Of a stretch of 64,000 nucleotides of DNA, positions 1 through 64,000 are shown piece by piece. Numbering within the stretch: position 1 is the first letter of the stretch; every line of letters starts with the position of its first letter. The notes below the pieces were generated by a model that was given only the letters and a program-made list of their open reading frames with translations, was not told the origin of the DNA and searched no databases. A program made the translations under genes and the position numbers. Where the stretch lies: contig CAVYRF010000001.1 of NCBI GenBank assembly GCA_963770895.1, positions 1,440,001-1,504,000 of the forward strand, given 5' to 3'. The DNA is from an uncultured Acidobacteriota bacterium (lineage in GTDB: Bacteria > Acidobacteriota > Thermoanaerobaculia > Multivoradales > UBA5704).

Positions 1-426
1 GCCGATGAGCGGTGCGAGCCGCAGTCTGTAGATGGTCAGCGGACGGCGGTCGTGGCGGGCGCGGGTGATGGTGTCGTGGGTGCCGTTGCTGGCGCCGTCC
101 CAGAAGGCGACCAGGTGATCGCAGGTGTCGACGATGCGCTGGTTGCGGATGCGGCCGGCGGCGAAGCGGCCGTCGCGGTCCCAGTCGGCGCGGTGCTCGA
201 CGAAGCGGAGGCAGCGCGCCCGCGCGGTGGTGAGGGCCGTGCGATCGACGCCGCGGGCGTCGCCGGTGACCAGGACGACGCCTTGGGGGAGGGTCGCGAC
301 GAAGCTCTTGACGCGATCGAGGTCGGCGAAGAGGCGCGAGCCGACGACGGCGACGCGGTGGCCTTCGGGGTGGGTGGAGTGGGCGGCGGCGGCGGGGGTT
401 GGCGGGAGGGGATGGAGTGGGTCCAT
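1..426 (-). CDS. SLOG-superfamily (DUF2493/YspA-like) protein, runs off left edge
   Basis: Near-identical to 37348..38073; motifs VAVVGSR, TGDARGVD, IRNQRIVD, LVAFWDGASNGT. Confidence 0.65.
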   Translation of the reverse strand, partial: MDPLHPLPPTPAAAAHSTHPEGHRVAVVGSRLFADLDRVKSFVATLPQGVVLVTGDARGVDRTALTTARARCLRFVEHRADWDRDGRFAAGRIRNQRIVDTCDHLVAFWDGASNGTHDTITRARHDRRPLTIYRLRLAPLIG

Positions 427-896
427 GTCGGAACCTCCTATGGAGGGGCCCGCGGAGGATTCCGCGGGCCTCTCCTGTATCCCCCTTTCTCCCCTGGTTG
501 GCAGGAGTGACCCGGGTCGGCGTCGGCGATGCGCTCGACTGTGAGGACGGCGAACGGCTGTTAGCAGAAGCCACCTCGGTCAAGGGGCGGTGGTTGCCTC
601 CTCCGATCCGTGCGCCGGCTGGTTCGCGCAGTTCCTGGCCTGGCTGCCCCAGGCGCCGCCGGCGCCATCGGCCACGACCCCCGGTCAGTGCACGACCTGG
701 GAAGCCCTCGTCCAAGCCTGGATCAGCCGGCTGCCGCCGCCGGCGCCGCTCGCGTGTCTCACGCCCCAGCCCTGAAGGCCGCCGGCGAAGGGGCCGCCGT
801 GCCGAGCCGGCGGCGCCCCGCTGCGCCCCCATCCCGCGCCGACCGCTCACGCCAGCAGCTGTGCTACCCTGAAGGCGAGCCGTGCCGGACACGACC

Positions 897-1157
897 ATGG
901 GCAGCTACCAGCGACAGGAAGGGATTCGCGTCTTCGAGGCCATCTACGAGGACGGTGTTTTGAAGCCGGTTGAGGACCCGGGTCTCCCGGAGCATCACCG
1001 CTTCTCGGTGCAGGTCCAGGAAGTGCGAGAGGAATCGGGAGCGGCGGCTCTTGCGGCCTGGCACCGGGTGTACGAAGGGCTTTCCGCCGAAGACCAGGCC
1101 GCCGTCGAGGTCATCGCGCTCGACCGCAGCGGTTTTTCCCGCAGTCAGCCGGAATGA
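897..1157 (+). CDS. AF2212/DUF104-like antitoxin
   Basis: FEAIYEDGVLKP motif; overlaps downstream PIN gene (ATGA). Confidence 0.75.
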   Translation: MGSYQRQEGIRVFEAIYEDGVLKPVEDPGLPEHHRFSVQVQEVREESGAAALAAWHRVYEGLSAEDQAAVEVIALDRSGFSRSQPE

Positions 1158-1570
1158 CGAGCGGGCTCGCGCTTCTTGACACCGATACTCTGTCCGAAGT
1201 CATCAAGGGCCGGGATCTCGTCACCCAGCGCAATGCGCAGGCCTATCTGGGCGTTCACCGCCGCCTGCAATTTTCGATCATCACCCGCTACGAGATCTTG
1301 CGTGGTTTGAAGGCGAAGGATGCCTTCGCACAGGTCGAGGCCTTCGAGGTGCAGTGCCGCGGCAGCAGCGTGCTGCCTTTGAACGATGCGATCGTGGTGA
1401 AAGGTGCCGATATCTTCGCGATGCTGCGCACGCGTGGCGAGCCGATCAGCGATGCCGACATCCTGATCGCAGCGACGGCGCTGGTTCACAACCTTGTCCT
1501 GGTCACCAACAACCTGAGGCACTTTCGGCGGATCAGCGATCTTCGTGTGGAGACCTGGCGGTCTCCGTAG
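1154..1570 (+). CDS. vapC: PIN-domain VapC toxin
   Basis: LLDTD, ITRYEI, DADILIAATA, LVTNNLRHF PIN motifs. Confidence 0.9.
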   Translation: MTSGLALLDTDTLSEVIKGRDLVTQRNAQAYLGVHRRLQFSIITRYEILRGLKAKDAFAQVEAFEVQCRGSSVLPLNDAIVVKGADIFAMLRTRGEPISDADILIAATALVHNLVLVTNNLRHFRRISDLRVETWRSP

Positions 1571-1649
1571 GCCCGCTCACGCAGCACCGCCGACGGAGCT
1601 CTCGGCCCGCTTGCCGACCTACGAAGCAGCAAGGCTCGATCGGCACCGC

Positions 1650-3409
1650 TCAGCGGGTCGAGGAGCAGGCGCACGTAGCGCTCACCGCGATGCCGGCGGC
1701 GTTGGCCGTGCAAGCGTTGCCGCAGGTCTTGCCATCGCAGCCGCATACTGGGCTGAAGACGAGCGCGCACGCCTCCGGGATCGGCCGGCAGAGGCCGCCC
1801 GCAGCGCTCAGGCCGCAGCCGGCAGCCAGCAGGTAGTCGCAGAACTGCCCGGCGGCACAAGGTTCGGCATCGGGGACGCCACAAACCTGCATGGGTACGG
1901 CGGGAGTGCACTTGCCGGCCCCCGCGGCGCGATAGATGCGAGCAAAATCGGCGGCGGCAAGAGCGCGATCGAAAACCTCCAGCTCGTCGAGCTTCCCCGC
2001 GTAGTGCTGCGGCGCGCCGAGCTGCGTCAACGCCGGCACGAATCCGATCAGGAACGTCCCGAGGAAGGGCGTGGGGCCGCTCGCGGCGCCGGTGACGGCG
2101 CTGGCGCCGGCAAGCCCATCCAGGTTCTGGGGCGCGAAAGCCTGCGCTATCCGGCCGTCAACATAGAGATGGACGACGACGTTGGCGCCCCCCGGGTCGT
2201 GGGTCAAGGTCGCGCCGACCAGGTGCCAGCGATCGTCGGCGAGCTGACTGCACGCCGGCACGCTACAGGTACCGCCCGCGCCGAGAACCGCAAAGCGCAG
2301 CGCGCCGCCGCTCAGGCTGAGCTCCCAACCCACCGGCACATCGTCCGGTGCCGCGAGCTTCCCGGCGAGCGGCGCGTCGAGCTGGCCGGTGCGGATCCAG
2401 GCATCGATCGTGTAGCCCGCTCCGTTCACCAGATTCGGGTCCAGCATCGCATCGGCGGCCACGCTGGCAGCGCCGGACGCGCCGTCGAAGGCGAGGGCGC
2501 GGCCGACCCTGCCGCTGGTATGACCGACGCCCGAAAGCGTCGCGTCGTGCGGTCCCGAGAAGTGTCCCGCGATGTCGGCGGCAAGGGTACCGGTCGTCTC
2601 GTCGAAGGGCCACCAGGCTACGGGGTGCGCCGGCAGCGGCGCGCATTTGCACTTGCCGGCGGGCCGGACCTGGCGATGTCGCGGACCTCCGGTGCGCTGA
2701 GCCGCCGGCTGAAGATCTCGACCTCGTCGAGGACGCCTGCCCACGAAGGCGACGGGCCTTGCGCCTCGGCGCCGAGCAGCAAGGGCGCGGCGTTGGACAG
2801 CGAGCCATTGTGGGCATTGGCCGTCAGCGTGTCCTGCGCCGCGCCGTCGACAAAGAAAGTGATCGTCAAGGGCTGGCGGGTTACCGTCACCGCAACGTGG
2901 TGGAAGGCGCCGTCGGCGGCAACATGGGCGAGCTTCGAAACGTAGTTATCATGGGTGCCGTCGGCGACTTGCAGCCCCAAGGCGCCCCCATAAAGAAAGA
3001 GCTCGTAGCCGGTGACGAGCGCTCCGGCGAAGGACCGCTTGTCCACGATCGACCGCACGCCCTGGATTTGGGCCGGTAACACCCAGGCGTCGAGCGTGAA
3101 GTCGCCGGTGCCGACGTTCAAGACGGCGCTGTCGGGGACCTGCACGTAGTCGCTGGCACCGTCGAAGGACAGCGCGCCGGCGACGGCGCCCGGCACCGGC
3201 TGCGGGCTGCCGACGAAAAACCCGTCGTTGGCGGCCACCAGGTCCCCCGAAACCGTGCCCGCCGTCTCGTCGAGCGGCCACCAGGCGACCAGGCCCTGCG
3301 GCGGGCCGACACAGGCCTTCCCCGGCGGCGCCACGGCAGGGGCAGCGGCGGCCGCGAGCCACCCTGGTGTTGCCAGCCAGCCGGCGAGCAGAGCCGAAGC
3401 CACGAGCAT
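1650..3409 (-). pseudogene. Secreted protein with two LamG-like domains and a C-terminal Kazal-like domain, frameshifted near 2660
   Basis: Signal-like N-terminus; two VAWWP(L/F)DE...ALxFDG...LDE(V/L)E units split across ORFs 2618..3472 and 1650..2744; PVCGCDGKT..NAC motif. Confidence 0.7.
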
Positions 3410-3432
3410 GATCGTCTCCTTGGCGCGCCGTT

Positions 3433-4195
3433 TCAGAACGCCTGGGTACCGACGAAATACCCAAAACCGCACAGCCCGGCGAAACCGCCGGCCTGCTGCG
3501 CCACCGCGACAAGGTTGTAACCGCTGCCGCCGGTGCCCTGCACCTGCAATACCTTGCCGTTGCCCAGGGTGACGAAGGTGTAGGTCCCGACCTCGGCAAG
3601 GTCCGCTACCGGCGAGGCGAAGTTGGTCGAGCCGACCAGGTAGTTGTACCCCGCCACGGTGGCGAAGCCGCCGCCTGTCTCCGTCACGGCGAACATGTTG
3701 TGGCCGGTGCCGCCGGTGCCGGTGACCTTGAGCAGCCTGCCGCTCTCCATCCCCAAGAGCGTCTGACCCGCCGCGAACGCCAGCGAGGTCACCGGCGAGC
3801 TGAACTTCTGGTCACCGACATAGTAGGGATAGGGCGATACGCCCTGGATGCTGCCCGCGGACTCGAGGACGGCAAACATGTTATGGCCGGTGCCGCCGGT
3901 GCCAGCGACCTTGAGCAGCTTGCCGTCGCTCAGCCCGACCAGCGTCACTCCCATCCCGAAGCTCAGCTGGACCACCGCCTCGTTGAACTTCTGGTCGCCG
4001 AGGTAGTGGGCGTAGCCCGCGACGCTGCTGAACCCGCCGCTGGTCTCGACGACCGCGAACATATTGTGGCCCGTGCCTCCGCTGCCGTTCTCCTTCAGCA
4101 TCTTGCCGTCGACAAGGCCGATGATCGTCTGGCCCGGGACCGCCAGGACGCTGCTCACGGCAGCCCCGAACTTCTGATCGCCGACATAGTAGGGC
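3433..4195 (-). pseudogene. 5'-truncated protein with four ~61-aa tandem repeats
   Basis: Repeated GDQKF...G(K/R)LLKV.GTGGTGHNMFAV units; no plausible start before the CRISPR trailer. Confidence 0.6.
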
Positions 4196-4362
4196 CGGCC
4201 GTCAGGCCGGGCAAGCCTCCGGTGGGAGCTGCCGCGGTGGCCGGTGAGTCGGTCGCCGCCACCGGCGACCTGGGCGGCACCGCGGAGCTCGCCGCCGCCT
4301 ACGTCATGTACACCTTGGGCTCGACCGGTCGGGTGCACCGGTAGTCGCAACCCGAACTCATT

Positions 4363-5661
4363 GTCGCAATCCCACCGCACGCATCAGGTCTTCTCCGACA
4401 ATATCCAGGCCCGACGATCAAGGAGGCGCTGCAAAAGTCGCAATCCCACCGCACGCATCAGGTCTTCTCCGACGGTCGGGCGCGTGTCGAAGAACAAGGC
4501 CGAAGACATGTCGCAATCCCACCGCACGCATCAGGTCTTCTCCGACTCAGAGCGAAATCAAGGCGCAAGAAGTGAACGGCTCCTTGGGTCGCAATCCCAC
4601 CGCACGCATCAGGTCTTCTCCGACGTTGTCGACAAGCTCAAGGTGGAAGACGTCCAGAAGTCGCAATCCCACCGCACGCATCAGGTCTTCTCCGACGCAG
4701 GCGGCCGGCCAGACCGATCCCGCCGAACTCCAGAAGAAAGTCGCAATCCCACCGCACGCATCAGGTCTTCTCCGACCATGTCGCAGCACTCCTGGGAAAT
4801 TGTGCGGGTAAGTCGCAATCCCACCGCACGCATCAGGTCTTCTCCGACGTCGGCCGGTCACTTCTTCGAGCCGGTGAAAATCGGTCGCAATCCCACCGCA
4901 CGCATCAGGTCTTCTCCGACGACCTCGCGGTCGATTCGGTCCGAGAGGCACAGAAAGTCGCAATCCCACCGCACGCATCAGGTCTTCTCCGACCGGGACC
5001 GGGGCTGATCTCTATGCGCAGTGCTCTGCGTCGCAATCCCACCGCACGCATCAGGTCTTCTCCGACCAAATCATGCCGGATGGCAAGTTGCGGCTGGTGG
5101 TAGTCGCAATCCCACCGCACGCATCAGGTCTTCTCCGACGCACGCCGGCACACAGGTGGCCAAGCAGATGGAAAAGAGTCGCAATCCCACCGCACGCATC
5201 AGGTCTTCTCCGACCTGGCCATCTTCGTGATGGCGATCAAGGACGAGAAGTCGCAATCCCACCGCACGCATCAGGTCTTCTCCGACGTTCTCTTAGTATC
5301 GGGCTCGGTGCGCCAGTTACGGAGTCGCAATCCCACCGCACGCATCAGGTCTTCTCCGACGCGGCGGTTCGCGGTGGCGGTATGACGCAAGACGAAACAG
5401 TCGCAATCCCACCGCACGCATCAGGTCTTCTCCGACCTTGAAGCGCTGAAAGGCGCCCGCCGGCGTCTCGTCGGCGTCGCAATCCCACCGCACGCATCAG
5501 GTCTTCTCCGACATGACTGCTGCCGGAGCCATCGTCGCTGCCGCGATCATGGGTCGCAATCCCACCGCACGCATCAGGTCTTCTCCGACAGGGAGAGGCC
5601 GTATTGGTCGCATAGAGAGTCGAGGTCGCAATCCCACCGCACGCATCAGGTCTTCTCCGAC
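4363..5661 (-). CRISPR. CRISPR array 1: 18 repeats, 17 spacers; repeat (minus) GTCGGAGAAGACCTGATGCGTGCGGTGGGATTGCGAC
   Basis: 37-bp identical repeats with unique spacers; leader and cas2 on the right; ATTGCGAC 3' end resembles a type III handle. Confidence 0.99.
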
Positions 5662-5880
5662 TGCTGGATTTATAACTCCTTTCCCCTCAATGAGTTGAGG
5701 TCTATTCGGCCGTTACCTGGCAAATGACGTCCCCGCGACGCTCCGGTCTGACTCGGTTTCAATCATGCTTTGGAGGCGGAAACCTCTGAAACGACGCGGC
5801 TTGCAGCCGCGGCCGTTACCTGGGTGCCGATTTGGCGAAAATGGGTTGGCACGGTTGATGCCATTCCATAAGCGCCATGA
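5662..5880 (-). promoter_or_regulatory. CRISPR leader 1
   Basis: Relatively AT-rich; homologous to 9269..9488 and 22437..22655. Confidence 0.85.
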
Positions 5881-6156
5881 TCAGACGACATAAACCTCCG
5901 GATCTTCGGTTACCACGCCGGTCCCCAGGATCATGATCTTCGGAGCGCATTCCTTACAAATGCGATAGATCCGCACGCTGTCCTTGCTCTCGTCGATCAC
6001 CTTGCCCAGCCGCCGCGCCATGACCTCCAGCTGCTCAAGGTCGAGCCGGCACTCGAACACCGAGAGCTGCACGCGCGCGCCGAAGTCCTTCAGCACGTTG
6101 GACACCTTGGTGCGCCGGCGGTTGTCGACCACATCATACGAAATCACGGTCAGCAT
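5881..6156 (-). CDS. cas2: CRISPR-associated endonuclease Cas2
   Basis: MLTVISYDVVDNRRR...RVQLSVFEC...DSVRIY, 91 aa. Confidence 0.97.
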   Translation of the reverse strand: MLTVISYDVVDNRRRTKVSNVLKDFGARVQLSVFECRLDLEQLEVMARRLGKVIDESKDSVRIYRICKECAPKIMILGTGVVTEDPEVYVV

Positions 6157-7142
6157 GGGTACCGGAATCCCGCGTACGGCTCGCCCTCCAGGAGGTGCCG
6201 AGCGAGCCGCTCCGCCTGACGGCGGAAGATCTGGCGGAAGCCGAGCGTCTGGCCGCCGAACGCCATCGGAGTCGTCATCTCCTTCTCGTAGGCCGCAAAG
6301 TAACGCTTGAGCGCCGGCGGCGTCAGGAAGACGCCGCGCTCGGCCGTGCCCGTGAAGTCCGCCGGTGCGAGCACGCCGAGGTTCAGAAGGTTGGTGGTCC
6401 AACGGTCGACGAGCGGCGCGCGCAGCTCCTCGAGCAGGTCGAGCGCCAGGGAGGGGCGGCCGTAGTCCAGCTGATGGAAGATCCCCAGGTACGGATCGAA
6501 GCCGATGGCGTTGAGCAGGGCCTGGATCTCGTTGCCCACCAGGACGTAGCCCAGCGACAGAAGCGCGTTGACCGGATCGCGCGGCGGCCGGCGGTTGCGG
6601 CCGTCGAAGCCGTACACCTCCGGCACCATTGCGGCCAGCAGCGGGAAATATGCGGCCGCCGCGGCGCCCTCGAAGCCGCGCAGCGAGTCGAGTGAGGCGG
6701 CGCCGGCGGCACCGTCGAGGTGACGCTCGAGATCCGCGACCGCCTCGGCGGCGATCGCCTCGGGGTGGTTGGCGCGAAACCGACGCGCCACGGCGACGCT
6801 GTTCGCGATCTTGCAACAGACCAGCTCCCGCGCCAGCGGCAGGCACCGCTCCTCGCTCCGGCTCAGCTCGTACTGGCGCATCCGCAACGGCACGTTCTTC
6901 GCCTTGGGTGGCGTGAGCTGGCCGCGGAGCTTGCCAGCGCGCGACAGAAGCGCCAGCTCGATCCCGTGGTCGAGCAGCTCGGCGAGCGCCTGCGTGGTCA
7001 CCTGGACGTTGCCATAGAGGAGGACCGCCTCGAGCTTGAGGCACGGCACGTCGAGCAGGGTCGTCCTGTCCTTCTCAACGACCAGACGGTCACCGGTTTT
7101 GCGCACGATCGCGTTCTGCTCGGTGATGTAGAGCGTCGCCAC
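6150..7142 (-). CDS. cas1: CRISPR-associated endonuclease Cas1
   Basis: TLYITEQ start, RGFEGAAAAAYF, RRPPRDPVNALLSLGY, GIFH, LALDLLEE; GTG start with RBS. Confidence 0.97.
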   Translation of the reverse strand: MATLYITEQNAIVRKTGDRLVVEKDRTTLLDVPCLKLEAVLLYGNVQVTTQALAELLDHGIELALLSRAGKLRGQLTPPKAKNVPLRMRQYELSRSEERCLPLARELVCCKIANSVAVARRFRANHPEAIAAEAVADLERHLDGAAGAASLDSLRGFEGAAAAAYFPLLAAMVPEVYGFDGRNRRPPRDPVNALLSLGYVLVGNEIQALLNAIGFDPYLGIFHQLDYGRPSLALDLLEELRAPLVDRWTTNLLNLGVLAPADFTGTAERGVFLTPPALKRYFAAYEKEMTTPMAFGGQTLGFRQIFRRQAERLARHLLEGEPYAGFRYPC

Positions 7143-7147
7143 CGCTG

Positions 7148-8089
7148 CTATCCCTTCTCTCGCAGCTCGAGATAGGTCAGCAGGTCGAGCGGCGGCGGCA
7201 GCGTCGGTGCGCTCGGTTCGGGCTTCGCCGGATCGAACGGTAGATAGATGGCGTCCTTCAGGAAGGTTGCGCCCAGGAACTTGAAACCTTGCTCGAACGA
7301 GCTGGTATGCGTCTTCTCCTGGTTGAGGCGCAGCTCGAGCTGCGCCAGGAGGTATTCGGTCAGCTCGAGCGCCTCGCCGGCCTCCGCGGCGCTTTTGCAC
7401 AGGATGAGCAGGTTGTCGGCGTAGCGCACCACGGTCTTGCCGAACAGCGCGAGGTTCTCGTCGAGCTCGTCGAGGAAGAGGTTGGCGAGCATCGGCGAGA
7501 CGACCGGCCCCTGCGCGATGCCTCGCTGCGGCCGGTACACCCGCTCGCCGTCGTAGATCTCCGCCCTGATCCAGCCCTCGAAGAGCGCGAAAAGTGCAGG
7601 TTCGAGGCGCAGCCTGCGCAGGCGGTCGAGCAGGCGATCGTGTGCAATCTGGCCGAAGAAGTCCTCAATGTCGGCGTCCACGAGGAAGCGGTAGCCCGCC
7701 TGGCGCAGCTCGTCCACGCGGCGGATCGCGCTCTTGACCGACCGACCGGGGCGAAAGGCGTAGCTGCACTGTTCGAGCTCGGCCTCGAAGCGGTCCTTGC
7801 TCACCAGGTAGGCCGCGGTTTGGGCGACGCGATCGCGCACCGTGGGCACCGCGAGGTAGCGGATGCCGTGCCGCGGCTTGGGGATCGGAAAGCGGAGCAG
7901 AGGGTAGGGGTGGTAGCGCCGGCTGCGCAGGCGGTCCTCGAGGTGGTCCAGCTCCTGCTCCAGCCGCTCGGCGAAGCGGCCGAGCGTGGTGCCGTCGGCG
8001 CCGCGGCAGCCGCTGTTGCCGCGCACCCGCTCGAAGGCGGCACGCAGCGTCCGCCTCGCGCAGAGATCCTCGATCGTAGGTTCGAGCAC
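7148..8089 (-). CDS. CRISPR-associated group II intron-like reverse transcriptase, stand-alone, YADN motif
   Basis: GADG, IPKP..RYLAVPTVRDRVAQ, SYAFRPGRS, DADIEDFF, GIAQG..SPMLAN, RYADN, GFKFLG; ends 5 bp before cas1. Confidence 0.93.
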   Translation of the reverse strand: MLEPTIEDLCARRTLRAAFERVRGNSGCRGADGTTLGRFAERLEQELDHLEDRLRSRRYHPYPLLRFPIPKPRHGIRYLAVPTVRDRVAQTAAYLVSKDRFEAELEQCSYAFRPGRSVKSAIRRVDELRQAGYRFLVDADIEDFFGQIAHDRLLDRLRRLRLEPALFALFEGWIRAEIYDGERVYRPQRGIAQGPVVSPMLANLFLDELDENLALFGKTVVRYADNLLILCKSAAEAGEALELTEYLLAQLELRLNQEKTHTSSFEQGFKFLGATFLKDAIYLPFDPAKPEPSAPTLPPPLDLLTYLELREKG

Positions 8090-8413
8090 GTTGGTACCTC
8101 AACCGTCCTGGGTGAGACACCATCATTCGGGAATTGGGTGTGCCTTTCGTTCGGTCAGTCTGCAGGCGCGGGGGTATCACTGACCTTGGCAAGGCTGGCG
8201 GCCGTCACCAGCGGCGCGCTGATGCCAGTGCTGGTGCCTTCTGAATGCTTTGGGCGCTGGGGCTGCCGACGGCCTCCCAGGTAAGTGTCGGACAGTGTTG
8301 CTGGCTTGGGTTCTTCAACTGGGGGCGGCCAATCAGGAGGTGAGCGAGGCTTCTACGGCGACGACGGCCCGTGCGGCGGGACAGCGGATCGCTCTGCGAG
8401 AAGTCGCGACCTT

Positions 8414-9268
8414 GTCGCAGCCCCCCACCGCACGCGTCAGGTCTTCTCCGACCGCAAGAACACGGCCTCATCGTGGCTGCCGACACGATTTGTCGCAATC
8501 CCACCGCACGCCTCAGGCCTTCTCCGACCAGTACCCCATCAACTGCAACTGCACCTTGGAAGAGTCGCAGTCCCACCGCACGCGTCAGGTCTTCTTCGAC
8601 TCATTGTCCCTCAGAACAAGCTGGCGATCGTCATCAAGAGGTCGCAATCCCACCTCACGCCTCAGGTCTTCTCCGACGAGGTCGGCGTCGAAAGGGTAGC
8701 CCGGGGAATGCAGAAGTCGCAATCCCACCTCACGCCTCAGGTCTTCTCCGACTCAACAACTACTGGGAGGACGATGCCGATCCGAGCTGGGTCGCAATCC
8801 CACCTCACGCCTCAGGTCTTCTCCGACGTGGCGGGTCGCTACGGTTCCAACCTGGCGAACATCGTCGCAATCCCACCTCACGCCTCAGGTCTTCTCCGAC
8901 GTGTTGGTCAACGTCGACGACGGCCGCCTGCGTCAGAGTCGCAATCCCACCTCACGCCTCAGGTCTTCTCCGACTTGGCTGGTGGCGGCCAGGCCGCAGG
9001 TGGGGAAAAGGTCGCAATCCCACCTCACGCCTCAGGTCTTCTCCGACCTTCCACAAGGGCTTCGTGGAAATTCATAGATAGATGGAGTCGCAATCCCACC
9101 TCACGCCTCAGGTCTTCTCCGACCTTGATCCAAATCTCAAAGGACCCGCCCATGTGGATGTCGCAATCCCACCTCACGCCTCAGGTCTTCTCCGACCGAC
9201 CACGATATCTACACTATCGTCCTCGCTGAGAGTCGCAATCCCACCTCACGCCTCAGGTCTTCTCCGAC
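8414..9268 (-). CRISPR. CRISPR array 2: 12 repeats (three degenerate at the left/trailer end), 11 spacers
   Basis: Plus-strand repeat GTCGCAATCCCACCTCACGCCTCAGGTCTTCTCCGAC. Confidence 0.98.
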
Positions 9269-9488
9269 TCCTGGGTTTGTAACCTCTTTTCCTTCAATAA
9301 ATTAAGGATCACTCGGCCGTTACCTGGCAGAGTTCGCCCCGCAATGCTTCGGCCGGGCTCGGGGTTTAACCCGGCCTGGAAGATGGAAATCACTGAAACA
9401 AAGTAGCTTGCAGCCATGGCCGTTACCTGGGTGCCAATTTGGCGAAATCGGGTTGGCACGATTGCTGCCGTTCCCATAGATGCCATGA
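9269..9488 (-). promoter_or_regulatory. CRISPR leader 2
   Basis: Diverged homolog of leaders 1 and 3. Confidence 0.8.
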
Positions 9489-9560
9489 TCAGGAGACATA
9501 AACCTCCGGGCTTTCCTGTATCCCGCCTGTTCCCAGGAATATCACCTCCTGAGCTCTCCA
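9489..9560 (-). pseudogene. cas2: 3' remnant of cas2
   Basis: Translates IFLGTGGIQESPEVYVS* versus intact MILGTGVVTEDPEVYVV*; same position relative to the leader. Confidence 0.7.
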
Positions 9561-9567
9561 ACACCCA

Positions 9568-10542
9568 TCAGGTAATCTCGATCTTGCCCAGGCCGAAGGT
9601 GGCGCCCTTCCCTACGTGGAGCACCTGGGCGGTGCGTAGAAGCGGCGCGAACGGAGCCAAGTCGCCGGTCAGCTCGATTTCGCCGACGAACCCGCCGAGG
9701 CTCATCGTGCACTGCTGGCGGTTGCTGTAGCGTTGCCAGTCGTGCCAGTGCAGGTTGGTGGCGGTTTCTCGCACCGCGCTCGCAGCGTCGAGGAGCGGGC
9801 GGAAGCTCCAGTCGATCGCCGCGGCAGGGACGTGGAAATGCGCCAGCTCGAGGGTACGGCGCAGCATCGCGAAGGCCAGCCCGCGGAATCCGAGGGTTGT
9901 CACCAGGTGGTCGCGCACCTTAAGCCGCGTCGGCGTGACGAAACGGACGCGCACGCGGGAGGAATCGGGGAGCTCGCCAAGCGGCACCTCGACGGCGGCG
10001 GGAGTGAATCCCTCGCCGTGGAGCAGCTCGCGCGTCCGGCCGTCCGGCTCGCGAGCGGCGACGCGCTCGACCTTGAACCGGTGGCGCGCGCGGCCGAGGC
10101 CGGCCTCCGCCATGCGCTCGACAGCCAGGACGGCGAACGCCTGCAGGTCGGCCGCCTGACCGACGAGGAGGAGATCGAAGGCGAGAGACTCGCCGGCCGC
10201 GAGCTTTCGCGCGGAGCTCCCCGGCTCGATGACGTAGGGCCGCGGGGCGGTCGGCAGCCCTCGCATCAGCGGCGGCGCCTGGCCCTCGACAAACGTCTCG
10301 AACATCCGGGTGTAGACGCATTCGCGCCGCAACCGGCAGGTGGCACAGGCCTGCTCCCGCCCCATGACGCACACCAGGCGGCGCAGCGCGTGCCCGAACG
10401 CACCGCGGAGCATCGAGCCCTGGTACTCGGGCAGATCGGCTGGCGCCAGGGCGCGCAGGGTGAAGGTGAGGCGCACGTAGGGCAACGTGGGCAGGCGGTA
10501 TGCGACGGCCGCGGGGCTCGTGGGCTCGCTATGGCTCAGCAT
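9568..10542 (-). CDS. cas6: crRNA-processing endoribonuclease Cas6
   Basis: GSMLRGAFG, RFVTPTRLK, W.RYSNRQ, C-terminal HVGKGATFGLG glycine loop. Confidence 0.95.
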   Translation of the reverse strand: MLSHSEPTSPAAVAYRLPTLPYVRLTFTLRALAPADLPEYQGSMLRGAFGHALRRLVCVMGREQACATCRLRRECVYTRMFETFVEGQAPPLMRGLPTAPRPYVIEPGSSARKLAAGESLAFDLLLVGQAADLQAFAVLAVERMAEAGLGRARHRFKVERVAAREPDGRTRELLHGEGFTPAAVEVPLGELPDSSRVRVRFVTPTRLKVRDHLVTTLGFRGLAFAMLRRTLELAHFHVPAAAIDWSFRPLLDAASAVRETATNLHWHDWQRYSNRQQCTMSLGGFVGEIELTGDLAPFAPLLRTAQVLHVGKGATFGLGKIEIT

Positions 10543-10584
10543 CACCACGCCCCTGCCGTGGGCCACGATCAGCGGCCTCGGGGT

Positions 10585-11325
10585 TCAACTGCCAGACCCT
10601 CGCTTGAGGGTGTAGTGGATCTCGATCTCGAGCGGATCGCCCGGCGTCATCCCCCGCAGGCGGTCGTCCCTGGTGAGCGCCGGCACCACCTCGATGCGCC
10701 GGCCGGGCGCCAGGGCTGCCAGGAAGGCTCCGGCCGTCGTCTGCTTCATGCCGCCCATGATGTTGACCACGACCTCGCTTTGCGGGATCGGCGGCATGAT
10801 GTCGGCGAGACGGCGGTAGACGCGCTCCTCGATGGCGTCCCGCACCGCCTCGGGATCGCCGAACGCTTTGTCGGTGAGGGAGATCTTCTCGAAATGCCGT
10901 ACCGATAGGCGCTCGTGGCGGCTCAGATCGTCGACCAGCTTGTCGGCTTCTGCCGCCGAGTCCGGGGAGTGCACGAGCCAGATGCGGCGGAGCGTCGCGG
11001 CGTGGTATTCGATCGCTTTGCGCGCGGTGGCGGCGCCGTCGCCGGAGCTCACGAGCGCGACCAGACCCTGGCATTCGCCGGCCCGGTGCTGGCGCGCCGT
11101 CGGCACCGGGCTCAGCGGCAGGAATCTGCGCACGATCGGCGGGGCGAGAAGCGTCAGGATCGCGAGCGGCACGACGAGAGCCAGGAGCCAGCGCGCCGCG
11201 GCGTTGTGCTGCAGCCAGTTGGAGTTGATGTTGGCGCTCAGGCTGAGCAAGTAGCCGACGATATAAAAGAGCAATGGGATTCGTTCCGCGGTGATCAACC
11301 CGGCGCGCAGGTCGGAAAGTTTCAT
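10585..11325 (-). CDS. 2TM-CARF membrane effector (Cam1-like architecture)
   Basis: Two N-terminal hydrophobic helices, then GLVALVS..IWLVHS..VVVNIMGGMKQTT CARF-like motifs; last gene before cas6. Confidence 0.8.
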   Translation of the reverse strand: MKLSDLRAGLITAERIPLLFYIVGYLLSLSANINSNWLQHNAAARWLLALVVPLAILTLLAPPIVRRFLPLSPVPTARQHRAGECQGLVALVSSGDGAATARKAIEYHAATLRRIWLVHSPDSAAEADKLVDDLSRHERLSVRHFEKISLTDKAFGDPEAVRDAIEERVYRRLADIMPPIPQSEVVVNIMGGMKQTTAGAFLAALAPGRRIEVVPALTRDDRLRGMTPGDPLEIEIHYTLKRGSGS

Positions 11326-11374
11326 GGGTGTGGCCTCGGCATGGGTCGCGATATTGCAAGATGTGGAACTGCAA

Positions 11375-11771
11375 GCATTGCCTGGCCGACCAGCACGAGG
11401 TTGAAGGAAAGAGCCCGCCGGCGGCGAGCCGTCGCGCGCAGCTCCCCGGTTCGAAGACGTATGGCCGCGGGGCCGCCGGCAGCCCTCGCATCAGTGGCGG
11501 CGGCTCGCCCTCGGCGCTTACGCGCCGGCCTGAACGTGGCGGAGGGAACTCCTCCCACGTCGCTAGGCCTCTTGAGGAGGCGAGGGAGGGTGAACACCAG
11601 GACGACGGCAGCGGGCGCGCCGAGCGCGATGGCCAGCGCGAGGCTCGCGTGCGACTGCAAGGCCCCCGCGAGCAGGTTGGCGCTGAGCGCGAGGGCGAAC
11701 CCGGTGGCAACGGACACGAACGACTCCGGGTCGACCATCAGCTTGCGCCATCGTCTCCAGTCCAAGGTCAT
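11375..11771 (-). pseudogene. Remnant: N-terminus of a second 2TM gene joined to an internal cas6 fragment
   Basis: MTLDW...ALSANLL...TM pair resembles 10585..11325; PPLMRGLPAAPRPYVFEPG and LSFNLVLVGQA match cas6. Confidence 0.7.
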
Positions 11772-11832
11772 TGCTCTCGTCCCCTTCCGGCGGCGCCTTG
11801 CTCGGCCGCGATGGCCGATGCCCGTCGCGCTC

Positions 11833-13227
11833 TCAAACCTTGACGCGCAGGACCCTGCCTTTCTGGTCCACCGTCTCGACGTGCACGGTCCGGCGATCGC
11901 CGGCCTGCCACGGCGTGGGCACACGCGGTGCGAACACGATGTCGTCCTGCCCGGTCGCCGTGTCGCGCAGGCGGAAGACGTTGCCCTCGGCGGTCAGGAC
12001 TTCGACCTTGATCTTGTCCTTCTTTTTGCGCTGCGGCGGCGCCGGCATGGGCCGTTCGCGCACGAGCGCTGCGAGCGTCTCAAAGGCCGCGTGCGGGTCG
12101 CCGGTCCCGTCTCCGGGGCTGTTGACGCCGGTACCGCCGGTCTGGTCCAAAGCGCCTCTCGCGGCCGGCACATACCTGCCGTGCCGATCCAGGCCGACCC
12201 CGCGGTACCCTTGGTGCCCGAGGTAGCCGGTGACGCTCTCGCGCGGCCGGTCCCGTCGCAGCAGCTCTTCGAGCTCTCCCTGGAGCCAGCCCGGAGGCTG
12301 CGGCCAGGCCGCGGCATCGAAGCCTGCATGCGCACCCCACGCGCCGTAGCGGTGGGCGGGGGTGGCAAGCTGCGAGTCGGCGGCCCTCACCGTGACGATG
12401 CACGAGCCGTAGCCCAGAGGCTTGGCCATCCCCTGCTTGTGCGCATGTCGCTCGTCGAGTACGAGGCAGGCGAGAAAGCGACAGACCTCCTCGTCGGACA
12501 GGCTATGGAGGTGTACCTGGAAGTCGAACCGCGTGCCCGAGCTCGCGTACTCGCAGATGGCGTGCGACCGGGTGCTCCAGGAAGCCTGAGCGACGCCGGG
12601 CGCGGGCAGGGGTGGGTGGTGGAAGTACAGCTTGCGGCCGCGGATCGGGCCGCCCGCGGCGCCGGAGCTGCTGTAGATCGCAGAGTGCTGCGGCTTGGGT
12701 GAGGAGAGCTCGGCGAGCCGCACGGTGTCCGCGGTAAGAGCCGAGCCCGGAGCCAGGACCGCGTCGGTGAAGCGTACCCGGCTGGCGGCGTGCACCTTGT
12801 CGCCCAGGGCGATACCGAACAGACGGCAGGCCGGGCAGAGGTGCGTCACGTCGTTGCAGCGGTCGTGACGGTACAGCTCGGGTACCGCAAGCCGGTATGC
12901 GCCGGCGCCCGCACCGAGTGGCAGGCAGGAAGGAAAGGCAGCCTCAAAGACGGCGCGCAGCATGCCTTTGAGCGACGCGCCCTGGACGATTGGCCGGCCG
13001 GCACCGTCGCGGAGAAATCCCAAGCGGAGGCGCTTGTCGCCCGGCGCCACGGGCTCCTCCCGCCGATGGTCGGCGGTGAAGAGCGGACCGAGCGCCGTGA
13101 GCTCGCACGACAGAACGCCGGTCACGCCTACATCACGACGCCAGCCGGGAAATGCGCTGCGCTCCGGGCCCCGAGCCGGCAACGGCACAAAGCCGTAGGG
13201 GCTGTGGGTGGGCCGCGGGCCGGTCAC
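11833..13227 (-). CDS. Type III-D Cas7-family RAMP (TIGR03986-like) with C-terminal beta-rich domain
   Basis: SPYGFVP, QGASLKGMLR, CPACRLFG, GRKLYFH, GMAKPLGYGS. Confidence 0.85.
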   Translation of the reverse strand: MTGPRPTHSPYGFVPLPARGPERSAFPGWRRDVGVTGVLSCELTALGPLFTADHRREEPVAPGDKRLRLGFLRDGAGRPIVQGASLKGMLRAVFEAAFPSCLPLGAGAGAYRLAVPELYRHDRCNDVTHLCPACRLFGIALGDKVHAASRVRFTDAVLAPGSALTADTVRLAELSSPKPQHSAIYSSSGAAGGPIRGRKLYFHHPPLPAPGVAQASWSTRSHAICEYASSGTRFDFQVHLHSLSDEEVCRFLACLVLDERHAHKQGMAKPLGYGSCIVTVRAADSQLATPAHRYGAWGAHAGFDAAAWPQPPGWLQGELEELLRRDRPRESVTGYLGHQGYRGVGLDRHGRYVPAARGALDQTGGTGVNSPGDGTGDPHAAFETLAALVRERPMPAPPQRKKKDKIKVEVLTAEGNVFRLRDTATGQDDIVFAPRVPTPWQAGDRRTVHVETVDQKGRVLRVKV

Positions 13228-13826
13228 GGGCGACCTCCACGTCCGCGCCGCGGAGCACCCGCGCCCGCACCGAGGTCCTCTCGTGGCTCCTCGTCGCGGA
13301 GCATCGCGAGCCCGACGCAGCGCACGAACTCGCCGCGCTGCCGCACCGCGTCGCGATACCAGCGGGCGGTGAGCCGTGGTGTCGCGCCCGCAGGCGGCGG
13401 CAAGACCTCGCGGTCGAGCGGAAAGGTCTGGATCTCCGGCAGCTCGCGGGCGTAGAAGCGCGCGCCCCCATCGGGGTTGCCTTCCCGATCGCGCTGCGGA
13501 TCGACCCACTCGCCCCAGAGCACGATGTGGGCCTCGCGCGTCCGCACGAGATCGAGCGGTGCCGAGAAGCCGGCCGGCATCGGCACCGCCGGCTCGAGGA
13601 GCAGCACCGCATGCACGCCCTCCTCCGCGCGGTGGCGCTGCCAGCGGTACTCGCCAGCCGGTCCGAAGAGCCGCCCCGCGGGCCATGCGGCCAGGTCGGC
13701 CCAGTCCGCCACCTCCTGGCGTCGCGCCAGGCGTGCCGCGGCCGGCGCCTCCAGCCAGGCGTAAGCGAAGTCCGGCAGGCCCGCGGGATGGCCGGCAAGG
13801 CGGGCGAAGGCGATGCAGGCGCTCAC
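13224..13826 (-). CDS. csx19: Csx19-like type III-D subunit
   Basis: GRLFGPAGEYRW, VLWGE, position before last RAMP; overlapping start/stop codons. Confidence 0.75.
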   Translation of the reverse strand: MSACIAFARLAGHPAGLPDFAYAWLEAPAAARLARRQEVADWADLAAWPAGRLFGPAGEYRWQRHRAEEGVHAVLLLEPAVPMPAGFSAPLDLVRTREAHIVLWGEWVDPQRDREGNPDGGARFYARELPEIQTFPLDREVLPPPAGATPRLTARWYRDAVRQRGEFVRCVGLAMLRDEEPREDLGAGAGAPRRGRGGRP

Positions 13827-14857
13827 GCCGGCACCTGCGCGGATTCCGGTCCGCCGCCCGGGCGCCCGATGAAGTCGGCGAACGCCGCCGCCGCGGCGCG
13901 CCACAGGTCGTCGAGGTCGGCAACAAGGTAGGTCTCGTAGAGGGACAGGCTGTGGTCGGGCTTGGGGGTGAGGCGCGCGGCAGGCGCCGGCCACTCGTGG
14001 AGGCCATAGTGCTGCCGCTCGGCCGGCGACGAGAGGCTGCCCAGGTGGTCGATGCACTTGCCGCCGTGGCCGGCGGGGTAGGCGAGGCGCGCTTCGCGGA
14101 CCGTTCCTTGGACCTGCCCGAAGCCCTTGGACTTGCCGAAGCCGAGCGCCACCATTCCGTCGGCGAAGTCGTTGAACACGTGGGCGAGAAGGCCGAGCTG
14201 CCAGAGCTCGAAGTTGGTGACCGTCACCGTGGTCGTGAAGGTTGTGTCCTCGAGCGCATGGAAGCGCATGTTGGCGCCGCCGCGGGCGCCAGTCTCTTCG
14301 TTTGCGTTCCCGGCGTAGACGCCGCCCGTGAAGCGGTCGATGCCGATCATGTCGCGGTAGACCGACCGGCAGGGGCCGGTCAGGTCGGCGTCGGCGAGCT
14401 GCACGCGGCTTGCGGTTGCTGTGCAGCCGAAGAGCCGGCAGGCAGGGCAGGCGGCGGCATAGGGCGAGGGTTCGGGCGGGCTGGCGCGGAGCCGCGAAGA
14501 GCACGAGGCGAGGTCAGCCGGCGCGTCGACGAACGGATCGCAGGCCGTTGTCGGTGGGCGGTCCTCGGCGCCGCGGAGGGAGCGTACGATCCGCTCGGCC
14601 TGGGCGCGGAACGGACCCCGCAGCGAGGTGCCGGGCACGTAGAAGGGTAGGTCCGGCGGCTTGCCGGGGTGGCTCAACACCGCACGCTTGAGCTCATGGT
14701 TGTGGTCGCTGCTGCGGCTGACAAACAGCTTGTTGGGGAGCTTCCCGCGGTTGGCCCGATCGTCGGGTTTCTCGTAGCGGCCGTCAGCGATGAGCAGCGG
14801 CCCAGGACAGGCAAGGGTCCAGGTGAAGCTTGCACTACACAGGCGGCGCCGCATCAT
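13823..14857 (-). CDS. csm3: Cas7/Csm3-like RAMP
   Basis: YVPGTSLRG, CPACRLFG, IGIDRFTGG, GFGKSKGFG. Confidence 0.85.
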   Translation of the reverse strand: MMRRRLCSASFTWTLACPGPLLIADGRYEKPDDRANRGKLPNKLFVSRSSDHNHELKRAVLSHPGKPPDLPFYVPGTSLRGPFRAQAERIVRSLRGAEDRPPTTACDPFVDAPADLASCSSRLRASPPEPSPYAAACPACRLFGCTATASRVQLADADLTGPCRSVYRDMIGIDRFTGGVYAGNANEETGARGGANMRFHALEDTTFTTTVTVTNFELWQLGLLAHVFNDFADGMVALGFGKSKGFGQVQGTVREARLAYPAGHGGKCIDHLGSLSSPAERQHYGLHEWPAPAARLTPKPDHSLSLYETYLVADLDDLWRAAAAAFADFIGRPGGGPESAQVPA

Positions 14858-15678
14858 GCCGCGCCTCCGGCCCACACGAGCGGGGCGTGAGGGTCGCCGC
14901 CGCCCGCCAGAGCCCGCCATAGGGCCTCGGGGCTCTCGAAACCGCGGACCTCGAGGCCCTCACGCCGCAAGCAGACCTCGCCGAGGCCGGCGGAGCGCTT
15001 GCCGCCGACGAAGAGCCCGTGGTGCAGGAGGTCCAGGGAGAGCTGGACCAGCCGGCGATCGGCGCTCCCAGGCGGCCCCAGGTTCTCGGCCTCCATGCCG
15101 AAGTGGAAGACCGGCCCGCACTCGAGGACCTCGAAGTTGAATTTGACGTTCTCGCGCGCCGTACCGGTGTCGCGGTCGATGCCCACGCCGTCGCGCACCA
15201 CCGACTTGTCGGCGAGCGGCGACGGCGACTCGGGGCGGCAGTCGCCAATGCGCAGCCGCGAAGCGAAGGTGGGGGAGCCGAAGAGCTTGCAGACGTCGCA
15301 CAGCTCGCTCTCAAGGAAGCCGAAAACATCAGAGTCGTCCCCCTGGACGAGCTCGGCGAGCTGCTCCTGCTTGCGGCGACTGGCGGTCACGCAGGCGTCC
15401 GCGGCGTCGTCGGCGACGAAGAGGGTGCAGGAGCGCAAGCCGGCGGCCGCGCCGCAGCCGCCGAGGATGCGCTCGACCTCGGAGCGCAGCGCACCGCGCA
15501 GGCTGCTGCCCGGGATGATCGGCACGCCGGCGCGATCGCGCATGAGCGGCGCATCCGTGATCTCGGAGGCGCGGCCCGACGACAGGCGGAGCGGGCTCTT
15601 GAGCTCGAGCTTGCCACGAAAGCGGTAGCGGTTGCGCAGCACGTCGTGACCAGATAAGCGGGGCGGGCCGGTGGTCAT
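14854..15678 (-). CDS. csx7: Cas7-family RAMP (Csx7-like)
   Basis: IPGSSLRGALRS, CDVCKLFGS, RDGVGIDRDTG, GGKRSAGLG. Confidence 0.85.
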   Translation of the reverse strand: MTTGPPRLSGHDVLRNRYRFRGKLELKSPLRLSSGRASEITDAPLMRDRAGVPIIPGSSLRGALRSEVERILGGCGAAAGLRSCTLFVADDAADACVTASRRKQEQLAELVQGDDSDVFGFLESELCDVCKLFGSPTFASRLRIGDCRPESPSPLADKSVVRDGVGIDRDTGTARENVKFNFEVLECGPVFHFGMEAENLGPPGSADRRLVQLSLDLLHHGLFVGGKRSAGLGEVCLRREGLEVRGFESPEALWRALAGGGDPHAPLVWAGGAA

Positions 15679-16217
15679 CTGGGAGCTCCTGGGGCGCTCT
15701 CGGCGGCAGCGCCGGATGGGGTGGCCTCGGCGGCAAAGGCCAGAAGGGGCATGGGCACGCCTACCGCGGCTTCGTAGCGATAGAGGCCTGAGAACCGACT
15801 CCAGAAGCGCTGGAGCGCCGCAAGGCGGTTGAGGTCCGCGGGGGGCTCGGCGGGGATGTAGAGTTCGCCCTCGACCCATCGCAGCAGCTCGCCGCCGAGG
15901 CTCTCCGCGACGCCTTCGCCAAATGCCGGCGGCAGCAGCCAGGAGGCCGGCGGCGCGCCGCGCTGGGCGCGCGCCTCCAGCCGATCGAGTTGGTGCCGCA
16001 GCCAATACCGGAGCGACCCGCGCGCCTGGTCGAAGGTGGTGGCGGAGGCGATGAGCTCGCCGGCTGCCGCGAGCTGTGCGGCCGAGATGCGACCGGGTGT
16101 GAAGCCCAGCCGGTACAGTCGCTGCGCCGCCTCGATCAGCACATCGTCGAGCGCCGCGAGCGCCGCATCGGCGCGCAGGGCGCATTCGAGGGCCGGTGCC
16201 TCCGCGTTTGGGCTCAT
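15675..16217 (-). CDS. Cas11-like small subunit
   Basis: Helical 180-aa ORF coupled between csx10 and csx7; ISAAQL..WLRHQ pattern. Confidence 0.65.
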   Translation of the reverse strand: MSPNAEAPALECALRADAALAALDDVLIEAAQRLYRLGFTPGRISAAQLAAAGELIASATTFDQARGSLRYWLRHQLDRLEARAQRGAPPASWLLPPAFGEGVAESLGGELLRWVEGELYIPAEPPADLNRLAALQRFWSRFSGLYRYEAAVGVPMPLLAFAAEATPSGAAAESAPGAPR

Positions 16218-17293
16218 CGCTCGTCCTCCGGGCCGAGGTGGAACGGATGCCAGAGCACCGCGCTGCCGTAGCCCTCGCCATGGCTGCCCCCGATCCAGCC
16301 GCGGCCGTTGCCCTCGGGTAGCTGGGGCGTCCGGGTCGGGCTTGCTGCCTCGAAGAGGAAGGCGCTGCCGGCGGCTACCGCCAAGCGCTCGGACCGCGGC
16401 AGGCGGACCGGCTCGCCGTCGAAGCCGAACACCTCGCGGGTGGCGGCGAAAGCGCGCGGGCGTGGCCGCCAGTCGCCGGGGGAGATGCCGAGCGGCGTCA
16501 GATCCGCAAGGTCCGGCGCGCTCGCGGGGCGCAGGTAGTCGTCGTGGAAGAGCCCGTCCGACAGCAGGGTCACCGCCAGTACCGGTCTACCGGCCGTGGC
16601 CGCGTAGCGCTCGAACCGCTCGCGCACTGGACAGAGCTCGAGCGCAGTCGGTGCTGCGCGGCCCACCGTCGCCCAGCCCTGTCCGCGGCTGCCACCGGTG
16701 CCGAAGGAGGCTTGCCACGACTCGGCGATCAACCCTTCCAATGTCGCGGCCAGGTCCGAGGGCGCCTCGATCGTCGCGGTGAAGGTCTGCCCGGCCGCGA
16801 GGAGACGCTGGCTGTACAGTTGCCCGGCGCTCGCCGTACCGCGACGCGGATCGATCGCCGTGCGCGTGGCGAGCCGGATGATCGGCGAGACGCTGCGGCG
16901 CTCTCTCGGCAGCCAGAAGCCCTCGCAGTAGTCGAGGGGCCGCCGGCACCGGGCGCAGACCGATGGACCGCTCCCCAGCAGGAGGAGGTCGGCGATGCCG
17001 TGGCCGCCCTCAGCCAGGGCGCCCGGCTCGTACTTGCAGCTACGTGCCGAAAGCGGCATCACCTCGGCGCCGCAGAGGGTCGCCGGTCCATAGCGGACTT
17101 CGCCGGCGAGAAAGAGGCGTCCGAACAGAGCGTCGGGAACGCCGCCCCGCCGCTCGAGATACCGGCGCGCGAGGACACCGCGCAGCGCATTGCCGGGGAT
17201 CGCGACCAGGGTGTCGGTGAGGTTGGAGGCGGGCGGGGCGGCAGCAAGGAGCGCCGGCGAGACAAGGGTGATGTCCACTGCCAGCGCGGTCAT
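16214..17293 (-). CDS. csx10: Cas5-family RAMP Csx10
   Basis: IPGNALRG, TRTAID...GQLY, GTGGSRGQG, TLLSD, AGSAF, GEGYG. Confidence 0.85.
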   Translation of the reverse strand: MTALAVDITLVSPALLAAAPPASNLTDTLVAIPGNALRGVLARRYLERRGGVPDALFGRLFLAGEVRYGPATLCGAEVMPLSARSCKYEPGALAEGGHGIADLLLLGSGPSVCARCRRPLDYCEGFWLPRERRSVSPIIRLATRTAIDPRRGTASAGQLYSQRLLAAGQTFTATIEAPSDLAATLEGLIAESWQASFGTGGSRGQGWATVGRAAPTALELCPVRERFERYAATAGRPVLAVTLLSDGLFHDDYLRPASAPDLADLTPLGISPGDWRPRPRAFAATREVFGFDGEPVRLPRSERLAVAAGSAFLFEAASPTRTPQLPEGNGRGWIGGSHGEGYGSAVLWHPFHLGPEDER

Positions 17294-17931
17294 CGCCACG
17301 TCCCCTCGATCCGCACGCCGCCGGCGAGCCGCCCCCAGCCCGCGGCCTTGCGGGCGCCGATGGCATCGACGATCGCCCCGCTCCAGCGCAGGAACACGAG
17401 CTCGTCGTCGGCGAGTGCGCCGTTCGCGACGATCGTGCCGTGGAAGCCAAGCTCGGCCGGCAGCGCCTCGTCGAAGAACAGGTGATCGGCAAGGGCCGTG
17501 CGGCTGCGGCGGGCCACCGCCAGGCCGGGACGGATCTCGACATCGGGGTGCACCACCGGGTTGGCATGGCCCCGGAGCAGCGCTGCACAGAGCTCCCGCC
17601 ACGGCTCGCTCAATGCGGCGTCGCCGACGCGCACCTGGCCGGCGACCGCACCGTTGCCGAAAAGGCGGCAGGCGGTACAGGCCGTGGACAGCCGTTTGCA
17701 GGCGGGTTTCTGTGCATCGTGGAGCCAGTAGGGGTCCGGCGCCCCACCGGAGCGCAGCAGGCGCTCGGCATGAAAGCGCAGCCGACCCTTGATCGTGGAC
17801 CCGGGGACGACCGGCAGGCCCGCGGCGTCGCGCACCGTGAAGCGATCGACGAGTCCCGCGGCGCCAAGCCCGGTGAAGATGCCGGTGGGCGAGGCGAGCG
17901 ACAGATCGTAGGCCGCCGCGCGCTCAGGCAT
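17290..17931 (-). CDS. Cas7-family RAMP
   Basis: VPGSTIKGRLR, CTACRLFG, IGARKAAGWG. Confidence 0.85.
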   Translation of the reverse strand: MPERAAAYDLSLASPTGIFTGLGAAGLVDRFTVRDAAGLPVVPGSTIKGRLRFHAERLLRSGGAPDPYWLHDAQKPACKRLSTACTACRLFGNGAVAGQVRVGDAALSEPWRELCAALLRGHANPVVHPDVEIRPGLAVARRSRTALADHLFFDEALPAELGFHGTIVANGALADDELVFLRWSGAIVDAIGARKAAGWGRLAGGVRIEGTWR

Positions 17932-19729
17932 GGGTGTCCGGGTCCTCTGCAGGGTGGGCGCCGGCTGCCGGCGGGATGGGCAGGCTGCCGGCGGGCGCGG
18001 CGGGCGGGACGAAGTCGAGCATTTCGACCAGCTCGGTCAGCGGCGTGCTCCAGGCGGACTTGTCACGCTCGCGGAAGGGGAAGCGGTCGAGCTCCGCCAC
18101 CAGCTCGGCGAGCGGTCCGCCGGCCGCGAGGTCGCCGGTCGTCTGGAGCCGTTCGCGTAGCTGAAGCGCCTCGTATTGCGCCTGCACGGGTTGCCGGAAG
18201 AGGGCGGCATAGAGCGCCTTGAGTTTGCTCCGCGGCACGGACGATGCCTTGAGCGCCGCGATCCGCTGGCGCAGCGCGCCGAGGCCTGCCGCCGTGTACG
18301 GCCGCTCGGTGCGAAGCAGCGCCGCGCCGCTCGGCAGCGTCGTGCGGTACTCGGTGGCACGGCGGTGTTTCAGGCTCTCGCTGCCACTCTCGTGGATCAC
18401 CGCGAAGTCGATCGTGCCGGCGGCCGTCCCCGACTCGGCAAGATCCGAGGCGAAGTGTTTGGCGAGCTTCATCAGCTCTGCGGCATGGTCCAGGAGCTGC
18501 GACGCCGGGAACGAGGCGTGCGCGATCGCCACGCCGGCCGAGGTCGTCAGGCCGTCGGGTGCGAAGCACCGGGCGAGGGCGCCGCTCCGCACCCGCTCGC
18601 GCTGGAGCTCGCGGGTCCGCTCCTGAAACAGCGTGACGAAGCGCTCCGCCACCGCCAGGGCCGATTGCGCTGGGACGATGAGCACGAGGTCGTCGCCGCC
18701 GGCGATCACGAACTCGGCCGGAATGAGGCGCGCCGGCTCGCCGCGGCCTGTGCCTGACCGGCGGCGCGGGCGCGTCTCCGCAGGCTCCGTCGCGACCTCG
18801 GCGATCACCGCTTCGACGGCCGCGGCGCGGGTGGCCTGGTCGACGATGGCGGAGAACGCTGCGTAGGCCGCCCTGGCCTCTCCATCACCGGCCGACTGAG
18901 CGCCGATCTGGCGGATGGTCTCGCCCATCCGGTTGCCGTCGGCATAGATGAGGGCGAAGTAATTGCGCGGTAGGGAGCGCGCGCCGATGTCGTCGAAATC
19001 CACGGGTAGGAGAACTCGGACCTTGGCGCCAAAGCGCTCCGCCGCCTGGGCCGCGAGGGTGGCAAGGACGCTGTCGGGCCAGCGCTGCTCGATCTCGCGG
19101 AGGGTGGGGATCGGTGTGAGCAGGTCGTAGTTCCGCTTGGCCTCGCGGTAGAACTCGCGGATGGTGTCGCGCTTGTACAGGCACGAGGAGCAGAGGAAGT
19201 GCCGACCCTGAACGTCGGCAGGCGGAACGGTCTCGGCGGGCCGCCTGCCGCACGACGAACAGGGCCGCAGCCAGCGACCGCCCAGCACCGGAAACGCCGC
19301 CAGACGGCCGAGCTTGTTGCTCTGCGACTCGGCCACGCCGCGCGCCACCCACGTGGTGAAAGGCTCGCTGGGCAGGCGGTCCAGGACCTCGATGGAAATG
19401 CGTGCGCTGCCCGTACGGTCACGATAGAGAGCGGCGACCGCCTCGGCAAAGCGCTCCGCGGCCACCCGGGTCGGAAACAGGATCCGCCCCGAGCCGCCCC
19501 CCAGATAGACAATCTCCGCATCGCGAAAGTCGGGCTGGGCGAGGAGCGAGCGCGTGTCCACGCGGTTCAGACGATCGAGGAGAAGGCTTGCCCCGCGCGT
19601 CTCGCGCAGATAGCGGGAACCAAAGAGATAGCTCTTGACCCGCTGGGTCTCCAAGACGACGAGCACCGGCGGCTCGGGCGCTGCCGGCGACGGGGGATGC
19701 CTGTGGAAGGTACCGGTCGGGCTCGTCAT
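17924..19729 (-). CDS. cas10: Cas10 large subunit, HD-less, palm GGDD intact
   Basis: VKSYLF..LRETRGAS, YLGGGSG, CSSC/CSSC zinc finger, YADGNRMG, AGGDDL. Confidence 0.95.
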   Translation of the reverse strand: MTSPTGTFHRHPPSPAAPEPPVLVVLETQRVKSYLFGSRYLRETRGASLLLDRLNRVDTRSLLAQPDFRDAEIVYLGGGSGRILFPTRVAAERFAEAVAALYRDRTGSARISIEVLDRLPSEPFTTWVARGVAESQSNKLGRLAAFPVLGGRWLRPCSSCGRRPAETVPPADVQGRHFLCSSCLYKRDTIREFYREAKRNYDLLTPIPTLREIEQRWPDSVLATLAAQAAERFGAKVRVLLPVDFDDIGARSLPRNYFALIYADGNRMGETIRQIGAQSAGDGEARAAYAAFSAIVDQATRAAAVEAVIAEVATEPAETRPRRRSGTGRGEPARLIPAEFVIAGGDDLVLIVPAQSALAVAERFVTLFQERTRELQRERVRSGALARCFAPDGLTTSAGVAIAHASFPASQLLDHAAELMKLAKHFASDLAESGTAAGTIDFAVIHESGSESLKHRRATEYRTTLPSGAALLRTERPYTAAGLGALRQRIAALKASSVPRSKLKALYAALFRQPVQAQYEALQLRERLQTTGDLAAGGPLAELVAELDRFPFRERDKSAWSTPLTELVEMLDFVPPAAPAGSLPIPPAAGAHPAEDPDTHA

Positions 19730-19904
19730 CAGGTGCTGTACAGATGCGAGGGGAGCCGCGCCCCACGGCCGCGACGGTCAGCGATCGTGGCGGTCGGCGC
19801 CCCCACGAAGAACCCCGTGGCAGTCCATGCAGGGCTGAGCATATGTCTCTTATTCTCAAGCTTTCGCTAGCATGCTTAGGCTATCGCCTCGTAGATGCGA
19901 TGTA

Positions 19905-20160
19905 AAGCGCGGCGCGGGGTGCCTGGGGGAGGAACTTCCAGGTGCGCCGCGATGCGCGGTGTGCGATGGCGCAGGCAGCCGGTGGCGTCGGTGTAGAAGA
20001 CCTGGCGGAGCGTCGCGCGGACCCGTAGCTGCCGGTCGGGCTCGACGCGGGCGAGAGCGGTGGCGAGGTCACCGGCGGCGATGATGCGGTAGGTCTTGAC
20101 GATGTGGCCATCGCCGCTGGCCGGCCATTGGGCTTCGAGGTCGAAGGTGGCGCAGGCGAG
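19905..20160 (-). repeat. Fragment of the SLOG-module 3' part
   Basis: Matches ~37360..37600. Confidence 0.7.
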
Positions 20161-20294
20161 CAGTGTATTTAAGGTCAGGAGAATGCCGCGCTCGATTTTT
20201 CTCGCTTCACACCGCGGAGCTCGCCGCCGCCTACTTCATGTACGCCTCGGGCTCGACCGGTCGGGTGCACCGGTGGTTGCAACCCGAACAGATT

Positions 20295-22436
20295 GTCGCA
20301 ATCCCACCGCACGCATCAGGTCTTCTCCGACACCATGCCGGACGAGCGCTAGCGCCAGATTCGCGATCATCGTTAGTCGCAATCCCACCGCACGCTTCAG
20401 GTCTTCTCCGACGCAGAAGAGATCATCAAGCTCTACAAACTGCAAGCCACTTTGTCGCAATCCCACCGCACGCTTCAGGTCTTCTCCGACAGGAGTGATC
20501 GCGTTCCTGCTGTGGGGGGCATCAGAAAGTCGCAATCCCACCGCACGCTTCAGGTCTTCTCCGACTACAAGGAGTACGTCCGTGACGTCACGAGCGTCGC
20601 TCGTCGCAATCCCACCGCACGCTTCAGGTCTTCTCCGACCTCGACATGACCACCACCGAACAGATCAAGCTTCAGAAGTCGCAATCCCACCGCACGCTTC
20701 AGGTCTTCTCCGACTTCATCGTGGACTCGAACTGGGGCGTCAATCGGATGGGTCGCAATCCCACCGCACGCTTCAGGTCTTCTCCGACGCCGACTACGAC
20801 CACAAGACGGCGCTCGCAGCTTTCGTCGCAATCCCACCGCACGCTTCAGGTCTTCTCCGACGGGCCTATCGTTGAGATCAATCGACTGGATGGCGAAGTC
20901 GCAATCCCACCGCACGCTTCAGGTCTTCTCCGACCGTCCACTCGGACCGGCTCAACGGCAAGAGCGACAACGTGTCGCAATCCCACCGCACGCTTCAGGT
21001 CTTCTCCGACGCATCCGCTTCTACTACGATGGCGACCGCAGCACCTGGTAGTCGCAATCCCACCGCACGCTTCAGGTCTTCTCCGACTCGTCTGCGAGCT
21101 GAGCGACGAAGAGCTTGAGCTGAGTCGCAATCCCACCGCACGCTTCAGGTCTTCTCCGACTCGGACCCGCGAAGGCATCGATGTCAGCGGCCTTAAGTCG
21201 CAATCCCACCGCACGCTTCAGGTCTTCTCCGACAATGGCTGCGCGGCGCAGGTCCGATCCCTGCAAAAAGACGGTCGCAATCCCACCGCACGCTTCAGGT
21301 CTTCTCCGACTCGTACACGAATGTCTCAACCGATTCACTACTGGCGGAGTCGCAATCCCACCGCACGCTTCAGGTCTTCTCCGACGCTGATGGTCATGTT
21401 GTGTCTGGGCTTCACGGCAAACGGTCGCAATCCCACCGCACGCTTCAGGTCTTCTCCGACGCAGGTCCTCGGCGCCTCTCACAACACGAACGTCCAGAAG
21501 TCGCAATCCCACCGCACGCTTCAGGTCTTCTCCGACCCGTTTGGGAGAGGTTCAGCCGGCGGTCAGGACGCCTGGTCGCAATCCCACCGCACGCTTCAGG
21601 TCTTCTCCGACAGCCACCATGAGATGTATTAATACCCCTTTACATTGGACATGGTCGCAATCCCACCGCACGCTTCAGGTCTTCTCCGACGCGAATCCGA
21701 TTAGTCCAGAAATAGGTCTCGATACTCGTCGCAATCCCACCGCACGCTTCAGGTCTTCTCCGACAAGCGGTACCCGCGGTCGCTCACCCAGGTCAAGAAG
21801 GACGTCGCAATCCCACCGCACGCTTCAGGTCTTCTCCGACGTCGAGGTCCAGTTTCCAGGCCTGCTCGGCACGCACGTGTCGCAATCCCACCGCACGCTT
21901 CAGGTCTTCTCCGACGTACAGCGAGTGGATAGCTCGGAAGGTTCTGGATCAGGTCGCAATCCCACCGCACGCTTCAGGTCTTCTCCGACTCGGACCGACA
22001 AATCCCCTCTATCCGATCTTCTGGTACCGTCGCAATCCCACCGCACGCTTCAGGTCTTCTCCGACGTCGAATGCGACTATGACGCGATGCGCCAGACCGC
22101 AGTCGCAATCCCACCGCACGCTTCAGGTCTTCTCCGACCATTCACGCCGCCGAGCAGCGCTTCTGGGTGGCAGTCGTCGCAATCCCACCGCACGCTTCAG
22201 GTCTTCTCCGACGGAGTTTGACGGCCTTCAGTGTGCATGCCAGATGCTTGTCGTCGCAATCCCACCGCACGCTTCAGGTCTTCTCCGACTTTGGTCGAAT
22301 TCGTAGTCCATGCCGGTGTTGTTGAGTCGCAATCCCACCGCACGCTTCAGGTCTTCTCCGACTAGAAAGGAAAGGGAGGACACACGACATGGACTTAAAG
22401 TCGCAATCCCACCGCACGCTTCAGGTCTTCTCCGAC
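20295..22436 (-). CRISPR. CRISPR array 3: 29 repeats, 28 spacers
   Basis: Plus-strand repeat GTCGCAATCCCACCGCACGCTTCAGGTCTTCTCCGAC; leftmost repeat has the array-1 sequence. Confidence 0.99.
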
Positions 22437-22655
22437 TGCTGGATTTTTAACCTCCTTTCCATCAATGAGTTAAGGGCCATCCCGCCGTTACCTGGCAAAT
22501 GGCGCCCCCGCAACTCTCCGGTCGGGCGCGGTTTCAACTCCGCCTTGGAGGCGGAATTCTCTGAAACGACGCGGCTTGCAGCCGCGGCCGTTACCTGGGT
22601 GCCGATTTGGCGCAAACGGGTTGGCACGATTGATGCCATTCCATAAGCGTCATGA
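22437..22655 (-). promoter_or_regulatory. CRISPR leader 3
   Basis: Close homolog of leader 1. Confidence 0.85.
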
Positions 22656-22835
22656 TCAGACGACATAAACCTCCGGGTCTTCGGTTACCACGCCGGTCCC
22701 CAGGATCATGATCTTCGGAGCGCATTCCTGACAAATGCGATAGAGAGCTGCACGCGCGCCGAAGTCATTCAGCAGGTTGGACACCTTGGTGCGCCGGCGG
22801 TTGTCGACCACATCATACGAAATCAAGGTCAGCAT
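22656..22835 (-). pseudogene. cas2: cas2 pseudogene with ~96-bp internal deletion
   Basis: Both ends match 5881..6156; middle missing. Confidence 0.9.
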
Positions 22836-23175
22836 GGGTACCGGAACCCCGCGTACGGCTCGCCATCGAGGAGGTGCCGAGCGAGCCGCTCCGCCTGGCG
22901 GCGGAAGATCTGGTGGAAGCAGAGCGCTTGCCGCCGAACGCCATCGGAGTCGTCAGCTCCTTCTCGTAGGCTATAAAGTTACGCTTGAGCGCCGGCGGCG
23001 TCAGGAAGACGCCGCGCTCGGCCGTGCCCGTGAAGTCCGCCGGTGCTGGCACGCCGAGGTTCAGAAGGCTCGTGGTCCAGCGGTCGACGAGCGGCGCGCG
23101 CAGCTCCTCGGGCGGGTCGAGCGCCAGGGAGGGGCGGCCGTAGGCCAGCTGATGATCCCCAGGTACGGGTCGAGG
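22829..23175 (-). pseudogene. cas1: cas1 3' fragment
   Basis: YGRPSLALD...ADFTGTAERGVFLTPPALKR matches intact cas1, with indels. Confidence 0.9.
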
Positions 23176-23383
23176 CTCCGGGGACTGTCTGCCTTGCCGC
23201 GCCCCGGATAGACGGTGCGTTACTGAGTAGGTCGCCAAGCTCGCTTCTTACTTGCGCCTGCGGATACGCTTCCGTCCGTCGACTTCCCGACTTCCGCGCT
23301 GCCTTATCAGCTCTCTTCGCATTGAAGCCGACAGAGGGCCTACCAAAGCACGATCTGATCTCAGATTTCCCGCATCCGGTTAA

Positions 23384-24886
23384 CTCTACTTTGTCAGATT
23401 TCGGAAGCGCTTGATTCCAAGGCGGTTAGCTCTTAGAATTGGGCTGGAAAGTATGATTTCTCGCCGAGACCAGATGCTTCCCCCCCTCAAAGGACCATAG
23501 TCGGAAGGAGAGACGCTATGCCCCAGCTCCCCTGCAAGAGCTGGGAGCGCGATTCCTGGCCTTTCAGCGGGGATTTGCGCTTCTTTTCCGCCTGCGGACC
23601 CGAGACGTGAACTTGCAAGCACGGGCGTATCTGAGCGGTTTGTTGCAGGCCGCAAAGCGCAACGTCCAGCGGATGGCAGAGGTGGTGCCCGGCACCGAGG
23701 CTCAGGCACTGCACCACTTTCTCGCTCATTCGCCCTGGGATGCGCGAGCCGTCATGGATCAAGTGGCGAAAGAGGTCGGCGGGCTGTTGGGCGGAGATCA
23801 GGACACCTGCCTGCTGCTCGACGAGACCTGCTTTGCGAAGAAAGGCGTTCGGTCGGTGGGCGTAGCTCGGCAGTGGTTCGGCTTGCAGGGCAAGACGGAT
23901 AACTGCCAGGTGGCGGTCTTCGCCGCCTTGGCGCGAGGCAAGCGGGTCAGCCTGATCGATGCGGAGCTGTACCTGCCGCGGGAGTGGGTCGAGGATCCAA
24001 TGCGATGTGCCGCGGCGGGTGTGCCGGTTGAGCGCCGCGTGATGAAGACGAAGCCAGCGTTGGCTCTGGATCTGGTTCGACGAGCACGACGCAACGGAGT
24101 GCACTTCGCCTGGGTGGCGGCGGATGGGACGTATGGTCAGGATCGCGCTCTGCTGCGCGCCCTCGACGACGCCGATGAGACGTTTGTCATCGATGTTCAC
24201 CGGGACCAACGGGTCTTTCTTGACAACCCGCGTCGGGCCAAACGACGTCGGGCGACACCGGAGTCTCGCGCTGAAGACTTGCGTGTGGACGAATGGGTTG
24301 CTCGCCAACCGGCCGCAGCATGGCAAGAAGTATGGGTCCGGCGCGGGACCCAAGGGGAGCTTCGTGTGCAAGCCCTGCGTTGCCGCGTCTGGGTGCGCGA
24401 AGCCACAGAGACCCAAGCCCGCTGTTGGCAGTTGATCGTGACGCGCGAGATCGGTGCGCCCGACACCACCAAGTACAGCTTCAGCAATGCCGCCGAGCAG
24501 ACCTCTTTGCAACGGTTGGCTTATATGCAGCGGCAGCGCTACTGGGTCGAACGTGCCTTCCAGGAAGCCAAGAACGAGGCCGGCATGGACGAATACCAGG
24601 CGCGAAGCTGGCAAGCTTGGTATCACCACATGGCCCTCGTCATGATGGCGCTGCTTTTCATTCTGAAAGAAAAGCAGTTGCAGAGCGAGGCTCTTCCTCT
24701 CCTGAGTGCTGCCGACGTGAAACATCTGCTCGTTCGGCTCTTACCCCGGCGGGACCTCGACATCGAGGAGTCGATCCGTCAGGTGCAGAGCCGGCACCGC
24801 CAACGTCAAGCCGCTATCGACTCTGCTTCTCGCCGACAGCAAGAATCCAGGGCCTCTACCTCGTCGACGAATCTGACAAAGTAGAG
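23384..24886 (+). mobile_element. IS701-family insertion sequence
   Basis: Terminal IR CTCTACTTTGTCAGATT / AATCTGACAAAGTAGAG, flanked by TTAA at 23380-23383 and 24887-24890. Confidence 0.92.
23607..24884 (+). CDS. IS701-family transposase (start uncertain)
   Basis: DETCFAKKG..SVGVARQ..GKTDNCQ, ADGTYG, RYWVERAFQEAK. Confidence 0.93.
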   Translation: MNLQARAYLSGLLQAAKRNVQRMAEVVPGTEAQALHHFLAHSPWDARAVMDQVAKEVGGLLGGDQDTCLLLDETCFAKKGVRSVGVARQWFGLQGKTDNCQVAVFAALARGKRVSLIDAELYLPREWVEDPMRCAAAGVPVERRVMKTKPALALDLVRRARRNGVHFAWVAADGTYGQDRALLRALDDADETFVIDVHRDQRVFLDNPRRAKRRRATPESRAEDLRVDEWVARQPAAAWQEVWVRRGTQGELRVQALRCRVWVREATETQARCWQLIVTREIGAPDTTKYSFSNAAEQTSLQRLAYMQRQRYWVERAFQEAKNEAGMDEYQARSWQAWYHHMALVMMALLFILKEKQLQSEALPLLSAADVKHLLVRLLPRRDLDIEESIRQVQSRHRQRQAAIDSASRRQQESRASTSSTNLTK

Positions 24887-24929
24887 TTAATGCTCGAAAG
24901 AGGACTTCCTCGGCTGCTTTGTGGCCGCT

Positions 24930-26687
24930 TCAATGTGGCGGACCGTGCGATGCCGGACCGGCCGCACTCGGGGCCTTGGCTTGCTCTTGAAGGTACCGCA
25001 GCGGGTGGAAGAGCAGCTTCTGGTAGCCGGTGGCAGACGGATCGCGCATCGCCGCAAGCTGCGCCTGGAGATTTCTTCCCCAATGGATGCGGTCCAGGCT
25101 TTTCGTGCGGACCGCTTCGCCTGCGGCGAGGAACCAGGCGATGCGTGGGGCCGAAAAGCTGGTGCCGTAGACATCGTCGGTCACGGTGCCGTCGAAGCCC
25201 GCGGCCAAGGCCAGATCGATGTCCCCTGCCTCGACAAGGGTGGAGTCCGGAGCGACGCCGGCAGGGGTCATGTTGATGACGGCCATGGTGTCCGTGGAGT
25301 TCTCGGATCGCTGAGCAAAATCGAGGAGATGGGTCGTCCCGTCGTTGCCCGCGGCGGCGGTCACCACCCCATAGAGTGGACTGTCATACAACACTCTGTA
25401 CTTTCCGTCGTGCCGCACCGTCCAGGATTCGCTGGCCAGAAAAACCGTGGAAGCCTCTTCGGCATAGGCCTGGCCGATGAGCAGCACGGCGTCCATCACC
25501 GAGTTGTCGGTCTCGACTTCGTCTCCCGTCCAGCGCACGGGGAAGTGCTTTGCGACGAGCGCGGTGGCATAGCTGCGGGCGGCGCCGATGATCTGCGTGT
25601 TCAGGGCGACTCCTCGGGCGGCCCTCAATTGCAGCAGGTCGCTGGTCTGCAATAGGTCGGTCAGGATAGTACTCCCTCCCTGTTCGCGGGTCATCGGGAC
25701 ATAGATGACCCTGACCCGCCGGGGGCCTCCCTGGTCCAGCGCCCGCAGCTCACGCAGCGCCCGTTCAATGCACCGGCAATGATCGTGGCTGGCGGGGAGC
25801 CACGTTTTTTGAGCAGCGGGCTTCTGGAACGGCCGGCCGAAGTTTTCTTGCCAGACCTTGTCGAGAACCTCGTACAGTGTGTCACGGGACTCGCGATAGG
25901 CCTCCGGCGAAGGCCATCCCGTGTCGAGCACGAAGACCACCGGGGCGCGTTGGCCGTGTTCCATGAGCAGGCGCGAGATCTGCTCCTTGTCGCCGGCGGC
26001 AAGGGTGAGGTGATCGCGTTCCGGGGGCTCGGTATCGCATTTGCTCACGTCGGCTAGTTTCACCGGCATGGACTGGGTGAACTCCTTCACGGTCCCGGGG
26101 TCGAAGGCATCTGACGAGGCCAGGTGGTCGGCGACGGCCGCCGGCAGCTCGAACGCCAGCACCTCGAAGGGGCGGCGGTAGACGCGCTCCTCGATGGCGT
26201 CCCGCACCGCCTCGGGATCGCCGAACGCTTTGTCGGTGAGGGAGATCTTCTCGAAATGCCGTACCGATAGGCGCTCGTGGCGGCTCAGATCGTCGACCAG
26301 CTTGTCGGCTTCTGCCGCCGAGTCCGGGGAGTGCACGAGCCAGATGCGGCGGAGCGTCGCGGCGTGGTATTCGATCGCTTTGCGCGCGGTGGCGGCGCCG
26401 TCGCCGGAGCTCACGAGCGCGACCAGACCCTGGCATTCGCCGGCCCGGTGCTGGCGCGCCGTCGGCACCGGGCTCAGCGGCAGGAATCTGCGCACGATCG
26501 GCGGGGCGAGAAGCGTCAGGATCGCGAGCGGCACGACGAGAGCCAGGAGCCAGCGCGCCGCGGCGTTGTGCTGCAGCCAGTTGGAGTTGATGTTGGCGCT
26601 CAGGCTGAGCAAGTAGCCGACGATATAAAAGAGCAATGGGATTCGTTCCGCGGTGATCAACCCGGCGCGCAGGTCGGAAAGTTTCAT
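24930..26687 (-). CDS. Fusion: 2TM + partial CARF + S8/subtilase-like peptidase domain
   Basis: First ~171 aa identical to 10585..11325; then VFVLDTG, H.., AAAGNDG, GTSFSAP subtilase motifs in one frame. Confidence 0.75.
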   Translation of the reverse strand: MKLSDLRAGLITAERIPLLFYIVGYLLSLSANINSNWLQHNAAARWLLALVVPLAILTLLAPPIVRRFLPLSPVPTARQHRAGECQGLVALVSSGDGAATARKAIEYHAATLRRIWLVHSPDSAAEADKLVDDLSRHERLSVRHFEKISLTDKAFGDPEAVRDAIEERVYRRPFEVLAFELPAAVADHLASSDAFDPGTVKEFTQSMPVKLADVSKCDTEPPERDHLTLAAGDKEQISRLLMEHGQRAPVVFVLDTGWPSPEAYRESRDTLYEVLDKVWQENFGRPFQKPAAQKTWLPASHDHCRCIERALRELRALDQGGPRRVRVIYVPMTREQGGSTILTDLLQTSDLLQLRAARGVALNTQIIGAARSYATALVAKHFPVRWTGDEVETDNSVMDAVLLIGQAYAEEASTVFLASESWTVRHDGKYRVLYDSPLYGVVTAAAGNDGTTHLLDFAQRSENSTDTMAVINMTPAGVAPDSTLVEAGDIDLALAAGFDGTVTDDVYGTSFSAPRIAWFLAAGEAVRTKSLDRIHWGRNLQAQLAAMRDPSATGYQKLLFHPLRYLQEQAKAPSAAGPASHGPPH

Positions 26688-26861
26688 GGGTGTGGCCTCG
26701 GCATGGGTCGCGATATTGCAATATGCGGAAGTGCAAGCATCGCTGCATCGCTGCATCGCGCGGTGCGCTCAACATGATCTTTGCGGACGTGTCGCTTTCA
26801 AACGTTTGGTCTGGGGTCATCTTATAGTAGCCTACAGAGCAAGCAACTTCGGAAGTCGCTC

Positions 26862-28418
26862 ATGGAAGACCTGGAAGCACAGCTGCTCGCCGGCCTGGCC
26901 AGGGCCCTGCGCGTCGCGCCCGGCGACGGTCTGCGAAGCTACATCGCGACCGGTCGCGGCAGCCAGTCGGGGCGCGCCAAGCTGCTGGCCTGGGATGCCA
27001 ACAGCATCCACGCCTTTGTCTTCGACACCACGAACCCCACCGGGATCCGCGGCGCAAGCGACATTCTGCGGTCGATCGACGACGAGGTGCGCCGGGGCCG
27101 GGCTCTGGGCCTTGACGCCGGGCAGGTGCTCTTCGCCGGCGGCGGCAGCGGTCTCGCGATCGTCGCCCACGCCGAGGTCGAGTCCGCCGCGAGGCACCTC
27201 CATACGCTCTTTGCCACGCGCACCCGCATCGCCACCTGCACCGTGGCGAGCGTGGATCTGATCGCTGAGGCGGGCTTCGACGAGTGCGTCCGCCAGGCCG
27301 GCCGAGCGCTGGCGCGGGAGCGGGTGCTGACCGGCCCCGACGCCGAGCCGGCCGTGCCCTTTTTCGTGCAGCGCTGCCGGGTGTGTGGACGCCGCGCCGC
27401 CGCACGTTCCGAGCGGCGCCTGTCGTCGCCCGGTGAGCCGCGTGCGGAATGCGAGCCGTGCTACCTGCGCATCGAGCGGGGCAAGCAGAACGTCCACTAC
27501 CAGGGCGAGCCCACGGATTTCCAGGCCATCGCCGACGGCGACGGCTGGTACGCGGTCCTATACCTCGACGGCAACGGCATCGGCAAGGCGTTGACGCGGC
27601 TGCCGAGCCCGTTGCGCTATGCCTGTTTCTCGCGCGCGATCGCGAGCGTCTTCGCGGACAGCTTTCATCACACCGCCGCCAGCTACGGTCTGGACGAGGA
27701 TGGTGGCTCCGGAAGAGGCGGTTTTCAGCTGCCGATCTGCGGCGGCGACGACGTGGTGGCGGTGCTGCCCGGCGATGCCGCGGTACCGTTCGCCCGCGAC
27801 CTGCTGGCGGGCGTCGAGGCCGCTGCCGACGCGCATCCCGATCTTGCCGGCCAGGCGATCGGTGCCGCGGCGGGCGTCGCCCTGGCGCACCTGGGCTTCC
27901 CCTTGCGCCACCTGCTTGCCGAGGCCCACGGCCTGCTGGCCGAGGCCAAGCGCCGCCGGTACGACGACGAAAGCCGCAGCTCCCTGAGCTTCAGCGTGGT
28001 CACCGACGGCTCGCCGCGCAGCGAGACGCGGGAGCCCGAGCGCTGGGCGCGCCAGGCGGGGGAGCTGCTGCTGTCGGGGCGCCCCTACGGCCTCGACGAG
28101 TTCGCCAAGTTCAGCCGCCGGCTGCGCCAGATCCGCGATTCCGGTCTCGCCCGCACGCAGCTCCACGCCCTGCACGCCCACGCCGCGCGCGGTCCGGCGC
28201 AGTTCAGAAACCACGTGCTGTATCAGATCGGCCGCCGGAAGGAATGGCGCACGCTGACCGGTACGCTCGGCGGCGGCGCGGCCGTGGTGCGCGATCCAGG
28301 CGTGTGCCTCGACCAGTTCTTGCCGACCTACGGCGGGCGGCAGGTCTTCGACGTCGCCGACATGCTCGAGCTGACCCCTCATTGGCGGGAGCCCGCCGCC
28401 GCGATCGCCCCGCAATGA
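26862..28418 (+). CDS. cas10: Cas10 large subunit, HD-less, GGDD intact
   Basis: IHAFVF..IRGAS, FAGGGSG, CRVC/CEPC, YLDGNGIG, CGGDDV. Confidence 0.93.
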   Translation: MEDLEAQLLAGLARALRVAPGDGLRSYIATGRGSQSGRAKLLAWDANSIHAFVFDTTNPTGIRGASDILRSIDDEVRRGRALGLDAGQVLFAGGGSGLAIVAHAEVESAARHLHTLFATRTRIATCTVASVDLIAEAGFDECVRQAGRALARERVLTGPDAEPAVPFFVQRCRVCGRRAAARSERRLSSPGEPRAECEPCYLRIERGKQNVHYQGEPTDFQAIADGDGWYAVLYLDGNGIGKALTRLPSPLRYACFSRAIASVFADSFHHTAASYGLDEDGGSGRGGFQLPICGGDDVVAVLPGDAAVPFARDLLAGVEAAADAHPDLAGQAIGAAAGVALAHLGFPLRHLLAEAHGLLAEAKRRRYDDESRSSLSFSVVTDGSPRSETREPERWARQAGELLLSGRPYGLDEFAKFSRRLRQIRDSGLARTQLHALHAHAARGPAQFRNHVLYQIGRRKEWRTLTGTLGGGAAVVRDPGVCLDQFLPTYGGRQVFDVADMLELTPHWREPAAAIAPQ

Positions 28419-30154
28419 GACGCTTCCCGATCGTCGTCGAGCCCTTCGGGTCGCTGTTCGTCGGCGGCTATGCCGGCGCCTCGGACGGGGCCGACGCCGA
28501 TACCGCCGCCGATCCGCTCGGGCTTCTGCTTCCCGGCAGCGCTGTCAAGGGAGCGCTGCGCGAATCCGCCGTGCGGCTGGTCAATGCGCTCGGTCGCGGC
28601 GACGAGCTGCGGCGCCGCCTGTTCGGCGAGGTGGACGGGCCGGGGCTTCTGCGCTGCGGCGTGCTCCGCCCGCATCTGCCGGGCGCCGGCGCGGCTGTCG
28701 ACCTCCCCGGCTCGGTGCGCAACCACGTGAGCCTCGAGCGGGCGACGCGGCAGGCTGCGGCACAGCGTCTCTTCCAGCACCGGGTGACGCCGGCGCTGCC
28801 GGCGTTGCGTTTCGAGGGGCTGCTCGAAGCGAGCGAGGAGCTGAGCGAGGACGAGCTGGGGCTGCTGCGTTGCGCGGCGCGGATCACCGACCAGGTCGGC
28901 GGCGGCAGGGGACGGGGCCTCGGCCTGGTGACGGTCACCTTGGGCGATCCCGTGCCCGCGGACGGGGGGGCGCCGGTGCCTGCCGAGGAGGCCGGCGGGG
29001 CCGAAGCGGCCGCTACGGCGAGCAAGCCGCTCCTGCGGAGCACGTCCGGCGAAGGCGGCGCCGCGGCGGCGATCGTTCTCTGCCTGGAAGCGCACGAGCC
29101 GCTGCACCTTGCCGGGGTGAAGGATCTGACCAACCACGCGCCGAGCCGCGACTTCATCGAGGGCAGCGCGCTGCGCGGCGCGGTGGCGGCGGCTCTGGCC
29201 GGCGAGGTCGCCGCGGCGGAGCTGGAGGATCTGTTGGGCCCCATCTCGCCCGCGGTCTTCGGCGACGCGCGGCCCGGCGACGCCGGCGCCGTGCCTGCGC
29301 CTTTGTCGCTGCGGGTGCCGAAGGGCAGCGGGCGGCCGGTCGACGAGGCGGCCCGGCTGTGCGCCGCATCGTGCGGTGGCCGCGGCGGCGCGCTTCTCGA
29401 GGACACCCGCGCGGCAGGTGGCACCTGGGTCCGGGGAGCGGAGGGTTGGTCGGCGATCGCGCTGCCGCGGCGCATCGTCATCCGCACGGCCCGCGATGCG
29501 GCGAGCGGCCGCAGTGCCGAGGGGAAGCTCTTCTCGCTCGAGGTGCTGGACCCGGCGGCCGTCCCCGCCGAACGCGCTGCCGGCACCGGCGCCGCGGCCG
29601 TCGGCAGGCTCCGTTTCTACGCTGCGGTCGCAGGCAGTCGCCAGCAGCTCGCCCTGGTCGTGGCGGCCGCCCGCAGCGGCCTGGTCGTCGGGGGAGAGCG
29701 CAGCTACGGCTGCGGGCGGCTGCATCTGGTCGGCGCCAGCAGCGAGCCGCCGCTCCTGCCGTGCGCGGTACGCCACGCCGCCTGGGTGCAGGTCGTCGGC
29801 CGCCTCGGGGTCCCGGCGCCCGAATCGACCGGCGTGCTGCTCGCTCTCGGGCCGCTTGCCGTCACCCAGGAGCGGCTGCTTGCGGCGCTCCGTGCCGCCG
29901 GGCTCGAGCTGCGGCAGGGCGTCTCGCGGCGGCAGATGCACGGCGGCTGGAATGCCCGCCTGCGGCTGCCGCGCACGCTGGCGGGCGCCTTCGTGCCGGG
30001 TTCGACGTTCGTCGTGGCGCGGCCGGATGGGCGGTCGGCCCTCGACGCGCTGGCCGAAATCGAGATGAGGGGAATCGGTCCCGGCCGGGCAGATGGCTGG
30101 GGCCGCGTCGCCGTCTGCCACCCGATCCACGTCGACTGCCATCAGGAGGAATGA
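28415..30154 (+). CDS. csx10: Cas7-Cas5 (RAMP-Csx10) fusion
   Basis: LPGSAVKGALR..GGGRGRGLG, Ala-rich linker, IEGSALRG, GGERSYGCG, PGSTF, DGWG. Confidence 0.85.
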   Translation: MRRFPIVVEPFGSLFVGGYAGASDGADADTAADPLGLLLPGSAVKGALRESAVRLVNALGRGDELRRRLFGEVDGPGLLRCGVLRPHLPGAGAAVDLPGSVRNHVSLERATRQAAAQRLFQHRVTPALPALRFEGLLEASEELSEDELGLLRCAARITDQVGGGRGRGLGLVTVTLGDPVPADGGAPVPAEEAGGAEAAATASKPLLRSTSGEGGAAAAIVLCLEAHEPLHLAGVKDLTNHAPSRDFIEGSALRGAVAAALAGEVAAAELEDLLGPISPAVFGDARPGDAGAVPAPLSLRVPKGSGRPVDEAARLCAASCGGRGGALLEDTRAAGGTWVRGAEGWSAIALPRRIVIRTARDAASGRSAEGKLFSLEVLDPAAVPAERAAGTGAAAVGRLRFYAAVAGSRQQLALVVAAARSGLVVGGERSYGCGRLHLVGASSEPPLLPCAVRHAAWVQVVGRLGVPAPESTGVLLALGPLAVTQERLLAALRAAGLELRQGVSRRQMHGGWNARLRLPRTLAGAFVPGSTFVVARPDGRSALDALAEIEMRGIGPGRADGWGRVAVCHPIHVDCHQEE

Positions 30155-30621
30155 CCGTGCAAGCCCTTTCGCACACGCAGCGGCGGGCCATCGACCGCGC
30201 CAAGGAGCTGCTCGTCCCCAGGGCCGAGGGGCTGCTCGACGACTTCCAGGTCCAGCCGAGCAGGGATTTCGGCGAGTCGCAGCTGCGCAACCTGCTGGCG
30301 GTCGCGGCCGAGACCGAGTCGCCCGCCGCCGTGCTCAACTTCATCCGCTACCAGATCGGGCGCGACAAAAGGCACCTGCGGGGCTGGGCGCGCGGCGCCG
30401 AAGGATCGCGGTTGGGCGACCGGTTCATCAGCGAGCTGGGAGAGGGACCGGAGGCAGCGGTGGGGCAGGCTCTGGCGACGGTGCCCGACCTTGCCGACCC
30501 GCTCACTCGGCAGCTGGCGCGCATCGAGCTGATGCGCCATTTCATCGGCTTTGCGAGCCGTTACATGCGGTATCTGGCGCTTGGGGTTAGCCAGGCGGAT
30601 GGGGGAGGGGATCCCGCATGA
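30151..30621 (+). CDS. Cas11-like small subunit
   Basis: SQLRNLL..NFIRYQIGR pattern; coupled to neighbours. Confidence 0.8.
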   Translation: MTVQALSHTQRRAIDRAKELLVPRAEGLLDDFQVQPSRDFGESQLRNLLAVAAETESPAAVLNFIRYQIGRDKRHLRGWARGAEGSRLGDRFISELGEGPEAAVGQALATVPDLADPLTRQLARIELMRHFIGFASRYMRYLALGVSQADGGGDPA

Positions 30622-31913
30622 CGCCGCTCCATCGCGACGGTCCGCCGATGCTCCTGGATACGTTTCATGGGCGCCTGCGCCTGGTGGGCGTGGTGACGAC
30701 GCAGACGGCGTTGCACATCGGCGCCGGCGGCAGCGGCGAGCCGTTGGGCACGGACGCACCCGTCGTGCGCACGGCGGGTGGGGCGCCGTACATCCCAGGT
30801 TCGAGTCTGAAAGGGGTGCTGCGGAGCGCCGCCGAGGCGCTGTTCCGCGGCGGCGCGCCGGCCGAGGACGCTGCGGGCGCTGCGGCTCGGCGCCTCTGGA
30901 CCTGCAATCCGGTCGCCGGCATCGATGACGCCTGCGTCACCCATGCGGCGGCAAAGCAGATCCGCGAGCGGCTTGCGGCGGAGGCGAAAGACAGGGGGCA
31001 GGAGCTGGACAGCAGGGGGGTTGCGGAGGAGGTGTGGGCAAAGAGCTGCACGGTCTGCCGGCTCTTCGGTTCGCTGGCGCTCGCGAGCCGCGTGCGGTTC
31101 GCGGATCTGCCGGTGCGTGGCGAGGCGCCGCTTTTCGAGCTGCGCAACGGCGTCGCCATCGACCGCGACAAGGAGCTGGCGGCGGACAAGGCGCTGTACG
31201 ACTTCGAGGCCGTGCCGCCCGAAACCGCCTTCGATCTGCGGGTCACCGTCGACAACCCGACCGACCCGGAGGTCGGCCTCCTCCTCTACCTGTTCAGCGA
31301 GCTGGACCTGGGCAACCTGACCCTGGGGGGCAAGACCAGCCGCGGGCTGGGCCAGGTGCGCGTGCGCTGGGAGGCGATCGAGGAGACCACGCTGGCCAGG
31401 GACAATCCGTTCGCGAGCCTGCTGTCGAGCCGGGACCTGCTGGCGCCGGCGGCGGACGCCGGGGGTGGCACCGGAGACGGCGCCGGCGCTGCCGCCACGG
31501 CGGCGCCGGGCGGCGCCGCGCAGCTGCCGGCGACCGGCGATCGGGAAACCTGGCAGCAGCTGGTGGCGCTGCTGCGCGAGCTGCCGACGGTGGACAAAGG
31601 CCTGCTGGGCGAGCGCGCCGCCAAGCTCCGCCTGAGCAAGAAGGAGATCAACCAGAAGCTCGCGCTCGGGCTCGCAGACAAGGCTGATCGCCGCGCCTGG
31701 GACGTGGCGCTCGAGCAGCTGGCCGGCAGCGGCTTCCTGCTCGGTGTTGCGGGCGCCTACCGCCTGGCCGAGCGCGAGGGCACGACGGGCGGCGCGGCGG
31801 CCGGCACCGGGGAGGACTCGCCGGCAGGGGCCGCGCCCCGCACGCGCGCCCTGCAGGAGGTCCTCGACCGCTACGTCGGCGCCATGGCGCGGGTATGGGA
31901 GGAGGCACGCTGA
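30618..31913 (+). CDS. csx7: Cas7-family RAMP (Csx7-like) with long C-terminal insertion
   Basis: YIPGSSLKGVLRS, CTVCRLFGS, RNGVAIDRD, GGKTSRGLG. Confidence 0.88.
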   Translation: MTPLHRDGPPMLLDTFHGRLRLVGVVTTQTALHIGAGGSGEPLGTDAPVVRTAGGAPYIPGSSLKGVLRSAAEALFRGGAPAEDAAGAAARRLWTCNPVAGIDDACVTHAAAKQIRERLAAEAKDRGQELDSRGVAEEVWAKSCTVCRLFGSLALASRVRFADLPVRGEAPLFELRNGVAIDRDKELAADKALYDFEAVPPETAFDLRVTVDNPTDPEVGLLLYLFSELDLGNLTLGGKTSRGLGQVRVRWEAIEETTLARDNPFASLLSSRDLLAPAADAGGGTGDGAGAAATAAPGGAAQLPATGDRETWQQLVALLRELPTVDKGLLGERAAKLRLSKKEINQKLALGLADKADRRAWDVALEQLAGSGFLLGVAGAYRLAEREGTTGGAAAGTGEDSPAGAAPRTRALQEVLDRYVGAMARVWEEAR

Positions 31914-32851
31914 TGTTTGCCCAGCAGCTCAACCAGATCCGTGTCGACCTGTCGGTCACGCCGCGCGGCCCGCTGCTCGTGCGCAGCGGCCGGAAGGGCG
32001 CCGACCCGACGCGGCCGGAGCTCGAGTGCGTGCGCACCACCTGGGGCGGCACGCGCAGCGTCTACATCCCGGGATCGAGCCTCAAGGGGGTGATGCGCTC
32101 GCATGCCGAGCGGCTCCTGCTGAGCGAAGACGTGCGGATCACGCGGACCTTCGAGGGGCAGGACGCCTTCGATCAGAAGGCGCCGGGGCCGGCGGTGTAC
32201 CGAGGCAGCTCGCCGCTCGGCCGCACCTTCGGCAACCTTCACCTCAAGGGGCACGTGGCGGTGTCGGATCTGCTGCCGGGAGCGCACGAGGCGGAGGGCA
32301 GCGAGGAGCGGGCGCGCCAGGTCGCCCTGGCCAACGCCGTCGAGCAGCGCAACGGCGTCGCGATCGACCGCCTGCTGGGCTCGGCCGCGCACCAGGCGCT
32401 CTTCGACCAGGAGGTCGTGGTGCAGGGGCGCTTCGACGGCCGGGTACTGCTGCGCAACGTCCAGCTGTACCAGCTCGCGCTACTGCTCTTGGTGGTGCGC
32501 GACCTCGACGAGGGCTATGTGCAGATCGGGTCGGGCACGACCCGCGGCAACGGCTGGGTGCGCGCCGAGGTGCGCGAGATCGTCGTCGAGAGCCGGCGCG
32601 GCAAGGGCGATCCGCGAACCTTGCGCGGCGTCGGGTCCTTGGTGGCGGACCGGCAGGCGTACGGCCTGTTTGCCGACGACGAGGTGGAGCTGCCCGAGGG
32701 GATGTCGGCGCGGCCGCACCTGGTGTGGGACCAGCTGGTGGTCAGGGGCGGCGAGGCGATCGATGCGCTCGCCACGTCGCTGGTGGCGGGCCCCTGGACG
32801 AAGTTCCTGGAGGCGGCACGGCGCAGACGGCGTGGCGAGTGGACGGCCTGA
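31913..32851 (+). CDS. csm3: Cas7/Csm3-like RAMP
   Basis: YIPGSSLKG, RNGVAIDR, GSGTTRGNG. Confidence 0.87.
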   Translation: MFAQQLNQIRVDLSVTPRGPLLVRSGRKGADPTRPELECVRTTWGGTRSVYIPGSSLKGVMRSHAERLLLSEDVRITRTFEGQDAFDQKAPGPAVYRGSSPLGRTFGNLHLKGHVAVSDLLPGAHEAEGSEERARQVALANAVEQRNGVAIDRLLGSAAHQALFDQEVVVQGRFDGRVLLRNVQLYQLALLLLVVRDLDEGYVQIGSGTTRGNGWVRAEVREIVVESRRGKGDPRTLRGVGSLVADRQAYGLFADDEVELPEGMSARPHLVWDQLVVRGGEAIDALATSLVAGPWTKFLEAARRRRRGEWTA

Positions 32852-32879
32852 GCCGGACGCGGCAGGCAGGGAGCGAGGC

Positions 32880-33305
32880 ATGGAGAGCTTGACCCAGGAG
32901 GAGACAGGGGGCGGCCCGGCGGCGGATCTGACGCCTAGGATCGAAATCCGCGATCTGCCCGCCGCTCGCCGGGACGCAGAGGTCGCCGCGCTGGACGAGC
33001 CGTGGATCGCCGACGAGGCCGCCTGTGACGCCGGCTTGCGGCGCGGGGTGGGCGGGCGGGCGCTGCGGCCGCGCGGCCTGGCCTTCGACGAGCGCACCAC
33101 GGTGGTGTGGGACGAGGACGGGGTGCAGGTCCTTGCCGCGGGCGCGGACGCCGAGGCGGGCGGGCCTTATGACATCGCGTTGCGCAGCTGCGTCCTGGTG
33201 CGCGACGGTTTCGCGGGGCCGCCGCAGTTGTTCCGCGTCGACTACCTGCGGCGCGGCGCTCTGCTGGGCAGCCGCTACGTCACCGCGGAGGAGCCCCATG
33301 CGTGA
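32880..33305 (+). CDS. Probable Csx19-like subunit
   Basis: Position before last RAMP; GLAFDE..W, VDY...SRY; overlaps next start. Confidence 0.55.
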   Translation: MESLTQEETGGGPAADLTPRIEIRDLPAARRDAEVAALDEPWIADEAACDAGLRRGVGGRALRPRGLAFDERTTVVWDEDGVQVLAAGADAEAGGPYDIALRSCVLVRDGFAGPPQLFRVDYLRRGALLGSRYVTAEEPHA

Positions 33306-34473
33306 TCCCGAGGCGTACAGGGCCGAAGGGCGCAACGATCCGCTCGCGCCCGAGCAGCGCGAGGCGCACCCGTACGACTTCGTGTCGCTGCCGGAGACGG
33401 TTGCCAGCGGCCACGCGGTGGGGCACGACCGCTACCTCGCCGAGCGGCTCAGCGGCACGGTGGTGCTGGAGTACCGGACCGAGTCGCCGCTGCACGTCGG
33501 CAGCGGCGTCTTCGAGACCGCCGAGGAGTGCGGCTTGAGCGGTGGCGCGGCGCCGGTGCGCGGCATCGTGCGCCGGCAGGGCAGGCCGGTGCTGCCCGGA
33601 TCGAGCTGGAAGGGGGCGGTGCGCGCGCGCTTCGAGGCCATCACGCGCTCGCGGTTGGGCGTGGGGGTGCCGCCCCTGCGTTTGCGCGGCGAGCGGTTGC
33701 GGGGAGGGCTCGAGAGGGTCGAGAAGCTGCCCGCGCCGCTCACGCCGAAGGGGGCGACCGGGTCGGTCGCAGTGGTGCTGCCGGCTGACCTGCCGGAGGT
33801 CAGGATGGTGCGCCGCGACGGCGTCAGCGACAACAGGGTACGCGAACGGCTCAGAGATCTGTCGCCCGGCGAGGCGCTCTTCGGCGCCATGGGCTACCGG
33901 GGGCGCGTCCACCCCGCCGACGGCACGATCGAGGGCCCGGCGGCGAGCGTGCCGCTGGGGGTGCCGCCGCTCGAAGGCCCGGCGCTGCACCGCCTCGCCA
34001 AGCCGGGCGCGGCGCGGATCGTCGGCGACCGCGTCGAGATCAGCGCGGTCGAAGGGCGGAAGTTCTATTACGACGGGCCGCTGCGCGACCACCGGATTTT
34101 GGGCCAGGGCGAGGAGGGCCGCGCCGTCCACGAGCAGATCGATCACGTCCCGGCGGGTTGCTCCATCCGGCTCCACGTGTTCGTCGAGTCGGTGACCGAA
34201 GCCGAGATCGGTGCGCTCTTGGTGAGCGCCGGGCGCGGCGAGGACGGCGGCGTCCTGCGCTTCGGCGGCTTCAAACCCGCCGGCCTGGGCAAGGTGACCC
34301 TGGTGGCTGCCGATGCGCAGCTGCGCCGTGGAGCGGGGGGCAGCGGCTGGCGGCGGGCTGCCGCGCCGGCCTTCGACGTCGATGCCGCGGTGGCCGCGGC
34401 CAGGAGCAGCGGCCTGATCGATGCCGGGGCGCTGGCCCAGTTGAACGAGATCACCAGGCGAGAGCGGCCCTGA
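33298..34473 (+). CDS. Cas7-family RAMP (terminal type III-D RAMP)
   Basis: PYDFV, LPGSSWKGAVR, LFGAMGYRGRV, GRKFY, GGFKPAGLG. Confidence 0.87.
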   Translation: MRDPEAYRAEGRNDPLAPEQREAHPYDFVSLPETVASGHAVGHDRYLAERLSGTVVLEYRTESPLHVGSGVFETAEECGLSGGAAPVRGIVRRQGRPVLPGSSWKGAVRARFEAITRSRLGVGVPPLRLRGERLRGGLERVEKLPAPLTPKGATGSVAVVLPADLPEVRMVRRDGVSDNRVRERLRDLSPGEALFGAMGYRGRVHPADGTIEGPAASVPLGVPPLEGPALHRLAKPGAARIVGDRVEISAVEGRKFYYDGPLRDHRILGQGEEGRAVHEQIDHVPAGCSIRLHVFVESVTEAEIGALLVSAGRGEDGGVLRFGGFKPAGLGKVTLVAADAQLRRGAGGSGWRRAAAPAFDVDAAVAAARSSGLIDAGALAQLNEITRRERP

Positions 34474-34484
34474 GGCGGACGTCG

Positions 34485-34868
34485 TTGCTCACCAACGAAC
34501 AGGTGCTGTCCAAGGCGGACGTTCTCGCCCGGCAGGTCGTCGAGGGGGATGTCCAGGACAACCAGCTGGCATTCGTCGTTGCCCATCTGAAGCGGCACCG
34601 CGACGTGGCCGCGACGCTCGAACTGCTGAAGAACCTGGAAGTCAGCCCGTTCGCCAGACGCACCCACCAGACGCCTGGTCAGTTCGCCGGCCTGCGCCGG
34701 TGGGTGAGCGCCAGCCTGAGCACGATCGCCGATTGGCAGGATGCCGCCGCCATCGTCGGTTGGGCGCGCCGGCTCGCGGCCTACTACCGGCCCGCCGGCC
34801 AGGGGCGCCGGGGTGGGCGGGCGGGGCGCGGCGGGCCGGTCGGCGGCGGATATCGCGGGCAGCGGTGA
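34485..34868 (+). CDS. Small helical CRISPR-associated protein, possibly second Cas11-like subunit
   Basis: TTG start after GAGG; DNQL...GWARRL; in operon. Confidence 0.6.
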   Translation: MLTNEQVLSKADVLARQVVEGDVQDNQLAFVVAHLKRHRDVAATLELLKNLEVSPFARRTHQTPGQFAGLRRWVSASLSTIADWQDAAAIVGWARRLAAYYRPAGQGRRGGRAGRGGPVGGGYRGQR

Positions 34869-34946
34869 GGGGGCCGGGCGGACCTGAGGCTTACGGTGGG
34901 ATTGTGGCATGTTGGGCGTACCCTTGAGCTCGGACGCTTTGCGACC

Positions 34947-36242
34947 ATGCAAGCTGAATCGGACGTGCCGCGACCGCGGGGGGCCTTGGTTAGTTTGGGG
35001 GGCAGCCCCGAACCGGTGATCTGGGTGCTGAACCGGCTGCAGCCCGAGATCGTGCTGCTGTTCGTCTCGCGCGACAGCTCCCGCGAGGTGGGGCGGGTGA
35101 TGGGCGCGCTCGACTACCAGGTCCGCGCCTTCGATCAGATCGTCACCCCTTCGGCGGAGGTGCTGAGCGACTGCTACCGGGCGCTGCGTCAGGAGCTGCC
35201 GCGGAAGCTGGTGCAATGGGGCCTGCGGGCTGCGGATCTGGCGGTCGACTACACCGGCGGCACCAAGCCGATGTCCGCGGCATTGGTTCTCGCCACCGCG
35301 GATCAAGTCCATCAGTACTCGTATGTCGGTGGTGCGGAGCGCGACAAGGGGGGCCTGGGGGTGGTGGTGGCGGGCAAGGAGAGGGTTTGGTTCGTACAGA
35401 ACCCCTGGAAGGATCTGGCGCGGGACGAGCTGATGCGCGTCGCGGTGCTGTTCCAGAACGTCCGCTACCTGGTCGCCCACGATGAGCTGATGGCGCTTGC
35501 TGAGCGTGCCGACGCCGAGACGCGGCCCTTGCTCGCGGCGCTGGGGAAGCTGGCGTTGGGGCTGGCGCATTGGGACGCGTTTGGGCACGCGAAGGCAGTG
35601 CCTCTTCTGGGCGAGGCCTTCGGCTTCTTCAAGGTCTATGGGTTATCTGTCCCTCATGCGCGATGGAGGAGCTTCGCGGCGACGATCGAAGGCAGCCTGA
35701 GCTTCCTGCGGCGCATTCCCACGAAAGCCGGTCCGGCGCCAGGAGAGGTTCTGGAAGGGGGGCGGGCGGTGGTCTTGGACCTGATTGCCAACGCCGATCG
35801 GCGCGCCCGCGTCGAGCACAAGCACGAGGACGCCGTCGCGCGCTTGTACAGTTGCGTCGAACGCGCGGCTCGGTTCCGCCTGCTGGCCAGGACGCCGGCG
35901 ATCGATAATGAAAAGGTGCCGCCCACGCTGGTGCCGGAGGGCCTGCGGGAGGAGTTCGTGCGGCGGTTTGGCGATGGCTCGAAGCCGGTGTTGAAGCTGC
36001 CTCTCGATGCCAGCTTCCAGCTGCTCGCCGCGCTCGGGGATCCCTTGGGCGCAGCGTTTGCGGCGCGTCAGGACGAGGCACGGATGCTTCTGGCGCTGCG
36101 CAACCGTTCGATCCTGGGGCACGGGATGGAGCCGGTGACGGAGGAGGGGTACAGGCGGTTCAGGGCGTTCGTGGTGGGTTTGCTGGCGGTGGAGGAGGAG
36201 GAGCTGCCGCGGCTGCCGGAGCCTCCGCCGGTGGTCGAGTAG
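34947..36242 (+). CDS. TIGR02710-like CARF-HEPN effector
   Basis: SLGGSPEP, DYTGGTKPMS, DLIANADRR, AVARLY, HEPN-like RNRSILGHG. Confidence 0.9.
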   Translation: MQAESDVPRPRGALVSLGGSPEPVIWVLNRLQPEIVLLFVSRDSSREVGRVMGALDYQVRAFDQIVTPSAEVLSDCYRALRQELPRKLVQWGLRAADLAVDYTGGTKPMSAALVLATADQVHQYSYVGGAERDKGGLGVVVAGKERVWFVQNPWKDLARDELMRVAVLFQNVRYLVAHDELMALAERADAETRPLLAALGKLALGLAHWDAFGHAKAVPLLGEAFGFFKVYGLSVPHARWRSFAATIEGSLSFLRRIPTKAGPAPGEVLEGGRAVVLDLIANADRRARVEHKHEDAVARLYSCVERAARFRLLARTPAIDNEKVPPTLVPEGLREEFVRRFGDGSKPVLKLPLDASFQLLAALGDPLGAAFAARQDEARMLLALRNRSILGHGMEPVTEEGYRRFRAFVVGLLAVEEEELPRLPEPPPVVE

Positions 36243-36299
36243 GGTAGTGGTTGCGGGGCGGCCCGCCGCGCGCGGCTTGTTCCAGCTGCCGCAGATTCC

Positions 36300-36645
36300 T
36301 TACCAGCGGCTGCGCTTCACCCTCGAGGCGCGTCAGCCCCTACACGCGCCTGTGCGAGGTCTTTATCGAAGGTGAGCCGCTGCCCTTCCTGCGCGGCTTG
36401 CCGACGGCGCCGTGCCCCTACGTCATCGAGCCGCTCGCTGCCGACCACGACGTCCGTGCCGGCGGCATGATCGACTTTGACTTGATCCTGGTCGGCCAGA
36501 TACAGCAACCGTCAGCGCACCCGGATGACCCTGGGCGGCTCCGTCGGGATGCTGGATCTGGAAGGCGACCTCGCACCCTTGTGGACGCTGTTGCGAACGG
36601 CGGAGGTGTTGCCCGTCGACAAGGGCACCACGTTCGGGCTCGGGC
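36300..36645 (+). pseudogene. cas6: Internally deleted cas6 remnant
   Basis: FIEGEPLPFLRGLPTAPCPYVIEP; MTLGG...GDLAP...KGTTFGLG. Confidence 0.85.
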
Positions 36646-37134
36646 CGCAAGGGCCGCCTCGCGAGCGTCGGGGCCGAGCTCGGAGAGGGTGGCCGCTTCG
36701 CGCTCGACCCACCAGGTGGGGGGCATGCAGAGGAAGCGGATGGCGTCCTGTTCGGCGGCGGCTGGCTGCTGTGAGAAGGCGCCGGGCAGGTAGGCGAAGG
36801 TGAGCGTGCCGCCGTCGCTTGCGAAGGTCTCGTAGCGAAACCCGGCGGAGCGCGGGATCTCGATGCGGAGGGTGCCGATGCCGCGTTCGTCGTGGATGGC
36901 CGGGCGGCCGGCGCGGAGGTTGGCGGTGAAGGCGCGGGCCTGCTGGTCGGTCGCGGCGTAGGCGAGGAGGACCGGGCGCAGGGTGTTGTCGCGGGAGGTC
37001 GAGCCGAATTCCCAGGCGAGACCGGGGGCGGCGACGACGGTGAGAAGGTCGGCGTGAAAGATGCGGGTCTTCTGGCCCTCGCGCGTGGGTTTCGCCTCGA
37101 TCGCCAGGTGGCGGAGGGGGGATGGCGCGGCCAT
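36646..37134 (-). pseudogene. Hypothetical protein, 3'-truncated at the cas6 remnant
   Basis: ATG with RBS (AAGGAG), coding-like bias; related fragment near 39500-39610. Confidence 0.5.
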
Positions 37135-37347
37135 GTCGAGGTCTCCTTGGAGGTCGTGGCGCTCGCCGGAACGGCGAGCGCTCGACCGGAGGGCGCTACT
37201 TTCTTTCTGCTGGTGGTGGGGAGGAGAGGGTGGTGGAGCGGGGAGGGAGGGACGCGGTACGGCCGGCCCCGGCGTCGGCGTCGGCGTCGGCGGTCAGGCC
37301 GGCCGGCGGCGAGAGGTGCCGCGGCGCCGGGCCGAGGGCGGGCTGCG

Positions 37348-38073
37348 CTACCGCCGGGGGCGGTGGGCCTGGGGCAGGAACTTCCAGGTGCGCGCTTCGA
37401 TGCGGGGTGTGCGATGGCGCAGGCAGCCGGTGGCGTCGGTGTAGAAGACTTGGCGGAGCGCCGCGCGGACCCGTAGGTGCCGGCCGGGCTCGACGCGGGC
37501 GAGAGCGGTGGCGAGGTCGCCGGCGGCGACGATGCGGTAGGTCCTGGCGATGTGGCCATCGCCGCTGGCCGGCCACTGGGCTTCGAGGTCGAAGGCGGCG
37601 CAGGGAGATCCATCCACCATGGAAAGGGTCGGGCGGCGGGCGAGCTTGCCGATGATCGGTGCGAGCCGCAGTCTGTAGATGGTCAGCGGACGGCGGTCGT
37701 GGCGGGCGCGGGTGATGGTGTCGTGGGTGCCGTTGCTGGCGCCGTCCCAGAAGGCGACCAGGTGATCGCAGGTGTCGACGATGCGCTGGTTGCGGATGCG
37801 GCCGGCGGCGAAGCGGCCGTCGCGGTCCCAGTCGGCGCGGTGCTCGACGAAGCGGAGGCAGCGCGCCCGCGCGGTGGTGAGGGCCGTGCGATCGACGCCG
37901 CGGGCGTCGCCGGTGATGAGGACGACGCCTTGGGGGAGGGTGGCGACGAAGCTCTGGACGCGAGCGAGGTCGGCGAAGAGGCGCGAGCCGACGACGGCGA
38001 CGCGGTGGCCTTCGGGATGGGTGGAGCGGACGGCGGCGGCGGGGGTTGGCGGGAGGGGATGGAGTGGGTCCAT
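37348..38073 (-). CDS. SLOG-superfamily (DUF2493-like) protein with C-terminal extension
   Basis: VAVVGSR, TGDARGVD, IRNQRIVD, VAFWDGASNGT; GGAGG RBS. Confidence 0.7.
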   Translation of the reverse strand: MDPLHPLPPTPAAAVRSTHPEGHRVAVVGSRLFADLARVQSFVATLPQGVVLITGDARGVDRTALTTARARCLRFVEHRADWDRDGRFAAGRIRNQRIVDTCDHLVAFWDGASNGTHDTITRARHDRRPLTIYRLRLAPIIGKLARRPTLSMVDGSPCAAFDLEAQWPASGDGHIARTYRIVAAGDLATALARVEPGRHLRVRAALRQVFYTDATGCLRHRTPRIEARTWKFLPQAHRPRR

Positions 38074-38533
38074 GTCGGAACCTCCTATGGAGGGGCCCGC
38101 GGAGGATTCCGCGGGCCTCACCTGTATCCCCCTTTCTCCCCTGGTTGGCAGGAGTGACCCGGGTCGGCGTCGGCGATGCGCTCGACTGTGAGGACGGCGA
38201 GAGGCTCAACGTGGACGATAGAAATAACGTCCGATCGCTGAAGGTCGGGGTGACGACGGGTCCCTTCCGGTACATGTTCGGAGGGAAGCGGCCGCCATGA
38301 GGAACCAACGGCCCGGATCCAGAGTGGGTTTTTCCCTACGAGGTCGCGGCAGAGAGCCCCGGGATTTGGCGGATCACGGTGACGAGTGACTTACAGCCCG
38401 GCGGGTATGGTTGGTAGGTCAATTTCACAGTCCCGGAATTCTTCGCCGCTATTGACAGCCAGATCGTCAGGGAGGCGGTGTCTTCGACTTCGGGGTCGAC
38501 TGACGCACGAAGTGCCGATCATCGCCGCGTCCA

Positions 38534-38950
38534 TTACGTGAGGGCCGGCGAAGCGCTGGCGGCGAAATAGGCGCGGACCTGATCGTCGGTGTCGCGCCAA
38601 CGGCGGGCGGCGTCCAGGTCTTTGGGATCGGGCTCGAGGGTGGTGGCGTGGATGCGGATCATGAGGTCGCCATGGGGTGAGGGGATGGCGGCGAGGACAC
38701 GGTTGCAGGAGGCGAAGGTTGTGCCGCAGTAGTCGTATCCCTCCGCGTGCCTGCCGCGGAAGGTGAGGCCGGATTGTGCAAGCTCCAAGAGTTGCTCGGC
38801 GCCGCCGTAGTTCACCTCCTCGAAGGTAAGGACGACGATACCGGGACCACAGAGCGAGGGCTCTGTATACGCCGGACCTTCGAATACATGGATCACGCGG
38901 TCGAGGTCGGATGCGACGATCTCAAGGTGAAGGGTAGTCCTGTTTCCCAT
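38534..38950 (-). CDS. Hypothetical protein
   Basis: AAGGAG RBS, ATG, 138 aa. Confidence 0.55.
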   Translation of the reverse strand: MGNRTTLHLEIVASDLDRVIHVFEGPAYTEPSLCGPGIVVLTFEEVNYGGAEQLLELAQSGLTFRGRHAEGYDYCGTTFASCNRVLAAIPSPHGDLMIRIHATTLEPDPKDLDAARRWRDTDDQVRAYFAASASPALT

Positions 38951-39652
38951 CTCGTGCTCCTTAGATACGGTTGGTTTGGGGCTCGGCGCCTGGCGAGAGT
39001 GCCTCACCAAAGTGTTGCTGCCCGCGGTTCCGCCGCGAGCCTCCGTGGCGCTCGCCGGAACGGCGAGCGCTCGACCGGGAGGTCGCTCATTTCTTCCCTT
39101 GGGTGGGGGTTGGCTGGAGGGGATGGAGTGGGTCCATGTGGGAACCGCTTATGGAGGGGCCCGCGGAGGATCCGCGGGCCTCACCTGTCCCTGCTTTCAC
39201 CCCTGCCACAGGAGCGACCCCGGACCGCGTCGGCTATACGCGCGGCTTGGCGGTAGGCGTGGAAACCTCGCCCGCGCCGGCACCTCGACACATAGATGTC
39301 GATACTTGCGTGGCGCCAGATGTCTATTGAACCGGTATATCGTCGCCAGCTCAGGAAAAAGCGCGGAGGCGTTGGTCTACTCTTGTGCAGATCTGAGGAT
39401 GGGCGCCGACTGCGCACGCGTGCGGAATTCATCTTGATAAAATTAAAGAAAGTTCGTTTATGGAGTGCCCTGTGAGATCCAGATGAAGGGTCAACGGCCC
39501 AGGAGGTGCAGACCGCGCCGGGCCGCGCGATGCGACCGGCGGCGCCCATGCGGCAGGCGGCGCAGGCCGCGGCCCGGTGTTGTCGCGGGAGGTCGAGTTG
39601 AATTCCCAATCGAGGCTGGGGGGAGGAAACGACAGCGGACTCCTTTGAGGTC

Positions 39653-40431
39653 GTGAATGTGGTACTTACGCAGGGGGGCAAGATGCCAGGATTGATGCGC
39701 GAATTCGAAAGGCTCAAGGTGCGGATACAAAGAGCTCAGCAGCATGGGCCTCGCCCCAAGATGACGAGCGTGGTGTTTGCCCAGCTGGACAGCGCTTGGC
39801 ACATCCATCAGACAGCTGCTTTCAAGACAGTGGTGAGTGCGTACATCGAGTTATTGACGTGGTATGTGACGAGAGAGCAGGAAGCCGGCAGCGCTGCTCC
39901 TTCCGACCTTGCCGTACTCGCAGCCGAAACAGACGAAGTGTTCCTGCGCTTGGCAATCGGTTCCATGCATAAGACCATCGATGTCATGGGCGTCAGCAAG
40001 ATCGACCAGTACCTTGAGCTCGTGACGAGCATCGCGGAAAGTGGGATCGCGATGCTTGGCGGTGACGTGGTGAAGCGGTGCTGGGATGTTGTGAAGGCTA
40101 TCAGGGATGCTCTAACCGTCGCAAAAATTAAAGATCGGAAGGTGCGTATCGCCCACGATGAGGTGCTCAGACTCGAGCCTCGATGCAGCTTATGCTGGCG
40201 ACAGCGATGTTGGTTGAAGCGCAGGCAGGATCGATCACTCGCCGCTTTCAGAATCTCGCCATGACAGAGGCGGAGCGATTGGAAGCCTGGAAGAAGCCGG
40301 TGATCGATCGCCTGCTCGAGTTTGAGCCTCAGATTCGGTCGATCTTCGACCAAGCACAGTTGATCAATTTTCCTTCCGAAGGATATTGGCCGCCGCATCT
40401 CCGCCAGACTGTTGCCGCACAGGAGGAGTGA
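39653..40431 (+). pseudogene. Lower-GC hypothetical protein, apparently frameshifted near 40180
   Basis: Two overlapping coding-like ORFs 39653..40264 and 40183..40431. Confidence 0.45.
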
Positions 40432-40624
40432 TGTCCGGACTAGCCGTGCGAAGGGCGTGCTCGAGCTGGTTGGCCCAGACGCTTAGACAGTGCCTGCGTC
40501 GGCCTTCCCGGTGGCGTCGGTGTAGCAGACCTGGCGGAGCGCCGCGCGGACTCGGAGCTGGCGGCCGGGCTCGCTCCGGGCGAGAGAGGTGGCGAGCTCG
40601 CCGGCGGCGTCTTTTTCGTGATGT

Positions 40625-40800
40625 CATCGCACAGAGTCAAGGCTCGAGTTTCACAGCTATCCGGACCAAGATCGGACAGGAGCTTTACAGCCTGCTCTGC
40701 GGACCGGTCGCAGCGGAAATCGCGGCCAGTGAGCGGCTCCTGCTCATTCCAGATGGACCTCTCTGGACATTGCCGTGGGGCGCTCTCGTCCCTCAGCCGG
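40625..40800 (+). pseudogene. CHAT-domain fragment
   Basis: IGQELYSLL.GPV..RLLLIPDGPLWTLPWGAL. Confidence 0.65.
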
Positions 40801-41187
40801 CAATTGCGACCCGTCGATGTATAGCTGCCATGACGTTTGCACGTTCGCGCTCAGCACCCGCTATCGAGCGGGCACGAAGGACGAAAAGCTTCGAATTCTG
40901 GACGAATTCGTCGCGCACTCGCCGAGCATTCTTGAAATTTGCGAAAAGCGTCGCAGAAGGAGCCAAGCTCATGGGCTTCCATTTTCCCAGATGGCCAGCT
41001 CCGAACTTTTCAACGGAGGCTCAAGGATTGGCGATTCGCTGCCGCCCGCCGGCTCGTCTTCGCTGAAGCTTGAACGATGGCTGGAAGAAATTGACGAAAA
41101 GCCGCGACGCGGAGCGGCAGGGCGATCTCGAACTTGGCTGGCTTGGCCGGGATGCCCTCCGCCAGGGCGAGGCCGATCAACCGCCGA

Positions 41188-41430
41188 TTATTCGCTCCCG
41201 AAAGGGTCACCTACCACGAAGGGGTTCCTGAATCGGACGCCCGCCAGATCGCGGTCGTGCTGCAGATCTTCGCTCAGTATAAGAGTGGCGCCGGACTGCT
41301 TCGCAACAGCCCATTGCATCGCATCCCAGAACGCCAGGCCGTGCTGCTCGACGGCCCGGATCGCAAGGCGGAGACTCCCAGGCATGGCGGCGACGATCGG
41401 AAACAACGTCTGCCAGTCCTCAATGTGGGC
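41188..41430 (-). pseudogene. PIN-domain toxin C-terminal fragment
   Basis: FWDAM..A...ILSEDLQH...NPF. Confidence 0.7.
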
Positions 41431-41454
41431 CTTGGCCTGGGCGCCGGTCAGCTT

Positions 41455-41770
41455 GCGCTGGTTGCGGATGCGGCCGGCGGCGAAGCCGGCCGTCGCGGTC
41501 CCAGTGGGCGCGGTGCTCGACGAAGCGGAGGTTGCGCGCCCGCGCGGTGGTGAGGGCGGTGGCGCCAGGGCGAGGGCAGGCTGCTCTACCGCCGGGGGCG
41601 GCGTGCCTGGGGCAGGAACTTCCAGGTGCGCGCTTCGATGCGTGGTGTGCGATGGCGCAGGTAGCCGGTGGCGTCGGTGCAGAAGACCTGGCAGGGCGCC
41701 GCGCGGACCCGCAGCTGCCGGCCCGGCTCGACCCGGGCGAGGGCGAGCTCGCCGGCGGCGACGATGCGGC
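41455..41770 (-). repeat. Rearranged fragments of the SLOG module
   Basis: Pieces match 37780-37880 and 37320-37530. Confidence 0.7.
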
Positions 41771-41966
41771 GCCGCCCGACATCAAGGACCGGCAGGAAGG
41801 CCGGCTGCCCTACGACGTAGCAACAGACGTGCTGACGACCATCGAGTGCGTCCGCGAGGACAACCACCTACCCACCAGCGAGTCCCTTCAGCGGTCGGCA
41901 AAGGTCACAGATGCCGAGCGGCGGCAGTGGTGCTCAGACGGGGAGTTTCGTCTTCCGTCAGATCCG

Positions 41967-42125
41967 TCAGCAGGTGGCGCAAGCCGTATTGAAGCACCGG
42001 ACCGCACCGCTTGAACACGCGCTGATTGTACCGCCGCCTCCCCACTGCTTGAGGTCTGCAGGCTCAACGGTCTGAAGGTTATACAGGGTCTCGCGGGAAA
42101 GCTTGATGTCCTTCTGCTTGCGCAT
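41967..42125 (-). CDS. Putative RiPP (lanthipeptide-like) precursor, 52 aa
   Basis: AGGAG RBS; leader IKLSRETLYNL; GG site; Cys/Ser/Thr-rich core. Confidence 0.75.
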   Translation of the reverse strand: MRKQKDIKLSRETLYNLQTVEPADLKQWGGGGTISACSSGAVRCFNTACATC

Positions 42126-42289
42126 GGCGAGGGCTCCTTGCGGCGGTTTTGCCGACGTAAATTGTCCCGAGCACGGATGTGAGCAGATCCATCCGGCCGC
42201 AGGCGGCGGTGGCTGCGCGAGCCGAGGCTCGCGCAGCCACCCCCTCAAAACCGTACAGCCTGGGGCGTGCGAAGTTCTCATCCCGCCAA

Positions 42290-42651
42290 CTTGCGGCGCA
42301 GACAGCGGCCTTGTGCCGCGGCAGATGGAAACCGCGGACCCAACGTGGGCCTCCCGCGTCGCTACGCGCCGCAGTCCCCGCCGCCCACCGCGGCCCCCGG
42401 TCCGCCGTTCCCACAGCCGCTTGGAAACCGGCTCCCGGCCCCCCACCACACCCGCCCTCCACCGCCCACCCTCGCCGGTTACCACGACCTTCCACAACCC
42501 CGACAATGGGAGTCATATACACTGAGAAAAAGGACTACAGGAGAAGCCCAAGCCGACCACCTCAACCAACCCTGAGCCTCCGCTCACCGCCTCGCTTCGA
42601 CGGGTGGTCGCCTTCCGTCGGAATGGGTTGTCGCCTTCGCCGGAATTCGCA
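42290..42651 (+). mobile_element. Orphan right end of the IS21 element
   Basis: Near-identical to ~59920..60253 including terminal GGTCGCCTTC..GGAAT repeats. Confidence 0.85.
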
Positions 42652-42653
42652 CA

Positions 42654-43045
42654 TCAGGCGATCTGGATCCTGCCCAGGCCAAAGGTGGCGCCCTTACCCA
42701 CGTGGAGCAGCTGTGCGGTGTGTAGAAGCGGCGCGAACGGAGCCAATTCGCCTGTCAGCTCGATTTCGCCGACCAACCCGCCGAGGTTCATCGTGCACTG
42801 CTGGCGGTTGCTGTAACGTTGCCAGTCGCGCCAGTGCAGGTTGGTGGCGTTTCCCGCACCGCACTCGCAGCGTCGAGGAGCGGGCGGAGGCTCCAGTCAA
42901 TCGCCGCAGCGGGGACGTGGAAATGCGCCAGCTCGAAGGTGCGGCGCAGCATCGCGAACGCCAGCCCGCGGAATCCGAGGCTTGTCACCCAGTGGTCGCG
43001 CACCTTGAGCCGCGTCGGCGTGACGAAACGGACGCGCACGCGGGC
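42654..43045 (-). pseudogene. cas6: cas6 C-terminal fragment
   Basis: RVRFVTPTRLKVRDH...HVGKGATFG, close to 9568..9960, frameshifted. Confidence 0.88.
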
Positions 43046-43116
43046 CGCGCCGGCCGTGGCACCGTCTGCGACAATCGAGCCTGCGGCGCCTCCCAAGGCG
43101 GCTGGCAAACGCGGTT

Positions 43117-43374
43117 TCAGTTGGTACAGAAGGTGCCGCGGAGGCACGTGCACGTGATCAACATCTTGAAGTGCTGGCCTCCATCTTCCGTGCAGGTGCC
43201 TACCATGGTTTCGCTGACGATACTGCAAGCGGGTGGTCGGTTACACTCCGCGATCACAGTGTTACAGGCTGGGAGGGTGCAAGCGGCGGCTCTTGCGGAG
43301 CTGGGGCGTTGGGCCAGGATGCAGAAGGTCAGGGCGGCGACGAGGCAGGCGAAGCGGAGGGTGGTCTTGCTCAT
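43117..43374 (-). CDS. Small secreted Cys-rich protein
   Basis: GGAGG RBS, signal peptide ending ARA, 8 Cys in mature part. Confidence 0.7.
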   Translation of the reverse strand: MSKTTLRFACLVAALTFCILAQRPSSARAAACTLPACNTVIAECNRPPACSIVSETMVGTCTEDGGQHFKMLITCTCLRGTFCTN

Positions 43375-43502
43375 GTCTTGGCCTCCAGAGGTGGACAGGT
43401 CTAGGTATCAGTCTCGAAGATAAGCCGCATCTTCACGAATACACAGTGCTGCGGATCAACCTGCGCGAGACAACCTGCTGGGGCAGGCTCGGCGGCGTCT
43501 CC

Positions 43503-44100
43503 TCATCTCTCGGCGCCAGCGCTTTGACTCTTGGGAATCGCCGGCGGCGGCACGGCGCCGCCAGTTGCGACGCACAGCCCGTTCATCAGGAGCTGCCAGA
43601 CGTTGTCGAACGCCGCATCGATGGTCGGGTCGCCCCACTCGGCGGCGTGGGCGGGATGGTGGAACCGCGACATGGCGAGCAGCACCGCGCAGCCGGTGGC
43701 CGCCGGATCGACGGCGCGCATCGTGCCTTCCTGCACCCCGGAGTCGAAGATCATCGCGGCAAGGCCCACCAGCTCGTCGACGTGGGCGGCGACGACCGAC
43801 TGGGAGTCGGCTGCCAGCGTCCGATAGGTGGCGAAGAGCTCCGGGTCCTCGGCGCAGCGGCGGCGTTTGACCTCGGTCAGTGCGTCGAGGATCTACCGTA
43901 GCCGCCGCGGCGCCGGGGCTGGAAGGGCGCTGCGGACCGCAGCGGCGGCATGGTCGCCTCCAGCCACCTGCCGACGACCAGGTCCCGCAGCTCGGCCTTG
44001 GTCGCCACGTGCCGATAGACGGCCGTGTGGCTCACCGCCAGCGCCCGCGCCACGGTCGCCTTCGCCGGACCAAACCGGCGGATGACCTCCGCCGCCGTTC
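43503..44100 (-). pseudogene. TetR-family regulator pseudogene
   Basis: EVIRRFGPAKATV..ALAVSHTAVYRH and SRFHHPAHAAEW segments in broken frames. Confidence 0.65.
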
Positions 44101-44129
44101 ACGCGAAGGTCTCTTGGGGCGTGTGTTCG

Positions 44130-45180
44130 CTAGGCGGCCGAGACTTGGGCCTGAGCGTTGCTGTCCTGGCTTTGCTCTGCAGCGGCGGGGGCTGGAGAGG
44201 CAGGGGACTGCGCCACGGTGGATCCAGGAGCCGTGATGTCCGAACTATTCGAGCGAAGAATCAGCTCAAGCTGGCTGGCCCACACGGTAAGCCCGTGTTC
44301 TACATCGACCTCTCCGGTCGAGCGATCGTAGATCGCGGTGACGCCGCGTTCGGCATGATTCAGGATGCGACCGATGGCGACGCGGGAGACCCCCAGGCGA
44401 CCCATGTGGGTTGCGGCGGTGCGACGCAGGTCGTGGGGGCACCAATCGTAGATGCCGGAGTCGTCGCGGAAGCGTTCGATCGCGTTGGAGAGCGAGACGA
44501 TGTGGCGGGAGGTGCGGGGGCTGGCAAAGACCCACGCGCGATCGCCGGTTTTGGGGCGCAAAGCATCGAGGAGGACCAGGGTCGGATCGGCCAGGTACAC
44601 GCGATGGGAGCGCTTGTTCTTGGTGCTGCTGGCAGAGATGGTCCACCAGGAGGAGGAGATTGCCTGCCAGGCCATGGTGAGAACTTCCATTTCACGCTGG
44701 CCGGTGAGGAGAAGCATCTTGAGAGCGGCCGCGGAGATGGATCCTTCTTGGCTCCAGACCGCCCAGAGCTGGCGAATCTCATCTTCGCTGAGGACGCGGT
44801 CGCGGGTCTGCTCGGGTGAGGGGGCGGGGACACCCGCGACCGGGTTGAATTCGACGAGTTCGCGGGTCAGGGCGAAGTTGAACATCTTGGAGACCAGGGC
44901 GCGGACGCGATTGGCATGAATTGGGGCGCCGCGGGCTACGATGCGATCGAGCATCTGCGTGACGTCACGGCGGCGGATCTCCGTCACGGGGAGTGATTTC
45001 CAGGCGGGCAGGAGATCGCGGTTCAGCATCGCTTCGTCTTCTTTCCAGGTGCGTTTGAGCCGCTTGGAGTGGAGCTCGAGAAAGTCACGCGCGAGGTCGG
45101 CGAAGGTGGCGGCGGTACGGGACTCCCGGCGGTCCTGCTGCGGATCGTTGCCGAGCGCAACTTTGCCCAGCGCGGCCTTT
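44130..45180 (-). pseudogene. Tyrosine integrase, 5'-truncated
   Basis: LLTGQR..E, TKN, HDLRRT, ILNH, IYDR; N-terminal domain cut near 45180. Confidence 0.85.
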
Positions 45181-45666
45181 GCGCCGCCGCGGGGCGGCTC
45201 GGCGCCACGGTCATCACCGCCGGTCTGTGGATTTCTCGGTCAAAGAGTAGGCTCTGTTCAACGGCGGCGTGGCGGTTCTTCACCGACGACAACCCGGCGG
45301 CCTCGCCGAGCGACTTCACCGCCACGATCGATTGGGGCGACGGTTCGCCGCAGACCGCGGGATCGATCAGCTTCAGCTCCGCCGCGTTCGTCGTGTCGGG
45401 GCAGCACACCTCCATCCCCCCGGCCTGGGCGCCGTGGGCCGCCCTCGCCTGACTGGGCCTCGTCGCCGCCACCGCCGCCGCCGCGAGCCTCCTGCCCGCC
45501 TGGCGCGCCTCCCGCCTCGCGGTCGCCGCGGTGCTGCAATACGGATGACGCGCCCGCCGGCGGGCTCCGGAAGGGCCTGCGCGCCGCGCGGCGCGCAAAC
45601 GTGAACCGACCTACCGCCCAAGTGGGTACTTGTAAAAAGGGAATTGAGCTCGTACGCTGCCGAGCC

Positions 45667-46152
45667 ATGACCAACGAAGAGCTCTTTGCCGGCACGGCCC
45701 TCCACACCTGGAAGCTCGCCACAGGCCGTCTCGACCAACTCCTCGCCGCGATGAGCGACGACCAGCTGCAGCAGGAGGTGGCGCCCGGCCGCAACCGCAT
45801 CTACTACCTGCTCGGTCACCTGACCGCCGTGCACGATCGGCTCTTCCCCCTGCTCGGCCTGGGGGAGCGCCTGCACCCGGAGCTGGACAAGCCCTTCCTC
45901 GAAGACCCCGACCGCACCCAGCCCGACGCCCACTCCGCCGCCGACCTGCGGAAGGCCTTCGCCGACGTCAACGCCAGGCTGACCGCCGCCATGGAAGCCC
46001 TGCCGGCCGCCGCCTGGCTCCAGAGACACGAGGCCGTCTCGCCCGAGGACTTCGCCAGAGAGCCCCTGCGCAACCGCCTCGCGGTCGTCCTGTCGCGCAC
46101 CTCGCACGCCATGTTCCACGCCGGCCAGATTCGCCTCACCACCCGGAGCTGA
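45667..46152 (+). CDS. DinB-family protein
   Basis: NRIYYLLGHL, HAMFHAGQ. Confidence 0.85.
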   Translation: MTNEELFAGTALHTWKLATGRLDQLLAAMSDDQLQQEVAPGRNRIYYLLGHLTAVHDRLFPLLGLGERLHPELDKPFLEDPDRTQPDAHSAADLRKAFADVNARLTAAMEALPAAAWLQRHEAVSPEDFAREPLRNRLAVVLSRTSHAMFHAGQIRLTTRS

Positions 46153-46223
46153 CCGCAAGGATACCTTCATGAGCGCCGAACGTACTCCTCCCGCCAGGGC
46201 GAACGCGGCGGGCGGCCTAGATC

Positions 46224-46620
46224 TCAGAGCACCAGCTGCTTGCTTTCAAGCATAGCGAGGATGTCCCCGTTGCCGTTGAACCCCAGTTCCCGGCTGCCGA
46301 CCAATCGGGTCGAGATCGGGAAGCGCAGCTCGTCGTCCTGCGCCGAGAGGCGGTCCAGACGCACATGAATGCCGTCCGCTTCCTGCCAAGCCGCGCCGGT
46401 ACCGCCGCGACACAGAGCCGCCGTCTGGGCCAGCCTCGTGCGATTAGCCTTCGCCTCCGCTCGCCAGGAGCGGCTCGGCTCCATCTGCTGAAACCCTTCC
46501 CAGGCTGTGATGGCCGGCGCGGCGAGCGAGAGCCGCTCGAGCGCAAGGGCACGGTTGAACGCGGCCTCGCTCGGCCGAGAATCGAGGTGTAGCGCCCGCG
46601 CGGCAGGACGTCGATCGTTC
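46224..46620 (-). pseudogene. TPR-like fragment
   Basis: EAAFNRALALERL..A..AW...W..EA pattern. Confidence 0.45.
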
Positions 46621-47173
46621 CGTGCGGGCTCCATATGCTCCGGGAGCGCCCGGAAATTCCTCATCATGGCTGGTTGGTGCGACTTTTCGAGACCATGAAA
46701 GCCTCGGACCGCATTGGGATGATCGGAGGGCTGCGCGTCCTCGCGAGCGAAGCAAGTGCCCACAGAGCCCATTGACGGCCGACGCCGCCAGTACGCCAGC
46801 TCGCAGGCGAGACCCTGGCTGCGGCAATCTAAGCCGTCGTCACGCCCAGTCGAAAAGCCTCCTCGACCAGTTGCCGGTGCAGCCGCGAGCCCGTTGTTGG
46901 TGGCTGAGTAAACCCGCTGGTATTCGGTGAAGATGGAAGTTCTCAGCCGCTGGGGCAAGGTCGGCGGCAAACCAACGTCGGGGCAGCGGAGCAGGGTCTG
47001 GAAGTGCCCCGAGTTGCCCGCGCGCAGCAGCTGGACTGTCAGCGGGGTCGAGTTCTGATACGCTCTCGGAGCTTCACCCTTCTCACAGTTCGCGCCGAGA
47101 CCTGTCGGCGAGGCCTTCCGGTACTGCCTGCCGGAGGCTCGATGCCGGCCAGGCCGGAAAGGAGAGACCGCGT

Positions 47174-48259
47174 ATGTTGAACCCCATGCAGTCACGGAGA
47201 GTCGATCGTCACCCGGCGCGTTCGCTGGCGCTCGCCACCTTTGCTGCCGCCGGCCTGCTGGCCACCGTGGCCTTTGCCGCGCCACCGCCGGCCGCCGTCG
47301 TATTCGCCGACCTCGGCCAGACTGGGGGCGGCGCGGCGACGCCCGCCAGCCCCCTGCCGGCGGTGCGCTCGTACGTGTCGATCGGTCCCGTGCACGCGCG
47401 GGCGGCGCAGAACGACGGCGCGGGCCGGCTGCTCTCGGCCACGCCTCGGCCGAAGGACGCCGCGTCCGGCCTCTACCTGGTCGATGCCATCGGTGCCACC
47501 TGGGGAAATGGTCAGGCGGATATCAAGGTCTCGGACATCATCGACACCAACGCGGGCGGCACCACCGGCGACCTCAAGATCGCTCTATGGGCCACCTCCG
47601 TGGTGCCCGCCCTCACCAGCGGGACTTTCACCTATTACCAGCTGGCGCTGGCCGACCTCGACGCGGTGATCACGGGCGGCACGGACACCGGCGGCGTGGA
47701 CACCGGCGAGATCGCCTACGCACCGCCCAATGCGCCTGGGTGCTACTACATGTCGGTCGTCCTGATCTCGGGCACCCACCTGGCGGACATCCGCACCTTC
47801 ACCAGGGGCGGCACGGCATCGGCGCCGGAAAGCAACGGTTTCGTGGAATTCCCGCTCAACGAGCCTTCGGGCTCGACCTGTCCCGTGGCCACCTCGTGCT
47901 CACCGACCTCGAGCAGCGGTTGTCTGCTCAGCTCGCGGTTCCAGGTGAGCGCGGCCTACGACAACACGACCACCGGCAGCGGTTCCGCCAGCGTGCTGAG
48001 CTTTACCGGTACGCGCGCCGAGAGCGACGAGTCGGTATTCTTCTACTTCACCGATTCGAGCAACTTCGAGATGGGCGTCAAGGTCCTCGATGCCTGCGCG
48101 ATCAACAACAGCTTCTGGGTTTTCATCGGCGGCCTCACCAACCAGGGATGGGGCGTCGAGGTGGTCGACACCCTGACCGGCAACCACAAGGGGTACCTCA
48201 ACAACAACGGCACCACCACTGTGACCGTGGCCGACACGACGGCGCTACCCTGTCCGTAG
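47174..48259 (+). CDS. Secreted protein with conserved C-terminal domain
   Basis: Signal peptide; CLL..RF.V, FYF..N.E..VKVLDAC..N..FWVF.GGLTN; strong codon bias. Confidence 0.8.
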   Translation: MLNPMQSRRVDRHPARSLALATFAAAGLLATVAFAAPPPAAVVFADLGQTGGGAATPASPLPAVRSYVSIGPVHARAAQNDGAGRLLSATPRPKDAASGLYLVDAIGATWGNGQADIKVSDIIDTNAGGTTGDLKIALWATSVVPALTSGTFTYYQLALADLDAVITGGTDTGGVDTGEIAYAPPNAPGCYYMSVVLISGTHLADIRTFTRGGTASAPESNGFVEFPLNEPSGSTCPVATSCSPTSSSGCLLSSRFQVSAAYDNTTTGSGSASVLSFTGTRAESDESVFFYFTDSSNFEMGVKVLDACAINNSFWVFIGGLTNQGWGVEVVDTLTGNHKGYLNNNGTTTVTVADTTALPCP

Positions 48260-49082
48260 AAAATCCGTGCCCCAAAGGCCGGTGAGCAGATTGCTGAAAG
48301 GCACCACCTCCGGCACACCCGTACGGGATGGGTACGGGGGGTCCAGGACAGGGCACGAGCCCGCTTTGCCGGTCGGCCGCCGCTGGTCTAACGTGGCCGC
48401 GGCCGGGTCGGCGGCGGGGTGGCCGGCCGCGCTGCCGGCTTGGCGGGTCTTGCCGCATCGTGTACTGCTGGCGGCGACGAATCTGGAGAGGTCTTGGGCA
48501 ATCGAAAGGTCCTTTTGGATCCGTGCTGGCAACGCTCGGAAAGTGACCCAGGGCAACGACTGGAAAGTGACTCACCCTCAGCGGGTTTGGTCCTTCAAAA
48601 AGAGTCTACATGAGCCGTCGCCGCCGGGGCTGTGGGAGGTGTGCTAACCGGCGAGGGCGGTAGGTGGAGGGCGGGTGTGATGGGGGGGCGGGAGCCGGTT
48701 TGCAAGCGACTGTGGAAACGGCGGACCGGGTTTTGCGCCGCGCTCGGCAGGCGTTGAGCGCACTACCGGCACGGTGTACGGCAGGAGGAATGGTGGGAAC
48801 GGGGCCGATGTACGTGTGGCGCCCGGTGGTGTACCCTGGGCAAGAAGAAGCCGCGTAGCGCCGAGAGCGACCGGCGCATGCTGCGCGACGTGATCCTGCC
48901 CCACCTGGGCCGGCGCAAGGTCGAGGACTGATCTTGCCCCGGTTCGGCTGACACCTGGTTAGGACTCGTCGTCGTAGGCGCTGTGGGAACTGTGGAAAAC
49001 GTGCAACGTTTTCCAAGGGGCTGCGGAAATCGCGCAGCGATTTCCGCAGAACCGGCAGTTTCCATAGCGCGGCGCGCCCGAC

Positions 49083-49955
49083 CTACGCATCGAGAAGCCT
49101 CTGATTCTCCTCGAAATGGTCCGGGCTCAGATAGCCAAGCGCCGAGTGACGGCGCTTGCGGTTGTAAAAGACCTCAATGTACTCGAACAGCGCCTGCCGA
49201 GCCGAGTCGCGAGTTGGGGGCACCGGTTCACCGGCGAAAAGCTCTGTCTTGAGCGAGCTAAAGAAGCTTTCCGCCGGAGCGTTGTCCCAGCAGTTGCCAC
49301 GGCGACTCATGCTGACGGCAATGCCCCTTACGGCGAGCTCTTGCCGATACGCTCGACTCGAATACTGGCTACCTCGGTCGCTGTGGTGAAGGAGACCCAA
49401 CTTGGGTCGACGCTGCGCCAGCGCTTGCTCCAGCGCGGACAGAGCGAGTTGCTCGGTTAATCGATCGCTGGTCGCCCAGCCGACGATCCGGCGGGAAAAC
49501 AGGTCGAGCAGCACAGCCAGGTAGAGCCAGCCCTCCACGGTCCAAATGTAAGTGATGTCGCCGTTCCAGAAGGCATCGGGCTCGGTGACCTGGAACTTCC
49601 TCTGCAGTTCGTTGGGGGCCACCGGATTGACCGCGCTGGCCTGGGTTGTGGTCTTGAACCGTCGCCTGGCGCGAGCGACGAGATGATCCTGCCGCATCAG
49701 ACGGGCAATCCGATGGCGGCCACAGGCCACGCCGTCGCCCGACAATTCGGCGTGAATGCGCGGACTACCATACCGATGGCGGCTCTGCCGGTACGCCGCC
49801 CGAATCTGAGCCAGTAGAAGGCGATCTTGCCGGATACGCAGGCTCTCCTCTCGCGAGAGCCAACCGTAATATCCACCGCGCGACACACCCAGGGCCTGGC
49901 ACATTCCTGTCGTCCTATGCCGGCCGCTTTGGGCTTGGATGAAGCGGAACTTCAT
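49083..49955 (-). CDS. IS3 transposase OrfB
   Basis: YGSPRI, W.GDITY, HSDRGSQY, GNCWDNAPAESFF. Confidence 0.95.
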   Translation of the reverse strand: MKFRFIQAQSGRHRTTGMCQALGVSRGGYYGWLSREESLRIRQDRLLLAQIRAAYRQSRHRYGSPRIHAELSGDGVACGRHRIARLMRQDHLVARARRRFKTTTQASAVNPVAPNELQRKFQVTEPDAFWNGDITYIWTVEGWLYLAVLLDLFSRRIVGWATSDRLTEQLALSALEQALAQRRPKLGLLHHSDRGSQYSSRAYRQELAVRGIAVSMSRRGNCWDNAPAESFFSSLKTELFAGEPVPPTRDSARQALFEYIEVFYNRKRRHSALGYLSPDHFEENQRLLDA

Positions 49956-50248
49956 CGCGACGGTACCGAGAAGATCGCTACTACTTTTTTCAAGATATCT
50001 CGCTCTTCCTTGACCCGAGCGAGTTCCCGCTGTAACCGGCGAATCTGGTCTTCGTCCGGTTTCAAATTCCCTTTCCCCGGAAACGCCTCCACCGGGTCTT
50101 CCTCCAGCTGACGCTTCCAGCGACGCAGCATGTCAGGCCGAACCTCAAGATCCCGAGCCGCAGCCGCCATGCCGCGCCCCCCCGACGTCACCAACCGAAC
50201 CGCTTCTAACTTGAACTCCCGACTGAACTTCCGTCTTGTCTCTGCCAT
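49952..50248 (-). CDS. IS3 transposase OrfA
   Basis: RRKFSREFKLEAV, ERDILKK, A-run frameshift site. Confidence 0.93.
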   Translation of the reverse strand: MAETRRKFSREFKLEAVRLVTSGGRGMAAAARDLEVRPDMLRRWKRQLEEDPVEAFPGKGNLKPDEDQIRRLQRELARVKEERDILKKVVAIFSVPSR

Positions 50249-51714
50249 TGCGCACACCCTCTCGCCCATTATGCGGGCTTTTCGAGGTGTCCGCTAAACC
50301 GGGGCAAGGCCAGACATCGCCCGCTCGGAGGTCGTCAGGCTGCACCAGAGCCTCTCCGCCACGCCCTACAGCGCCAACCGCGTCCTGGCCCTGCTGTCGA
50401 AGATGTTCAACCTGGCGGAACGCTGGGGGGTGCGAGCGGCGGGCACCAATCCGTGCCGCTTCGTCGACAAGTTCCCGGAAAAGCGCCGCGAGCGCTTCCT
50501 GAAGGGTGCCGAGCTGACCCGTCTCGGCGAAGTGTTCGCCGCGGCCGAGCGTAACGGCGCCGAGCCGCCCGCGGTCATCGCCGTTCTCCGGCTCCTGGTC
50601 CTGACCGGCTGCCGCAAGTCCGAGATCCTGACCCTGCGCTGGGTGGACGTGGACCTTGAGCGCGGCGCGCTGCACCTGCCGGATTCCAAGACCGGCCCGA
50701 AGAGCGTGCCGCTGGGCGCCGCCGCGACGGAGATCCTGGCCAGCCTGGCCCGGGTCGCCGGCAATCCGTACGTCTTTCCCGGCGAGCGTCCGGGCTCGCA
50801 TTGGGTCAACGTCGAGCGCTCCTGGCGCCGCCTCCGCCGCGCCGCCGGATTCCCCGAGCTGAGAATCCATGATCTGCGTCATTCCTACGCGGCGATCGGC
50901 GCCGCCGCCGGCCTGGGCCTGCCGGTGATCGGCCGGATTCTCGGCCACACCCAGGCGAGCACGACGCAGCGCTATACCCACTTCGCCGATGACCCGCTGC
51001 GCGCGGCGGCCGACCGCATCTCGAACGAGATCGCGGCGGCGCTGCGTGCCGGGACCAATGCCGAGGTCCCGCCCGAACCCACGGCTGGCCCGAACGACCA
51101 TCGCGACGCCCGGCGGCCAGCTGAGCGGGTACGGTGATCCGCGCAAGGAACGCGGCGCGCTCCTGGTGGGGCTGACCAGGCTGATGGCGCCGGAAAGGAG
51201 GACCAGAACGAAGAGCTAGGACCGGGGGACTTCGCGCCTCGCAAAGACAGGAGCTGAGTCCCTTCCCACAAGCCTTTGACACAGCGGGGGCGGCACCGTG
51301 CCGCTCCCCGCACCAGACAGACGCCCCCGGCGGAAGAGCCAACTCCCGCCGAGGACTTGCCGAGCACGGAGGAACCCCATGCCCGACCGCCCTCAGTTTA
51401 TCCCGCCCCATCTCCCCTGGAACGAAGCGGACTCCATCTGCGAGACGGCCCTGCTCTACATTGATGACCCCGAGGACAAGGAGTCCATGCGCCGGTTGGG
51501 GCGCCTCATCTTCAACCTGGCAATCGAGACTACCCGGATGCCGTTCGAGGAGTCCTCTACCCATGCCGAGCAGATGGAGTCAGTTGACATGCTGGCGGTC
51601 GAGATCCGGCAGTATGTGAGTGGGCAGCTGCGGACCCTGGTGCCGCGTGTTCTTGGTCAGACCTCCGAGGCGCTGGGCAAGAAAGCAGGGAGTCCGCGTC
51701 CGGCGCGGCTATGA

Positions 51715-52149
51715 GACGAGGCTAGCTTCTTCACAGCGCTGAACGGCCGGCAGGGCCAGGGCGAGGAGGCGGTGGCGCGCCAGCTCCTCGCGTGGGCGCA
51801 CGCGAGAGGCTGCCGGGTCTGGTGGGGGAAGGGCGTGCAAGACGGCTCCTTCTTCCCGATGGTGGACCATAAGGGAGAGGTCTTTTGGACAATCTCGGTG
51901 TGGACGTACGGTCGAATCGAGATCCAGTTCCAGATGCTCTCGACGAAGCCCCCCTTGGAGGCAGAAACCAGGAGGGTGGAGCTTCTCAATCGCCTCAACG
52001 CTGCGCTCGCGGAGGCTGGAGTTGCAATCCCACGTGACGGGATAACAAGGCGACCGAGCATTCCCATGCAAGCCTTGGCGCGCCCCGGCACCATGGGGCG
52101 CTTTCTCGGAGTCCTTGACTGGCTGCTGTCGGAGATCCACACAGCCTGA
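51715..52149 (+). pseudogene. Hypothetical protein C-terminal fragment
   Basis: Coding-like ORF without clear start. Confidence 0.4.
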
Positions 52150-52430
52150 ACCCATTGTCTACCGACGACCGCACCTTAGCGGTTCAAGGTACCGACGGAG
52201 CCGCCCACCTCCCCGCTTGCCAGACCACCAGGGTCCCCGTTCCCAACACGCCCCCACCGACAGCGGCAAGGGCCTCGTGCCGTGCTGCCCCAGCCTTCTC
52301 GCCTACCGCGGCAGCGTCCTCTGCACCGACGTGCTGGAGCCGCACCCGGGTCCGCGTCAGACCGGGCGACCTACGACGGGGCGGGCTCTGACGCCGCAAA
52401 ACGCGGTAGGATAGGCGAGAGGCAAGCACT

Positions 52431-52679
52431 ATGAGCACCATTCATATCGAAGTACCGGACAGCGTCCTGCTCAGCACTGGTCAGTCGGAAGAAGAATTCG
52501 TGCGCGAGGCCAAGCTGCTGCTCGCGATCAAGCTGTTCGAGCTTGGTCGCCTGTCGTCGGGTAAAGCGGCAGAGCTCTGTAGCATGAACCGCGTGGACTT
52601 CATGCTCCTGGCCGCCCGGTCAGGCGTGCCACTGGCAGATCTCGATGCCACCGAGCGTGAGCGGGAATTCTGCGCTTGA
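52431..52679 (+). CDS. UPF0175-family antitoxin
   Basis: LAIKLFELGRLSSGKAAELCSM.RVDF. Confidence 0.88.
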   Translation: MSTIHIEVPDSVLLSTGQSEEEFVREAKLLLAIKLFELGRLSSGKAAELCSMNRVDFMLLAARSGVPLADLDATEREREFCA

Positions 52680-53171
52680 AAAATGGCCCGTTGGTCTGCG
52701 ACTCCGGCCCCTTGATCGCCTTGGCAAGCGTCGCGCAACTTGATCTCTTGCCGGCGCTCTACCGTAGGGTGATCGTACCCGAAGCGGTCATCCAGGAAGT
52801 CTCGCAATCTGGCGCGGGTCGCGTAGGTGGTGCCGAGATAGCAGCGGCAAAATGGATCGAAGCTGTGCCATTCGAGCAGCGCACCTCTCATCCACTGCTG
52901 ACCGCCGAGTTGGGTAGCGGGGAAAGCGCGGTCCTTAACATTGCGCTGCTCCACCGCGCAGAGCTGGTTCTGATCGATGAGCGGCGAGCGCGACGCATCG
53001 CGGCACAGATCTTTGGCCTCTCGGTCAAAGGCACAGCCGGCATCCTTGTGGAGGCCAAGCGCAACGCTCTGGTCTCCAGGATTCGGCCCTTTCTCGAATC
53101 GATGGCGCAGAAGGGATACTACCTTTCCCCCCTCGTTGATCAAGGCCGCCTGCTCGGCAGCAGAGGAATAG
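52676..53171 (+). CDS. DUF3368-family PIN protein (extra C near 3' end)
   Basis: DSGPLIAL, LGSGE, LIDERRAR, GTAGIL; inverted copy at ~60790-60845 shows the unshifted tail. Confidence 0.85.
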
Positions 53172-53590
53172 CTGTCAGCGCTATGACCTTGCGCGTGAGC
53201 TAAATTTTTCGATGCATCGAAAATTGAAGCTGCCGCGCAAGTAGCGCGAATCGGAGCGTGCTCCCACAGTCACGATGCACACGGATTTGGGGGGGACCCT
53301 GGGCCGATCAGGATTAGCTGCCAGGCCCGGCCGGCGACGCGTCGGTGATCGTGCCGCGAAACGTCTTCTTCACCTCGTGGATTCGCCGCAGCTCCCGGGC
53401 GTTCTTCAGCCCGAGCAGCACCAGCAGCTCGCGAGCCCGGTACACCGGCCGCGGCTCGCCCGGATCGATGCACGCGTCGTCGCTCGCGAACACCACCGCC
53501 TCGTCCAGCACCTCGCTCCACACCTCGACCACCAGGCCCGCACAAGCGAAGTCCGCCAGCTGCATCGCGCACGGATCGCCGGCGAGCAGC
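53108..53590. repeat. Left arm of long imperfect inverted repeat (partner ~60262..60850)
   Basis: Reverse complement aligns by eye, with one ~100-bp indel. Confidence 0.85.
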
Positions 53591-54076
53591 CCCGCGCCAG
53601 ACACCCCGAGGCTGGTTGGGTGAAGGTGTAAGCGGATGGATGCGCGAGACCTGCTGGCGGAGCTGGCGGCGCGCGGGGTCGAGGTCCGCGCGGCTGGCGA
53701 GGATTTGGAAATCCGGCCGGGTGGGGCGGTGCCTGCGGAGTTACTGGCGGGGTTGCGGGCGCGCAAGCCGGAGGTGCTGCGACGGCTGGCGCGGCCGGCG
53801 GTGGGCGACGCTCTGGGGGGAAGTGTCGGCGTGCAGTGCGTATTCCGGTCGAAGGCGACCACCGTTTCCGGTCGCAAGGCGACCACTGATTCCGACGGAA
53901 GGCGACCACCCATTCCAGTCTGAAGGCGACCACTTTTAGCCCTTGGCCCGGAAGGGTGGTCGCCATCCCCGGAAGGGTGGTCGCCTTCGATCGGAATCGA
54001 GATCGAGAAGGGCGGTGACAACAAGCGGCGGCTCCGTACCTCTGGCATGCTCGTCTCCATCGACGAAGGGAGCGAG

Positions 54077-54840
54077 ATGCCGGCACGGAGAGTGAACGTG
54101 AGAAAGATTCGAGAGATGTTGCGATTGCTGTGGGTCTGCGGTCTGAGCCAGCGGCAGGTGGCGGACTGCTGCGGGATAGGCAAGACGACGGTTGTGGAGT
54201 GCGTGGCCCGTGCGCGCAGGAGCGGGCTGGACTGGTCCGTGGCGGCGGAGCTGGGCGAGGAGGCGCTGGAGCGTCGGCTCTACCCGGTGGTCGAGCAGGT
54301 GCCGGCGGCGCGACGGCCAGCGGTGGACTGGGCGGCCGTGCACAGCGAGCTCAAGGGCAAAGGGGTGACCCTGTCGCTGCTGTGGGAGGAGTACCGGGAG
54401 AGGGAGCCTCACGGCTACGGCTACAGCCGGTACTGCGAGCTGTACGGCCAGTGGCGGGGGCGGGTGGACCTGTCGATGCGCCAGGTGCATCGGGCTGGCG
54501 AGAAGCTGTTCGTCGACTACTGCGGCGCGACGGTGCCGGTGGTCGACGCCGGCACGGGAGAGGTGCACGCGGCGCAGATCTTCGTGGCGGTGTGGGGGGC
54601 GAGCAACTACACCTTCGCGGAGGCGACGTGGAGTCAGGGATTGGCGGACTGGATCGGCTCGCACGTGCGGGCTTTTGAGTTCGCCGGCGGCCTAACCGAA
54701 ATGGTGGTTCCCGATAACTTGAAGTCGGCGGTCAGCCGGCCGTGCCGGTACGAGCCGGAGCTGAACCCTACCTATCACGATTTGGCGTTGCACTACGGCG
54801 TGGCAGTGATGCCGGCGCGCGTGCGGCGGCCCCGCGACAA
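54077..54840 (+). pseudogene. istA: istA N-terminal part
   Basis: GEKLFVDY.G, VPDNLKSAV, PARVRRPRD. Confidence 0.93.
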
Positions 54841-54862
54841 AGGCTGCGCTTCATACTGCACC

Positions 54863-56944
54863 TCATCCGTTGGAATCGGTGCGACTTGCGTGCCGCACCG
54901 TGGGCCGCAAGGGCTGCGGCTTGTGTTTGAATTTGATAGGCCGGTCGGCACCTGGAAGCTCAAAAAGGTGCTGGCCCTTGTCGTTGTATGCATGGGCCTT
55001 GAGCAGGCCCGCGCGGCGCCAGAGCTTGATCGTGCAGGGAGTGACGTTGAGCCGCTTGGCGATCTGCGTGATGTCCATCATACCCGCCGCCCGAAGACGA
55101 TCGTATCGGCTCCGGAGCTTGTATTCCAAGCGGATTCGATAGACGAATACCGGCTTGAAGTTCTTGCCACTGCCTGACCGGAAAGCTTGTTGGTTGAGGA
55201 TGGCTGCGATCTGTTTGTCGGTATGATGGTCGAGCAACCTGTCGATTTCCGCCACCACCTCCTTGCTGGTTTGAGAGATCTCCCAAACTCGCAACGCGGG
55301 CGGGAGGCCCAGTGTCGTGGTTGCGCCACCGCGGAAGCGAATCTGCGCCGTGATCTGTGTTCCTCTGCTGAGTGTTACATCTTCGATGAGAAGCCTGACC
55401 ATCCGTTTGCGGTCGCGATCCGTCGTCGTTGGCTCGTACCAGAGCTTCGTCAGATCCGTAGCGAGGGCGAGGATGCGCGAGCGTTGCGCTTCATCGATAA
55501 CTATTGTCTCGGCTTTCCGCCGTCGCTCATACTCTTCCTGAGCACTGGTGAGCGTCCGCAGCTTCCGGTTCCAGTCAGCCTCGAGTTCGTCAGCCACCAG
55601 ACGATTATCGGGATCGACCTGCATGAAACGCCGGCGTGCCAGGTCCGCCTCATAACGAGCGCGCTCGACCTGTCGAGACCATAGCCGCTCCGCTTCATCG
55701 GCGCGCGACTGAAGCTGCTGCTGAACCGTCAGCGTGGCCTCGAGAGCCATCGGCGTCATGGCTTCGACGAGGAGGCGCCCGACCGCCGCATCGATGTGGG
55801 TGCCCGAGATGCTCTGGCATAAGGGTTCGCCGCGCTCGATGCCTTGTCGCTGGCAGGTGTAGACAGTTAGGCGCTTGCCGTAGCTGTGGTTGTAACGGAC
55901 CGTCATCCGTTCACCGCAGACACCGCAGATCACCAAACCCTGGAGGAGTGCTGGCCCTTCTCGGGGAGGGCTCTTGCGGCGTTCGCTGCCTTGGGCTTGC
56001 GAGTTCTCGCGCAGGCGTCGCTGGTTTTCCTCGAACTCGTCCCAGGTGATGTAGCCTGGGTGCGAATCGCGGATGAGTGCGGTCCACTCCTCCCGCGGCA
56101 ACCTCTCAAACGTGCCGCTGCGATTCCCATAGTGGCGTTGTCGACTACGGCCAAAGAAGAAGGCTCCGGCAAATCGCGGATTGTGCAGCACCCAGAGGGC
56201 ACGGGAATGCTGCAGATCTCCCCAGATCACCTCACCTTTGGCCGGCCCCGTCCGCACGCGGTGAGGAAACCGGAGTCCCTGTGCGCGGAAGGCCTTCATC
56301 GTTCCGGTCGCCGAACCTGTGCGGCGGAAAATCTGGAAGAAGGTGCGGATCGTCTCCTGCACCTGCTTGTCAGGATCGAGAATAACGCGCTGTTGAGCGT
56401 CGTAACGGAAGCCAATGGGAAGTGGCGACTCAAGCTCGCCGCGGCGCGCCTTGTTGAGGATGCCGCCCCGTAGTCGCGCCCGCAGCACGTGCAGCTCCGC
56501 CTCGCTCATGGTGCCCTTGAGGCCAAGCAGAAGGCGGTCGTTGAAGTGCGCGGGGTCATAGACGCCATCTTCGTCGAGGATGAGCGTGTCGCTGAGCGCA
56601 GAGATCTCGAGGAGCCGATGCCAGTCGGAGGAGTTCCGCGCCAGCCGCGACACCTCGAGCCCCATCACGATTCCCGCGCGTCCCATGCCGACATCGGCGA
56701 CAAGTCTCTGGAAGCCGTCGCGTCGCTCCGCCGACGCGCCCGACTGCCCCTGGTCGCAGTCAATGATGATGATCTGCTCCTGGGCCCAACCTAGCGCTAC
56801 CGCTCGCTGCCTCAGGGCGTACTGGCGATCGGTACTTTCGGTGTTCTCGAAGACCTGTCGCAGCGTGGACTGCCGGATGTAGAGGTAGGCGTTTCGCTTA
56901 AGGTGTCGGGCCGTGACCTTCTGGTGCGCTTCGTTGCCCATCAT
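54863..56944 (-). CDS. Large serine recombinase
   Basis: YIRQST, D.GQSG, EVSRLARN, zinc ribbon CGVCG, coiled coil. Confidence 0.95.
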   Translation of the reverse strand: MMGNEAHQKVTARHLKRNAYLYIRQSTLRQVFENTESTDRQYALRQRAVALGWAQEQIIIIDCDQGQSGASAERRDGFQRLVADVGMGRAGIVMGLEVSRLARNSSDWHRLLEISALSDTLILDEDGVYDPAHFNDRLLLGLKGTMSEAELHVLRARLRGGILNKARRGELESPLPIGFRYDAQQRVILDPDKQVQETIRTFFQIFRRTGSATGTMKAFRAQGLRFPHRVRTGPAKGEVIWGDLQHSRALWVLHNPRFAGAFFFGRSRQRHYGNRSGTFERLPREEWTALIRDSHPGYITWDEFEENQRRLRENSQAQGSERRKSPPREGPALLQGLVICGVCGERMTVRYNHSYGKRLTVYTCQRQGIERGEPLCQSISGTHIDAAVGRLLVEAMTPMALEATLTVQQQLQSRADEAERLWSRQVERARYEADLARRRFMQVDPDNRLVADELEADWNRKLRTLTSAQEEYERRRKAETIVIDEAQRSRILALATDLTKLWYEPTTTDRDRKRMVRLLIEDVTLSRGTQITAQIRFRGGATTTLGLPPALRVWEISQTSKEVVAEIDRLLDHHTDKQIAAILNQQAFRSGSGKNFKPVFVYRIRLEYKLRSRYDRLRAAGMMDITQIAKRLNVTPCTIKLWRRAGLLKAHAYNDKGQHLFELPGADRPIKFKHKPQPLRPTVRHASRTDSNG

Positions 56945-57252
56945 GTCGTCACTCCTCTCGGGGCGTAAGCCGACAGAGCCATTTCGGCAAGGAGCATGGC
57001 CACTTCGACTCGGAAGTCCTGTGGCATGAAAGATGGCTCCGCGGCTGATCGCCGAGCCCCCGCCTCGGACGGCCTGATCAGCGCCGCGCACCTCTCCATC
57101 CAGGCGGCCATGCCACTGCGGATGAACAATCCCCATCCAACCTCACGACTTGACCCGGCAAGACGACCGAGCGCGCTACGCCGGAGATCCTCGTAGCCAG
57201 CGATCAGGGCATCTTGCGCTCCCGCCATGACAGAGTCGGACACGGAGGTCAC
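56941..57252 (-). CDS. Hypothetical protein of the recombinase element
   Basis: YEDLR..GMAAW; coupled to neighbours. Confidence 0.7.
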   Translation of the reverse strand: MTSVSDSVMAGAQDALIAGYEDLRRSALGRLAGSSREVGWGLFIRSGMAAWMERCAALIRPSEAGARRSAAEPSFMPQDFRVEVAMLLAEMALSAYAPRGVTT

Positions 57253-57716
57253 CGTCGTTTTTTTTCCAGCCGACGCAGCGCACGCTCGATGCTGCGGGGA
57301 TGAACCTCAACACCGAAGCGTTCCTTGACCAGGGGCACGAGCGCCGCCGCGGTGAGCGAGAGGTCGGCCCCCCGCTGCTCTTCAATAAAGGCCATCACGT
57401 CCGGGCTGAGCTTATGAGCCTCTCGCGGCCCGCGCCTGCGTGGCAAGAGGCCAGCGAGCCCGCCGTCGGCGAAGGCGTCGCGCGCCTTGTAGAACGAGGG
57501 CCGCGAGAAGCCGAAAGCCTCTGCCGCTTCGGCGACAGGCGCCTCGTCGACCTGCGCACGCCGGATCATCTCGTACTTGACCTGGAGAAGATCTCTTGGA
57601 TCGAAGAAGTCCGACCGTGCGAAGAGCTCGTCGGTGACGCGCTCCGGCCGCGGGTTGAGGGTCCGGCGCTCCCGCAAGGCGGCGAGCTTCGGATCGGAGG
57701 GCTTGCGGTCTGGCAT
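57249..57716 (-). CDS. Helix-turn-helix protein
   Basis: FFDPRDLLQVKYEM, FGFSRPSFY, VHPRSIERAL. Confidence 0.85.
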   Translation of the reverse strand: MPDRKPSDPKLAALRERRTLNPRPERVTDELFARSDFFDPRDLLQVKYEMIRRAQVDEAPVAEAAEAFGFSRPSFYKARDAFADGGLAGLLPRRRGPREAHKLSPDVMAFIEEQRGADLSLTAAALVPLVKERFGVEVHPRSIERALRRLEKKRR

Positions 57717-57888
57717 CAGTGATCTCCAACATGTGTAAGAGGAATTATGCCGTCTATCTAGAGCACAGTCAAGCCCCCGCGACGCGCAACTACGTAATCT
57801 ACGGAGATTGCTGTGCTTTCTCTGGGCACGCCTATGCGTTTTGAAACCGAGTGCGGCGGCATAGTTCCCTTGACACTAGCGGCATAAT

Positions 57889-58161
57889 TTACTTTACTCT
57901 TGCTTCGTCTTTAAGTTGGGTAATGAGGTTAGCCAGCCGCAGGAGATCCTCCGTCCTGAACCGGCTCTGGCCGGCCGCCATCACCCGGAATGGGTCCAGC
58001 GGCGCAACGTTGGTCCATCCGATGGGCATGTGGTGAAGCCGGCCCTTATCATCGAGGAAGTAGACGCGATCCTCGCCCCACGCCTGCTTGTACTCCACCA
58101 GTTCGAACTCGCAACCAGACAAGGGATGGAACGGGTGTGTCACTCGAACAAGCGGCCGCAC
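57889..58161 (-). CDS. DUF5372-like small protein
   Basis: VTHPFHPL.G, WGEDRV, P.GWT. Confidence 0.7.
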   Translation of the reverse strand: MRPLVRVTHPFHPLSGCEFELVEYKQAWGEDRVYFLDDKGRLHHMPIGWTNVAPLDPFRVMAAGQSRFRTEDLLRLANLITQLKDEARVK

Positions 58162-58198
58162 ATCTGTTGAAGCTGCTGTAGTTGACTGCCTTCTCCAA

Positions 58199-58994
58199 GG
58201 CCAAAGTCGAGGTCGGCGTGCAGGTGGTCGAGCGCTGGATCCTGGCGCGTCTGCGGCGCCGGAAGTTCTTTTCTCTTGCTGAGCTCAACGAGGCGATTGG
58301 AATGCTTTTGATACGCTTGAACGAGCGTCAATTCCGCAAGCTTGAGGGCTCGCGCCGGTCGCTCTTTGAGAGCATGGAGCGGCCGGCTCTGCGGGCGCTG
58401 CCGGCGTCGGGCTTCAGCTACGCCGAGTGGAAAAAGGGGCGCGTCGTGGCGGACTACCACGTCGAAGTCGACGGCCACTATTACAGCGTGCCGTACCAGC
58501 TGGTGAGCCAGCAGCTGGACGTGCGGCTGAGCGCGAGAACGGTGGAGTTCTTCGCCAAGAGCAAGCGGGTGGCGAGCCATGTGCGCTGCTTTCGCCGGGG
58601 AGCCCACACGACGCAGCACGAGCACATGCCGCGGCCGCATCGGGCGTATGCGGAGTGGACGCCCGAGCGGCTGGTGCAGTGGTCGCAGACGACGGGGCCA
58701 TCGGTCGCCGGCCTGATCGAGCAGGTGATGTCGACGCGGGTGCACCCGCAGCATGGCTTCCGCTCGTGTTTGGGGATCTTGCGGCTCGGGCAGCGGTATG
58801 GCAACGAGCGGCTGGAAGCGGCGTGCCAGCTGGCGCTGGAGATCGAAGGCGCGTCGTTCCGCAGCGTGCGCTCCATCCTGCAGGGAGGGCTGGATCGGCA
58901 GATGGATCTGGCCGCCGAGTCGGCGCGGCGACCCCTCGTGCATGAGAACCTGCGCGGCGCTTCGTACTACGGCGGGGAGCAGAAGCCATGCTGA
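58199..58994 (+). pseudogene. istA: istA C-terminal part
   Basis: [36 protein letters not shown]. Confidence 0.93.
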
Positions 58995-59740
58995 CCCATC
59001 CGACGCTCGACAAGCTCCAGGCCCTGCGGCTGACCGGCATGGCCAAGGGGCTCGAGGAGCAGCTGCAGATGACCGGCATCGACGAGCTTGGCTTCACCGA
59101 GCGCCTGGGGCTGCTGGTCGATCGCGAGATGACGGAGCGCGAGAACCGCCGGCTGAAGGACCGTCTCGCCAAGGCACGGCTGCGCCAGGCCGCCGCGGTC
59201 GAAGACGTGGACCTGCGCCTGCCGCGCGGTCTCGATCGGGCGCTGTTCCTGGCACTGTGCTCATGCCAGTGGATCACCCAACACCTTAACATTTTGATTA
59301 CGGGGAAAACCGGCACGGGGAAAAGCTTTCTGGCCTGTGCGCTGGCGCACAAAGCGTGCAGGGAAGGCTTCACCGCGCTGTATCACCGTGTGCCACGGCT
59401 GCTGTCCGAGCTTGCCACCGGCAAAGCGGACGGCCGGTACTCCAAGCTGCTGGCCAACCTTGCCCGGGCCGACGTCCTCGTGCTCGACGACCTCTGTCTG
59501 CATCCGTTCACCGACGCTCAGCGGCGTGATCTGCTGGAGATCCTCGAAGATCGCTACGGCAGGCGCTCGACGGTGGTGACGAGCCAGCTGCCGGTCGCCG
59601 CCTGGCACGATGCGATCGGCGACGCCACGCTGGCCGACGCCGTGCTCGACCGTCTGGTGCACAACGCCTACGAGCTGCCGCTTAAGGGCGAGTCGAAGCG
59701 CAAGGACAAGGCGCCGGCGCCGGCCCAGGGGCCGTCGTGA
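58988..59740 (+). CDS. istB: IS21 helper ATPase IstB
   Basis: [25 protein letters not shown]. Confidence 0.96.
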
Positions 59741-60923
59741 CGCGATCGCGGCGCGCCGTGGCGGCGCCTGGTGCCCCCCGCCCCCCCGCGAGCCCCAGCG
59801 CCTCGCCTATGGCGTCCGGCGAGACCTCGACAGCGGCCGGCCGCCGCCCGGCCGCCCCACCGCCCGGCCCGTCCCCCACCCACCCCCACCACCCCCCAAC
59901 GCACGCATGGGCTGTGGAAGGTGCCGCGGCTGATGGAAACCGCGGACCCAACGTGGGCCGCCCGCGTCGCTACGCTCCGCTGCCCCCGCCCGCCGCGGCC
60001 CCCGGTCCGCCGTTCCCACAGCCGCTTGGAAACCGGCTCCCGGCCCCCCACCACACCCGCCCTCCACCACCCGCCCTCGCCGGTTACCACGACCTTCCAC
60101 AACCCCGGCGACGAGGTCATATACACTGAAAAAGGACCACAGGAGAAGCCCAAGCCGACCACCTCAACCAACCATGAGCCTCCGCTCACCGCCTCGCTCC
60201 GACGGGTGGTCGCCTTCCGTCGGAATGGGTGGTCGCCTTCGCCGGAATCCGCAGCGTGCAGCGCGGAGCTCCTCGCCGGCGATCCGTGCGCGATGCAGCT
60301 GGCGGATTTCGCTCGTGCGGGCCTGGTCGTTGAGGTGTGGAGCGACGTGCTCGGCGAGGCGGTGGTGTTCGCAAGCGACGAACGCGTGCATCGACCCGGG
60401 CGAGCCGCGGCCGGTGTACCGGGCGTGCGAGCTGCTGGTGCTGCTCGGGCTCAGGGACGCTTGGGAGCTGCGGCGAATCCACGAGGTCAAGAGGACGTTT
60501 CGCGGCACGATCACCGACGCGTCGCCGGCCGGGCCTGGCGGCTAATCTTGATCGGCCCAGGGGCCCCCCCTAATCCGTTTGCATCGTGACTGTGGAAGGA
60601 GGCGCTGGAGATGCGCCAGACGGGCCGCGGCGGCGCGCGGGCGCGGGAATGACCTGTCGCTTGGTCGGTAAGCGGGCTCGATCGGCACCGCTCCGAGCAC
60701 GCTCCGATTCGCGCTATTTGCGCGGCAGCTTCAATTTTCGATGCATCGAAAAGTTTAGCTCACGCGCAAGATCATGGCGCTGACAGCTATTGCTCTGCCG
60801 CCGAGCAGGCGGCTTTGATCAGCGAGGAGGAAAGGTAGTATCCCTTTTGCGCGAGCGGGGGCTCGGGACGAGGTGATGCCGTTAAATCAAGCTTGAATTC
60901 TGCAAGCGCGATATGCTGAATCA

Positions 60924-61478
60924 ATGTCCCGGCAGAACAGGGAACTCGCGGCTTGGATGCGGTGCGCCCGGGTGGTTCGCTTGGTCAGTCCCACGTTGCT
61001 GGCCTGCGCGTTCCTCTACGTGGCCATCGTGGCCTTCTCGGAGGCGCGGAACCTACGGCTCCACCATGAGGCGACGGGTTGGCCTAGGGCGAAGGGCCTG
61101 ATCCTGCAGTCGAGCTTCCACTTTTCCCACTACCGCCACGCCCATTTTCGCAACTCTACGGCGCTTTACCATTTGGACCTGATCTATAGCTATCAGCTCG
61201 AGCCGGGCAGCAGCACGTACTACGAGAGCGAGGGCCTCTGCTTCGACGAAATCTACGAAGGGCTCTACGAGGCGCGGCGCATCGCCGCCCAATATCCAGT
61301 TGGCAGGGAGGTGCGGGTGGCGTACGATCCGCAGCACCCGACCAAATCCTGCCTCGAGCCGATGCGGTACGACCGGGGGCATGGGAGCCTCACGCTCGCC
61401 TTTCTCGCACTCGTCGCCGTAATCGCCCTGACCGCGGCGTTGTGGGTGTTGTGGCAGGCTTCGTCCAGGCGGACGTAA
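60924..61478 (+). CDS. DUF3592-like membrane protein
   Basis: TM, WP..G.I, YSY, YPVG..V.V.YDP..P, TM. Confidence 0.75.
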   Translation: MSRQNRELAAWMRCARVVRLVSPTLLACAFLYVAIVAFSEARNLRLHHEATGWPRAKGLILQSSFHFSHYRHAHFRNSTALYHLDLIYSYQLEPGSSTYYESEGLCFDEIYEGLYEARRIAAQYPVGREVRVAYDPQHPTKSCLEPMRYDRGHGSLTLAFLALVAVIALTAALWVLWQASSRRT

Positions 61479-61560
61479 CGGCCGCGTGCGCATTGCCGCG
61501 GGATTCCCGGCATGCCAGACGCAGGCATTGCTGGTGACTGCTGCCAGCCATCGGTCCGCG

Positions 61561-62035
61561 CTATTCCCCTACGAGCCTCAGAGCGCGATTCATTACTGAG
61601 TCGGACAGCTTGTCGAAGCGATTCGAGCAAAGGCCGAGCTGCGACAAGCTTTCCGTTTTTCTTGCCGAGCAACACGATCCCGAGCGTTCCTCGCACTGGT
61701 ATGCCAAGGGTCTGCGCACACCTCCGTGCCACAAGGTCATCGATGATGGCTTCCGAGCCGGGTTTGGCGGAGCACCAAGACAGAACCGAGGATTCGCCCG
61801 GACCAAGATCCCATGCCTGAACTTTAGGCGGCACGGCCGGGGCTGCCATGACCTGGAGCCAGGGAACGGAGGCTATCGCCTGCGCTGCTGGATCTCTGGC
61901 GCCACCATGCTGGATTTCATTCGCCACTGGTGCCGGGACCACTACCTCGGATGCGATGAGCCGCAGAAGATCCAGCTGGCCCGCTCGCGTCAAGAAGATG
62001 AGCGGTGAAGCGTTGACCGCGGGCCGTTCAGCCAC
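61561..62035 (-). CDS. DUF3368-family PIN protein (frameshift near 3' end)
   Basis: NASPLIFL, LGPGE, IIDD..AR, GTLGI; tail LSDSVMNRALRLVGE in another frame. Confidence 0.82.
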
Positions 62036-62279
62036 GCTCCAGCTCGTGCTGCAAGTCGTCGAAGTCTACGACGAAGGCATCGACGCCTTCCCGCGCCAAC
62101 GCCATCAAGAAGTCGGTTCGATCCAAGCCCGCAACCTGGGCAGCTTTTTCCTGGGAGATCTGGCTACGCTGATACCAGTGGATCGCCGCCGCAAGCCGCA
62201 GCTCGCGGCCAAATTCGGCAGGCGAGCGGCGGAGGGCCGAAAACACGTCTTCTGGGAGTTCAAGGATAAGCGTTGTCAC
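62028..62279 (-). CDS. UPF0175-family antitoxin
   Basis: LRLAAAIHWY..ISQEKAA..AGL.R.DF. Confidence 0.88.
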   Translation of the reverse strand: MTTLILELPEDVFSALRRSPAEFGRELRLAAAIHWYQRSQISQEKAAQVAGLDRTDFLMALAREGVDAFVVDFDDLQHELERG

Positions 62280-62531
62280 TGACGCTCCTCGGTAGCCACT
62301 TCCTAGCCTACACCTTTGGAGGGATCTCTACCATTCTGCCGCTCCGTCGGGTGTGATGCGCGGCCGGCCCCGCGTCCCCGCCGATGCGCACATAGGCGAC
62401 AAGCCCGAGCGATGCGACGCCAGCCCCGGCCGGCCCAGCCGGCGATGGCAAAGGAGTTGGACAGGGGCCAGGTGACTGTCGCCTTGGCGTGGCGATAGGG
62501 GCGGGCGTCCTGACTGCACCGCGGTCGCCTG

Positions 62532-62900
62532 TCATGGCTGGCCCCCTTTCGGCACCGGCCGTCCCGTTCGGATCGGACCGAGGAGTCCCTGCACTTGGGC
62601 CAGGCGGGCTGTAGGCTCTGCCGGCAGGCGGTAGGTCATGGCGAAGAACTCCCCTGGGTCAAGTTCCAGAACCCTGCATAGGGCGAGGATGTGCCGGAGC
62701 TTGAGGTCTGTACGCCCCGCCAGCACCCAATGTGCGGTGTCGCAGCCCTCGCCCATACGACGGCTCGCCTCAGCGTAACTGATGTCGGCGAGCGCCAGGA
62801 GCACGCGGAGCGCTTCGCGTGCGCGCGCTAGCCCACCTTCAAGGGTGCTCCCGCGCTCCTGTTTGGATTCCGGGCCAGGTTTTGCGGCATGGCAGGTCAT
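62532..62900 (-). CDS. XRE-like HTH protein
   Basis: SYAEASRRMG, LKLRHILALCRVLELDPGEFF. Confidence 0.6.
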   Translation of the reverse strand: MTCHAAKPGPESKQERGSTLEGGLARAREALRVLLALADISYAEASRRMGEGCDTAHWVLAGRTDLKLRHILALCRVLELDPGEFFAMTYRLPAEPTARLAQVQGLLGPIRTGRPVPKGGQP

Positions 62901-63238
62901 GGGCGGCTCCGCTTCAGCCACTCGCGGAACTCGCGCTCCAGGTCGGCGTCGGTGGCCTGCGCCGAGCGCTGTAGGCTGGCGATCGCTGGTCGAAAGTTGT
63001 CTTCGAGAACGCACTCGATCGTCCCCAGGACGTCTGTCGCCCGGTCATACGGTTTGCGGCCCTCCTGGCGAGCCTCAAGGTCGGTCGGCCGGGGCAGGCC
63101 CCGATGGACCGCTTCGAGAAGGTCGACGAGGGCCAGGACCTGGCAGGCGGCGTCACCGAGCGCAGCTTGCGCTCGGGCGACGGTCCAGGCGGGCGGTGGT
63201 GGAGGGGCTGGCAGGTTACACTGCGGGCAGCTCGGCAT
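62897..63238 (-). CDS. Hypothetical protein
   Basis: ATG start, coupled to next gene; partial homolog at ~41770-41940. Confidence 0.6.
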   Translation of the reverse strand: MPSCPQCNLPAPPPPPAWTVARAQAALGDAACQVLALVDLLEAVHRGLPRPTDLEARQEGRKPYDRATDVLGTIECVLEDNFRPAIASLQRSAQATDADLEREFREWLKRSRP

Positions 63239-63480
63239 GGAGGTGTCTTCTCCGTTCCGGGTCAGGCCGCGGCGGGAGCTCCTACTCTCGCCGTGGCCGT
63301 CTGGTTTGAGTTTGGGGGCGGCACCGTGACGCCCCGCCTTGGTTCAGGCTTGCGGGAAGGGGTTCAGCTCCACCGGTTAGCGGCGCAAGGTCCCAAGCTT
63401 CTCGCTCTTCGGTCGCGTCCTCCTTTCTGGCGCCGGCTGCCCGGTCAGCTTCCAGGCGTGCGCCCCGTTCCCTGCGCCCA

Positions 63481-63916
63481 TCAACGTTCCCGCTCAGCTG
63501 GCCGCCGGGGGGCGCGGTGGTCGTTCGGGCTAGCCGTGGGTTCGGGGGGGACTTCGGCGTTGGTTCCGCCACGCAGCGCCGCTGCGATCTCGTTCGAGAT
63601 CCGGTCGGCCGCTGCGCGCAGCGGGTCATCGGCGAAGTGGGTATAGCGCTGCGTCGTGCTCGCCTGGGTGTGGCCGAGAATCCGGCCGATCACCGGCAGG
63701 CCCAGGCCGGCGGCGGCGCCGATCGCCGCGTAGGAATGACGCAGGTCATGGATTCGCAGCTCGGGGAAACCGGCGGCGCGGCGGAGGCGGCGCCAGGAGT
63801 GCTCGACGTTGACCCAATGCGAGCCCGGACGCTCGCCAGGAAAGACGTACGGATTGCCGGCGACCCGCGCAAGGCTGGCCAGGATCTCCGTCGCGGCGGC
63901 GCCCAGCGGCACGCAG
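63481..63916 (-). pseudogene. Tyrosine integrase C-terminal fragment
   Basis: Near-identical inverted copy of ~50703..51137. Confidence 0.85.
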
Positions 63917-64000
63917 CCCGAAAAGGTTGCCGTCGCGCAGGAAGTCGAGGCGGACTTGGCGCAGGGCGTGATCGACCGTCCATTTGTCACGCACGAAGTG

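Follow-up and report, generated by a model that had tools for sequence, protein, structure and literature searches.

Type III CRISPR systems are known to employ membrane proteins that carry a nucleotide sensor. In Cam1, an N-terminal TM segment is joined to a CARF domain, and NhCam1 has been described as a protein of 206 aa with one TM helix (PMC10808066). Cap1 has been reported to combine two TM helices with a CARF-like domain in a cA4-gated pore; among its relatives, one clade comprises TM helices and sensor only and another bears extra domains, of which DUF4579 is named, and a protease domain is not mentioned in the available part of that source (bioRxiv 10.1101/2025.11.13.688252). The protease effectors CalpL and SAVED-CHAT have been described as recurrently linked to CRISPR systems, with a SAVED sensor that is intact and a fold of the Lon or CHAT type, and the available part of the same type III effector census mentions no subtilase or peptidase (PMC11229360). 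Our literature queries for CARF or type III CRISPR together with subtilisin or subtilase yielded, among the matches listed, only papers that were irrelevant by title, and CARF together with Peptidase_S8 yielded none. Accessory effectors are often found directly divergent from cas10, and a gene in this position has been followed up here in a 64-kb window, i.e., the whole stretch of DNA that was analysed. A preliminary description had read the gene as a fusion of two TM helices, a partial CARF domain and an S8-like domain, a layout that stands, and had proposed that it is either a recent chimera or a membrane protease of a new, cOA-linked kind. As judged from its sequence, in this 585-codon gene the front half of a 2TM-CARF gene has been joined in frame, as a one-off, to the rear portion of a secreted protease-like gene that is unrelated to it (Table 1).

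Table 1. Positions in the window of the chimeric gene, its parts and the surrounding features.
Feature	Position	Strand	Remarks
Repeat copy A	10811..11378		Inside and upstream of the intact 2TM-CARF gene
Intact 2TM-CARF gene	10585..11325	(-)	246 aa; parent of the chimera's N-terminal part; PADLOC 'CARF, 2 TMs'; other type III-D locus
cas1 3' remnant	22743..23173	(-)	aa 309-416 of 416; frameshift; 93% nt identity to 6062-6499
IS element	23380..24890	(+)	DDE_5 transposase 23607-24884; perfect 21-nt terminal inverted repeats
Chimeric ORF	24930..26687	(-)	585 aa + stop
Residues 173-585 + stop	24930..26171	(-)	Complete divergent subtilisin-fold domain (predicted)
Residues 1-172	26172..26687	(-)	Two TM helices + CARF first half (β1 to α3); same sequence as in the intact 2TM-CARF protein
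Candidate catalytic codons	D255 25923-25925; H303 25779-25781; N448 25344-25346; S510 25158-25160	(-)
Repeat copy B	26173..26740		53 nt upstream + 515 coding nt of the 2TM-CARF gene
cas10	26781..28418	(+)	Divergent from the chimera; type III-D-like locus B; GGDD at residue 321

The chimeric frame is open across all 585 codons without a frameshift, as had been described, when the methionine of MKLSDL at 26687 is taken as the start; an in-frame ATG further upstream at 26756 would extend it to a 608-aa version (24930..26756, minus strand). A GAGG is located 9-12 nt ahead of the chimera ATG, and one sigma-70-like site, which is a consensus match only, lies upstream at 26801-26774. The GC3 amounts to 0.87 in the copied part and 0.79 in the S8 part. 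The assignment of the divergent neighbour to a type III-D cas10 has been confirmed by matches to Csx10 (TIGR02674) and Csx7 and by a Cas10 palm domain in this neighbourhood. The 174-bp intergenic region that had been noted between both genes holds with the ATG at 26862 as the start of cas10, but shrinks to 93 bp when counted from the first possible start, a TTG at 26781.

The N-terminal part of the chimera has its counterpart in the intact 2TM-CARF gene 15 kb away. By blastn, both sites share a repeat of 568 nt with 3 mismatches (99.5% identity), which all lie 5' of the ATG (at -35, -39 and -44), while the 515 coding bases common to both copies are 100% identical. At the protein level, chimera and intact 2TM-CARF protein are identical over 172 residues, far beyond chance. 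The preliminary description had thus recognised the identity correctly and missed its exact extent, as it had given ~171 aa and a DNA match of ~26173-26720 to ~10811-11358, which in fact runs on to 26740 and 11378. A repeat of this kind at the join, the many other near-identical repeats in the window and the occurrence of the protein on a single contig would also be compatible with an assembly artefact, i.e., a join at 26172/26173 or 26740/26741 that arose during assembly around the repeat and is absent in the cell. We regard such an artefact as highly improbable. The S8 side lies outside any repeat, so that even after a mis-join via the repeat, the repeat would border on S8 sequence, and the two copies differ at three positions near one end, as in resolved separate copies. 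Moreover, the join is in frame and falls within an inter-domain linker, and the contig extends over 2.24 Mb through three CRISPR arrays, which suggests that it has been built from long reads.

The intact 246-aa protein matches the PADLOC profile PDLC01168 'CARF, 2 TMs' (E 6.8e-21, profile positions 12-189 of 200), and its best structural match is the CARF domain of Cam1 (8t66_A, E 9.1e-7, TM-score 0.67 on target). A search of the PDB with the 2TM-CARF profile returned only non-significant CARF ring-nuclease matches (E 0.19-0.94), and among the NCBIfam models the intact protein showed only sub-threshold CARF matches (Csa3, E 0.002; TIGR02710, E 0.0074) and the chimera none at all. Two TM helices have been predicted by AF2 at residues 16-38 and 42-68, whereas a crude hydropathy scan yielded a single strong TM segment at 41-69. 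In the AF2 model of the intact protein, these helices are followed by β1 (87-92), β2 (114-119), β3 (145-149), α3 (158-170), β4 (185-188), α4 (194-204) and further strands up to residue 236. With its N-terminal TM segment, complete C-terminal CARF and type III locus, the parent falls within the membrane CARF effectors. The chimera falls outside this class (Cam1-like / PADLOC 'CARF, 2 TMs'), as half of its CARF is missing: the break follows helix α3, so that β4, the GGxK motif and everything behind are gone, and the match to the PADLOC CARF_2M profile is restricted to positions 12-144 of 200. Instead of a complete Rossmann-like CARF core, which runs from β1 to β5/6 with the accompanying helices, only the first half is left.

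The Gly-rich motif after β4 lines the ligand pocket in CARF proteins. In the 2TM-CARF family this motif, D/N-x-x-GG-x-K-x-T-T-A-G, is invariant in 12 of 12 rows (G191, G192, K194, T196), and GGxK has been found in all 11 relatives; it lies beyond residue 172 and is consequently missing from the chimera. The copied stretch stops 13 residues ahead of the VVVNIMGGMK strand of the intact protein. As it ends before the GGxK strand, the earlier caution was correct that ligand binding is doubtful unless the protein oligomerises with the intact 2TM-CARF. The half-CARF is unlikely to be able to form the pocket of a CARF dimer, and cOA control is therefore not expected. One may still imagine a product without any proteolysis of interest that acts through its TM helices and half-CARF as a dominant-negative subunit, which poisons or titrates the pore of the intact 2TM-CARF protein and thereby damps abortive infection. 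The first 172 residues do equal those of the intact effector, and members of this class work as oligomers (PMC10808066). However, the product could equally be a by-product of rearrangement with no selected function, and it is a singleton, so that we assign only a very small probability to such interference.

In the second part of the protein, the motifs expected for S8 peptidases follow each other in the order VFVLD255TG, HDH303CRCI, AAAGN448DG and GTS510FSAP. The Asp-His-Ser triad order and the oxyanion Asn of S8 peptidases can thus be assigned at the level of motifs, in line with the preliminary description, and all four candidate residues are conserved across 122 family sequences (H303 and S510 invariant, D255 and N448 at least 90% conserved). 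The similarity to Pfam Peptidase_S8 (PF00082) is low, with 13.6 bits (E 0.042) for the window protein against a cut-off of 21.8 bits. The same model is listed for 9 of 12 scanned relatives, where only P0020 (29.1 bits) exceeded the cut-off, and the relatives L004 and L009 reached 22.6 bits. A weak PADLOC match to 'subtilase' (E 0.0005-0.006) has been obtained for 3 of 6 scanned proteins of the family, and a PDB search with the family profile retrieved no homologue, only chance-level matches to Seh1 (E 0.56-0.81). The S8-like half has been predicted by AF2 with a pLDDT of 93.9 and a pTM of 0.93, and all Foldseek matches listed from the PDB are subtilases with probabilities of 0.99-1.00 (56 of them with E <= 0.001, best 5.6e-5), although the TM-scores against them amount to only 0.25-0.54. 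Matches in BFVD are S8/S53 peptidases, and in the Atlas 30 of 30 belong to the Peptidase_S8 set. The model thus assigns a subtilisin-like α/β fold to residues 173-585. As the junction lies within the family's variable linker, the protease-like domain is whole. Of 135 alignment columns with at least 90% conservation among 31 relatives, 131 are preserved in it, and its tree branch is shorter than that of its sister (0.11 versus 0.25), so that no sign of decay is seen in this part.

The S8-like half belongs to a family of uncharacterised ~600-aa proteins with 281 representative clusters. Its closest relatives (n=33, searched with residues 172-585, 39-76% identity) have a length of 550-632 aa in 31 cases, and in the alignment their homology with the window protein starts at PFEVLAFELP, precisely at the junction. 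A signal-peptide-like segment and a LysM-type domain occupy the N-terminus in 31 of these 33, and the LysM-type segment, which aligns with the stretch called LysM by Pfam in P0069, recurs in 100 of 116 further members of at least 500 aa. No I9-type propeptide has been seen in the family; the LysM-type N-domain takes this place. Three cysteines (C217, C304, C306) are conserved in the family, S421 is an additional Ser that does not vary, and an H-C-x-C is conserved at the candidate catalytic His. The TM-CARF N-terminus (171 aa, blastp) is carried by none of 180 family members. A quick ML tree with 44 rows places the window copy as sister to P0002, a 76%-identity relative from metagenome contigs (SH-aLRT 100), inside the LysM-bearing clade, and the fusion is therefore the derived state. 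The reverse course, with a natural fusion at the origin and the 246-aa gene as its truncated descendant, could draw on the shared sequence and nothing further, and its probability is negligible. Besides the nesting of the S8-like half, the 246-aa form is the norm of its own family (11 relatives of 161-249 aa were found, of which 10 measure 240-249 aa and all retain GGxK), and a PADLOC model exists for exactly this form. Apart from the chimera, no longer protein with the 2TM-CARF N-terminus has been found, and none of the 11 relatives shares the fusion architecture.

To assess a CRISPR linkage of the S8-like family, 17 loci on genome contigs have been considered, which harbour relatives of about 22-59% identity (23-54% as tabulated, 22-59% by tblastn with the window S8 half alone) and represent the family apart from its closest, metagenome-derived members such as P0002. 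None of these loci matched any of 11 CRISPR-linked window proteins (nine Cas proteins, RT and 2TM-CARF) by tblastn, and no Cas family was detected by Pfam on 170 of their 172 neighbouring ORFs. CRISPR-like arrays were likewise absent from all 17, with the window serving as positive control. Recurrent encoding of the protease family at type III loci, which is expected of a protease effector of the CalpL or SAVED-CHAT type, has thus been observed in 0 of 17 cases, and in place of an intact nucleotide sensor coupled to the protease, the chimera offers half a CARF. As the S8 homologues have another native N-terminus and lack CRISPR linkage, the effector reading put forward in the preliminary description is not supported within the reach of these searches, and natural fusions have not been encountered, whereas its alternative of a recent chimera has been borne out.

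The most favourable version of this effector reading would be a newborn effector just after its origin: an expressed, membrane-inserted fusion that joins the intact 2TM-CARF tetramer via its TM helices and half-CARF, with cOA sensed by the intact subunits, which would control or localise a membrane-tethered, cytoplasm-facing S8-type protease. Such a protein would benefit from an intact ORF, a complete and undecayed protease-like domain with four intact candidate catalytic residues, possible expression signals (GAGG and the sigma-70-like consensus site) and a divergent position beside a cas10 with GGDD. Over its 172 N-terminal residues, moreover, it does not differ from a protein whose class has been described as tetramer-forming (Cam1, PMC10808066; Cap1, bioRxiv 10.1101/2025.11.13.688252). 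Nevertheless, we consider it very unlikely, as the architecture is a singleton (0 of 180 S8-like and 0 of 11 2TM-CARF relatives), the sensor is broken ahead of β4 and GGxK, and the protease family shows no CRISPR linkage in the 17 loci. The native family also looks exported and LysM-anchored and contains the three conserved cysteines, so that the protease domain may neither fold nor act in the cytoplasm. If true, an S8-type output would be known for type III signalling for the first time, together with a live case of how a sensor-effector fusion is born.

The surroundings of the chimera bear scars of recombination. The window contains many integrase and transposase genes, three cas6 remnants are found around the chimera, and the cas1 remnant adjoins the leader of the CRISPR array at 20284-22436. 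The IS element ends 39 nt past the chimera stop codon. A truncation of the chimera C-terminus by this element has been rejected, since the C-terminus aligns through to the end of the relatives, and the IS has been dismissed as the cause of the fusion as well. Only one copy of it exists in the window, at a site past the chimera stop where TTAA adjoins each of its perfect inverted repeats, which points to a later simple insertion. Neither of the missing halves, i.e., the signal/LysM part of the S8-like gene and a second copy of the CARF 3' part, occurs elsewhere in the window; an inversion or translocation within these 64 kb is therefore not supported.

Taking this together, the gene is very probably a recent in-frame fusion that has arisen by rearrangement in a recombination-scarred CRISPR region and belongs to no effector family. 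Given a one-off join of the front half of a sensor to an unrelated protease-like back part, a scar left by rearrangement is the likelier reading, ahead of a new protease under signal control. The starting state may have been a second 2TM-CARF copy beside cas10 with an S8-like gene downstream in the same orientation, which in the simplest course would have been joined by a single deletion or illegitimate recombination, the reading frame being kept by a chance of 1 in 3. The coding part is 100% identical to its parent, whereas the paralogous leader and the cas1 remnant nearby show 92-93% identity, and hence the copy should be very recent or result from gene conversion by the intact 2TM-CARF gene. 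If the fusion is translated, its two TM helices would place half-CARF and protease-like domain in the cytoplasm, although the native family looks exported. The likeliest present state would be an inert or mildly costly fusion product in which decay has not yet begun. A class of cOA-activated membrane proteases would have been notable, but the evidence favours a singleton fusion of two truncated genes. The chimera nevertheless represents a clean and datable case of in-frame domain shuffling within a CRISPR-cas region, which is the raw material of sensor-effector fusions, and cautions that a motif-level architecture beside cas10 is insufficient to call an effector. It further points to the uncharacterised family that combines a LysM-type domain with a divergent subtilisin fold.

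With the subtilases (MEROPS/Pfam S8; subtilisin, proteinase K, Tk-subtilisin, PatA/PagA), the S8-like half shares the fold, and in the model also the Asp-His-Asn-Ser order and the placement of these residues at a strand end and at helix starts. The window family is, however, very divergent from the subtilases and differs in S421, the H-C-x-C, the LysM-type N-domain and the apparent lack of an I9-type propeptide. CalpL (SAVED-Lon) and SAVED-CHAT embody the idea of the preliminary description, a nucleotide sensor fused to a protease beside a type III system; the chimera departs from them by its half CARF, its subtilisin-like fold and a protease family that is CRISPR-linked in 0 of 17 loci. Compared with Cam1, it is missing the latter half of the CARF together with GGxK and bears a foreign C-terminal domain. 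The intact parent resembles Cap1 in its two TM helices and Rossmann-type sensor, a likeness by layout only, as no Cap1 sequence or structure is among the matches. It differs from NhCam1 by two modelled TM helices (AF2) and a length of 246 aa, and shares with Cam1 and the PADLOC model 'CARF_2M: CARF, 2 TMs' (PDLC01168) the N-terminal TM segment, the CARF domain and the location at a type III locus.

The fusion ORF on the minus strand (24930..26687) has been confirmed as first described. Counted from its MKLSDL start, it comprises 585 codons and a stop, and it contains all four S8-type motif residues (D255, H303, N448, S510); an upstream in-frame ATG at 26756 gives a 608-aa version in the ORF listing. 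The chimera consists of two truncated genes joined in frame. Blastn between both regions has revealed that 10811-11378 recurs as 26173-26740, i.e., over 568 nt with 3 mismatches, all located 5' of the start codon (-35, -39 and -44), and that the 515 coding bases common to both copies show no difference. At the protein level, the identity to the intact 2TM-CARF protein has been reproduced, with 172 residues instead of the ~171 reported in the preliminary description. The 174-bp spacer to the divergently oriented cas10 of locus B applies only with the ATG at 26862 as the cas10 start, and becomes 93 bp when counted from the first possible start at 26781. A mis-assembled join seems barely probable to us, because the S8 side of the join lies in no repeat and the two copies of the 568-nt repeat are distinguished by these three positions.

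The intact 246-aa protein belongs to the known membrane-CARF class, because it matches the PADLOC profile 'CARF, 2 TMs' (PDLC01168, E 6.8e-21, profile positions 12-189 of 200), its AF2 model places helices 16-38 and 42-68 before a Rossmann-type domain (mean pLDDT 72.8; 81-93 in the CARF blocks), and its closest PDB structure is the CARF domain of Cam1 (8t66_A, E 9.1e-7), followed by the CARF domains of Csm6, Card1 and Can2. Among its 11 relatives, ten are 240-249 aa and one is 161 aa long, and S93/G97 and GG-x-K-x-T-T-A-G are invariant in the family alignment. The chimera retains residues 1-172, through the end of α3 (158-170), and lacks β4 (185-188), the Gly-rich motif and every later CARF element; the PADLOC profile matches it at positions 12-144 of 200 only.

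With residues 172-585 as the query, 33 other proteins have been retrieved (39-76% identity; 550-632 aa in 31, 394 and 413 aa in two), and an exhaustive search of cluster representatives has yielded 281 at E <= 1e-3. The matched domain is C-terminal in the full-length representatives listed. The alignment reveals an N-terminal region conserved among the relatives and absent from the chimera: a short hydrophobic leader with A/G-Q at its end, from its form a probable signal peptide, precedes a domain patterned as G-D-T-L-D ... Y-G-F-G ... L-R-P-G-x-L-x-I-P, and similarity to the chimera starts at PFEVLAFELP, exactly the first residues past the junction. The LysM-type segment of one relative, P0004, which aligns with a stretch of P0069 scored as LysM above the Pfam cut-off, is present in 31 of the 33 closest relatives and in 100 of another 116 members with at least 500 aa, and the 171-aa chimera N-terminus has matched none of all 180 S8-like family members in blastp.

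The S8-like domain has been modelled as a high-confidence fold (pLDDT 93.9). Its listed PDB structural matches are subtilases only, at modest TM-scores (0.25-0.54), its BFVD matches are S8/S53 peptidases, and 30 of 30 Atlas matches belong to the S8 set; the best Atlas clusters carry viral labels. Judged by sequence, the family is remote: the Pfam S8 cut-off is passed by one of 12 members scanned and missed by the chimera itself, and the family profile has found no chain among PDB sequences. H303, S421 and S510 (window numbering) are invariant in 122 sequences, with D255 and N448 conserved in at least 90%. The family members, proteins of ~600 aa in which a leader and a LysM-type domain precede a very divergent subtilisin-fold domain, are peculiar in the extra invariant Ser (S421) and in H-C-x-C at the putative catalytic His; their representative clusters are mostly from Acidobacteriota and named 'hypothetical protein' in the sources. 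This uncharacterised family is a more promising lead than the chimera.

A quick ML tree of 44 rows places the S8-like half of the chimera as sister to the relative P0002 (SH-aLRT 100), then to P0003 (95), deep within the LysM-bearing clade. No longer protein with a 2TM-CARF N-terminus has been found besides the chimera, which is weak evidence given a caveat of that search. Therefore, the TM-CARF N-terminus is a replacement on the one terminal branch of the chimera. No CRISPR linkage of the S8 homologs has been seen in 17 loci sampled from genome_contigs (mostly Acidobacteriota, plus Sphingomonas, Pseudomonas, Steroidobacter and others), whose family members are only 23-54% identical in the scan table and 22-59% by tblastn with the window S8 half alone; the closest relatives come from metagenomes. 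Tblastn with 11 CRISPR-linked window proteins (nine Cas proteins, RT and 2TM-CARF) has matched none of the 17, Pfam has detected no Cas family in 170 of 172 ORFs of at least 120 aa within ~6 kb (the other two being very long), and a k-mer test positive for the window as control has found no CRISPR-like array at any locus. The neighbours varied, including BNR/sortilin-like proteins, outer-membrane barrels, TonB receptors and sugar metabolism genes. One distant member (locus L010, 9434-11269) lies amid toxin-antitoxin and restriction genes (RES, SocA/Panacea, AbiEii/AbiEi, Mrr), and another (L015, 9230-10519) is flanked by phage terminase and portal genes.

The region around the chimera is heavily rearranged. 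The window holds two type III-D-like loci, A (minus strand) and B (plus strand), with GGDD in both Cas10 proteins, and integrase, transposase and recombinase genes are abundant in its 44-64 kb part. The IS, single-copy within the window, ends 39 nt beyond the chimera stop codon, and the outer TTAA of its inverted repeats may have arisen as a target duplication. In locus B, cas6 seems broken, with overlapping pieces in different frames (repeats D11, D12, D19), and the intact 2TM-CARF gene is positioned as if it were a cassette inserted into a cas6 region. With the RT and cas1, a type III-D-like locus carries an RT-associated adaptation module. The 37-nt repeats of the three arrays are near-identical, with three slightly different variants; repeat family D1 has 57 aligned copies spread over all three.

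Features of the window around the chimeric ORF
Feature	Position	Strand	Remarks
Locus A cas10	17924-19729	-	
Locus A Csx7/Csx10-type RAMP genes		-	
Locus A TIGR03986 RAMP	11833-14007	-	
Locus A intact 2TM-CARF gene	10585..11325	-	246 aa; partner of the repeat; one cas6 remnant directly upstream
Locus A cas6	9568-10566	-	
Locus A, remaining parts			CRISPR array; RT, cas1, another array; listed with the minus-strand locus
cas1 ORF, intact	6150-7400		
Reverse transcriptase	7148-8089		group-II-intron type; directly upstream of and overlapping cas1
CRISPR arrays	4352-5674; 8481-9281; 20284-22436		third with leader, next to cas1 remnant
cas1 remnant	22743-23173		only aa 309-416 of 416, frameshifted; 93% identical to 3' end of intact locus A cas1
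Segment between IS and cas1 remnant			~200 nt, unassigned
IS, on the side of the chimera away from cas10	23380-24890		perfect 21-nt terminal inverted repeats; DDE_5 transposase 23607-24884
Locus B cas10	26781-28418	+	
Locus B csx10, small subunit-like ORF, two csx7 genes, TIGR03986 RAMP		+	
Locus B Csm6-type CARF-HEPN gene	34896-36242	+	
cas6 remnants (three)	11417-11515; 36275-36644; 42660-43063		
SLOG/YspA-like ORF	37348-38121		both segmental duplications lie around it
Segmental duplication	1-300 = 37648-37947		near-identical, 99%
Segmental duplication	19944-20156 = 37392-37604		near-identical, 94%
226-aa ORF, may be a CHAT-type effector gene fragment	40386-41066		partial CHAT protease domain (PF12770, E 6.2e-8, profile positions 2-114 of 289)
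Dense mobile-element gene cluster	44130-63990		three tyrosine integrase ORFs or fragments; IS3-type rve transposase; IS21 IstB with Mu-transposase C-terminal domain; 757-aa serine recombinase
Long inverted repeats in this cluster	50704-51166 / 63452-63914		

The missing halves of both parent genes have not been found elsewhere in the window. The copied coding part is 100% identical to the intact gene, as against 92-93% identity to locus A for the paralogous leader and cas1 remnant beside it, and GC3 is 0.87 in the copied part versus 0.79 in the S8-like part. One deletion or illegitimate recombination may have joined a 2TM-CARF copy beside cas10 to a downstream S8-like gene; or else the 5' end of the S8-like gene may have been replaced by 568 nt of the intact gene. 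The perfect coding identity could reflect recency or gene conversion. The product, if made, would be membrane-anchored, with a non-functional half sensor and an S8-like domain in the wrong compartment. That the chimera is instead a nascent functional effector is, in our estimate, very unlikely. In favour of such an effector, the ORF is undecayed, keeping 131 of 135 highly conserved columns (four exceptions: the junction residue, A338G, K395N, F417L), its S8-like half sits on a short tree branch, the break has left the S8-like domain whole, and a Shine-Dalgarno-like GAGG and a promoter-like site lie upstream. All these features suit a very recent event just as well, but leave the nascent effector a small probability. 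We consider a rearrangement-born fusion without cOA-regulated function the probable explanation. Of the two readings in the preliminary description, the chimera gains support from the relatives' N-termini and the nesting among LysM-bearing proteins, and the cOA-linked membrane protease does not, given a one-off fusion, half a CARF and no CRISPR-linked locus among the 17 sampled.

Among known type III effectors, the available part of a census text names the proteases CalpL and SAVED-CHAT and contains neither 'subtil' nor 'peptidase' (PMC11229360), and full-text searches have found no literature that connects a subtilase with CARF or with type III CRISPR. The TM-CARF-S8 architecture is thus unreported; the evidence indicates that a one-off origin, not an overlooked family, accounts for this. 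The membrane effectors in that part of the census are Cam1, Csx23, CorA, Cam2 and Cam3 (PMC11229360). Cam1 has a single TM helix and assembles into a tetrameric pore (PMC10808066), whereas the intact window protein is modelled with two helices, and Cap1 combines two TM helices with a CARF-like domain (bioRxiv 10.1101/2025.11.13.688252).
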